This document shows positions 1-64,000 of a stretch of 64,000 nucleotides of DNA, piece by piece. Numbering within the stretch: position 1 is the first letter of the stretch; each line of letters starts with the position of its first letter. The position numbers and the translations under genes are program-made. The stretch is from contig OZ193909.1 in assembly GCA_964276515.1 (NCBI GenBank), forward strand, positions 1,178,001 to 1,242,000. Direction: 5' to 3'. This DNA is from Gordius albopunctatus. Taxonomy: Eukaryota. The notes beneath the pieces are model-generated. The model saw nothing but the letters and a program-made list of their open reading frames with translations. It did not search any database and was not told the DNA's origin.

Positions 1-85
1 AAATGGATTATATCAAAAGTCCTGTTCCGTCTAATGCTATGGGGGAACAAGTAGTTTTTACGAATGTGCCAAGATATTGTTCAAC

Positions 86-156
86 TAGCCTTGTAAAAAC
101 GACTGGCCTTTGTTTGCAGGTCGCCAAAACAAAGACCAGTCGTTTTTACAGCTCTA
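86..156. mobile_element. 71-bp hAT-type mini-MITE (almost entirely a hairpin)
   Basis: Inverted arms tgtaaaaacgactgg / ccagtcgtttttaca with TAG...CTA ends; perfect 8-bp TSD tgttcaac at 78-85 and 157-164. Confidence 0.8.
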
Positions 157-1958
157 TGTTCAACTGTCACATGACCCCTGAGGAGAGTCAATGAAGCTTT
201 GAACCCCGTGCGAGCTAACTGCGTGTGAACGCGCTCGCAAATTTAAAGCTGCCCATTGCCCTTTAGACCCAAACTAATGGAGCTTGAACTGGACTTGAGC
301 CACAGCAATAATAATAATGATTACTCTGTCGAGGAAAATTCATCCAGATAACTACTCTAAATTTTCTCATAGAACAAGTGTAAAAATCCATTTTTTAAAA
401 ATATTTCGCACCAATTACAACTACAATACCTCCGTAAAAAGGGCTGGGCTTTTGCCCGACCTGGCCGGCTCTGGTCTATTTTTCAAATTTCGACTAAGTA
501 TAGGGGTCCACTAAGAAAGAGAGACCAAAAAACCTTTGGTTTGTTTATGTATGATCGACTAAAGGCAAAGATCGACTAAAAAAAGTCCAACCGTTTATTT
601 GCAAAAAACTAGTCAAGTTTTCCGGGTGCCATCTACCCAACAACAAGTTAAAATAATTCCAGAGTAGTCCAACATAATAGGTGGTTAATAGATGATGACT
701 TTTGTGTCTAATGATGAGTTAAATAAAATCTATGATCGAAATTGTGGGTAAAGGAGGCATTGTTGTTAAGAAAAATATATTTTCCGCTGTAGATGTTCAT
801 ATATATATTTTTTAATAAAAATTTTAATTTAATTTAACATTTAGGGTTTTCAGAACTATATCCTATTATAGTGGTGGATCCATATCTGTCTCAAAAAAGT
901 CAATTTTCCAATCAGCTATCTAACTAATCAGGCAAAATGATTTTCAAAAATAACCAATAAAATGCATTCTAAGCTATAAATAAGTCATCTATATGCAAAG
1001 TTGTGTGTATGACCTAAATGTAGATAAATAATAGAAGCTGATTAAATTTATCTTCTAAGAAAGGATAGATTTTTATCATTTATACAAGAGATAGTGGTTG
1101 TATTGTAAACTATGTAGAACACTAATATAATATCATAATATATATAATTCATTGATCATATAATTTACTAAATTCTATCTCAACTTAATAAATAACTTGT
1201 AAAACTATCCCTTTTAAAGCTAAATTATATAAAAATTTAAGAATAAATCAAAAATTTTTTTAAATATTTTATACTATACCCAGGATATTAATCTTCTCTT
1301 GAACTTAATATATTTTGAAATTTAGATGAGGAATTGGGTTTAAATTTTTTTTAAATATTTCATTAAAAAGATAGTGTAAGGGTCGTCATACATTTAAAAT
1401 TAAAAAGTTGTGAAATGGGGCTTATTAACGTTTTACCTTTATATTTTTGTAATCCTGCATTAAAATTCACACAAAACAAAGTTTTTTAAATAAATAAGAG
1501 AGATTTTGAAATTTAGAAGCCATTTGAAAGAGATGCTAAAATCAAATATTCATAGTAAGCTGCAAATAAAGACAATAAGTTCACAAAAACAAGTTTAAAA
1601 AAATACATAACAATAAAAATAAAGTTTTAGGTAATTTTATAATAATTCAAAAATTAAACATTTTAAGCTCAATTAATAGCTTTCAAAGATGTTTATTAAC
1701 TTAGGAACATAAATTTTAAAAATAAAAAATTTCAAATCTATCAAATGCATCAAAATATTCTCCCTTTATACCTGCCCAATCATCTATTTTTATCTTACCA
1801 TTTGTTAATAAAAAATTTAAGATGTATACAATATAAATTAACATACTAACAATACATATAAATCTACTTTATTAAATTTATTAACAATTGAATCAGCAGG
1901 TGTTAATATCATTTTGTTTTAATTATAAAGTATCATTTATAAGATATTAACATCATAC

Positions 1959-2232
1959 CATATGATCCTAAGAACATCAATGTCAGCAATTGTGGATAAG
2001 TTTTCTCCAGTATTTTACAAAATTCTTTAAAAGATATCTTGCCCTTAGTAGGCAAAATATCTAATAGTTTTTCAATTTTAGTTTCATTTAAAGTTTCCTT
2101 CTCGATAAAAGCTATATCAGTATCATTCAAGATTCCTATCGATATTAAATTTTCTTTTATTTTGTCAATTTCAATCGATTTTATAAAACAATCTCTATAT
2201 TTTATTAATAGATCTTTATGCAAACACTCCAT
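1959..2232 (-). CDS. CARD-domain coding exon, probably the first exon of a larger gene (DLG5-like N-terminal CARD)
   Basis: Translation has a CARD pattern (L...R..L...I....I...L...GIL...I.....K...LLDIL..KG...F..F...LEKTYPQLL). The end resembles the DLG5 CARD end as I recall it. Donor G|GTATGA at 1959/1958. Downstream exons not resolved. Confidence 0.65.
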
Positions 2233-2759
2233 CACTTGCTAAACCACAAGTGCTCAAATCATATGTTTTCAACTATAGGTCATAATTTAAAAATTTAAAA
2301 ACTCAAAATTTATATATAAAAAATAAATTAAAATTAATTTTGAGTTCTAACATGGGCGTAGCCAGTTTTTGAAATCGGGGGGGGGGGGCAAAACTTTAAA
2401 AAGTTCAATTAGAGTGGGGCAAAACATAAATGTTGGATAACAATTGCCTTTGAAAACCAAGGTTGGTTAAACTAAGAAAGGTAATTGTTTTCCAACCTTT
2501 GGCTCTCTGGTTATAGATATTTATAACTAGGATATCTTGATTTAATATATCATTATATACAAAATTGGAAAATAAAAATCTCAAAATAAAAAGTCAAAGT
2601 TTTACTCTATAAACAATGGTTTTTCAAATATTGCTTAATCCCTTGGTTCACAACTGGCATTTTACCGAACGCCATTGACGCATCTGTATCCAATCCACAT
2701 GGACCCCGGCTATCCATCTCTTCTACGGACACCGCCTCCCCACGGACCTTACTTCTAAC

Positions 2760-3189
2760 TAGAGCCGTGCACGGGCCGTCCGAGGCCCGACCCGGCCCGA
2801 GTTCGGCCCAGCCCGACGGGCTTTCGGGCCGGGCTCGGGCAAATTTTAAACATTGATCGTGCCTCGGGCTTGGATCGGGCCTGATGGGCCAGCCAGACCT
2901 AGCAGTGAGCGAGCCTTTTCTACAGCTGGGCGAGCTTACGAAGAGAGAAGCACTTCGTTAAAACCCGAGAAATTAGACTCCACTTTATTTATTTACCATA
3001 ATTATTCATATTTTAAATCACATAATATTCGCGATACGTAATATATTTATAAATAAATTTGTGAAATAAAATTGGTACAAATTTACATTTTTACAAAAGT
3101 CGGGCCGGGCTCGGGTCGGGCCTGAGTGAATAAACAAATGGGACTCGTGTCGGGCTCGGGCCGATAAAATTCAATTTTGCAGGGCTCTA
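2760..3189. mobile_element. Non-autonomous hAT MITE (430 bp)
   Basis: TIRs tagagccgtgca / tgcagggctcta; subterminal ggcccga/tcgggcc repeats; 8-bp TSD cttctaac (2752-2759) vs cttctgac (3190-3197). Confidence 0.85.
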
Positions 3190-3342
3190 CTTCTGACACC
3201 TCTAATTAGTTTAAAGGATATTTATTTGAAGGTTGATAATTTGTTTCTGAATGTATTATTCAAGGTTTTATAATGTATTTTCAAATGTGAATCATATATA
3301 TTTTCACATAATTTTTTCAAGGATTCTACAATATGCCTGGGG

Positions 3343-5212
3343 TAGAGCTGTTAAGTAACTAGTTCCTTTTCTTCATTAAAGTAACTGTAAGCAGTTACTT
3401 TTAATTCAGAGGAATTGTAACTGTAGTTAGTTACAATAATTCATTAACCATTGACGTAAAGTTACAGTTACTTTTTATACAATTTAAAAATCATTTTTTG
3501 AATTTAATAATATAGTTACAAGTCTAGTTTGTGTCCATCGCTTTAAATTTAAATTTCCTTTGCGCAACAAATTTGAATTTCTTAGATAGATAATCCATCC
3601 CATCAGTTTATTACCAATATTATATAAAATATTATTTTAGTACAAATTAGTATTCATATCTGCAAAGTTTAAAACCCAAAATTCAAAAAATTGACGAATT
3701 GAAAATTTGGATTCAAGATTTTTATCTTATATTTATTTGCATGTAAAAATCTAATACTTGAATTATTTTGGCCATTTAAATTAATGTTTAATGAATTTTA
3801 ATTGATCCCCAATTGTATTGTAAAAAAGCCCCTTTTATATATGTGCAAAACCGATTTTTTAAACTTAAAATATCATATGACTTTTGCCCAAACTGTAAAT
3901 TTAAATTTAGATCATTAAGCCATTTGATAAACTACTATAATTCAATATTAATGAAGATTATTGAAATAATATTTTTAATTTATTATTTTAGTTTTGAACA
4001 AAAAAATTTAAAAAATATATGTGCAAAAATTTTATATTAAATATTATCTTTTAGCAGGTAGAACATTAGATAATAATTTAATGAAAGGTTTGGTATTTAA
4101 AATTTTGGCCATTCAAAAATAATGTTATGAATAATTGTTGATATTTTTTTCCAGTTGTTTAATAAAAATGGTCCTTTCTTTAAATATGTGCAAAAGATAT
4201 TTTCATCACCTATAGTGTCATATGATTTTTGACGAAACTAAAGATCTAAATTTTTGTAATTAAGCCGTATGATAAATTAATTATAAATATAATATAATAC
4301 AATATTAATGAAGGTTAGGGAAATAATGTATTCTTTAATTATCTAATTTGTATTATTTTATTTTCACATGGAAATCCAAGAGAAAACCCCCTGGCCCTTT
4401 TCTAATAATTACTTTTCTTTAAAGAAAACAAGAAGATGATATTTCTATGCAAATTGTGAGCCCTAAAGTAAATACCACTGCAAATTTATGGTAGCATATA
4501 ATAGTTACTATTTAAACCTTGATGATTAATTTATAGGGAATACATACCCACAATTACAAAAAAAAATCAAGGATAATAAGTCAAGAGGGAGTCAGCAAAC
4601 GAAATAGACAACTACTTTTACCTCTAGTAAAGTTAGAGTGGATAATGCCTTATTATTCTTTATTATAAATCCACTCTTTAAAACAAGTTGGCTGTGGATC
4701 CGTCAAAAATAAGAGAGAAGAGACTTTAAATTACATTCATTCATTGATTCCTAACCAGGAGCGAAGACAGGATCTAGACCTAATGCGTTAGATATTTTGA
4801 ATCTTTCAAAGGCGGAAAGTATTCAAGATTGCATTCACACTCTTATAAATTCGAATGATAATGATATGATACTACGTAATAATCTCCCTAATTTGAAGAA
4901 ACTTTTTATTAATTTCAATGTACCCCTACCATCTTTTTATTCTTGGTAAACTATTATTCAGTGAAAAGGGGACCAGCTTATTAGATGACATAACGTTTTA
5001 TTGAAATCGAATCATCATTTATTACCCTCCGATTTTTATACAAAAAATGTTTACATAAATAATATTAAAAAATATCGTTTTTTCAAATTTATTAGAGTAA
5101 CTTCAGGTATAACTAGTTCCATCAGGTAAGTAACTGGAACTGTAATTAGTTACATTTTTTGTGAAAGTAACTGTAAACTAGTTACTGTGGTAAGGTAACT
5201 TTAACAGCTCTA
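3343..5212 (+). mobile_element. Internally decayed hAT element (1.87 kb)
   Basis: TIRs tagagctgttaa / ttaacagctcta; gtaact/agttac subterminal repeats; TSD gcctgggg (3335-3342) vs gccttggg (5213-5220). Transposase C-terminal remnants IINPLFKTSW (~4660) and NLKKLFINFNVPLPS (~4890). Degenerate internal duplication ~3770-4000 / ~4100-4340. Confidence 0.8.
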
Positions 5213-6763
5213 GCCTTGGGTAATTTTTTTCGTGGGTAGATATATTAATTTTTTTAGAAGGAGGAAACGGGGTTGTATATTTCTTTTGTATGTTTTTTAT
5301 TTTATTTTTATCGACGAGGCTAGCTAGTGTATGAGCAGATGGTGCGCCTCTTGGCTCATGTGTCCTTAATTAATCAAAGGGTAATTAAGAAAAATTGTGC
5401 AAGGATTCCACACCTTCCCATAGTGGGATGTAAATAAATCTAGTTTGGTGCTGTGGGCGAATTCGTTGTATTTAAACAGATGCACGCACATCCAGGTAAG
5501 TAGTGTTATTATTGGATGAGTCGAGGTACAATATTCGCGTCAAAGTTCGGGCTACAGTCTAACCCTAATCCCATTTGACAGAGATTCGGGGGGAGTAGGT
5601 AGAAATCCGTACTCAAGTCAAGTCCTCATCTTTCAACGGTCATGGTGGCAATCTGGTCTAGATTCAGGGCCTCAAAGCTCTTTTAACTACGCGTAGGTTC
5701 GTCCACCCCTCGACCTGGGACTATTGGATCTTTGGTTTGAGGGTTAGGGTACATAAGGCGTACATGCCTTGCTTTGCCCCAGCATTTCTTATCCTTAACG
5801 ATGCCATCTCGGAGATCAACATTATTTTTCAAGTTAGGCCGCTGTGGCTATCGTTTCCCTGCAGGCCAGGACCTTGCAGCCGTTCGCCATAATTTTGAAA
5901 CACATCGGTGTTGAAACGAGATGCATTAGATTAACCACCGGTGTATTGAAAATATTAATACTAGTTACCATGACGACTTTGAAAATTATTACTATCTTTC
6001 CAATTGTAAAAGCTATAAAATGTTAAAAAGCGCCCTAATCTTATTTAAAGGACACACTTGAAATTAGAAAATTATGGTGGGTGTATCTAAAAATTAAAAT
6101 AGGCTTAAGAGCATTAATTAGCTACATCATTAAGAAGACGTGATTCATTGAAAAATAATGTCAATTTATCCCCATCCCATATCCTAAATAAATATGTCAA
6201 ACGGATATGACTTTTTAGTTAAAAAGGAAGTTCTTTTATGCGTGCTTCAACGTGAATTTAGTCCCCTGTTTTATACATATCACCTTTGCCTATTTTTGTT
6301 TATAATTTCCCTCATTGGTTGAATATCCATTTTTATTTTGGACAGTGATTTGTGATCAAGCTTTGAGTATCACAGAGTCAAGCCTATCCGCTTTCTCGCC
6401 AAGGCCTTTATTAATTTGAGCAGGCGCTTAGCCAGGATTTTCACCAGGGAGGGGGAGGAAATCTGGCAAAAATTTTATTCCCATTTTATATGTAATTAAA
6501 AGTAAAACTTAAACAACCAAAAATGCCTGGCTCGCTGCTGGGCCCACAAAGGGTCCGGCAGGCTACCGTTGTAAATTGAGATTATTAATATTATATAGAT
6601 AGAGGAACATTATAATAATCGCTTAGTTATCTACTTCTTGGGGCGGTCTGGTGTTTTCACGGGAAATACATTTTCAAGCAAGTTTTTTGTCATAGCAATT
6701 TTCACAATAATATTCGGAAATTTTACAACGCCTTTTGTCTAAAATTAAATTAAAAAATAGATA

Positions 6764-7675
6764 TTAATTTCTATGCAATTTATGGGCTCGTTTTTTGTTT
6801 TCCGTCCGTCCGTTGTACGTCCGTCCTTCCAACGTTCTTACTTGCTGGTTCGATACCCGGAGAAGACAATTTTTTTTGATTAAATTAATATTTTGTTCTT
6901 GCTAATAATATTGATAATATGACTTTTTGACCGTGTCTTGGCGACTGACCAATGAAAAAAATGGCCATTGGCCAAATTGTGAATCGAAATTTTTTTCGTT
7001 TTTGAATTAGTATATTAGGTTGACATTGATAAATACCCTATGCCCCCCCCTACAAGGGCATATGCCTCTACTGATATGGGTCCCTGTGACCCTACAAAGA
7101 CTTATGCCTCTACTGATGTGGGTTCGAATCCCGGCGAGGGCAATTTTTTTTTATTATTCAATTGATGTATTGTTCTTGTTAATACCATTGATAATATGAC
7201 TTTTTGGCCGTCCGCTGGCTACTGACCAATAAAAAAATGACCATTAGCCAAAGTGAGATTAAAATCGATTTTTTTTCTTGATTATAATTATAGGCTAGTT
7301 ATTTGGCTGTCTGCTAACCATTAAAAAAGATCATCACTGGCCAAAGTGATGGAAAATTTGTATAAATAATTAACTAATCATTTTGCATTTAATACCTCCC
7401 TATAGGCATTCTCGCCCCTTCCTACCTTTCTCGCCCATAAATTGCATAGCAAATATGCTACTTTTATACGGAGTATTGTAATTTACCTTTTTCTTAATTA
7501 TTTATAATGGTTGCTGGACGACCCACCTTCTCATTTTATCATTCCTAAATTACCATTATTGGAAACAAATTCTATACTATATAATTGATTGGTATTACAT
7601 AATTATAATAATAGATGAGTTTAGTTCCCCCTTCCCTTTCCGCCTTCCCACGAGGGCCGAAGGCCCGAGTTTATT
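6764..7675 (+). mobile_element. DINE-1/HINE-like (Helentron-associated) non-autonomous element
   Basis: 5' subTIR ctatgcaatttatgggc, then a (TCCG)n microsatellite; inverted subTIR gcccataaattgcatagc at 7433-7450; 3' GC hairpin gggcc-gaa-ggccc at 7654-7666 followed by T-rich sequence. Same architecture as 57824-59485. Confidence 0.7.
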
Positions 7676-8300
7676 CTTTGTACATCATATTATAGATCTG
7701 GAATGCAGATCATTAAATCATTTACAAATTTTGATTACATGAATCATCAATTATTACACATATAAAAATTTTGCTTTATAGTTTTTTAAATAATTTGAAC
7801 AATTTAAAATTTACATCAAGCTAAAATAAAATAAAACTTAATTTTTAAGGGTCAATAATTTTTAGAGGACAATTGATTAATATGTTAGGCTCGTAAAATT
7901 TATATGTAGTTAAAAATTATATATAGAAAACCTATAATGTTAAATCTAATACTAATGTTTTATAGCTTGTAGAAAATATAGTATAGATGGCGCTAATATT
8001 ACTTTTAACGATATTATATTTTTTCCTTATAGATGTAGAAGTTCTACACAAGTTTAAATGTTTTTAATGTAGTTTAATTTATCTTTATCTTAACATAAGT
8101 TTACTTTTGTTTGGGCCTCTGTAAGCTTATATTTGCTTGATATAAATTTATAAAATAAATAATAAAATCCAGCGAAATAAATAGCGCTTAGGTAAATTAG
8201 CTCGCTACTTACTAGTAATATTTTCCATGTTAAGTGTTTGCATAGACATTTCGACATTTAAATTTTTCTCGAATGGATCAATACGGGTCTTATTATAGTA

Positions 8301-8345
8301 CTAGCTGTGACCAACCAAGCGTTGCTTTGGCTCAGTCCTTAATTA
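8301..8345 (-). mobile_element. Helitron-type 3' terminus
   Basis: Minus strand reads ccaaagcaacgcttgg (imperfect hairpin) + ttggtcacag + CTAG|T. Same orientation as the RepHel remnant at 16026-17760. Confidence 0.55.
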
Positions 8346-8859
8346 GGTAAATAATTAGTATGAATTAATAAAACATTTGTGAAAAATTTTGGGTCAATCC
8401 TTTATGATGTAAAAAAATAGATTTGTAATAGTTTAATAAGGTATTTGTTAATTTTATATGTTGAAAAGTGTGATGTTAACGATAATGTGCATATTTGGGT
8501 AACAAAAATTTATAAAGCACTGCAATGGTGTATAAAAGTTAGTTATAATGTTAGACAATGTATAGAAAATAGTTTAGTGCAGCGTTTATAGTAGTGTAAT
8601 GTCATAGCCTAAAATCTATAGTATCAAAATGAAGAGATATTAAAAGATCTCCTACAAATTTGGTTAAATGAAGCCTTTCATAATATTTGGTTGGAATGAG
8701 AAATAATCATTAGAAATTATACAAATTTAAGCGAGTATAATGGAAGCGAAATATTAACATACGAGAAAAAAAGTCAGAAATATAGTTATACATAGTAAAA
8801 CATTGATCAAGTGAAGGTGTTATAGGTGAGGTATGATTATAATAAAAACCAGTATAAAG

Positions 8860-11800
8860 ATAATGGCTTAATTTTCTTTTTGTTTGTTCTAATCCATATG
8901 CTTATCATTATCAAGTATCAAGCTATCCTCCTCATGGAATTCTTCTCAATTATGCAAAACAAACGGAATCCTTTGCTTATTTACCTAGAAACCCTTCACA
9001 GTATTTCACATCACTTATATCCCTATTTTATTAACATTCATAGTTCTTCTTACAACACATATTTAGGCCTTGATTTATATACATAAAAATAAATATTAAA
9101 CATAAGTCCACATACAATGCAACAATCACTTTTTCCATAAACATATTACCCTTAAAATGTCCAGAGGATTTTTATTAATCTAATATCTATATATTTTATA
9201 TATACCTTAATAATGTTTCACCATCTGCCTTAATACCTAAAATAAGTTAAAAATGGATTTAGCTAAATCCTTTTGTTGTACATGCAAAAAACTTGTTAGC
9301 CTCAAAAAAAATAACTGTTTTATAATACATGGTCACCCTTCTGCTCGTTGTATCTCCTCTGGGAAAATCCCACCTACTAGCCCTCTTATTCCACCTCTTG
9401 CCTCCTTGCTCGTCCAACTCAGATCCTCAATCCCTAGACAGCCCTATTATCACCACTTCTTTGGACTATTATTGGAGTGATTCATTTTTAGCCTTAACCT
9501 TCCGCAACACTATTTCAAGAATCCCTAGGGGTGCTCGCCCGGCTACTCAACAGTTTTTAATCAATCTTATAACTTCCATTACAAACTCTCCCTCAAATCT
9601 TACTAACTGGGATAAACTTTTCAGGCTTACCTTTCACACCTTATATGTAAGAGGACCCAACGTTGAAAATCTGTCCAAACATATTAAAGACTCCTTTTGA
9701 AATTACAATATCGATAATATTTTTAAAAATACCCCCCAGCACAAACAATCCCCAAACTCTTCCACTGTCAATCAAACTGCTAAACAAATTTCTAAAAAAA
9801 ATTGATAACTTTAACCCCAAAAGTGCTCTAAGAATATTTTATGACAATGACTTAATTGCTCCTTACTCCCTTGATTCATACCAACAACTTAAATATACAC
9901 ATCCCCCATCCTCATCGGAAAACCGACTCCCTACCTCAGCCTCTTCCATAAAACTAGACTCTTCCGACATTCGGGAAGCCATCAATTCCTTTCCCATTCC
10001 CATCAACTCTGCAGCAGGCCTTGACGGTTTCCGCACAAGACCTGATTAACTTCCAAAACGTGAGCGCTGCAATTTTACTCAACTCTATAACGTCCCTATG
10101 CAATTTAATTGTCAACGGTAATATTCCTACCGAAATTGTCCCTATATTGTTCCGCGCTAAACTCATCGCTATCAAAAAACCTGATAATTCGGTAAGACCC
10201 ATTGCTATTGTCAGTGTTTTCCGACGTATTATATCAAAACTCATTTGTAAGACAATCAAATCCAGTTTAAGTGACAAGTTAATTCCTCATCAATTAGGAT
10301 TTGGGGTTAAAGGCGGCTATGAGGCTGCCAGTCACGCTGCGAGGATAAGTCTTCAACATATTCCCTCCAATCACTGCATGGTTAAACTAGACTTTGCCAA
10401 TGCATTCAATAATATTCGTCGAGAATCGATAATAAATTCCTTCGTTGATGAGTTCCCAAAGTTTTCAAATTACATCAGTTTAAGTTACGGTTGCATATCA
10501 AAACTAAAGTTTTGGGACTTTTTAATTGAATCGGGAGAAGGTATTCAACAGTGTGACCCTCTAAGTCCACCTTTGTTTTGTCTAGGGATCAAAAATTCAA
10601 CCGAATCTCTCTCAAACCAATGCTCCATATTATTAAAAGTCTGGTACCTAGACGATGGCACCTTATGCGGCCCTCCGGAAGAAATATCCAATGCCATTCT
10701 TTTAATCCGAGATCATGAAGCTACCATAAACCTGAAATTGAATATCTCTAAATGTGAGATATATCAGTGCCCGGATACAGATATATTTCCCATTTTTAAG
10801 CCTTTTTTAAAAGTTGAAATGAAGAGTTTAACTCATCTAGGCTCTCCAATAGATGGACAAATTGCCTTAAAATAGTTTTTACATAGTCACCTATCAACTC
10901 TTCCCTCGAAGATGGAAATTCTCAATACCCTCCCAAAACATCACGCATTTTATATCATTAAAAATTATTTTAATATCTCAAAAATTCAACACTGCTTCCG
11001 GTCATCATCAGCTTTTTTATTACCCGATATTTTAAAAAGCTACGGTAGCTTTATGAAAAACACGCTAGAAGCCATCCTTAATATCAAATTCAGCACTTCT
11101 TTGTGGCTCCAAGCCTCATTACCTACTAAAGCTGGCGGCTTAGGCATACGCCCAGCTACCTCAATTTCATTAGCAGCCTTTATCTCGTATAAATCCGCGC
11201 AAGGTTTGATCGACCGATTAATCACAACAAGCGAGGACCCATCGTTTGTACAAGCTCTAGATGTCTGGTCTGCCAACGTCAACCCAGGGACCCCCTTCCC
11301 CATAACCTTAAGACAAAAGGATTGGGATGCTGGCCTCGTTTCGCGCTCCGTTGATTACCTCTTGTCGAGTTGCGACGCCCGCCAGCACTTCAACCTTAAA
11401 TCTTTGGTTTTTGACGGATCGGGTCACGAGTGGCTAGAAGCTTATCCTAGTTCACTTTCTGGACTGATGTTGAAGGACCCAGAGCTTGCATACTCCATCG
11501 CCCTCAGACTAGGAATTCCCTATTCAAAGGAATATTCCTACCGCAACTGCTCCCAGAACGTAGACATTTATGCAAGGTACCCCCTACACTGCCTTTACAA
11601 TGAAATTAAATACACAAGGCACGAAAAAGTGAATAGCCTTATCCAAGCCGCTCTTAAAAAAGCCAATATCCCGCCCGTTTTAGAGCCGTCTGACCCTTCG
11701 TTAGAGGGAAGGATGCGACCAGGCGTCTCTACCCTCATCCCTTGGCAAAATGGTCTAACCCTTAAATGTGATTTCACCTGCATAGACATTTTCGCCCCCT

Positions 11801-12200
11801 CTAACCAGAACTACAATCCTCTGACCCTCGCCGAACACCGCAAAACGGTAAAATACCAGGCCCTCCTACCCTCTAATAATCTTTACCCCTATCGTTGCCT
11901 CATGTTCTGGGACTTTTGGTCCTGCCGCCATCAAGCTTTTTAAAGATATCAGCCGTCGCTGTACGCCCTCTAAATATTCCACAAATTTTTTACTTAAACA
12001 AAAAATTGGTATTTTAATAGCAAAGTACAATTTTAAATCCATGGCCGACAGCTTGCCACTTTTATTAGATGATACATGCGACGCTTTTTAATTTTTTATT
12101 TTTATTTTGTTTTATTCCCACTCTTATATTTTTCGAATTTTAACACTTAGTTTTTTATAACGTTCTTACATTCAAATAAACAATACATACATTAAAAAAA
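8860..12200 (+). mobile_element. CRE-clade-like non-LTR retrotransposon (RT + restriction-like endonuclease), disabled
   Basis: Broken ORF 9253-12091 with N-terminal CxxC..HG..C, VRPIAI, KLDFANAFN, GIQQCDPLSP, WYLDD, QASLP..GGLG, RH, and a degenerate RPD/D..K..KY endonuclease. AATAAA and poly(A) at ~12175-12200. Candidate TSD agtataaag at 8851-8859 and 12201-12209. Confidence 0.85.
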
Positions 12201-12229
12201 AGTATAAAGTAAAAAATTGATATAATAAG

Positions 12230-15200
12230 TGTAATGTATGCAAATACTATCTACCTAATTGGCATGACCTCGAGCGTTCGAATTGAAACGCAATGTTAAT
12301 TGATTGTTAATTGGTTGTAAATCTAATGGCTATTTAAGCGTGTTATTATGATTACAATAGTCACTTGTTTCTTTTATGTTACCTAATAAACTAGATACGT
12401 TATAATGGCGACGAGGATTTAGAAACCCTTGGACCTTAAACTCAACCTCGTGTAGAAGACGCTCCCTACCTCGTTGAACTTAAATAATTTAGTATCCATA
12501 TTATTTTCAGATGGACATCAAACCGGAGACGAATTTTTCTTGCGATTACTCAAAGGAATTAAAGGATTCAATTCTGTATAATCCAAGTAATTCGATTGAT
12601 GACTATTTATTTAATATTGAGCTCTTATTCAAGTTGAGAGATATCACGAGAGAAAGGCGAAAAACTTTGTTACTCACTTACGTAGGTTTTAACAATCTAA
12701 CAAAAATAAGAGACTTTTTATATCCAAAATTAGTAGACGAAACTAATTACGATGAGATAATTAAAGCCCTTAGGAGTATATTCGCCAATAAGTTTTCTAT
12801 TTACCACCATAGAGAACAGTTTTATAAGGCAAGTAGAAATAACGAAACTATTATTGAATTTAGTATTCGGTTGAAATTTCTTTGGAAAAACTGTAAATTT
12901 GGAAATAATCTAGACGAGGTATTAAAGGACATATTTGTCCTAGGATGTAACTTACCAAGACTTAACATTGAGTTAAGAGCTAAGTATCCGAGAGGTAACA
13001 TAAGTTTCGAAGAAACAGTTAATCTAGCATTGGCGTTAGATTCGGTAGAACACGAAACATCGGGGGCTGTTGAAGTAAACAAGGTTAAGCAGTCGTTTAA
13101 TAACTTCAACAATAAAGATGTACATTTTCATAAATTTAGCACATTTAGGAAAAAGCCACCCCTTAAATGTTATCGGTGTGGGAAACCAAACCATATAGCA
13201 AAAAATTGTAGAACGGGAATACGTTATCAGTTATCAACCACGACTCCGATCATCACACCAAAGCGCACATCAACGTACGCATTAACGATGTGCCCTATGA
13301 AATGATCTTCGACACGGGTGCGGCATGTAGCGTAATTGATGAAATAACGTGGTCTGGAATCGGGAAGCCTAAACTTTACCAAGCTCCGAAGATATACGGC
13401 TATGGTAGAACGGCTATTGCAACACTTGGTAAAACCAAAGTGAAGGTGGACGTTGGTGGTGTGACAAAGTATTTAGATATTTATATCATCAAAGGTAAAG
13501 GTTCAGCAATATTTGGTATGCCATTTATCTCAAAATTTAACTTAACTCTACCAAAGTCGGTTTGCCTAAACTCTATCATTGAAATACCTTCAAATGTACA
13601 TTTAATTAATAGTGAAGGCATAACAGCGAGTGAGGATAAGATTCTAAAGATTAAAAGTTTTAAAACACCCGAAAACAAAAAGGAACTTCGTTCTTTCCTT
13701 GGGTTGGTAAACTATTTAGAAACTTTTATTCCCAACCTTCAGATAAATTGCGCTCCTTTATACAAATTAACTTCCATAAATACAAAATGGGTTAGGGGCG
13801 ACTTAGAAAAATTAACTTTTGAAAAAGTTAAAACTACAATCTCAAACAGAAAAACTATAGTGCCTTATCAAAAAGAATTGCCTATCATAATTTCAATCGA
13901 CGCGTCAGATTTAGGTTTAGGAACAGTTATAGCGCATAAGTTTTCCTCTGGCCAAGAAAAACCTATTGCCTACGCCTCTCATTCCCTAAATTCCGCCGAG
14001 AAAAATTACTCCGTCATCGACAGAGAGGCATCGGCAGTAATTTATGCAATAAACTTCAATATGATTATGATATAAAATACATCCCAGGGAAATCTAATCA
14101 GTGTGCTGATGCACTTTCTCGGTTATGCCCAAAGGATTCACCTCATAATTTAAACATAGATAATGACATACGAAGAATTAAATTACAATTAATCGATGAT
14201 TTGACTTTGAATACAAAAAATATTGTAGAGGAAACAATAAAAGATAATGTACTAAAAGAAGTTATAGAGCAATTTAAAAATAGATGGCAAGGCTCTTCAA
14301 ATAACGATAACGTACGAAAATACCTGCAATTAAGAAATTACATTTCTTTCGAAAATAATCTTTTATTTTATAAAGATCGACTTATAATTCCGGAAAAATT
14401 AAGGCCAGATATTCTTAAAATTCTACATGATGTTCATCCGGGAATCGTGGCTATGAAGTCATTAGGGAGATACTATGTTTACTGTAATAATATTGACGTA
14501 GACATAGAAAAATACGTTAATACCTGTAAAAATTGCCAAGAAGAACGACCAAACATTAAAGAGGTACCCCTATACGCTTGGAACGTCCCTAACAAGCCTT
14601 GGGAACGGGTCCACATAGACTTAGCGGGACCCATCAATAAGAAGTATTGGTTAGTGTGCATTGATGCTTTTACAAAATGGCCCGAAGTAATGGTGCTAGG
14701 CGAGATAAACTCAACAAAAATTATCCTTTTGCACGTTTTGGGTTACCTAGATATATTTTCAGTGACAATGGCCCACAATTTAAATCTACGTAATTTAAAA
14801 TTTTTTGTAAAAACAATGGCGTAGTTCAATTTACGGGACCGCCCTACCACCCCAAAACTAATGGTTTAGCCGAGAGATATATTAGAACTATTAAAAGTAA
14901 GTTCTATGCGAATAAAAAGTCGGGGGTAAATGACTCGTTAAACTTACTACAAGTATTAATGAGCATGCGTAGTAGTCAAAACGTGACTACAGGTATTAGC
15001 CCGGCTGAGGCGATGTTCAATCGAAGGATTCGTACGACGCTAGACCAGCTCAGAAGAACGACTCGCGACAAGGTTGAAGAATCAATCTGGAAACAAAGGT
15101 ACTATAAAAACCGATGGACCCAAGAAAGATTCTTCGAACCCGAGCAGCAGGTGTGGGTACATAATGACACAAGTCCGGGATGGAGGGAAGGACTTGTAGA

Positions 15201-15565
15201 AGCCCGAACAAGTTCGACTACGTATGACGTTAATATAGACGGAAATACAAGAAGGAAACACGGAGATCAGTTACGGGAAAGAAAAACGATTGACCAGGGT
15301 GCGGTGTCCGAGCGAAACATTCTAGAACACAAAAGGGTATCCAAACCACCTGATCGATACGATGGAGGGCAACTTTAAAAGGGGGAATAATGTAATGTAT
15401 GCAAATACTATCTACCTAATTGGCATGACCTCGAGCGTTCGAATTGAAACGCAATGTTAATTGATTGTTAATTGGTTGTAAATCGAATGGCTATTTAAAC
15501 GTGTTATTATGATTACAATAGTCACTTGTTTCTTTTATGTTACCTAATAAACTAGATACGTTATA
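12230..15565 (+). mobile_element. Gypsy (Mag-like) LTR retrotransposon with RT core deleted
   Basis: 175-bp LTRs 12230-12404 and 15391-15565 (2 mismatches seen); 5-bp TSD ataag; PBS tggcgacgagga; PPT aaaagggggaataa. Gag with CCHC knuckle (12511-13305), protease DTGA, RNase H DAS..G.G, integrase H-H-C-C and fragmented core. Confidence 0.95.
12406..12418 (+). promoter_or_regulatory. Primer-binding site, complementary to tRNA-Ser(GCU) 3' end
   Basis: tggcgacgaggat directly after the 5' LTR. Its reverse complement ATCCTCGTCGCCA matches the eukaryotic tRNA-Ser(GCU) 3' end as I recall it. Confidence 0.8.
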
Positions 15566-15621
15566 ATAAGTTTAGACCTGCAAGTGTAGTTAAAGTTTAA
15601 AAATGAACTTATGTTATATTT

Positions 15622-15782
15622 ATAAGGGTGGCCAGCATTGGAATTAGAGGGGGGCCAATAATGATTTAGGCAGAAGTAAAATGATAATTTTTTAAAATAT
15701 TAACCAAAATTTTAATAAATTTAAAAAATTGATTTGGATGGGGGCAGCCACCCCTCCCTGCCTCCCTCTGGCTACGCTCATG
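15622..15782. repeat. ~160-bp G/C-tract MITE-like repeat; related pieces near 2351, 6421, 17340, 34315, 35460, 36930, 38545, 51800, 55551, 57126
   Basis: Recurrent catgggcgtagccag...gggggg ends and the inverse cccc...ctggctacg(c)ccatg; shared core aaaatgatcatttttt..aaattttagccat in several copies. Confidence 0.55.
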
Positions 15783-16025
15783 GGTATATTAATATTTTGA
15801 TTGTACATATACGGTTTTCACTTTAACTGAGAGATGTTAAGATATGCCCGACCCGTCGGGTCAGGTTCGGGCTTGGCTTCGGACGGTCGTAAGAAAACTA
15901 TGCTTAAATTTGCCTAAAAATAAGTTTGAATAAGAATAAATCTTGGAGATTGATATGGTTGGTGGGGAAGATACATATTGGTATCAGTAGATGGGCTAAA
16001 ATAATGATATATACTGCTATACCTG

Positions 16026-17760
16026 TTATGGAGTTATAAAATTTAAAAATGCACATGTCCAGTCAAAATCGTGGCTTTTTAAACAAATCAAGCGTTTAGT
16101 AGCGAGACGTAAACCATTGCAAAGTTTTGGCTGACTGAAATTGCACATCGCGATACTTAGTACGCCAATTTTCGAATGCAAAATGTGAGGTGGCATTCCT
16201 GCCAGATCATTTGAATTCAAAGATTCAATTGGATAATTTGCGTCATAAATAACAAAAGCAGTGTCAACCGATTTGTAAGTAATTGGATTGCCTTGAATGT
16301 TAGACAGAATGAGATTGTTAAGCTCGTGGACGTCATTATTCTTGCGGGGCGAGAATAGCCAGTTGGCTGAGCCAAAGTCAATCATGATAATGGTCGTTAA
16401 TATTTGGAAACACTTAATCAACCAAGCAGTTTGGAACAAAATTGCAAATTTTGGTAGGAAAAGACATTCGTCCTGAGCATATATCAACATGCACGGTTCC
16501 CTTCCCAAATTCTAACAATTAATGGGAGAATGTCTCACATGCAGTATGATTTTGAAATACTACACGCATATTAGTAGTTAGAATTAATGTTTTGACATAA
16601 GGCAACAAAATAGAATATTTTAGGCAAGCATTAATTTCGTCCGCAGGAGTGGATCGTAAGAGAACCGGTAAAGTTTGCCTGAAATTTCCTGCAAGCAATA
16701 ACCTTGCGTTACCAATAGGTTTGATTGTTCTTTGTAAATCTTGCGATTACCGATTAGAGCTTAGAGCGATTTTTCATAAGACTTTATGCATTTATCCCAA
16801 ACGATAAGTTTGGACTTTTGTAATACTATACTCATTCCATATGTTCTGTAAATGTTGCACATTAGAGTTTCGCAGTAATAAGCGTTTGAATGCAATTTAT
16901 AAGCTGAATGAGCAGTTTTTCTACCGGGTAATTATGTGACAGCCCTATGGAAGACGCTAGAACCACGGCTATATTATTTTGGTAACGAATAGTTGCCAGA
17001 GCAATGTCAGTGGGAAAGTTTTACCAGTTCCTCCTCAAGCATCTAAGAAGAAGACTTCTCCTTACCTTTATTAACAGCAAGCAAAATTTTATTGTAAATG
17101 GCATTTTGTTGCTTCGCTATCTTTGGAACATTAGATCACATGAAAGACAAAAGATTACTCTGGTTGTATTTTTGTTTACGCTGAAAGTCTATATAAAATG
17201 GAACAGCAGCAGATCGACTTAATGCAGGCATACCCAGTTGATTCAAAGCTTTGTTTCGCATTTGTAAGCATGAATCTTATAATTTTATAGCATTTGATCC
17301 ATGTTTATATTGTAAGTTGTATACTTTTTGTAGCAAAAGACAGTCCAGGTTTTGGATTGGGAGGGGGGGCGAAAACGTTTTAAGTTTAATTAGGGGGGGG
17401 GGAGCAAAATACAAATTTTTAAGGGTTTTTGTATTTAATTTTTTTCTGACATTTAAGGGGGGGGGGTGGAATAAACCCAAGGGTTATCTACCTAGACCAT
17501 TGCGTTCCGCAGTTGAATGGTTGCCACGCTAACACCATCCTCTGTTAATCTTCTTTTTTTATAAAGGATACCTATCACTGCTAGTAATCTAACTAATGTA
17601 GAGTAGACGTTCCGATTCAATTTTGGCTAACATATTACATTGATGGAATAATTGGCAGCATTTTAAATGATTTTCTTCGTGCTCTCGAAGCATTATTCTG
17701 TATGAATAATAGCTAATATAACTGCATTTCAAGTTTGTCAGTTAACAATTGTCTGCAATT
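16026..17760 (-). pseudogene. Helitron Rep/PIF1-helicase remnant
   Basis: Minus-strand pieces YYSYRIMLR, LAKIESERLLYI, GGTGKTF (Walker A), RKTAHSA, LLAGNFRQTLPV, LTTNMRV, GMPPHIL, PKLCNG. Many stops and frameshifts. Confidence 0.9.
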
Positions 17761-17763
17761 ATC

Positions 17764-18402
17764 GATTCTTATTCAAAAAAAGCTATTCAAAAAAAATCCA
17801 GTTTCCAGAGTAGACAATAAAACTAATATTCAAATTTTAAATATTTAATTAATACAAAAAGCTAGTATAAAAAATATTAATAATTAAACGCATAAAATGA
17901 ATAAGCTATTATTTTATAAACAATTGCATATAATATAGCGTGTCTACATTTGATATTAGTCTAATGTTAATATATATTTATGTATTTACAAGTATGTTTT
18001 AAGTTGCTAACGATTATAAATACACTAAAACATTGTAAAAGTAGAGGATTCTATCCATGTCTACATATAATAATAGCTTAATAGTAATTAATAATATGGA
18101 TAGCATATTTAAATATCCACCAGTACACTTTAAGTTGTCAATGTTTATAAATACACTAAATCACTGTCATATTCGGTTATTCTATATACAGTTACATGTA
18201 TTATGTATACATATAATAATAGGTTATTAGTAATTAATAATATGGATAGCATATTTAAATATTCACCAGTAAACTTTTAGTTGCTAATGATTAATACACT
18301 AAAACATTGTCAAAGTAGGTGATTCTATATACAGTTACATGTCTACATATAATAAAAGCTTAATTTTAATTAATGATATGGATAGCAATAAATAATCACC
18401 AG
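17764..18402 (+). repeat. Left arm of long inverted repeat with three ~130-145 bp tandem subunits
   Basis: 17764-~18200 is a near-exact reverse complement of ~22040-22479. Subunits start ~17997, ~18129 and ~18275. Confidence 0.9.
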
Positions 18403-21400
18403 CTACAAAGGGGTAGGGGGGAAGGGAAGGAGAAATAGAGAAGTGTAGACACCTTCACAACACCATCCTTTTTAAAATAAATCCATCCGGGGCAAGACAA
18501 ATGAGATAGCGCAACCGGTCAGCACGACCTCTTGATTGTTTAGAAATCGAGAGCTCCTCGGACGAGGTAGTTGGGCTCGATGTCTTTCCTCCATTCTCCC
18601 GCCTTGCACTTCACTTCACCCTATTGTTCCCCACGCTGGTCCATATTTGCAGACTGGCGTACTACGTTCGACTCAACTGCCGAATCCGGTGGAGCCACCA
18701 TTACAGGAGAAAGCAATAAAGCCTCCTCTTCCTGTAACGACAACGTTTCCACCTGACAGACAATCGTTGCCTCACCTGGCGCTACCACACTCTGTTGCGA
18801 CGCCACCACGGACGACCGTATCAATGTACTGTCACCCTGCAGCGCTACCGTCCCAACAACGTTCGCACCCGCCACTATCTACCGTGCCTACGGCATTACC
18901 ACCCCCCGGCGGTATCTGTGGGTTACATCTCAGCCCACGATGCCGACGATGACACCCATGACACCACCTCCGTGTAACACGACGTCGCCTGCCGCCATTC
19001 GCCGCCGGTGGGGCAGCTTCCGCGCCCCTCCGTACCTTGCGCCCAGCGGCTACGCCGCGTTGCGGATTCTCTTGAATCCTCGCTATCGGGATCCTCACTA
19101 TCGGGGCGACGTTACGAGCCGCTCCGCCACGTCGACCCATATTCACAAATCTTTCACCCCCAGGTCGGATCTCTCTCCTCGCCTGAGGGTAGATTTGTTC
19201 ATGGAAGTTGACCATGTGGGGCACACCGTCTGCACCCACCACAAACGACACGTGTAAATTGCTTGGGGCGTACAGTGGATCGATCGCCTGAACCACAACT
19301 CGTACTCGGCACCACGAAGCAATTATATCCATCTAATATAAATAAAAACATTCGACATTATAACATATCCATATTAATATTTTATTCAAAACACGGCCGC
19401 AATTGCTCTTTATGCCTCATAGCATGGTTATTTGCAGCCGTAAACTCCACGTCGTAAGCTTTAGAGCCCACGCGGGATTTAACTACCGCTTCGAGCCATT
19501 TTTCAGACCCGCCATAACCCCGGGCCCAAACTGCCTCATTAACCCGAAACCGGCCAATGTCAGATACACGAGATGTCAACCCGCTATCTACGAACACATC
19601 GATCGGTATTCGCGGTATCCTATTTAAAAAAACCTTACTAACCGGCGCGCGACACGGGAAACGAGGGGAAGCATTGTGCAACAACATGTACATCCAAATG
19701 ACTTCTTTCTCCACCTTCTAGTTTTTTAACCATCGTTTAACTATCGCCACATGTCGCTCAGCCAGCCCGTTAGAACTAGGATGATAGGGAGGCGTTAATA
19801 CGTGACGTATGCCCCACCTATCGCAAAACGCTTTAAACTCGGCACTAGTAAACGCGGTACCATTATCTGACACCACGCACTTCGGTATGACAAAAGCGCC
19901 CATTAATTTTTCCAAAAAAACAATTACGCTTTTAGTAGATAGTTTCGACACCCGCTCGAATTCAACCCAACTCGATGTCGCATCCACCAACAAAAGATAT
20001 TGCTTAGAGTCAAAATCAAAAAAATCAAGGTGCACTCGATCCCACACATTATGTGCCTGAGGCCACCTCGCCTTTCTATCATGCCTGGGCATACTCGCAT
20101 TCTTGTTACATGCAACGCATTTACGCCCATACATGCTTATATCTTTTCCCATCTTAGGCCACCAAACATATCTACGCGCCAAAACCTTCATTTTAGCCGT
20201 CCCAATATGTCCAGCATGCAATAAATTCAGAACCTGAGGACGTAACACTCGTGGAATCACTATGCGTTCACCCCGCAGAATGATACCGTTCTCAAAACAG
20301 AGTTCGTTCCTCACCCCGCGGTAACCCACAGGAATCTCCTCGAGCGTCTCGCCGTTAATCAGGCATCTTGTAACTCGACTCAACTCCTCATCTTTACTAA
20401 CCTCCTCTTTAAGGTTAACTGATGGGAAAGTTTCCGTTACAATATTGACCAAAAAATTATCACCTTCTAATTCCTCCTCAGGTAAGGTACCATTATCCTC
20501 ACCTAAGCGCGACAACGTATCAGGTAAATAATTCGTTGCCCTCTTTTTATACTCTAAGGTTACGTTAAAATTCCCCAAAAACAACAACCATTTCTGTAAC
20601 CTAGGGCTAAGCAACAAACTACTGTTACACTTCGCGAACAGAGGAATTAGCGGTTTATGATCCGTAAAAACTTTAAAATCTCGACCAATAAGATACTCAC
20701 GGTACTTTATTAACGCAAAAACCACGGCAAGAGCCTCCTTCTCGATAACTGAATAATTAAGCTCCGCCGCCGTTAATTTACGCGAGAAAAATAGTATTGG
20801 CCGTTCTACGCCCATAACAATATGAAAGAGCATGCCACCTATACCGCTATTCGATGCGTCTACCGCTAGACCTATTGGCAGGTCACGATTAAAACACACC
20901 AAAACAGGATCGCTTCCTAACAAGTTCTTTAACTTATCGAAAGCTAACTGCTCCTTTTCGGCCCAAACAAAACGCACATTACTCTGCGTCAGTCTATGCA
21001 AGGGAGCCGCCACCTCCGAACAATGTGGTATAAACTTGCGATAATAATTAACCGACCCCATGAAAGCCAAAACCTCTTTTTTACTAACCGGGGCCCGTAT
21101 ATTCTTAATCGCAGCCACCTTACTACCCAGAGGTCTAATTCTCCCACATGCGATAACATGCCCTAAAAAAGTAACTTCGGTAACCCCAATCATGCACTTC
21201 TTCCTGGTTAAACGTAATCCTCTCTCCTGGACGCGGTTCAGTACCGATTCTAGACGCAAATCATGCTCTTGCATTGACGCGCCCACAATCAGCACATCAT
21301 CCAGGTAAAAGAACACGCCGTTCTAACCCTGGAAAACCGAGGCCATCTTCTTTTGGAAAACAGACGCCGAAATACTCAAGCCAAACGGCAAACGATTAAA

Positions 21401-22040
21401 CGTAAACAACCCCAAAGGAGTATTTATCGTCATTAACCGTGCCGATCGAGCATTTAATCTGATCTGCAAATATGTCGATCTTAAATCAAGTTTTGAAAAA
21501 TAACATGCGTTACTCAGGTTAGCTAAAATCTCCTCAACCCGCGGAATTGGGTACTTAATTTCCACCAACCACGGATTAAGTGTAACCCGGAAATCTACAC
21601 ACAGACGAAGCGAACCGTCGCTCTTCTTAACCGGAACCAGAGGGGTCGCCCACTCACTATAATCAACGGGCGAAACTATCCCCTGATCAACCCAGTCCCG
21701 AAGCACGGCATTAACTTCGTCCTGCCAAATAAACGGAATACGCCTATTCGGGCAAAACTTAGGACAGGCACCTCGTTTAAGCAGCACATCGTACTCATAC
21801 CCCTTTAAACATCCTAAACCTTCCGAAAAAACTTCGGCGTAGCGCGTCACTAAATTACGCAAATTAGATTGCCATTCGCCCAGGTCGCCCAAACACTTAC
21901 ACTCACCCGAAGGTGTCACACCTGCAGCACCCGAAGGTGCCAAGCCCGCAGGCGTCCCGATGTTTATCATCGCACACGACTTAGTCGCTTGCTTGGTACT
22001 CGGAGGCTCAATATTACATATCATCGCACTCATATATGTA
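18403..22040 (-). mobile_element. Gypsy (Mag-like) pol fragment: RT-RNase H-integrase, extra 3' ORF, PPT and ~55 bp of 3' LTR; no gag, protease or 5' LTR
   Basis: One reading frame ~22040-19382 broken only by two in-frame TAGs (21323, 19718): LRLCVDFR, LPFGL, YLDD, DAS..GIG, EKEALA, TDHKPL, H-H-C-C, VSDNG, NGLAER. Purine-rich tract then tgtgaagg at 18459. Confidence 0.92.
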
Positions 22041-22479
22041 GACATGCAACTGAATATAGAATAACCGAATATGCCAGGTGATTTAGTGTATTTATAAACA
22101 TTAACAACTTAAAGTGTACTGGTGGATATTTAAATATGCTATCCATATTATTAATTACTATTAAGCTATTATTATATGTAGACATGGATAGAATCCTCTA
22201 CTTTTACAATGTTTTAGTGTATTTATAATCGTTAGCAACTTAAAACATACTTGTAAATACATAAATATATATTAACATTAGACTAATATCAAATGTAGAC
22301 ACGCTATATTATATGCAATTGTTTATAAAATAATAGCTTATTCATTTTATGCGTTTAATTATTAATATTTTTTATACTAGCTTTTTGTATTAATTAAATA
22401 TTTAAAATTTGAATATTAGTTTTATTGTCTACTCTTGAAATTGGATTTTTTTGAATAGCTTAATTTTTGAATAAGAATC
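22040..22479 (-). repeat. Right arm of long inverted repeat
   Basis: Reverse complement of 17764-~18200; ends gaataagaatc, matching gattcttattc. Confidence 0.9.
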
Positions 22480-24934
22480 AAACCCCTAGATATTACCGAA
22501 ATACTAGTTTACTCTAAAAATAAGAGTGAAGCAGATTGACCCCCTCCCCCCATTAAAGGGAAAGTTAACCTCTACCCCTCTACAAAAATGGTCTTATTTA
22601 TAACCAGTAATTCATCTACGAACTCACTTCTAATATATTAACAATATACAAAACACAACTACTATTAAGTTTTAAAATTCGTTACTAAATCCGTCTCATT
22701 CCACCCCAACTTTTAATCCCTTATACTCAAATTAAAAGGATCCTAAAATTGGCTTCTCTCAATACTCAAACCTTAAGAGAACCAGGAACGCTACAGAGCC
22801 TTACTTTATTTGCCTCCCATCACAGAATTCATATTCTCTGTGTTCAACAAACAAGATATTCACATCGCAAAGTTCTCCCCGTTAACCACTATAATTGCTA
22901 TTGCACGGAATGCGGCCTTGAGTCTGCATCAGGGGTAGCCATTTTTATAAAAAAGGAACTCAAAGTGATTAGCATCGACTATGTTAACAACAGATTATTA
23001 ATCATTCACTTAAAAATAAAAAAATCGTTGTTTATCAATTTTTAACATATACGCTCCCCCCTCTTCCAAAAATTCTCAATCGATGGAATCCCTCCTCCAC
23101 AACATCAAAGATAAATTTAACACTAAACACCTTAAAATCCTCGTCGGTGACTTCAATGCTTCCGTCCAGCGCACACTGGGGGATAATAAATTAATAATTG
23201 GCCCAAACTCAATTGGACCGACTAACCGAAACGGTAAACTGCTTAAAAAATTCTGCTGTAAACATAAACTAAAGATAACCTCAACCTTTTCCGACCTTCC
23301 TCTGGATAACCTAATCACATACCAAAAGAATGAAAATCACCGAGGTACCCAAATTGATCATATAATAGGCCAACTAAGAAACCACAAAATGATAAAGAAC
23401 TTCCACACCTTTCAGCCTCTAATAAAAACAGATCACTTCGTCATCTCAGCTGATCTCTTTATTAATCCCTCCTCTCTCCACACGTCTAAAAAACTTAAAA
23501 AATACCCATCTCGAGCAAACATAATCAGAGACATCTCTCAACTTGAGTCCAGATTACAAACAGACTCGAAGGCACTTGGCGATCTTGCCCCCCTCTCAGT
23601 CAATGACCACAATGACACCTTAGCAAAGTTTTTCCCTCCATCCCAGAATGACCATCTCCATGTCAACATTAAGTCCTGGTTCTCCATCGATACCATTAAT
23701 CTACTCGAGTCCCGGTATAAAGTCTTTAAGGATAAGACACTTAGAAATAAAAAAGCATGCGTCCAACATCTCACTAAAAAGATTAAAGCGGCAATAAAAA
23801 AGGACAAGGCTAATTACTTATCAAGCAAACTAAATGAAGCAGAATCTGCTGCTCGCACAAACAGTACACACACCCTTTACAAAGTGCTCAGGAACATCAC
23901 CGCAAAATTTTCAGACAAATATAACTACAACACAATACAAAACAAACATAGCTCCAACGATTCCTTGATCCAAACGGAGGCTTGGGAGAGCCACTTTAGT
24001 TCCATTCTAGATCGCCCTTATTCAATCCCCTGTTCCGACATATTCCTTGAATTCATTAACAACTTCAAAACACCCTCCACCCCTTCTATCAGTGTTGAAC
24101 CACCCTCCTTAAATGAAATAAAATACGTGTTAAAATCCCTCAAACTTCATAAAGCTCCCGATGCAGAAAAAATCACAGCGGAAGCCCTTAAAGCTGATTA
24201 CTCCCTGTATAGCAAACTATTGCATCAACTCTTCACTAAAATCTGGCTACAAGAGATCATCCCCCGCTCTTGGTCTACTGGTCTACTTAGTAAAACCTAT
24301 AAAAAAGGAGACCCATCCCTTCCCGATAATTATAGAGGGATCACAATTATAAATAACATTTCCAAGGTTTTTATAAAATTAATATATAGGAGGATATATC
24401 CATTCATTGACGATAATTTAAAAAGTAACCAAGCCGGCTTCCGTAAGTCCAAAACCACAATTGAACACATCCTTACCCTCAAAAATATTATTGACATCTC
24501 ATCTAAATCTAAATCTCCTTTAGTCCTAACATTTGTCGACATTCATAAAGCTTTAGACTCCCTATCCCACCTTTACATATGGGAATCTTTATGTCTACTA
24601 GGAATCCCCAAAAAAATTATTAGACTTATCTTCTTTCTGTACAAAGACATGAAAGTGGTCATAAAACATCTACACCACCGCTCAAACCCAATCCAAGTCA
24701 ATTTAGGAGTTAGACAGGGATGTCCATTATCTCCTCTACTATTCATCACGGCAATGGATCTCATAATTAGGAGATCCACACTTCCTTACGACGGTATCCA
24801 CATGAACGGCATCAAAGTGTCTTCACTGCTATTTGCTGACGATTTATGCATCATATCGGCTTCAACTCTCAAAACTCAGAACTTTGCCGATAGATTCGTC
24901 TTAGAATCCAAGAAAGCCGGTTTAACAATTAACC

Positions 24935-27920
24935 CAGAGTTGTTAAACGCACCTCAAAAACCGGTGCGCGCACTCGCACTCGCACTTTGAGGAAAATCCG
25001 GTGCGGGCACTCGCACTCGCACCAGTTTTAACAAAGGTGCGCGCACTCGCACTCGCACCAGTATTAAAGGTGCGCGCACTCGCACCCGCACCTAAAATTT
25101 TATTGCACTATAACAAAACAAAATATAGAGCAATGTTCAATGCATAACCTTTATTTTGTCTAATGCAAAAAACTAATGAATTTATTATAATTATAAAAAT
25201 AATCGATATACAATAAAATAAAATAATCAACATAGCATTTTATTCACATTCATGAGTAAAAGCATTTCAAGGTGATTATCCGTCAAGTTACCCCTTCTTT
25301 CACTTAATATTGCCTTGGCTTTGCTGAACATACGTTCTATAGGAGCACTTGAAGGTATAGGAGTATTGTATTTGATGAACAAATTCTTGAGTGAAGGAAA
25401 TTTTTGGAATATATCCAAAGTTGTATCAGTGGATTTGAGAAAATCCTGAAAAGTTGTTTTATGTTCTTTATTATTTATTTCGAAAAAATCATCAAAGTCT
25501 TTTCGTTCATAGACTTCTTTTTCCTCCACGTCTGGCGTGATTTGACTTTCAATTAATCGAATAATTCTTTTTAATATAGGTTTGTTTTCATCTTGATAGC
25601 ACCAACTGAAATTTGTTTTAAATAAAGGGCTGAGAATTGCTGCTGCAATAACATTATCGTCATATAAATTTGGGAATCTTTTTAAATACAAAGAATAATT
25701 TAAAGTTTATTATATATATAAAACCTTCTTTCAATCCCTTGTATAATTGCATTCACTAATGGTTGGCATATATCTAAATCACACAACCTTTTTAATTTCT
25801 TTATTAGTACTGTTATTGTTGGTAGAAGATATCCTAATTCAACGGTTTTATCTCCTTCCAAAATGCGCAAAGATTTAGCTAATGGTTCCATAACCTATAA
25901 ATTAATATGTAAATTTATAAACAGCTATTATATCTGCTTAAAATGTAAAACTTACTAAAGAATACTCATGAATAAATACTCTTTCTTCTTCTTTGAACCT
26001 AGATAAGCCTATTTCATCAAACAGATCATAGAAATCTGATTTTTTGGTATCAAGCAATTTATTTAATAAATTCACAGCCTCATAATAACTATTCCACCTA
26101 GTTTTATTTGGGGTAATTAAATATATTCCAATTTTCTCTTTATATATATCAGCCAACCGAGTGGACATATTTTGCTTATTCCACAAATTTTGACATTTGT
26201 TAAATGTTGAAAGAAATATTTTTTTAAAATTGTTATTCAAAAATGCTTCCTTGATATCAACACTGGCTACCAAATTAAGACAATGACAAGCACAGCGCCC
26301 ATGTTTTGGCAAATGTTCTGATTCTTCTTCAGGACAATTACTTATTATATCATCAATATCCACACTCTCTAAATCTTCATCTTGTTCCTGAACATCAGAT
26401 TGTATTGTCTCTTCTTCATACACCCTATAACATATGCTTTATTTTTTTAAGAAAAAAATAAATATTACCTGAAGGCTTTTACAAAATTGGATCCATTGTC
26501 GGTAATGGTTTGAACAACTTTGTTGTGAATTTTGAATTGCTTATGTACATCAATGATGTTCTTAGCAATCACATCATAAGTTTGCTTTCCTTGTATCCTT
26601 TTAAGACACAATCCAATTGATTTTCTCTCTAAGTTGCTTTGATTAATCCAGTGTGCTGTTAAGCCTAAATAAGCTCTAAATAAATTAGAGTATAAAAATA
26701 TTATACTTTTTATAAATCATTACCTTCTACCAGTGCTCCAGCAGTCAGCTGTTGTACAAATAAACTCAGCACTATGCATTTCTTCTTTGATTTTAGCAAT
26801 TAACTTATTGAACCTACAAGTGATTCTAGATGTTAATGTCTGTCGACACATGACATCAACAGGAGATTTTGAGAAAGCACTTAGTAGCTTTCTAAAGGAT
26901 GGATTATCCACAATTGAAAGAGGCTGAATTGTGTTGATGACATAATTCACCAAGGCTTCTTCCCGACTTACCTCTTTAGTAAAGTTTACAATATTCTGGT
27001 TAGATTTATCTAAGACTTTCTTTTTCTTATTGTCATTTCTAAGCTTTTGTAATGTACTATTATGAAATCTCTAAATTTTTTTATAAAACAAGTAACAAGA
27101 TTACCTTTAGATGCCTAGTCAAATTGAAACAAGATCTAGAAGAAGTCTTGAGTTTGGCATTGCATAAAAGACATTGCACCTCAAAATTAAGTGTATTATG
27201 CTGATTATCTTTAAGTTTAAACATATTAGCATATTTTGGAAATGGCAAAATTGTCATGCATGATGTGCTTGCTATATTTATGCTTGATTCTTCTATTTCC
27301 ATAACTCACTATCATATTAAAGTGTTATATATAAGCAGTGAGAAAAGAAAAGAGTAAAAAATTGGATAAGGAGTTATGATAACAACACAATAAATAATAT
27401 AAATTAATAATTAAAATTAATTAACTAATTTAATATATTTTAATGAAAATTAATTGTAATTAGATCATTATATGTGATCAAACTTACGATAGCAAATATA
27501 GGTTCAAAAATCAAAAGTGTAAAGATTAATCGTTGATTGATAAAGTAAATACGTGAATAATGTGAAATTGAAATATCGCGGTTAGATTATTTTTATTGTC
27601 TATCGATAGTAACCAATTTCCCGCTTTGTTATCTTCTCCACCAGGAACATAGATGTATGTTATATATATATAGTAAATCAGTAGAAATTTAATTTGTGAA
27701 ATATGCGATATAATACAATTTCGAATAAATTAATAAATTGTAAAACTCTTAATGTGCGCAAAACAGGAGCGCAATTGCGCACCCGCACCGACTTAATCAG
27801 GTGCGCGCACCCGCACTCGCTCTTCGTTATAAAAAAGTGCGCGCACCAGCACGTCGCACCGCAAATCCGGTGCGCGCACCCGGTGCGCGCTCTTGATGTG
27901 CGCGCTCCTTAACAACTCTG
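24935..27920 (-). mobile_element. Complete hAT (Ac-like) DNA transposon, 2986 bp
   Basis: TIRs cagagttgttaa / ttaacaactctg; perfect 8-bp TSD aattaacc (24927-24934, 27921-27928); gtgcgcgcac subterminal repeats at both ends. Confidence 0.95.
25227..27302 (-). CDS. hAT transposase, 6 exons, predicted 613 aa, apparently intact
   Basis: Exons 27302-27105, 27070-26724, 26675-26469, 26424-25956, 25894-25725, 25677-25227 (1842 nt, phases consistent, GT-AG). BED finger CLLC..HLKRFH, TADCWS, TDNGSN, CACH, TRWNS, PSSAPIERMFS. Confidence 0.9.
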
Positions 27921-29158
27921 AATTAACCCCAACAAGACTAACTTACTATCTATTAACATAACCTCCCAAAATACTACATTGTCTATTAGCAACACTTTAA
28001 TCCCTTTTTCAGATTCAATAAACTACTTAGGAGTTCTTCTTTCTCTAGACAAATACTCCCACCAAGATGCCTCTAATAAATTATCTAAAGGTCTAAAGAG
28101 TTTTTATTCATGCTATTCAATCTGGAAATCCAACGAATTGGCTCTACCGACCCGCCTTCGGCTGTTCAAAACCACCATATTGCCTATATTTCTCTATGGA
28201 TGCGAAACATGGTCCCTAAAAGGTTCGACCATAAAAGCGGACTAAACTAAACTAAATAAAATGCTCAGAATAATTTGTAAAATATTCTACCCTGAGGTAA
28301 TTAGCAATCCAAACCTCTGGACCCTTTGCGAAATCCCTCCCATAAAAAACATAATTATATCACGGAAATGGAACTTCCTAGCCCACCAGACCAGACGCAA
28401 TGGACTCAACATTTGCTTAAGAGCAATTCTATGGAGACCCCCCTCAACTAAAAAAACTAAAATGCCGAGGTTCCTGGATCCACAAAACTTTTTTGGAACT
28501 CCGCTCTCTTAACCACGAATGGAATACTATAATCCCCATAATGAAAAACAGATCCGCTTGGAAAGCCTTTTCTGCCTCCAATTTCCCTTCAAAATATCCC
28601 CTCCCAATCGCCTCAACTTCGAGCTGTCTCTGAAGCCTACAACATCCAAAATAAATGATCAGATCTATCCCTGAGACAGAGGGCCACCCATAAACTAGCT
28701 AACCACGGATAGATACTTTCTTTCCACACCATCTAACCATAAACACGAATCTGACGCACAAACTAGCAAGCAATGGAAAGCCTGCAAGTCCTCTTGCCAA
28801 AATAAGGAATGGTGGTATCTTATATTTATATGTTTATACTATTATACTTTTACTATTAGCTTGCACGGTCTACTTTTACTTTATTGCTTCCGGCTACTAA
28901 AAATACTGATCTTCGCTTTAAGATACTAACACACTAACCACTAACCTACTAACAACTGAACACGTAACCTCTGGTTAGCGTGGCCCGAGATGCACCTATG
29001 GTGTCAGATGGGACTCAATCTTAGCTTGCCGATTTAGCTAAGCTCTTGTTTGTCATCGGGGCTTATACATACATACATACATACATACCCTAGATATTAC
29101 CATATGTTACTTGTGACATTTTGTATCAAATTGGCATTTAATTTTTCATACAACTAGA

Positions 29159-31298
29159 ATGGTAAATACCAATTTATATACCTCAATTTATTTAGTTCAG
29201 CTTTAATCTTTTCCCCGATTTCAATAATGGAACTTTCAAAACACAATATAAATGCTTCTCTGTATCAATGCTCCCAGGAAACGAAAGAGTGGATGTTGAA
29301 AGGGGTGGAAAAAGTAATTACGTTGTTCCTCTAAGTATGTTTTTATTTAGTTATTATGCCGCCATCGGCTTTAAATCAGCTAAGTAAGCTATAATATTTT
29401 ATTTTAGTTATTGTTACTAATAGCCCGTTTAAACATTGAATATCCTATGCTATTTAAGCTAACCAACCCTAAGACTAACAGAACAACCCATTGTGGTGTT
29501 CTTGAATTTGTTGCAGATGAAGGAAAAATTTATATACCATATTGGGTATTATTTATGATTGTTTGTATTATATATTTAAAGTTTTAGTTAATACAAATAT
29601 TTGTTATTAGATGATGAGGAACATATTACTTGAAGAGGGTGGAATAGCACAAGTTGAAAGTGTGTCATTACCTATTGCTACTTTTTCAAAATTTCAACCT
29701 CAAACTATAGATTTTCTTGATATTACTAATCATAAGGCATTGTAAGTTTTTTAAAAAATATTTTAATGTTATTATATGAATTTAAGTATTATGTAATTAA
29801 TTAATTTAAAACCCTAAATTATATTCTTCTTAATTATTGTTTGTTTAACCTAAAATTCATGTTTAAAATTTCTTATAATAAATCAAATAAAGTTCTGAAA
29901 TCTACTGTAAAGTTAATAGTATTGTGCATGAGAGAGACCTAAAATTTTTATTTATTATGATTTAATAATATAACTAATTCAGACAATACATTTAGTTGAT
30001 TAAAATTTTGGCTAAAATGCTATAACCTCAATCATTTTACACATGTTTTTCATCCATGAAAAACATCGAATATGAGGGTAGAAATCTTCTAAAACATTTT
30101 ACACATATTTGGATAAATGGTTTCTTTTAATATATATACTAATTTATTGCTCAGATTAGAAAATGCTCTGAGAAATTTTGCCTGCCTCAGTACTGGTGAT
30201 ATAATAGCTATAGAATATAATGACCAGGTTATTGTTAATCTGATAGATTTTATGTAAATCATAGATTTATGAACTATGTGTGTTGGAAACTAAACCAGGC
30301 AAAGCTGTCTCAATAATTGAATGTGACATGAATGTATGCTTTAATATTTTTTGAAATTTTATAATTCCTATTTGTTATATAAAAACATATTTTATCTTGT
30401 ATTTAAGGTTGAATTTGCAGCACCTGTTGGGTATAAAGAAGATGAGAAAATGGAGGATGAACATCTTGATAGAGAGTCACCAGAATCAGACCCTACAACA
30501 GTTACATTTAACATGATTTGATTTAAATTTGTTTAATAGAAAGCCATGGAATACATTGATAAGAGCAAGTTTGTGGTAAACATCTACATGCAATAAAATT
30601 TAATTTATCTTTCTAAAATATGTATAATACCTTAAAGGTTTATAATTAAATTTAGGCTTTTGCAGGTCAAGGGAATCGTATTGATGGTAAAAATCATAAA
30701 ATTGATCCTTTAGCCAAGCCTTTGCTTCAACCACATCAGATTGTCAGGTTAGTTCCATCTAAGTTCAAGTTTATTAGCTAATAAGCAAAATTTATTTAAG
30801 CCATTATTTGTATTTGCTGATCAATTTTATTGTATTACTTTGTTTATAAAAAAATTCATCTATCCTTCCTCTAAATATATGAAGGACAATAAGAGCTTTC
30901 ACATTGTTAATACCATAATATTATTGGTTTTTTGATTGATATGAACCACAATTTTATTTTATTTTTAATTACTCTGGACATTTTTACTTTTATCTTTTCA
31001 TCATCCCTACTCGATAATCCTTCACAAAATATTATCAAAATCTGTTTTAGCAAATGTTTCATATATTTATAACAAAAAAATTATTCAAACATTATTAATC
31101 AACAACCTAAATACCTTAATATTTTTAAGTTTTGTTTAAAAATTGATTAATGTATGTTTTATATACTTCTTACTGAGTAATCATTTTAATACATGTATAT
31201 TTTTACTCAACAGGGGCATACCTGATTACGAGTTTGATATATATCACCTCACATTTTTTCGCGGTTCAACCAAAAAAGCAGACGACTCACTGTCTAAC
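29159..31298 (+). CDS. UFD1: Ubiquitin fusion degradation protein 1 (last exon not identified)
   Basis: Exons 29159-29161, 29196-29313, 29351-29383, 29424-29545, 29611-29741, 30155-30227, 30265-30333, 30408-30500, 30540-30575, 30656-30747, 31214-31298. Translate to [72 protein letters not shown]. Confidence 0.95.
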
Positions 31299-33289
31299 GT
31301 AAGTTCACAAAAAATTGAATAAAATTTTGATTTATACTCAACTCCTCTACTGTAAAATTCATCTAATGCTCAAAAATTATAATTTAAGGATTATTATATA
31401 AGTATATCTATTATATATAACAATATAAAATATTGTAAATGCATATTAAATTATTATAAAGCATTTAATCTAACCTATGAAAGAAAATATATAGGCAGCA
31501 ATAAAAAATTTGAAATTCATATATATATATACAACAATGGAATATATATACAACAATAAAAAGTTAATATATGCTTAATAAATGTTTTTGCAACCTTATA
31601 AAGCGTTTATAACAGGAATAAATATAAAATTTGAACTACATTTTGATTGGTTGTAGATTCTTTGAGCGATAGACCAGTTGAGCAGATGCGAAAACTTTTA
31701 ATAAAATACATGTACAGGTCCACCTTAAAAATTTTAAAGTTTTTTGAAATTTATATCAAATTTTTATTTGATAGGTTTAAAATAATTATTAATATTAGAA
31801 ATCACTGGTTTTACTTTTAGATAGTAGATTTAATTATTGATTCAAAATCATAAATAACCACAGTAAATCATAAACAGTATGCATTTTTGAAATAGATATA
31901 TGTTGTGTATAAATTTAAAATAAGATCTTCCATTTTTTAAAGTTTATTCTAACGAAAACCAACATAGACAACAGACTGCTTAACCTTTCTTTATATATTC
32001 TAGCATCAAATAGGTCGCAAAAAAGGAGCATTGATGTGGATTATATTATTATTTATATGTGGGTAATAACTCATATTACACTATTTTTTGCTGATTCAAA
32101 AAGCTCAAGAAAATAATATCTTAAATGGGTGGGCGTCGGGGGGGGGGTTATTTTATCGAAATTCTAATATATGGAATAGTCGTAAACATTTTATAAGCAT
32201 TTTCTACAGTTTATTAGTATAATACAGACCCTGACCGACGGTGTTCAAATCAGAAACACTACGCTGATATAAAAATATAACTCTTTATATAGATTTCAAC
32301 GTTAAAAATTTAATTTATATACAAATTTATGTTTGTTAGAGTAATATACCACCACCCTTTCAACCATTTGCGACTGAAGGCAAACCGCTAAGAACGAGAA
32401 AGGCGAAATGATACAATTTTTTGTCATATTTCTGTAATATCTTAGCTTATATTCTGTCATCGTTAATGGGATGATCTTGTTATTCAATATATAAATTTAT
32501 GTGATCATATAGCGATTATACGTTTCTTTTTGAATTAATATATAATGGTAAAATATTTATGATGTTTTTAATGTTGCTTATGCACACATCTACTAATTTA
32601 TAAAACATGAAATGGAATGGCATATATATTAAACCATCAGTTTTAAAAAAACTAGTTGATATTTAAGTAATCTTTGTTGTTAATATTAAAATTAATAAAC
32701 TTTATTTCCATCGTTTCTACAGGGTTTTTAACTGGAAAATTGTTTGGGGGGGTTAGGTAGAATATAAGCAAATTTATATTAAAAAAATATGGGCAAATGG
32801 GTACTTGTAAGCTAGCCTAAATCAATAATGTCTGTTTTATAGATAGTTGATAAATTTGATTATAATTATTTCAGCAAAGATCATTAGAATAGCCAAACCT
32901 AATGTATAAAAAAGAAACGTGAAGGATCAAAAATGTGCAACCTAATGCTTTTATTATGTGTTTTAATTTGAAGAAAAAAATGAGGAAATTTTAACAAAAA
33001 GTATGATGATAAAATTAGGCAAAGTATGACAGCCCTCTAATTGCAAAATGGTTGAAATTTCATAATTTAAGGTGTGCTTTTCTTATTGAAAAAGTGAAGT
33101 TTAGTTACCTTGAGAATGTTATTAATATAAGCCAAAGTGTTTTTAATTTGTGCTTAGAATCTAATAGATAGTTAAATATCTTCCCGAAAATAATATATTA
33201 TATTTTATATAGTCATATAACTTCAAATTTTATAAATTATTACCCTTTTGAAACTAATTTTTGTAAAATTTAGCGATGGTAGCCCGAAA

Positions 33290-33830
33290 AGTCGATGATG
33301 TTAGAGAATACGTCCCTTCTAGGGTACAGTGTGATGGGTGTGTTGAGAACGAAATAAAGGCAGGCTGGCTAAAATTCAGTCTGTCCTATGTGACAAGCAC
33401 ATGCCACTCAAATTGAAAGAAGGACGGTTATATAACACCGTTATTGTAGCCACGGTATTTTATGGGGGCAAAAGAGGAACAAAGCTTGGCTACAATGCAG
33501 ATGCGAATGTTGAGATGGATCTTGGGAATAGGCAAAAGGACCATATAAGGAATCAAGACATAAGGGAAACTAAATGTTGTTCCGATTCAGAGAAAGTTGG
33601 TGGTAGTTGCAGAGAAGGGAGGAAAGCCACGTGGCAAAACGTATCAAGAAGGTGCAAATCGAAGGTAAGCGAAAGAGAGAGAGGCCGCCTAAACTGAAAT
33701 GGAAACATAAAATAGATATGGACTTGAGAAGGCACGAGCTAAAGCGAAGCTGGTGTAAGTGCAGGAATACGTGGAGAACCTACTCGAAGGAGCTGACCAC
33801 TAAGTGTGACAAACGGATATGGGGGAAAAA
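33290..33830 (+). pseudogene. RTE LINE 3' fragment, decayed
   Basis: MPLKLK.R.Y.T.....YG and IEGKRKR.RP..KW motifs, similar to 60511-61158. Confidence 0.7.
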
Positions 33831-34744
33831 ATAGCATCCTGAATTTCTGGAAAAATTTATGCGTTCCTTGACAGCAAGGGTGTTCGCCAGGAAGGGCATT
33901 TGCCCCCTGTCCATAACAAAATTTAAGCTTAAATTGCACGAAAATCACTATAATACACTTTTCTAAATAGTTATTAAAACTTTAGGAGAGGTATTATATT
34001 GATTAATTATTTCTAATTGTGCTTAATTTAGGAGGGTCGTGCTCCCACCTGGTTAAGCCCTCGCTTAGAAATGCTCAAGTTTATAAAGAACGTTTTGAGA
34101 TGGCGGACACTAAAATCTAAGCATCAGAAGGCCAAGCTAGCATCATTTAAACCATATAAAGAGAAATGATTTGATTTAATTAGACTTTGCTTAGGAATAT
34201 GTAATTATTACTACCTATAATTTTTGCCTTGTACATTTTTCCTTTACATTACTGTTTCAAATTAAGAACCAACTGCAAATTGGCCTAATATAAGACAAGG
34301 ATGTATACAGGGGCCTATCAAGCATTAGAATCAGAGGAGGGCAATAAAGATTTTTTTGGGGGGGGCAGGGGGAAATGATCCTTTTTTTGAGAAATTTTAC
34401 CCATAATCTTAATAAATTGCAACAATTTTTGGATAAAAGCCCGTTGAAAAATAGTTCAGGTTTTTATTATACTAGCAATATAATGTGTAAAAACAAAGAT
34501 GTGTTGAGCTGTTTTTTTTTATATATTTTTAATTGATGGTCTAATTGAGAATGAAAATACAATAAAATTTCCTTCTTTATTCATTCATTTACAAAAATAC
34601 AGCGCAATTCAAATTGATAAGCTTCCATCAGCCATTATATACAAAATAAATACATTAAGTTAATAAAATTTTGGATAAGACATTACATTAAAAATTATCA
34701 TCTAATCGACTCGACCGCTTCTCACTAAATTTTTATTCCTATCG

Positions 34745-35048
34745 TCTCATCGTGCTCAGGGACATTTGGGAAGAGCGCTTTAATTTTTTTAAAGAACTCA
34801 ATAAACGCTCGCCCCCTTGTAAAATATCGAATAGTTTTTTACTACGACAATCAATTGCCATCGCGATCGCTAAATCTAATTTTTATTCTTTGATGGATTC
34901 AATGCCCATTCTCAAAGATGAAGAAACGGATATTGAGTTTTAATCATTTTTTTATATAAATGTTTTCGTTCTTGTATCTTTTTATTAATTCCACTCAATA
35001 TTTAATACTTTTTATTTAATAAAGCATGTCAATTTAAATAAAAAAAAA
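34745..35048 (+). mobile_element. 5'-truncated 3' end of a CRE-like element
   Basis: LLRQSIAIAIAKSNFYSLMDSMP resembles LLKQKIGILIAKYNFKSMADSLP at ~11990-12060; followed by 3' UTR, AATAAA and poly(A). Confidence 0.7.
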
Positions 35049-35780
35049 CTTATTTATATGAATATTTGACAATTTTAATTTATTGATTGTTTAATATATA
35101 GTACATAACATATTAGCATGTCTGAAAAATTAATAACATCCGACAAAAGAGCCTATAATAAATAATTTCAAAATTAAATTGAATTTTGATATACTCCTGG
35201 TTGAAAATGAGAAGCAAGTAAAAGAGTTGTGTATATTTCTCTCCGGTTAATAAAATCTAATGACGCATAGCAGTACTACAAAAGGTTATGAAATATAAAT
35301 TTTTTTAAAGTTTATTAATATATGGCTAATTATAATACAGTAAAATGTGATACAAATTTAGTATATTAAAAAAACTCTATAAAAAGGTTTTTGTATTAAA
35401 AAATCTTTTTTTATTCATTTTTTTGCCCCGCCCACTAATTAAAATTAAAACTATTTCGCCCCTCCCCCCCCCCTCTGTAATCCAAAACCTGACTACGACC
35501 ATGATTTAACAAATACTGAAATTTAAGAGCACACAAATTGAATTCTTACAATATAAACTTAGCTTAATATTTAATCTTATTAATATTAATTCTTAATAAA
35601 AATATGTATCACTCAATGAAAATTTAATCTATTGCAATAATATTAAATCCTGGCAACGATGATATATTTTTATAATTTCTTTTTAAAACTAGAAATCACA
35701 AAACATTTGAATAAAAATTTTCAAAAACTTTTGGTGTCTGTTATACTTATATATATGTAATTTAATATCACATTTGTATA

Positions 35781-35852
35781 AGCAGAGTGGCGCAGTGGAA
35801 GCGTGCTGGGCCCATAACCCAGAGGTCGGTAGATCGAAACTACTCTCTGCTA
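35781..35852 (+). tRNA. Initiator tRNA-Met (CAT)
   Basis: agcagagtggcgcagtggaagcgtgctgggccCATaacccagagg...gatcgaaac...ctctgcta. A1-U72 pair, three GC pairs in the anticodon stem, AUCG T-loop; oligo-T Pol III terminator just downstream. Confidence 0.97.
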
Positions 35853-38800
35853 ATATTTTTTTTTTTTCATATAATATATATTTTTTAATTTTACTACTGG
35901 AGGTTTATTTCCAAATCATTTTATATAATACATGCTTATAGATATTTTTTGATGGGTAAAAGTTTATTTTCACGAAAACAAATTTATATATAAGTATAAA
36001 AAACTTATCTTATTAATTTGAGATTTAATTTTAGATGAAATTTACCAATTTTTAGACTATTATTACGAAAATTTTCTGTCCCTCTCGTGTCTATGAAATA
36101 TGAAAAGAAATTAAGGAGCCATGTATCGAAATTGTATTGGATTTCACAATTTTTCATCCTGATTTTTTGCTTAGTATGGAAAAAAATTATATTAAATTTT
36201 GATATTTGTTTAAGGAATCGGCCACCCTCGGGACGACCTAAATTGCCGAGGGTTAAGATCACTACTACGCGATCATAAAATTGTTGATCACCTGCGTTTT
36301 TAGATGATTTACTCATTAATTAATTAATTATAATATCACAATAAATGTTTAGAAGGGTTCGGGCAGGCAGATTAATTATAAAATCGGACCGGGCAGGGTT
36401 CTAGCAGAAAAGTTCTAACAAATCTAACCTCTGCTCTTAAACTATTTGCTATATCCATACTCTTTTGAATTATTTTTGTCACATGAACTATTTTAAGTAT
36501 CAATATTGCTTGAATATATCTTTAAAATGTGCTGATAACTGGTTAAATTCTTAATTACTTTCTATTTTTTATCAATTTTTGGCGAATTTACTAGTAATTA
36601 TATCAATAAATCCTTCTATCTCTGGTGGTAAAAATAGGTTAAACGTGTTGAAAATATTAAATCATATCGAGAAAATTAAAATATAAATAACTAAAATTTT
36701 CAAACTTTGCACGCATTTTAATTTAGTTTTGTTGCTCTATTAAGGTCCTCCTTTAGTCTATTCTTTAAAATTTAAAGCCCAGAACGAATATCGGATCCTA
36801 AATTTTTCGACCAGACCATGTGAATCGATCCGAAAACGCTTTTTTAAACCCAGACTCGAACCCAATAGGTTGAAGTCAATCCAATCGTAAGGGATCAATT
36901 CAAATGATATTTAAATGGAAGGAAGCATGGGCATACTTTAAATCCAAAAAATTTTCTGAAATTTATTAAAATTATGTTATGGCTAAAATTTCAAAAAATG
37001 ATCATTTTGCTAATCTCTTTGCCCTCTTTGCCCCCCCTATTAATTGCTATGCAATTTATTTCTATAAAGTGGTGTTTTAGATTTTAGTTAACTTTTTTGC
37101 ACGAGTTCCAACAAAGAGGAAATATGATAATAATATTGACGACCTTGGGAAAGAGGCAAAAATTTTTTATGCACAACACAAAAAAGGTTCTGGGATATAA
37201 AAATCGGCAATAATTAATATAAAATAAACAACTGTGCCACTAAGTTAAAACATTTCCCATCAAACATTGCATAGTGGATTCAAACTAAATAATTATCCTT
37301 GGTTTTTTAATCATATTCTTCGACCTTTGGCTATAAACTATTTTTGATTCCTAGATATCTTGAGACTCATAATCAAGATTGGAAAAGCGTGAAAGAAGGG
37401 GGGGGCAAAGGGACCTTTTTTTTGAAATTTAGCGATTTCTTTTTGTTTAACGGCTAAAAAAAGGGTTTAAATCTTTGAATTAGATCTCACGGCACCGAGT
37501 AGTCATGAATTTGGTCACCTTCGTCAAATCCTATTTCAATTCTGTGGTAAATAATTTATGACAATTAATCCATGTGACTTAAATTAACTCCATCATTACC
37601 TTATCCAAGTCCAGCCATTAATATTTATTTTTTTGAATTTAAATTTTTTTTTTGAATTTTTAAAGCGTGCGAATATATTTTTTTATTTTTTAGAAATTTT
37701 TTGAATTAAATAGTTATTTATACATTTTATTGCTTTTTTGGAATGAATTTTAAGTATTTTATATTATTGATAGTATCGTCAAATTTTACATGAATTTTTA
37801 AAATTTTTAATATTTTTAATTATATGTTAACATTGTTTAAAATATATTTTTTTTAATCTTTATATTTAAATTTTTTAAATGTTTTACTCTTCATTTTGAT
37901 TAAATTTAACATATAAATTTTAAGTAAGCCCTATAATATAATTCATTTATTTATAACGTTTAATTTATTTAATTTAGCAACTTCTACCAATTTAGATTGA
38001 AAATTACTTACAAAATTATTTTATTGTCATTAAAATTAATAAAATGTATTTTACATTGTTAATCAATTTTATAAAAGTTTTACAATTTATTCTAAAAATT
38101 ACATTTATTGTTCTTAATCCTTCAAATTCTATTTTAAAAATGTAAACAATTCAAATTTTAATTTAAAAAAAATAATGATAGAATTAATAATTTTAAACAT
38201 ATTTTTTCAAAAAATCTTAATTTCACTCTACTTTTTTGTCAAAATCCATAGGTTCCAAAGTGGTTGCCCTTTCCCTATCTATATAAATATTTTCAATATT
38301 TTAGTAAAATTTATAATAATCATAAAAAACATTTAATATTACTATAAAAATTAATCTTAGTGGTTTGTTGAACTAAAACATTATTAAGTTGAATTATTCC
38401 CTTATTTGATCAATGATATAAATTTGGAGATTTCCTCCTCCTCCCCCCAAAAAAAAAATGTACAAATTTTAAATGTAAAAAAGTAGCATTTTTAAAAAAG
38501 ATCCAAAATACAGGTCAAAACTGAATATTTACAACAGTTGTGTTCATGATCGAAGCCAGCATTCGGATTAGAGGAGTGCGATAATCAATTAGGAAAGGGC
38601 AAAATGATCATTTTTTTGAAATTTTAGCCATATTTTTAATAAATTCTAACAAATTTTTGGATTTAGAGAGGGGCAACCGCCTTTTCCTGCCCCCCCCCCC
38701 TGGTTAGGCCCCCCTTGCTTTTGATAGGGACAAAGTATAATAACTATGTAACATTATAAATATTAATATTTCAAACTAAAAATGGCAAAAAAAGTATTAA

Positions 38801-39598
38801 TTTCCATTTTTTGTTCCGGGTTTACAAATAGTTATGTCATGCCAAAATTTAAATCAAAAATATACTTTTTTGTTGTTGTAATTATTTTAAAACTTTTCAG
38901 AAATAATTGAAGCAAAGAGGCAATTTACAATACCAGCGCGATATTACAACTAAAATTTTAATATTTAAAACTTCATTTTAATCTTATTAATTGATCAATA
39001 CAATTTTCTCATTGCGAATCTGCCCTAGACTAACATCTAAAGTTGAATTAACAGCAACCGAGGGAATTTAGCTGGCGTTTGCTGCTGATTTAATCGATAT
39101 CTTTATTACACAGCAGAAGGGGGGGATGAGAACCTCCCTTCTAATGTGCAGAAAATTTCTAAGGAACTCTCAACAAAACTTCGCGAGTTGAAAATTCTCT
39201 GTTTTATCATAAATTTTCCTTAATGCTCTCTCACCGTAGTAGAGCTTATCTAACAGATTTTCCAATATCTTTCTCCTCCGATTCCGATTCCTCCAGAAAA
39301 TTTCTATTGGCACGCTTATAAGGCAACAGCAGTCACAGAGAGTTTTTATAGAAGAAGAAACATAAAAAACGGTTGAGTTTCTAAGCCTTTCCTCCCCCTT
39401 TATTTTATTCGTTCTTTAAAGGTAATTTGTTGTGTGTGTGTGTTTAAGGTAAAATATTTCTTGTTAAATAAACAATTTTTGCATTAAAAGCCCCAGGAAA
39501 TTTTTGGCCCTAAGGAATTGACTTATCCATTAGTTATTGCTAATTGATTATTTCCGATATCTTTTCCCTTACCCCCTTCCAACTGATCAAACCTCAAT

Positions 39599-41842
39599 AT
39601 GGTAATACTAATTTGTGATTTATTAATCTTTAATTTTTTTATTTTATCTCTTTCATGTTTTTTATTTTATTATTTTCAATTTTTTTAAGTTTTTGATATA
39701 TATTATTTTATAATTAAATTTTAATTAGTAAATTTTGCAGGTTTTAATTAATGTTAACTATATTATATCAACTTAATTTTGTCATTATCTTAAGATTCCA
39801 TATTAATTTTTTTCTTATTTTTTTTTGGTAAATACTATTCAAATCCTCTCGATGTATTTTTCAAAATATTGAAACAATTTAATTTAATTGCCATCTCATC
39901 TATGACTAAATATTGTTTCTTTTCCAGATGATCGTAATTGATTTTCAAACTTGATGAAATTAAGTTTTTCCTAATGTCATTCTAAAAAATTTAATTAGTT
40001 GTAGCTTGATTTTAATCAAATTTTTATCCAATTATTGATTGGCATATCGAAAAATAAGACTTTTTATATGGCACGATACGGCATTTGGTAATAAAATTAG
40101 AGAACGATAGCTTTTTTATCGAAAAAAAGTAATTATTATATGTTAATACTTTAAATGGGACCTAGGATGAGCAAAATAATTTACTAATCCTGATTTCGCA
40201 TATGATGATTATATAAACAGCTAAATATCATAAGGATTAAGTAGATATAATAATAATATTATTATTTAAAAAAAAAATTTTTTTTTGAATGTCTATTTTT
40301 AAACTCATTGGCATCGCCAGAATCGGATTCACAGAGGCTGCGTAATAATGATTTAGGGATTCGCCATATTTTTAATAAATTTTAACAATTTTTTCTATAT
40401 TACAAAATATTTAATTTGGGTTTTTAAATTATATTTGTATAGCCCAACTGCTCGTTGTGCAGCAAGGAGATTGGGGAAAGTGATGTAGTTAATAAAGAAG
40501 GCAAAGTTTATTGTCACGAATGCGCAAATAAACATGTTTGCGAAGAGGGTGGAGTCTGTGTCAAATGCAACCAACCATTCAAAGCTGGTATATTTCATTT
40601 TAAATTGATAAATTATCTTTATTCTTAACTTCATAAATTTCGCTACAATATATAGTTTAAGGCTAATTTTGTAAATTTATAGCAACCTGAGCGGAATATT
40701 AAAATAAATAAATTTTCTTAGTTTAAAGAAGTGACATATAACTTTTAAAAAAGTTTTTTTTTAAATTATTATTTTATCATTCGAGATAATTATTTTTGTA
40801 GTCAAAGGCGGAAGGTATCCTCCATAAAAAAACAATTTTTGATAATTATTGGTCGCCTTTAACCTAAATTTTGACAAAAAAATATTAGTTTAACATGATA
40901 CATAAATCAATTATTTAAATATTTTATAATATATTTAATTGAAAATAATAAAATGATTTCAGGTCAGAGGAAGGTTGATATACAAGGGCAGGCATATCAT
41001 GACGAATGTTTCAAATGTTCCAAATGTGGAGCCAAAATAGGACAAGGAAAATGTTACATTTTCAACAACGAATACGTATGTACAAATTGTTACGAAAACA
41101 AAATTGCTCAGAAATGTGCCATTTGTGGAGAAGTAAATCTGATAAATTATATTATTATTTCAAGTATTTTTATCTATAATTGCTAAGTAGTTTAATATGT
41201 CATATAAAAATATAATTAAAGGATTTTACGCTAGAATTCTAATTTATAGAAAATCCATGGCCCCATGTTGAAAGGGAAGGATGAATATTATCATAAAGAT
41301 TGCATAGTTTGTAATTCCTGCAAGCAATCCCTCGGTGGTAAAACCATCGTTAATTATGAAGACAAAAAATATTGCCTGGAATGTTTTGACAAAAATTTCG
41401 CCAAAAAATGCAAAAAGTGTGACAAACCTATATCAGGTAAACCTCTGCTTTCAAATTTTTATTTAATATGAATTAATAATATAAATAAATAAATTGAGTA
41501 AACAAAAGCAGACGATAATTTGAGGTGTAGCATAATTTCAAACGGTCATATTTTAGTTAGGTGTTAAAGGTTTCCAATTCATCGTTTAAAGTAATCTTAA
41601 AATATGGGATTGCTTAAAAAAATGAGTAGAAAACCTATGTAACATCTAACAAAGTTTAAAAAGCATAAAGTTTCCTCATCGACTAAAGTGTGAAACTATT
41701 CAAATTAGCTGGTACGCAATACGTAACTTACGAAGACAACAATTGGCACGGAGACTGTTTCAAATGCACCAATTGTTCGGATCCATTGAAAGATCAAGCC
41801 TTCAGTTATCGGGAAAATGAAATATTTTGTCAAAAATGTTGA
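39599..41842 (+). CDS. FHL/limpet-like LIM-only protein (half LIM + 3 LIM), predicted 212 aa
   Basis: Exons 39599-39601 (ATG|gt, inferred), 40443-40587, 40963-41132, 41250-41436, 41709-41842; 639 nt in phase; three CxxC..HxxCxxCxxC..CxxC repeats. Confidence 0.85.
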
Positions 41843-44664
41843 AAGAATTTTCTCCTAAAACTAACACCTCCCACCTACAACTAACTCCACCCTAATGTAT
41901 GTACAAAATTCCTACCTTATCTTGCATGGAAGCATAATCAATCTCGTCAACACACGAAGCATATAGTCCAAAATTATTTTTTTTATTAGATTTAAAACAT
42001 ATCGTTATCTCATTTATTATTATTATTTATGCGCGATATTATTTTAAACAATCTTCTTTCTCAACCTTCATGTATCTATGACGAGTGGCAATATTCAAAC
42101 ATTTAAACATCATCCATTTAACTTATTAATTACCATTTCGTTTAATAATATAATTTTCCTCATAACGTCACATCGCTTGGCTGATTGAATTTATCCGTTA
42201 TTCATTAAATAAACAAACAATATAGGTTAAGATTTTAAATTTTATGGAAATTATAGGATTTTTCTAATTTTAATATAGATAAAAACTTTATCCAATTTTA
42301 TTTTCACTAATCTTATAAAGAATATTGCCTCTTATATACTTAATTTTAATTATGATGTATTAATTAAGGTATTCATTCATCTTGCTTTTATAAACCAAAT
42401 GATAAAGTGATAACATTTTTGAAAGGGGATTACCGATATATTTTTACAAGTTATAATATTTGTCAACCAGGTTCAAATGTAAATAACTAATATAAAATAG
42501 TCTAGAAATTAATAGTACCATAGCCACAAGACTCGCTAAATTCTAGTCATTTCCAGGTTTGGATCTAAGTTGAATTTTTTTAATGAAATTAGTCGTCTGT
42601 TTGAGTTTCGGCACTTACTTAAAGGCGTCTCTATTAATGCTATACTTAAAAGAACGTTTAGTTTTCATAAGTACAAACGCCAACTTTATAGCTAATTATT
42701 TTAAAAAGCCAACAATTCTTAATAACGAAATTAACGTTAACCAGTATCAGTCGTTAGCAGAGGTCAGATTTCTTACATTTTTCCACCCGAACCCGACCCG
42801 GTCCAATTTTGCCCGCCCGACCATGGCCAAATTATTAGAGCGGCCTGGCCTCAAGTGATGATTTTTCAAATTCTTTTGAGAAGAATGTAAACAATCAGTT
42901 AAAAAGGTGACAAAATAATGTCGGAAGACAAATTAATACAATATAAAGACAAATCTCCTTAAGCCCATCGCTCGAATCTTGTGAGGGTGCCCGCCGGAAA
43001 ATTTAAATTTTCAACTGCGGGTAACGGACTGGACTTTTCTGCTCTCTGATCTGTAGTAAAAAGCTGACAGATATGTCCTTTATTAGACTAAGTCCTAAAA
43101 CGTTTAATCATAGATTCTCAATAAGAGGGCTGTACAAATGCCTATAAATCCGATGTTATATTATTTTGAGAAATTTAGTACTCTAATTTACTTTGCTAAT
43201 TTATCACAAACCACAAATCCCAAATTTGTCAATTGGAGCGGTAAAAATTATATTAAATTGGTTTTTCGGTAAAAATATAGATCAAATCCTGTTGAAAGAG
43301 TAGAGAGATTTGTTGAGATTTAGTAAAATGATTGCTAAAATTTTAAAATATTATCATTTTGTCATCCTCCAATGACAATGCTTAATTATCACTTTATTTT
43401 TTCCCCATTCTTCCAATTTAAATTTATGGTTATTTCATTTTAGTAAGGGGGTAATCATTATGGTAGCTGAATTTGAGAAATTCCATTTTATATACAAGTC
43501 ATCATAATATATTGTTAACTTTAACAGCAATTTAGCCAATTTAGTTTGATAAGTATTGTGTTTTCTATGAAAGGCAAGACATCTATCTCTCAAGGACTTT
43601 ACCTAAACTATAGATTGTTAATAAAGCTTTTCGATCAAAGAAGCATATGTTTCTTATCAACCTCCTTTTTATAAACTTTATAAAATCGATCGCTTTATTG
43701 CATAGTAATCAGAAAGCCATCCGAAAATCTCGGTTTAAAATTTAGGCATATTGCAAAATATTTATTAAAAAGTGATTTGAAAAACATTTTATAACTGTGC
43801 AACAAATGCACTTCGCTTTGATGCTTTAAAAGGATCGGATAAATAAATTTCATGATTCATCCATTATTTTGGTTTGTCGCGATACAGAGTGAAATTCCCT
43901 TTAATGATTGTTTATCGAAATTTAAGATTAAATTACAGCCGCTTTGAGTTAGGACAAAGGCTTAGCCAAGCCAGGCGATTGCTTACATATTAGTTAAAAA
44001 TCACTAAGCGTGCATACCTTTAAACAATGGCGCAGAGATTGAGTTGAATTTTAGTTTAATATTAATCCTTTTAATTGTACTGAAAAATATTTTTTCGTAT
44101 ACTAGTTTTGGAAAAAGCTTCCGACTTTTGTTTAATCGACCTTTGATTATAGTCGGAGATTTGACCAAAAAATCATTAGTCCGTTTATGAAACTTTGAAA
44201 AATAATTTATTAGTGGTATGGTTAAGTTGATAAAAAAAAGAAGAAATATGAAATCTGATCCGATATGGCTACAAGGAATTACAAGCGTCAAAGACGAAAT
44301 GCTTTAGGGTAGAAGCTCGAGTCAAAATCAAGCTGAGCTTGCAAAATCATAAAATGTTGGAACCACAATAGTTTCACATCTACCTCCTCAAAGGGAAAAG
44401 AAAAGGATTTCTTGCATTGCATCGCAAGTGAAGATGAAAAGCGAATTCAATACTTTAACCTAGTGTTGTAAAACCGGCTCGGGTTTTTTGGGCGGGCCTT
44501 TAGTTTTAGTGGATTTAACCTAAGTTTTTGCTCTCTGTTTTTCTTAGTTGACCTCCAGGCTTAGTCCAAAATTAGAAAAACACACCAGAGACGACATCGG
44601 TCTCGTTTGAATCGAAGGTGGACAAAAGAGAACCAGCCATTTTGACTACTACACTACTCTAAAC

Positions 44665-44929
44665 CACTTCTGTGCAAAATGTAATATGTGCAAAATGTAA
44701 TATAGGCAAGGGGGTTAGGGTTATATTTAGTGATTTATTTGATAATATGTATTTATTTATAAAATAGTATTATACATTTTGATATAACTTATTTTGTTTC
44801 AATTAACAATTATAGTATCCTTTTATTACGTAGTTTTTTAGTGCATATTACATGCGTATGAATATGCGTGAAAACCGGTCTCAATTTCTAAAATGCGAAT
44901 ATTACATTATTACATTTTGCACCAGATTC
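44665..44929. mobile_element. MITE (MuDR- or hAT-like) with 8-bp TSD
   Basis: Imperfect TIRs gtgcaaaatgtaata / tattacattttgcac; TSD ctctaaac at 44657-44664 and 44930-44937. Confidence 0.7.
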
Positions 44930-45315
44930 CTCTAAACCCAAACTTCAATAAAGACTAGGACCCTTAATTCTCAAATGTAGGCAATATGAAGCAGAATAAT
45001 ATTTTTTTAATTTAGATTTTGTTTAATATACAAACTCTTTTAGATTTAAAGTAGAGATGCAGCGATACCACTATTTTGTGCCGATACCAGCCGATATTTA
45101 AGATTTTTTTGCCGATACCGATACTTATAATAAAACAATTAAAAAAATTGTATACTAAAAAATATAGGCAAATTAAATATTATAAATCTTATGTTCAACT
45201 TAACAACAATTGTTAGTTGTCCTATTTTCTCCGAAAGAAGCCTTCTTCTCCTAATAGAATCTATCTCACTCATCATACTGAATAATGATTCTGATGGAAC
45301 TGTTGTTGGTGGTGG

Positions 45316-45516
45316 TAGAGTTGCTAAATTGCTAACTTTCTTCAAACTCCAGACGCGAGCACGCACACTGAGTTGCTTAATATGCGCGTTAGCACAATAT
45401 GTGCCCGTTGTCCGGTCCTAGGAAAAACAGTAGCATATAAAAATGCTCGAGGGCCGAGCAGAAACTCGAGCAGATGATAGCTAGAGTTGAAGAAAGTTAG
45501 CAATTTAACAACTCTA
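45316..45516. mobile_element. 201-bp hAT MITE inserted in the outer hAT transposase remnant
   Basis: ~35-bp TIRs tagagttg(c/t)taaattgctaactttcttcaa; perfect TSD ggtggtgg (45308-45315, 45517-45524). Removing it restores the PPPTTVPSE reading. Confidence 0.88.
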
Positions 45517-45845
45517 GGTGGTGGGCCTAGATATCTTCTCGCTAATTTATCACTTTCATTTTTAAGAAAACTGCGTAATTCGATTGGATGTCTAGTTTTT
45601 AAATGTTTCCTTAGATTTGAAGTATAAAAAGAATGTTTGTCTTTGCCCCCACAACTTATTTTAGCTTTGCATAATTCACCACAGATTACAATTTCTTCAT
45701 CTGCTGACACAACAAAATAACTCCATAGTGTATCTAAAGAATTCATCTAAGGCTTAATCTTATATAATATTTTTAAAATAAAACAATATTTACTTAAAAG
45801 CGCAGTTATTCGGAACAGATGGTCAATGAGTTTATTATACTCCAC

Positions 45846-48531
45846 TAGGGATGGATATTTTCCCCGGGAAATTTGCTTAAGGGAAAATTCATGGGAAAAA
45901 ACGGGAATTAACGGGAAAAAACAAGAAATTAAGGGGAAATAACGAGCAATTGAGAAGGGAGAGTCCCAATCGGGATATCCCCCTAACTCTTGTTTTATTT
46001 ATTAATATTTTCCTCATGTAAATATTATAAAGGCGTTATATGAAATCAATATATATATGGTGATCAAAAAACGCGAGAAATTAACACACTAACGAGGGGC
46101 AGAGGTTAGGTAAGCGCCGAGTGGGGAAACGATATAGAGTAAAAGAGGGGTGATGAGATATAGTAAGTTTCTTAAACTCTTTTACGGTATTCGGGTTTAG
46201 CAAACTAGTTGGTGTTCTGGTGGTGTGTTGAGTTCGAGCGTACCCAGTGGATTATGCTACCCAATTGGAAGTCGTCGTAGAAGCTCTCTCGGGAAGGTCC
46301 ATCCGCCGGATTAGCGTCCGTTGAGACCCACTCAAGGTTTTGCTTGATCTTGATCATATTGTCTAAGCCCATCACCTCGCAAATCTTGGTGAACGCGTAC
46401 TCCAGGTGCGGCGCATGCGCGCTACCCTTCTTTATGATATAAAAGGCAGTACGGGAATCCGTCAAGATCTTGGGGTTGAGGCCCGGTGTATCGACCGCTG
46501 CTTTGATGTAGGCTAAAGGTATGGCAACCAGCTCGAGCAGGTTGATGGTGGGGATGAGGTCATGAACTGCGAAGATGGCAAGCGCATCACTCTTGGTAAT
46601 AGAGAGGACGGAGCCTCTGTAAAAAAGACCAATATGTGAGAGTGACGCATCTCCCGCAGTGAATCCGTTGGTGTCGTGGCGCATTTGGAACGGTGTTGAG
46701 AGGTGTCGTTGTATCATGAGAACTTTTCGGACCGTCCATTCAGTCCGGAATTCAATGGGGTCCGTGGCTAGTAGTATGTTATATGCAGGGGACGCGTATT
46801 TCGACCACCCGGTGAGCATGTAGATGTAATGGGTTAGGATGCCCAAACATGTCTGAGATACCAGAGGGTGTGGCTTGATACCTTCCAGTAGGAAGTGATT
46901 AAGGATTTGCACGGCTGCGTCGATCTTTTTAACGAATTTGGCGTTTACTCTGAGTGTGCGAGATTCCAAGTCCACGTGGATACCTAGGTAATCCATTTTA
47001 GTACGGGGAACCAAGCACGATTTGGCCTTGTTGATGGTTAGGTTCCAACACTTGGCGAGGTATAGGAATCGTCTGGTGTCAGCTAATACCATTGTGGATG
47101 AGGAACCATAGATAAGAATGTCATCCAAATATACATTGTATTTGGATTTCGTGATGGATTTTTTGCATAAGTCCAGCATTATTTGTTGGAGGACGAATGG
47201 GGAGAAACTCGCTCCCATGGGCAGTACTTTGTAAGCATATTTTCTTCTTCTGTACCTAAACCCAAAGAATTTTGCAGCGTCCGGAGCCAATGGAATCGAA
47301 AAGAATGCTGCTTTCATGTCGTAAAATTTATTAGTTAAACAATATAAAGAAGCAAATACAAGAAAATCATCCAATAGCTAATGCTAATTTTTCATCTAAT
47401 TTCTCTTGCTGAGTTTTTGGGTCATGCTATCAAAGTAGCTAATAATATTCGATGTTGATGGTTTTGGGTCACATGAAGCAGATGTATTTTGTATAGGGCA
47501 TTTTTCAAGCATTACCTCACAAATTGATGATTGTGGAGAGGGGGGCATTAAGAAAACTTCTTGAAAATTCTTTTCCTTTATAAAATCTGGTCACTTAGCT
47601 ATCTTTCTTATTTGAAGATAAATGCTTAGAAAAATGTTTCCAAATGTCAGATGTTTTTCTTGGCATCTATTAGTCAAAAAACTAATTAGTCAAAAAAATA
47701 AGTTTAATAATATTAAATTTTTACATTTATTGTTTTCAAAGGATTACAGATTATTTTTACCAGAATTGTGTGTAAATTCAGTTTAAATAAAATGTAGAAA
47801 TTTTAATTTAGTTAGATATAACAAATACTTCTATATCAAAAAACTAAATACTAACATAAAATAAATATCCATTGAAGATTACTTGATTTGAAGTTGGTAA
47901 AAATATTTTCACAGTTAATGGCAATAAAAATATAATAGATTTTGCTAAATATTTTAAATATTCAAGCATATGTAAATTTACGTGTTAATATAACTTAAAA
48001 GCTTATCTAGGATTATTGTAATAATTAATTTCAGTGTAGATTGCAAATTCTCTATTGTTAAATAACAAGTTGATATATTTTTTAAATATTACTTATACTT
48101 ACTATTAAGTTGGTATATAATATTTTCAGATTTAGAGTAAAATGGCAATATAAAATTTAAATGATTTTGCTAAACATTGAATTAAATTTACAAGCATGGT
48201 TTATTTACCTTATATGGAAAGAATTTTACACTAGAGAACTAATTGTTAATGTAACTATAAGGGTATATTGTTTTAACTGATTACTGAGATAATTAACTTT
48301 AGTGTAGATTGCAAAATCTTTTAAGTTAACAACTAGATGTTAATAGTATTTAAGCAAATTTTCACAAATTATAAATTAGGAAATATTTAAAATATTGGTT
48401 ACCACGAGGTAAATATGAAATTAAAGTAAATTAAAATAATATATAACTTAAATTAGATCATACATATTTGATTTAAAAATATATTTTTTAGGGGAATTTT
48501 CCCCGGGAAAATTCACATTGTGCCATCCCTA
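45846..48531 (-). mobile_element. Inner non-autonomous hAT element carrying an RT-RNase H segment
   Basis: TIRs tagggatgg / ccatcccta with subterminal ttccccgggaaa; perfect TSD tactccac (45838-45845, 48532-48539). Transposase N-terminal remnant MPRKTSDIWKHF...IISYFDSM...EKLDEKLALAI at 47666-47370. Confidence 0.88.
46205..47335 (-). CDS. 5'-truncated reverse transcriptase-RNase H, hepadnavirus/HEART-like or DIRS/Ngaro-like
   Basis: Uninterrupted frame: DMKAAFFSIPL, LPMGASFSPF, YLDD, INKAKS, YLG; RNase H GDAS, INLLEL, LTDS, WVSTDANPADGPSR. GC visibly higher than flanks. The first ~13 aa of the tracked ORF come from flanking hAT DNA. Confidence 0.85.
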   Translation of the reverse strand, partial: TNKFYDMKAAFFSIPLAPDAAKFFGFRYRRRKYAYKVLPMGASFSPFVLQQIMLDLCKKSITKSKYNVYLDDILIYGSSSTMVLADTRRFLYLAKCWNLTINKAKSCLVPRTKMDYLGIHVDLESRTLRVNAKFVKKIDAAVQILNHFLLEGIKPHPLVSQTCLGILTHYIYMLTGWSKYASPAYNILLATDPIEFRTEWTVRKVLMIQRHLSTPFQMRHDTNGFTAGDASLSHIGLFYRGSVLSITKSDALAIFAVHDLIPTINLLELVAIPLAYIKAAVDTPGLNPKILTDSRTAFYIIKKGSAHAPHLEYAFTKICEVMGLDNMIKIKQNLEWVSTDANPADGPSRESFYDDFQLGSIIHWVRSNSTHHQNTN

Positions 48532-49034
48532 TACTCCACATAGAAATATTTATCGCCAATCAAATGAAACAATTTTCAAAAAATTTAATAAGTCCTCTTC
48601 TATTTTTTAATGGTAGGAGATACTGTATAAATATTATTTTTTGAGTTTCATATTGAAAAAGGTATCGACTTGTTAATTGCCGATACTTGGTATCGGTGCA
48701 TCTCTAATTTAAAGGTTGGGCAACGCAGCCTCAGTCTATCCCAAAATGTATTATAATAAAAAGTTTTTCCCCCTTAAAACAACAAAACGAAGTTATACTA
48801 AAAAAGAATTTAGCCCGAAGAGTTTATGGAGCAAGAGAAGACCAGCTATCGACAAAGGTTTTAAAGTTAATTTTACAGATTACGAGTTGCTCTAATCAAA
48901 CCAAACTATTTATAAAGATCGTCGTCAAATACGATAAAGACTTGCCTGCATACGCGTATCAAGCATTGCAATTGTAATGATTTATTGAGAGGCAAAATCA
49001 TCATTTTAAGATATTAAAGCCATAATTTTAATAA

Positions 49035-49430
49035 CACTGGTCAACAAATAATGGACTTGTGAAATTAACCTGCAAACTATTTGCAGATTCCGGTAGAGTT
49101 TTTCACTGTGAGCACAAATATGTTTTTAGTTTTTGCCCAATACGTCAAGTTAATTTAAAAAGTAAAAGTGCCACGATAAAAAAATTGTAAATACATTCCT
49201 CTCCCCTATCTCTACGTATTAAATCTATTAAATAAAATTTTTACCGACTAATTTGCAAGTTATTGACGTTTGAAAAACGCTAAAATCGCGTTTTTGGCAA
49301 CTTTGACAGTGAATATTTAAAAAATTTGACGTATAGGTAAAAAACTAAAAACATATATTTGTGTTCACCGTGAAAAACTCTACCAGAATCTGCAAACAGT
49401 TTGCCGGTTAATTTTTCTTGTTGAACCATG
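49035..49430. mobile_element. MITE with ~110-130 bp TIRs (Tc1/mariner-like)
   Basis: aattaacc.gcaaact.tttgcagattc.ggtagagtttttcac...tacgtcaa is mirrored at ~49325-49415; ends cactggtcaacaa / ttgttgaaccatg|ta. Confidence 0.7.
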
Positions 49431-49744
49431 TAATTTTTTGGATGTAAAATTTACATTATCAGGAAGAAGAGGCAAATGGGCTTTTGGATAATTATAACAA
49501 AGAGCTATTAAGACAATTAATGAGTTAAATCAAGGCACCAAAAGTAATATTTATAGTATCGACGTGTAATTTAAATGCTGTCAAGATCAGGAGAATCACG
49601 GGGAAAAGTGAGTAGCCATGAAAAAGTTATAACACGTTTAAAATTTTGGAATAGAAAATGTTGATCCCATATGAAAAGAGAGGTAAACAAATGACGATTT
49701 GCGACCCATAGTTATTATGTGTGGCTCCAATCAGATGCTTTAAT

Positions 49745-49990
49745 TAATAAACCAGATCCGTATGGGCATGGACTAAGAAGAGAGACGAATGATGTAAGTC
49801 TCGAAAAGTAGTGGACATGGAGGTACCGGGGGCAAGAGAGGAAGAGAACGACCTCGTGCCTGTCACGTGACAAGGGCACGCGGACAAAGTTATGACTGCT
49901 AAGAAGATTAATCAGGAGACGGGCGGCCCTTACCCGATCAAGATGGCGGAAACTCATCAAAACAAACCCCACCACTGTGGGTGAGATCAA
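49745..49990 (+). pseudogene. RTE LINE extreme 3' fragment
   Basis: YGH..RR, DKVMTAKKINQE and ALTRSRWRKLIKTNPTTVG closely match the end of 60511-61158. Confidence 0.75.
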
Positions 49991-50188
49991 ATACATCTAA
50001 ATAATAAGGTATCTGTCTTAAACAACGAAACAATTTATGTGTTTGAATGAAATCTACATAACTTAATTTACATTTATTGAATCATATAGGTTTTTATATT
50101 TAAGTATTTATTTTATTTATTAAAGATTGTGATGAATAAATCAATTCTATTTGGTCCATTAACATTTTCTCGAGCCTGGGGGGCAAAT

Positions 50189-53100
50189 TCAAACGGGCGG
50201 TGGAATCGATGGCATCCCTGGGGGTGGGGGTGGTGGAATCAATGTCGCTAATGGAATATAAAACAAAATTCACTTTAATTAAAAATTTTATTAAATGGTT
50301 GAATTTTGAATCGTGTATTTATGGAAGGCTTTGGCTTTGATACTCATATTAGATTAATAATCAATCGCAATTTTAATTAAGATTTTAAACATCTTTTATT
50401 GCATTTTTCTATTTTAAAACTGTTCCGCTCCAAAATTTGCCTGTTAGTTAAGACTAAACATCAAAGCTTAAATTTGGCTTTAATACTTGATTTAGTTTGT
50501 TTTTAAAATTGCATCTTAAAAGTCATTTCCACGTGCTAGAATTAATACCTATAGAAAGCGGAGCTTGCCCCGCACCCCCCATAATTCCTGGGGGCGGTGG
50601 GGGTGGTGGTGCCAAATCGATGGAGGGTGGGGCCGCGGTAAGGCCGCTCGATGGTACATCACCTGTCGATTCGACCTCGATCGGTGTCGGATTGATGGGC
50701 ACAGGTTTGGGCTGAACTAGGCTAGAAACTGGAATTAATCCTCCTGAAGCGGATGAAGCGTTTTGCCCGCTCTCATTCTTGAACGCGAATTGAAGGTAAA
50801 ACTATTTGAAGGCGATCCCAAAATGAATCAAACAAAATTATACAATTTCCGCTGATCATAAACAATAATTTTATTTGTATATAGGATGATTAAGAACAAC
50901 ATCGAGTTTTTTTAAAAAGGGTTCTAAACTATAATCTTCTAAAGAGAACCAAGAAATGTTGGAATCTCTCAAGTTTGTCCTAACTTTGTACATGTTCGTA
51001 CATGAACGCAACCAAAGGGAGGTCTCTAAATCTTAAAATTAAAGTTATATTTTAATATAAAATTATGGTTAAAATTATCTGCTTTGCCTTTTCCTACATC
51101 ATTATTGCGCCCCCGGGCCCTCTATTTTAATCCTGCCGTATTCATCAGAATAAAAGATTATTATTACGATAAATAATGTTGAAATTGTTATATTTAATTT
51201 TTTTATAAATGACATGCAGATAGAATTTAAATTTAATTTTAGATCCGTAGAGATGAATATTTCACTAGATTCCCTTATTTCACGCACCTAAACCCGTGAA
51301 AGACTAATTCCAGACCACTCGCTTCGCCAAAAAAGCATATTTAACCTAAAGTTAACTTTCAGAATTTGAAGTAAGGTATCGGAGGGGGGTGGGCGTATGT
51401 ATGAATGCCCCAGCTGATAAACATATGATCGATTACTTGTTTAGCCTGGGAATTCCAAACGTACCAAAACTTTTTGTCGTGATACCCGAAGCCACCCACA
51501 GGTTTATCTACCTCCCGACTAGGCACTTTGAAGGCTATGGTCTCGTAGGGTTCGGCTGCGAACAGCAAATACTGCCATCTACGGTCTGGAGGTTCCACGT
51601 GCTGCTCGTAAGCCGACATAAAACGATGACGCGGTATTATGCCTGCGTTGATACATAGTCGAATAATATATGTATAAGCATTGAGTTGGCCGCCAGCCCC
51701 CAAATGACGGGAAATCGATTCAATGCGCAAAAACAGTTAAAAATTAAATAATTTTATGTTCCCCCCCCCCCCCCCCCGATTGAACTTTAGGAGTTTTGCA
51801 GCCTCCCTAATCCAAAACCTGGCTACCACTACAATTATTGGAAAATAAAGAGTTGGACACGGCGGAGAGACGGACGAACGGACCAACCAACAGCGATCCC
51901 ATAAATTGCATACGTAGCAATTAACACGTGTCTAGAGGCGGTAATAATCGGTCGGGCACGAAAACAATAATGGAATTTGGGCGACTCTGGCGAGGTGCAA
52001 AAAATTAGAGCCAGCGAGCGGAGGTCATGAGCCAGTCTATTTGGGAAAGAAAAGGCTTTTACGGAAGCAGCCATTAAAAACTCGTAGAAGAGTCCAAGGC
52101 AATTATTGGAATTCGGAAGATTAGGAGTCGGACAGAAGGGACAACTAAAAAGGAGCCCCAAAAATTGCATATATTAAAATTGATGAATCTGGATTCAATA
52201 ACTCTTCTTCACGTTAAGTCGATGACTGGCTCGTTGGTGGGGTGAGGTCGTCGAGCCTAAAAAGGGCTGGAATTGGTCAACCTTTGGTTTAACTAAGATC
52301 CTTAGAATTTGGACAAAGCGCCCAGTGGCGAACTAAAATGTAGGATCACTTTGAGGCCCCTTTCAATTTTTGTGATCATTAACCACAAAATCGAAGAAAG
52401 ATGAACCTAACATCATGGCAGCAATTAAAGTAAGACTAAAAACGATTGGCTTACTTTATTAACTTTATTTTTTGTGTGTGTGTGTGTGTGTAATCTCTTC
52501 TCCGTTAATTGTTGTTATAGCTGAAGATGGGTACTGAAGCAGAAATAGACCATTCCTTTCCCCCTTACTAATTTTATCAATCAGAACTCACCAGTTGTTA
52601 CCATCATATATACTTACAAAGGATTGACGATTAAATAACTTCATCCCATGAATATGAAGTTTGAATAGTTAGTCTATCAAAATAACCAAATTATGGGCAA
52701 TTTCTAAGTTTGGGCTGCTCGAGACCCTCCTTTCCCAATGGAATGTTAAATTAATGTCTCTTTTTTGCACAATTTGCTAGAATGTGTAATTTACATGAGG
52801 CAGAGCATAAGATGCAAACACTATACTAATAAGAGAAACAATTAATTAATTAAGCTCTAACTAATTTAATCAATACATTATAATAATGCATGGAATGAAA
52901 AGAGAAAATTTAGGGTTTAACTTAAGGCTCATCAATATCGAAACAATAAGCATTTGAATTAATCTTATACTTTGGGCTTAAAACAATTTCATCTGCTTAC
53001 AAAATTTGAGCACCCATTTCTTTACAATCATAATACTAATTAAGAACTACCAATTTTACAATGAAGGCAAAACTATTATTTTTTTATAAAAATTAATATA

Positions 53101-54332
53101 TGTCTAATAGTGTAATTTTTTCAAGTATACCATCTCCAATTTCAGGGTAATCCACCTGGAAAAGCAAACTGCATTGCCCATTTTCTGGATCTTTTTGTTT
53201 AGTTACCTTGTTACAAAAAAACAAATGTCATATAAAGATTTAAGTGCATGTATAGTAACAAATTTAATCGTATAATGTTATTTTTTAAAAAAATATAAGG
53301 GTTGCAAATTGTTTTTCATAAATTAGATAATAAAAAATGTTGATGAGAATTTAAATGACATTGTAACACAAGGTATATTAATTTACAATTATAAACACAC
53401 AAAAAAACACCTATAATTGATAATGGAAATTAACTCAAAAAAATATGTGAATTTTTATTTAATAGCCAAACAATTTAACTAAAAAATTAAACATAGGTTA
53501 GATATGATTATATTATACAATAATAGACAAATATATCCGTTATTTATTAGAGTATGGATTAATAACTGGATATAACTTTCAACATCTTACATATTTTTAT
53601 ACACAAATTATTGTCTATTCATCTCTAGAATTGAATTAGACCTATTGATTTTATATATGGGGCATATTTTAAAACTAAAATTTGCTATCATTAAAATATA
53701 TTCCAAAAAATAATGTTTGTTGTTGTCTCAAATAAAGTTTTTTGCATTTGCTTAACTTAAGTTGCTTAAATAACTATTCACTAACCTTGTAACCAGGCCT
53801 GCCTATCTTAACAAATTTCTTTTTTGTAGCAGATGATGCCCTGTCAGCAGCCAAGGCAAGGCTGGGTTGCATTTGTTGGTTGGCTGATGCATCCCTAGCT
53901 TCTTTAGCTGCCCTCCTTGCTAAATTAGATTGATGCTTTTTCCCTTGTGTGTGAGCTAAATAACTCCCTTCATTATTATGTAGTGTAAGACATAGTTTGC
54001 ATTCATAAGTCCCCAAATGATTTTTCATAAAATAGGGGTCCTAGAGTAGATAGATCCCCATATAAATTATATAAACACATTAAATAATGGTTAAATTAAA
54101 GTATATAGCATGTGATAATACAATAAATAAATAAAAGAATTAATAAACAACATAGGTTAAATAAAGATTGATTTTAATCAAATTGTTCAATACAATTTTA
54201 TATTACTTTTCCCAAATCAATCGTTTCTAATGCTAGCAATCTAAGTCTTTCCCTCCTATCTTGATTTGTTTCAGACCATGATGCAACTCCACCAGAACCT
54301 GTCTTTGCGCCTGGTCTATGCTGAAAATCCAT
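50189..54332 (-). CDS. SF3A2: Splicing factor 3A subunit 2 (SF3a66), 6 exons, predicted 324 aa
   Basis: Exons 54332-54207, 54040-53786, 53206-53131, 51642-51437, 50801-50549, 50247-50189 (975 nt, phases consistent). MDFQHRPGAKTGSGG, ECKLCLTLHNNEGSYLAHTQGKKH, PRHRFMSAYEQ, AAEPYETIAFKVPSRE, proline-rich tail. Confidence 0.97.
51865..51924 (-). repeat. 5' fragment of the DINE-1/HINE-like family in an SF3A2 intron
   Basis: Reverse complement reads ttaattgctac..atgcaatttatggg followed by a TCCG-type microsatellite. Confidence 0.6.
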
Positions 54333-55200
54333 TTTTAAATATATGAATTCGAAAATTGAGAACAATAACAAAATGGTACCACACCTAAGTAAGCGGAGTT
54401 AGGAAAAGGGTATGCGCTTTCAAAATATTCCATTCCTATATTAGTAAAATTAAAAATAGGCATGTATTGATAGATATAAATATTATTCAAATTTTTTACG
54501 TTTGCAGCCACGTCTGAAAAATTTTTCTGGTACTCTACGTTCGTATTTTATATTTTATGAATTTATTGTCATTTAGTGTCCTAAATCCTTAATCAATTTT
54601 TATAAAAAAATAAAATATGGTTCATACTCAATCAAAATTATATTTTAACTTGTCAAATCGCATATATATTCAGCTATTTCTTAATTTCATGCAAAGTATC
54701 TTCTATATTAATTGATGTAAAACCATTCATAATCAATTAAAACAATAAAAATAATAGCATATTAAAAATGCGCGATAAATATAAACTTATGAACTAATTT
54801 TAAAAACGTTTTTATGCTAATTTTGTCTGATGCTAGCATTATAAATGGACACAGTTTTTTATCTACTCGATGTTATCTAAATTTCCCATACCTACTCTAC
54901 CATTTCGTATAATTAGAAGGTCCTAAATCTGAATCACACAAAATATAAAAAACAACTAAAGTTACTATATTATTATTATGATGATCAAATCTGAGATCTC
55001 GCTTATAAAATCGCAAGTCAAAATTCTCATCTCGTCTCGGTTTTTGGAAACGAGACTAGACCGAGATTTTTCTAGGATTTTTCGCATCCATATCCACTAC
55101 AATTTGAGTATTTGACGGCTAACAAACAGGATATTAATTAGACAAACCAATCAAGCACAGCCTTATTTAGAACTTTACATTCACAGCGTTATTTAGCATA

Positions 55201-56422
55201 TCTTATATATAAAAATGAAACTATGTGTGTATGTATGTGTGTGTATGCCGCCACAAATTTTGGAGAACTATCAGACCGATCTTGCTCAAAATTTCACAGT
55301 TCATTCCCTACACTCCGGAGCATGTTTTAAGATATGTATCTTCGAGCCAAATCGGTCCAGTAGTTTTCGAGTTAGTTTGTTTTATATGTTTTTCCGTTTA
55401 ATAAAATGTCAATCAAACGCAACTTCATGACTTACTGCCTATTTAAATGAAACTATGTGTGTGCATGGGAGTAGGTAGTGTAGTGTGATAAATGTAGGCA
55501 TGTGCTGCGGAAAATGAAAACTTTTTACGATTTTAAACATTAAATCAAAGCATGGGCGTACGCAGGTTTTGAATTAGGGGGGAGGCAGATTTAAAAATAA
55601 ATTTCTCGACTATCCAAAAATTTTCATAAGAGCAAAAAAAGGTCTTCGACTACTAAATTCCTAAATTTTTCCTGAGACCGGCAGGGGGTATCCGCCCTCC
55701 CTGCCCTCCCGTGGCTAATTAGGGGGGGGGCAAAACATAATTTTTAATGGTTTTTGTATTGAAAATTTTTTTTTTAATTAGGGGGGGGGCGTCTGGCCAA
55801 AATGTCAATCAAACGCAACCTCATGACGTACTGCCTATCTAAATGAAACTATGTTAGTGTGATAAATGTAGGCATGTGATGCGGAAAATGGAAACTTTTT
55901 ACGATTTGAAACATTAAATCAAAGTCATTTTTTTGCTTATTTTTCACGTCAATTATTATTATAGGACAGTCGTGTCCACTCCTGCGTGGCTAAATAAATT
56001 AAAAAATCTAATTTTGTCATTTTTTGCGCGTTAAATAAGTAGAAAAATGAAAATACTTTTAACAAAGTGCCAATAAATGTTGATATATCTCAGTTCTTCG
56101 GACATTATTAATTTCAGAATCAAAAGTCTTATTCAGAAACAAATAATTATAATTATGATATTGTTTCTTAATTACAAAAGAATATAGAAAAAATTAATTG
56201 AAGGGCCAGGGGGCCAAAGATTTTTCCCTTGGGGGGGCATGGGACCAGGTTTTCTCTCTTAGGTGGGCCTGGGCCTTAGGCACTCTTTAACTATTTGTTT
56301 AAAAATTATCAAACTTTATTTTTACTTCAATAACCGCTTTATCATCATATATGCCCTAAAATTCCAACATAATTTAATACACCCGGGTAAATGGCAAAAC
56401 ATCGTTTGCCGGGTTAATCTAG
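55201..56422 (+). mobile_element. Non-autonomous Helitron
   Basis: A|TC 5' end (tcttatatataaaaatg) followed by a TG/TATG microsatellite; 3' hairpin ggcaaa-acatcg-tttgcc then CTAG|T at 56419-56422. Confidence 0.75.
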
Positions 56423-57823
56423 TCCATTATATAACTGGTTTAATTTTTAGATGTCTCATGGCCATAAATCACTTAACAAACTAATATAATACATAGTTTG
56501 AATTAAATTAAATATAGTGCAGATGGTAGCGATTATATCAAAGATGTTTATGGAAGACTTTTCAAATAGTAAGATGGAATTATAGTACTTAAACTCCATT
56601 AGGAGAGGAACATTACTTACCATTCTAATTATATTTTAAATTAGATAATTAAAATTTAAAATACATATTCCTAAATTTGCTTTTATATATTAGTTAATCT
56701 ACTCTAGTTTACCCAAACCATCTCCAAGGTGGTATAAGTTATTGTATTTTGCCCAATATTTGTGGCTGGATGTGATATCTATCTATACCTTAAGGAAATT
56801 TCAGAGTTCCAACAAAATTAGGATCATTTGTTTTTAAAAGATTTTTTAATTTCTTAAGCAGTCTGTACCAAATCAGTATAACGTCTGGCTGACACACACT
56901 CTAGCAATAGCAATTTTCTTTTCTAATTACTAGTAATATTTATGTTGAGTCATAAAATTCGGTTATCCACAATTAAAGATGTAAAGATCGAAAGTTAGAG
57001 TGCTAAAAAACCTGTAGGATTAGTTGAAGTAAACACTTTGCAACCAGAGAGGCACTGCTATATGGAAAGATTAGATGAGTTATACTATTATGATTTAGAT
57101 GTTATGTCCAAATTAAAAAGGCAGGCATGGGCGTAGCCATGATTTATATCAGAGGGGAGAAAAATGATAAATTCTTGAAATTTTAGCCATAACTGTATTA
57201 AATTAGCAAAATTATATCATAAGGGTTTTAGTTTTAATTTTATTCATATAAAAAAATTAAAAATTATTTCCTTTATTTTAAAATTATTTTCTATATTTTA
57301 AAATTATTATCTGATGGGCATAGGAAAAATAAATCATCTTTTACCCCGCTTCAACGAATTTTATGAATAAAATATTAATTTAAATATCGTCTTAGGGGTA
57401 TAATAAAGTGGATAAGTTGGGAAAGTCTACAATGTGCATGTCAGAATAACTAATTACCGCGTCTGGAAATTATAGCGAGGTGATAATCATAATTTTGAAA
57501 ATATTAAGGAATGTTAATCAATTGCGTGAATTGCCTAAAAGTATATTTAATCTGTCGTTCTATTCGAGGGAAATAAAGCTCCATTTACAGTTTACTAGTT
57601 TTAAATCATAAATAAAAATAAATCTCGCACGCAATTTACTTAAGGAAATATTGTTTCAATAATACTAGCACTAGAGTTACCAACCTTTTAAAACGAATAC
57701 TCGCAGACCAAAATCAAATTGTTGATGCTCTTTAAGATTATTCTTAATTAGTTGAAAATTTACAGCCGCTTGATATTTTTTGTCTTTCGAAACAAATTAG
57801 AATGTCAGATAGATTTTTACTTA

Positions 57824-59485
57824 TTAATTGCTATGAAATTTATGGGCTCGTTTTTGGTTGTCCGTCGTCCGTCCGTCCGTCGTCCACTAAGTTATTTACA
57901 ACAGCTTCCCGACCTGGAGGTTGCGGGTTCGAGACCCGGAGAGGACAAATTTTTTTTTTTTAAAATTAAATTAATATTTTGTTCTTGTTAATACCATTGA
58001 TAATATGACTTTTTGACCGTCCGCAGGCTACTGACCAATGAAAAAATGACCACTGGCCAGATAAATCAAAATTTTTAATTTTTCGTTTTTGAATAGTTTA
58101 ACATTGATAATTACCCTATGCCGTCCCCTACAAGGGCCTATGGCTCTATTTATATGGTTCCCTGTTCCCCTCCAAAGGCTTATGCCTCTATTTAATGTGG
58201 GTTTGAATCCCGGCGAACGTTCTAAATTGATGGTTCGAGACCCGGAGAGGACAAAAATTTTTATTTTTTTTTAAATTAAATTAATATATTGTTCTTGTTA
58301 ATACCATTGATAATATGAATTTTTGACCGTCCGCAGGCTACTGACCAATGAAAAAATGACCACTTGCCAGATAAATCGAAATTTTTAATTTTTCGTTTTT
58401 GAATAGTTTAACATTGATAATTACCCTATGCCCTCCCCTACAAGGGCCTATGGCTCTATTTATATGGTTCCCTGTTCCCCTCCAAAGGCTTATGCCTCTA
58501 TTTAATGTGGGTTCGAATCCCGGAGAGGGCAAAATTTTTATTTTTTTAATTAATTTAATATTTTGTTCTTGTTAATACCATTGATAATATGACTTTTTGA
58601 CCGTCCGCTGGCTACTGACCAATGAAAAAATGAACATTGGCCAAATAAATCCTAATTTTTCGTTTTTCCTTTTTGAATAAGTTAACATTGATAATTGAAA
58701 AAAATTACCATTGGCCAAATAAATCAAAATTTTTTGTTCGTTTTTGAATAGGTTAACATTGATAATTACCCTATACTTTTTAATAATTGCTATGCAATTT
58801 ATCTAGTTTTTGGGTTAGAATCCCGGAGTTTTTTTTGACTCTTATGATTGTTCTTGTTACTATCAATGATAATAAGACTTTTTGGCCGTCCGCTGGCTGC
58901 TGACCAATGGAATAAAATGACCATTGGCCAAAATGTGATTCGAAAATTTTTTTTTCGTTTTTTTTTGACTGTTATGAATTTATATCCACTTTTACTGTGT
59001 CCTGGCTGCTGACCAATGGAAAAAAATGACCATTGGCCAAAATGTGAATCGAAATTATTTTTTCCGTTTTTTTTTACTCTTATGAATTTATATCCACTTT
59101 TACCGTGTGCTGGCTGCTGACCAATGGAAAAAAATGACCATTGGCCAAAATGTGAATCGAAATTATTTTTTCCGTTTTTTTTGACTATTATGATTGTTCC
59201 TGTTCCTAACATTGCTATTATGACTTTTTGGTAATACAACTCCCGTAGAATTTAACTAACCATAAAGCTTCCCCTTCGCTCCCCCTCTCCCCCTTTATGA
59301 TATTTATGATATTCGGCATATACACTTATTTAGTGCTTCCAACCTTCGTTTTGCAATATTCACGTAAGTATTTCCATAAATTGCATAGCAAATATGATAC
59401 ATTTATACGGAGTGTAGATGAGTTCCCCCTTCCCTCCCCTCCTCCCCTTCCCCCTTCCCACGAGGGCCGAAGGCCCGAGTTTATT
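57824..59485 (+). mobile_element. DINE-1/HINE-like element with internal tandem repeats (~306-bp and ~116-bp units)
   Basis: 5' subTIR + (TCCG)n; units starting 57926 and 58232; second subTIR at ~58785; shorter repeats ~58895-59190; inverted subTIR 59374-59393; gggcc-gaa-ggccc hairpin 59464-59476. Confidence 0.75.
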
Positions 59486-59524
59486 TTTTTTAATCTATTT
59501 AATATATTTAAGCGGCTATAAGTT

Positions 59525-59636
59525 ATTTTTTTTTTTTTTTTTAAATTGATATGCTTTATTAAATAAAAAGTATTAAATATTGAGTGGAATTAATAAAAAG
59601 ATACAAGAACGAAAACATTTATATAAAAAAAATGAT
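59525..59636 (-). mobile_element. Short retrocopy of the CRE-like 3' UTR with poly(A)
   Basis: Reverse complement is nearly identical to 34943-35048; T-run at 59526-59542. Confidence 0.75.
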
Positions 59637-59834
59637 CTCGAAAGCTATTGTGCTGCCTTCACCAAGTTATAAAATAAGACAAGCTACTTCTACTGGCTTT
59701 CCGAAAGATAGGATCCTTAATCAACGCCAAAAAAGATCAAATTTATTTATTACTATTTTTCGCGATATATAATTGTTCATTGTATTATTCCGTAATATAT
59801 TATAATCCTCCACATTTTTATAGGGTGTTATTTA

Positions 59835-62040
59835 AATTCTCAGTAAAATATGTTCAGTATTTTATTAATTTGCTCATTAAAAAATTCAAAAATGCTCAGT
59901 AAATAATCTTAATATTGCTCAGTTATAAATCCAAAATTCTCAGTAAATAATCTTAATATTGCTCAGTTATAAATCCAAAATGCTCAGTAAATAATCTTAC
60001 TATTGCTCAGTTATAAATTTAAAATGCTCAGTATTTTCAAAAAAATGCTCAGTAATTTTAATAAATAATACTCAATCTATTTAGCACTAATATTTTGTAA
60101 AAATAAAGGTAAATTGAGTGTGTTGAAATGGAAATAGTTTATTTTGTCTAAATTAAATAGATTGGAGACCTGATTATTAAATTTTTAAAGGTTATAAAGT
60201 ATCTTAGTGTCTTGAATTTTTTCTCTTTAACTCCTCCCTTCTCTCCCTTCAAATAAATAAATAAATAGCAAGTTAAAAAGCTATGAAAAGTAATGACAAA
60301 TGCTCTGCCTTTCCCTTCTTAAATTTTACATGTTTATAATGTATTTTTTTGCAAAATAAAATTTTTATTTGAATATAATCACAAATATGTACAAATAGAG
60401 ATTAATAATAATAATTAACAATTTAAAATGAAAAATAGACAAATTTTGCTGGAGACAACTTTCATTTCGAAAACCTAAAATTTGTTATATAATCTTATTC
60501 TTCTTCTTTATCAGTTATTTGGTCCCACATTGGTGGGGTTTGTTTTGATGAGTCTCTTCCATCTTGACCGGGTTAGTGCCATGTCTTGACTAATCTCTTT
60601 AGTTTCCATAACTTTATCGACTTGCCTTTTCCACGTGACACGGGGTCGTCCTCTTCCTCTCTTCCCCGGTATTTTCATGTCTAGCACTTTTCGATTTACG
60701 TCATCCGGGTCCCTTCTTGGTATATGCCCATACCACCTTAGCCGATTTTCGTTAATCATGTCCGCCATAGGTTGAATACTCATTTTTGTCATGAGAAAGT
60801 CATTCGTCATATGTTCGAGCTTAGTATACCCCAAGCTCCACCGTATCATTCTCATCTCCGTGGCTTGTAATAGCTTTCCTTCCGTGGTGTTTAATGCCCA
60901 TGTTTCACTTCCATAGAGTAACACCGGTCTTACGATGTATTTGTAAGCTTTCCTCTTCAACCATATTGGCATTTTCTTGTCCCACATTTCACCGGATATA
61001 CTTCGCCATTTAAGCCATCCTTTTTGAATCCGGGCATTGATTTCAGTTGCGCAACCTCTCTCTTGATGTAGCATAGAGCCGAGGTAAGTAAACCTGTCTA
61101 CTTTTGGGTACTTTAGGTGGTCATCCATCGATGGGGTGCTTGTACCGTTCATTTCCATGTATACCGTTTTTCGATCGTTGACCTTTAAACCATATCCAGC
61201 TAAGCGCTTTGACCACTTTTATGCTTCTTCGAATACCTTCTCCCTTGTTTCCTCGCATAGTACTATATCATCGGCATATAGCATACACCATGGCGATGGC
61301 TTTTGAAAGTCCCTCGTTATCGTGTCTATAATTATATTAAATAAAAAGGGACTTAAAGCAGAGCCTTGATGTAATCCAATATTAAACCAAAAATGTTTAG
61401 AGTCTCCAACTGTCGTCCTAACGCAAGAGTTTGAAGCTTCATAGATATTAAAATTTGTTATATAATCAATGTTAAATAATCTAAACTTACCATTACTGAA
61501 CAATAAAGGCTGATTTAGTCTTTGAGGGTCTGCCTCGCTTTCTTTTTTGCCCTATAGGCACACTTTTGGTTTCTTTAGGCGGTTGGCAAAATTTAAGTTT
61601 AATTGAATATATTGTTTATAAAAAGATGGACAATTGCACTTGCCTTGAAACCATTTTTCGCAATCGTTTGGTAATTCACATAGCCAAAGCTTAAATTTCT
61701 TTTCTTTAACAAATTTTGTAAAACTTAATTCTTTTATAAACAAAAATAAACCATTTATCAGCTAAGCACTTTGACTACATGGGAAACACACAAGACTCTT
61801 ACTTAGATGCTTCGTGTTCAAATCTCGCTCTTGAATTTTATTTTAAAACTAGTTTTTAGTAACTTTGCATAAATAAAAAAATTACTGAGCAAGATTTGAA
61901 TAAATAACTGAACAAATAAATTTATTACTGAATAAATAATTAAATAACTGAGCATTAAATTATTTACTGAGCGTTTAATTATTCAACTGAGCATTTGAAT
62001 ATTCTACTGAGGAAAATTGAATTAAGTACTGAGCAAAATA
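59835..62040 (-). mobile_element. MULE/Foldback-like element remnant with repeat-rich inverted arms
   Basis: Left arm rich in tgctcagta (including ~44-bp tandem x3); right arm rich in tactgagca. SWIM-like CNCPSFYKQYI and QKRKRGRPSKTKSAF at ~61495-61650. Ends and TSD not resolved. Confidence 0.6.
60495..61448 (-). mobile_element. 5'-truncated RTE LINE
   Basis: GLHQGSALSP, LYADD, YLGS, LLYGSETW, RLRWYGH, RGRGRP; (AAG)n-like tail; 19-bp TSD taaaatttgttatataatc at 60476-60494 and 61449-61467. Confidence 0.92.
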
Positions 62041-64000
62041 ATTTGTTCTCATTTTTATAATTCAGAGATGTATTAATTTCTAATTTATCATTAACTTATC
62101 TGTAATATTAAATCTATGAAGACATAAAAACAAAGTTAGTTAATATTCGTACTCCTGCTTTTAAAATTTACGGAATGTTAATTAAATATAAAGAATATGG
62201 ATATTAAAACAATTTGGATTTAACTATAGATCAAACAGCAATATATGCCCCCAATAATTATATGAGAAGAGGTATTGTTGAGGATAGTTTTCGAAATGTC
62301 AGAATTAATCACAGGTTTACTGCATTAGAAATTAATCAAATTTTAAAATATGTCTATTCTTCGTTCATTACTATAGCTTTTTTATCAAAACCAAATCAAA
62401 TATGAGTGATTGGCTTTAATGCGCATTTGTTGATGGTCTATTCGTATGCCCGTCTGTCTGTGGCTCTGCTGATTCGAATAACCTTAAGTATTTATATAAA
62501 AAATAAATAGTGAAGATAAATGATATGTAAATATAATACCATTTTTTTACACACTTTTAGCTCATAGTTATAAAATACATGCTAAAATATTTGAATTAAT
62601 AAAGGGAATAGAGCCATGCGTCAAAATTATATTGGAATTTACATATATTACCTTGTATAAGCAAGCTATAATGTTAAATCAGCTGTTGCATGCACGCACA
62701 GTTTTAAATCTCCTATCAAATTATGCGAAATTTAAAACTTTGAATAATTCTTAAAAAGTAAGCTTACTAAATTTTTGCAAATATCTTTTTTGACCTAATT
62801 GTATATGTTAAGAGTCGATTTTTGATTATTTGGTAAAAACGTTATCTATTAAATTTGCTTAATACTCATAAACATTTATTTTTATATCTTGGCTTATTAA
62901 GTAACACTGTTTTATAATACTTATTGAAGTAATCTATGCATTTTATGTGTTTATGTAAAATATTTTTAAGGTACTTATAATTTTTTCTACTATTTTTAAA
63001 ACATTGCAATTTTATGTTTAGTGTTGAAACAATGTTTCAATATTCAACTCAAATTAATAATTATAATTGTTAATAAAAAATCTTAGTTTTTTTATTTCTT
63101 GAATTATATCTACTTTTCTTTCTTCAATTATATCTAAAAACATAACCTCAAACAATCCATGATGTAATGTAATAAATGATTTATAAATTCCGAATCACCT
63201 TGATCTTCCTGTGTTATCTATCATGTGTGTTTAATATTCATTCCCAATTGATGCCTTAAGGCTGTATTAATTATTCCCCTTTAACCCCAAATCAAACTTT
63301 AAAAAGATAGTCATTTACTATTCTGACTGATTATATCTATGCTTTTTTGGGAAAAATAATTTATTATCTACACTTTTTAGCCTTGATTTTGCTGAAAATT
63401 TTATTTTAAGCCACCTAAATATATGAACTAACTTTAGGAAAAACCATGATTTTTGAATTAATTTTCTTTTAATTTTAAAATTATATAATATATAAAAGAT
63501 TATTTTTAAATAAACAACATTTCTGACAAATGTAGATTTTGTTTGAAAGAGATTAAATCATAGCAGACATTAATACTGCCATTTTTGGATATAAAATGTT
63601 AAATTACATTTTAAATCAACAAAACACTTTTAACACAGATTAAACCCACATGCTGTTTTAGTTTTATTTCAAAATTAGATATGAAGTTTGCTAAGAGCTT
63701 AACAATTTATGTTAGAATAGTAATTTATCTTGCTCTAACTTTGAAAAGTGTTTAAAAGATGGCCATTTAAAGTTGGACAATTACAGTGAAATCCTTGAAA
63801 ACTTTTAAGACACATTCAAATCATATTATCATTCGAGAAAAGGACAGATAGGCACATTGAGGACGAACTTAATTGATGTGTCATATACAAGTTTAAATGA
63901 TGCTCTGTACGACCTCGAGAAGAAATTATAGATATAATGGAGACCGGGATTACTTTTATATCTTTTCAATTATTTTTAAAATTAATAACCATAAAACATT

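Follow-up and report, generated by a model that had tools for sequence, protein, structure and literature searches.

Nested elements and the retroelement insert

The window (the whole 64-kb stretch of DNA that was analysed) contains a retroelement insert lodged in a nest of two hAT-type elements, which lies between a LIM-domain gene and the SF3A2 gene in AT-rich, transposon-rich DNA. The outer hAT-type element (45052-48706, ends TAGAGATGC...GCATCTCTA) is flanked by a perfect 8-bp duplication, ATTTAAAG, at 45044 and 48707. The inner, non-autonomous hAT-type element (45846-48531; 2.7 kb; ends TAGGGATGG...CCATCCCTA), which carries the insert, has a perfect 8-bp duplication of its own, TACTCCAC, at 45838 and 48532. 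Three public runs (X1, X2 and X3) contain parts of the stretch, no RNA run being among those listed, and the best of them may derive from the source sample. The empty site of the inner element is found in X2 and X3 as a joint from 45835 to 48530. Both nested elements, which are absent from the sequence-only reading of this DNA, have the anatomy of hAT transposons and presumably belong to that family. A relic BED zinc finger on the minus strand (45345-45746; Pfam zf-BED, E 1.9e-6) likely derives from the transposase of the outer element.

The surroundings contain further repeats. A small element at 45316-45516, inside the outer hAT-type element, has inverted ends of 30 bp (97%) and very high depth in X1 and X2, and is likely a high-copy MITE. 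A second foldback element, with 66-bp arms that are 89% complementary, occupies 49062-49414. SF3A2 (Prp11) exons are found on the minus strand at 51359-51736 and 50523-50801; their translation includes additional residues in front of KFW, which could come from a short intron that is retained or from an insertion in this lineage. Elsewhere in the window there are two broken Ty3/gypsy elements that are oppositely oriented (12493-15375, apparently without most of the RT core, and 19385-22108), what we take to be a broken non-LTR retrotransposon (9326-11940, plus strand) that encodes RT and, C-terminally, a restriction-like endonuclease region and, presumably, RTE-like LINE pieces with a spliced or broken hAT transposase (22689-24987, 25230-27070 and 60514-61551).

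The retroelement insert occupies 45950-47321 on the minus strand (1372 bp). Its limits are given by the junctions and by an empty-site joint, a single X1 contig (n=1) that joins 45947 to 47322 within the hAT sequence and skips the insert; the span of 45951-47339 proposed earlier has been corrected accordingly. Neither a target-site duplication nor poly(A) is seen at the inspected junctions. The earlier description of the insert as a 5'-truncated RT-RNase H piece is borne out, and it has no connection domain.

A minus-strand ORF of 390 codons, counted from stop to stop, covers 46205-47377; its first 18-19 codons are flanking hAT sequence or run across the junction. The element-derived frame begins at the Asp of RT motif A (47320) and ends at the stop codon at 46205-46207. 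The intact coding part (46208-47320, minus strand) comprises RT from motif A to motif E, the thumb/tether and RNase H, and its 371 codons confirm the previous estimate of about 375 open codons with the acidic residues of both domains. The chance of 371 open codons at the local base composition is about 3e-8, and GC content is 0.48 within the ORF versus about 0.3 in the surroundings. The five other frames over the ORF have no stop-free stretch above 66 codons, in agreement with the reported absence of an overlapping ORF. The stop codon comes 27 codons past NPADGPSR, and only 255 non-coding bases follow it before the insert ends; therefore no integrase or recombinase, as the sequence-only reading had also stated, lies downstream of RT-RNase H.

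The 3' non-coding end (45950-46204, minus strand) includes a TATA-like TATATATA run at about 46050-46057, upstream of AATAAA at 46003-45998, and, at its terminus, a hairpin (fold z -2.1, equalled by 5 of 200 shuffles). One X1 contig (n=1) joins 46190 back to 45950, so that the final 241 bp occur twice in a row, 13 letters apart; the last ~240 bp could be considered a candidate terminal repeat. Only one copy of this unit is present within the 64-kb window, the unit has no TG...CA ends, and an Rfam search over 45000-48800 gave no match at E<=1. Doubled read depth over the unit was not accepted as proving a repeat, the depth bins being inconsistent.

RVT_1 (E 1.4e-18) is the sole Pfam family matched by the ORF, with no RNase H family above threshold in the scan of the insert. 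The RT catalytic motif C (YLDD) is located at 47120-47131 (minus strand; translation and alignments). The RNase H domain (46288-46660, minus strand) is delimited by alignments and the predicted model; its acidic residues near 46651 (D of DAS), 46534 (E), 46459 (D) and 46303 (D of NPAD) align with those of DIRS-type and hepadnaviral RNase H. In the AlphaFold model (pLDDT 75.6), the RT palm, the helices of the thumb and the fold of RNase H are recognisable. The RTs matched in PDB, by sequence or by fold, are all of Ty3, foamy, caulimo or retroviral type, and an ESM Atlas search gave unnamed RT/RNase H clusters. In the Foldseek search of BFVD, an unnamed 634-aa protein, perhaps a nackednavirus P judging by its length, ranks first, and HBV P is found at ranks 3, 4, 10 and 11 (TM-scores 0.47-0.54 for these proteins, <=0.39 for the listed retro- and caulimoviruses); BFVD is a viral library in which recombinase retrotransposons are not expected, so this ranking cannot weigh transposons.

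Copies and relatives of the insert

Unique flanks have a depth of 209 in X1 and 637 in X2, and ORF bins reach 991-5503 and 7397-29403, respectively; read depth is not copy number, and these values are read only as several to a few tens of copies. Contigs of X1 and X2 show loose ends at 45949/45950 and 47321. Five X1 contigs continue past 47321 in sequence unlike hAT (median 255 letters), and thus longer 5' versions exist. Five X2 contigs end at 45950 with flanks that disagree (agreement 0.55) and are unlike hAT, which means that the 3' end is fixed. Third codon positions account for 24 of the 32 listed variant sites in the ORF (p 2e-6; the list leaves aside 243 and 140 further variant places), a bias that points to selection on the protein. 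These data indicate a multi-copy retroelement family with many diverged copies under purifying selection.

Many diverged copies with a fixed 3' end characterize a mobile family, and a one-off viral fossil is ruled out by the number of copies in the public runs. These features speak for a transposon and against the suggested endogenised virus fragment. LINE-type truncation is also ruled out, because the junctions carry neither a poly(A)/simple-repeat tail nor a target duplication; the best matches of the ORF are RTs of the DIRS/LTR branch, not LINE-type RT.

The best homologue is an uncharacterised protein of the horsehair worm Gordionus sp. (LOC135926043, P0002; 37% identity over 92% of the query), which belongs to the same family (support 100/99) and keeps the RT N-terminus missing from the window copy. 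A HMMER search against 1.84 billion representatives gave five further family pieces (P0140, P0141, P0142, P0147 and P0153). In P0002 and P0142 the RT N-terminus is DIRS-like and is preceded by only ~10-40 residues as annotated, while P0140, P0141 and P0153 have C-terminal tails that are acidic, similar to the ends of HEART-like ORFs. A search of P0002, P0140 and P0142, whose gene models may be incomplete, for the terminal protein (PF00242) gave no match; the DHBV control matches at 1.5e-167. No recombinase is seen in any family member, the available family sequences being without the upstream part.

The next-ranking matches are DIRS-type proteins, followed by unnamed RT-RNase H ORFs with acidic ends; a methyltransferase-type motif occurs in 39 of 144 matches (DIRS-type). 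No hepadnavirus was detected among the best 150 matches by motif or Pfam (30 and 15 matches scanned). In a third homologue search, the best 120 of 364 matches are all hepadnaviral, HBV dominating. The labels DIRS, Ngaro-like, VIPER-like and HEART-like were assigned here by motifs, Pfam Dam matches, the gene order of the metagenomic contig L022 and comparison with HEART by eye.

The best match outside the family is P0143 (E 2e-35), for which no viral locus was found. About 20 of the best 150 matches are RT-RNase H ORFs that lack a methyltransferase and cluster with hepadnaviruses (89/96). The unnamed HEART-like RT-RNase H ORFs are P0143, P0145, P0148, P0151, P0160, P0162, P0170, P0172, P0180, P0189, P0193, P0197, P0215, P0219, P0233, P0238, P0250, P0259, P0265 and P0284, and 18 of the 20 were included in the 51-row tree from which that support derives. 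Many of them have acidic, proline-rich N-termini of ~190-280 aa without methyltransferase or terminal protein. Several resemble, by eye, HEART rows in the accessible part of data set S6 of PMC12691608. The P0143-P0284 set may represent a HEART-like radiation much larger than described.

L022 (L022:1-3994) encodes gag-like, integrase-like (phrog_1, E 0.019) and RT/RNase H products in that order. This is the VIPER/TATE order, with a tyrosine-integrase-like ORF upstream of RT; the contig ends overlap, one peptide being encoded at both, as would be expected of a circle or a tandem array. Since a recombinase-like ORF can thus precede RT, the lack of a downstream recombinase in the insert is compatible with a recombinase element. 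Three metagenomic RT/RNase H proteins with YIDN (P0003, P0006 and P0007) match the hepadnaviral PF00336 yet group with VIPER-like rows; PF00336 alone is therefore no sign of a hepadnavirus.

Locus searches gave no family member in viral contigs (one gypsy match), in prokaryote genomes or among five metagenomic loci (two gypsy, the unplaced RT fragments L019 and L020, and L022). Motif scans for nackednavirus and proto-nackednavirus found none. The openly accessible literature, outside subscription journals and Repbase, gave no description of this retroelement family in horsehair worms, and a term search of data set S4 of PMC12691608 returned no Gordionus, VIPER or TATE. The lineage, earlier called possibly undescribed in its host group, is apparently so.

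Motif comparisons and phylogenetic placement

Sixteen hepadnavirus genomes formed the hepadnaviral comparison set. NPADGPSR, which had been read as avihepadnaviral, is indeed exact in DHBV, but it is equally exact in P0003, P0011, P0014, P0018, the gypsy protein P0016 and one methyltransferase-bearing DIRS protein, two Ngaro-like proteins being among the carriers, and NPADxP[ST]R occurs in 6 of the 39 methyltransferase-bearing matches. The proposed hepadnaviral likeness of LPMGASFSPF is favoured by the extended pattern PMGxxxSP[FY] (0 of 39 methyltransferase-bearing matches); PMG alone is found at motif B in 4 of these 39 DIRS proteins. Motif B and the thumb motifs align with hepadnaviral P. 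The short RT-RNase H link is common to DIRS and VIPER-like elements and fails as a hepadnaviral marker; like NPADGPSR, it was rejected because it is present in non-hepadnaviral elements. DAS and INLLEL had also been described as DIRS/Ngaro-like; DAS and xINxxE (31 of the 39) match DIRS-type proteins, unlike hepadnaviruses.

The insert has 158-159 aa from motif C to the RNase H Asp, an RNase H span of 113-114 aa and DAS. The corresponding tether, RNase H span and motif are 157-170 aa, 105-110 aa and DAS (11/12) in DIRS-type proteins; 159-182 aa, 100-106 aa and DAS (4/4) in VIPER-like rows; and 149-153 aa, 85-86 aa and DAT (5/5) in hepadnaviruses. HEART-like rows with the RNase H Asp have a tether of 131-148 aa in 17 of 18 cases (P0143, 158), and most have DAT. 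Profile alignment of RT-RNase H by hhalign scores 197 versus DIRS-type and 110 versus hepadnaviral. Mean RT identity of the insert is 30-32% to HEART-like groups, 29% to DIRS, ~27% to VIPER-like rows and 23%, the lowest value, to hepadnaviruses; thumb scores lean slightly to HEART-like groups. A specific affinity to hepadnaviruses or nackednaviruses is unsupported by RNase H length, DAS, xINxxE and the spread of the motifs.

In Ngaro elements, the recombinase ORF is located downstream of RT/RNase H, and in VIPER/TATE-like elements the tyrosine recombinase is located upstream. The insert lacks the downstream recombinase of Ngaro, as well as the methyltransferase after RNase H and the overlapping or downstream recombinase of DIRS1-like and PAT elements. 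Also absent is the short RNase H of Blubervirales (85-86 aa with DAT and a PIH/DIH-type motif; compared with hepadnaviruses only). The VIPER/TATE-like feature, RT/RNase H as the last ORF without methyltransferase, is present.

The sequences in the trees did not include real HEART, nackednavirus or proto-nackednavirus sequences. The 30-row tree (without the incomplete L019, P0017 and P0005) has the family branching deeply, at a multifurcation that also includes hepadnaviruses and VIPER-like rows; the family and hepadnaviruses are grouped at 76/80. RT-only and RNase H-only trees leave the family without placement. FastTree with 172 rows, from which nine short or mis-cut rows and any below 200 aa were left out, places the family beside VIPER-like rows (93, unstarred) and outside the DIRS crown (96); a quick tree also places it beside VIPER-like rows (83). 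In the careful 51-row tree, hand-picked from the 172 rows, the family (100/99) has no supported sister (polytomy) and is not included in the clade of hepadnaviruses and HEART-like groups (89/96). In a further careful tree the family again falls in a polytomy and is not part of hepadnaviruses plus group A.

AU tests reject none of the placements: p is 0.43 (51 rows) and 0.23 (32 rows) for the family with hepadnaviruses, 0.38 for hepadnaviruses plus HEART-like ORFs, 0.18 for VIPER-like rows and 0.09 for DIRS (32 rows, LG+G4). Forcing the family beside VIPER-like rows has the lowest likelihood cost of four placements (1.9 units). The trees set the family apart as a separate deep lineage, neither in the DIRS crown nor among hepadnaviruses and HEART-like ORFs, but no placement is rejected by AU. 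The RT+RNase H trees agree with the earlier view that it does not fall inside DIRS and support its assignment to the neighbourhood of DIRS, VIPER, HEART and hepadnaviruses.

Interpretation and comparison with known systems

The insert likely belongs to an unusual recombinase-type retrotransposon rather than to a hepatitis-B-like virus. The reading we tentatively prefer, with a probability of roughly 0.45, is a divergent tyrosine-recombinase retrotransposon of VIPER/Ngaro grade, with RT/RNase H as the last gene and the recombinase upstream. The full element would be transcribed whole, and its reverse transcription could be aided by split terminal repeats, the last 240 bp possibly being one of them. 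Circularisation would follow, and then integration by the upstream recombinase without target duplication. The 5' part of the window copy was likely lost as it inserted or at a later time, and this copy would be unable to move alone. According to PMC6681497, the B repeats of VIPER measure 219-308 bp in T. cruzi and C. fasciculata, and its RNase H groups with hepadnaviruses; VIPER A repeats are 83-414 bp versus only 13 letters between the tandem units here (one contig).

An alternative that is nearly as probable as this reading is a HEART-grade element near the base of HEART plus Blubervirales, consisting of RT-RNase H only, with an acidic low-complexity tail and without recombinase, integrase or terminal protein, which would integrate by an unknown route. 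It is favoured by the best non-family match (P0143), by the ~20 matches that group with hepadnaviruses (89/96), by the slight lean of RT identity (30-32%) and thumb scores, by the acidic tails of P0140, P0141 and P0153 and by the AU value of 0.38; the mobilisation mechanism of HEART is described as unresolved in the accessible part of PMC12440569. The family nevertheless falls outside the HEART-like clade, represented by proxies chosen by eye, in the FastTree, quick and 51-row trees, and its tether of 158-159 aa exceeds that of 17 of the 18 HEART-like rows, most of which have DAT. More doubtful is an undescribed animal lineage, present here and in horsehair worms, that encodes only a hepadnavirus-like RT-RNase H, has no integrase, recombinase or terminal protein, moves with precise ends and stands between recombinase retrotransposons and HEART/Blubervirales.

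Spread by hAT transposition or circle recombination instead of an own integrase, as a tandem-repeat or LTR-like retroelement or as passive cargo, is improbable. The position of the copy in hAT elements whose ends are intact and whose 8-bp duplications are perfect, and the single tandem join of the 3' unit, would fit it, but other copies end at 45950 and run past 47321 in non-hAT sequence, and the 3' unit has no TG...CA ends. An endogenised fragment of a non-enveloped, nackedna- or proto-nackedna-like virus (Blubervirales) of an invertebrate is very unlikely. The top TM-scores of the 634-aa protein and HBV P, the alignment of motif B and thumb motifs with hepadnaviral P, the TATA run upstream of AATAAA near the 3' end and the AU values of 0.23-0.43, which give no rejection, speak for it. 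Against it are the restriction of BFVD to viruses, where transposons are not expected, the lowest RT identity of all groups (23%), the absence of PF00242 matches in the family (the DHBV control does match), the DIRS-like RT N-terminus after only ~10-40 annotated residues in P0002 and P0142, the lack of an overlapping ORF and the fixed 3' end in many flanks, which is unlike random viral fragments. The insert is no evidence for a new invertebrate hepatitis-B-like virus.

In its mixed characters this apparently undescribed retroelement lineage can be compared with four groups of known systems. Hepadna-, nackedna- and proto-nackednaviruses share with the insert the PMG motif B, NPADGPSR, the thumb G..P.Y and the lack of a connection domain. 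In contrast to hepadnaviruses, no terminal protein or overlapping frame is seen, RNase H is 27 aa longer with DAS instead of DAT, RT identity is 23%, and the element is present in many copies that share a fixed end. DIRS1-like, PAT and Ngaro elements share DAS, xINxxE, the tether length, the RT N-terminal helix and the best profile score; the insert differs in having no methyltransferase or 3' recombinase and in its position outside the DIRS crown.

HEART elements, reportedly described by Gong and Han in 2018, are like the insert in being RT-RNase H elements of invertebrate genomes with an SPF-type motif B and no terminal protein detected. HEART-like ORFs mostly have a shorter tether and RNase H, and the insert lies outside their clade; the Ixodes rows of HEART in the accessible part of PMC12691608 S6 have YIDN/HLDN, and the insert has YLDD. 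A HEART-grade assignment, if true, would provide a recently mobile HEART-grade element. A recombinase-less lineage, if true, would be a recently mobile intermediate toward hepatitis B viruses, whose intact copies make HEART-type mobility testable.

VIPER/TATE elements, as presented in the accessible text of PMC6681497, have RT-RNase H without connection or methyltransferase domain and a hepadna-like RNase H end; a shared RNase H origin of VIPER-type transposons and hepadnaviruses is suggested there. The insert is also similar in tether and RNase H length, in a possible terminal repeat of similar size and in weak tree adjacency. It differs in that VIPER/TATE elements are described from kinetoplastids, that the recombinase, gag and A-B-A-B repeats are not seen here and that RT identity is ~27%. 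The VIPER-grade reading, if true, would extend VIPER-type architecture into animals.
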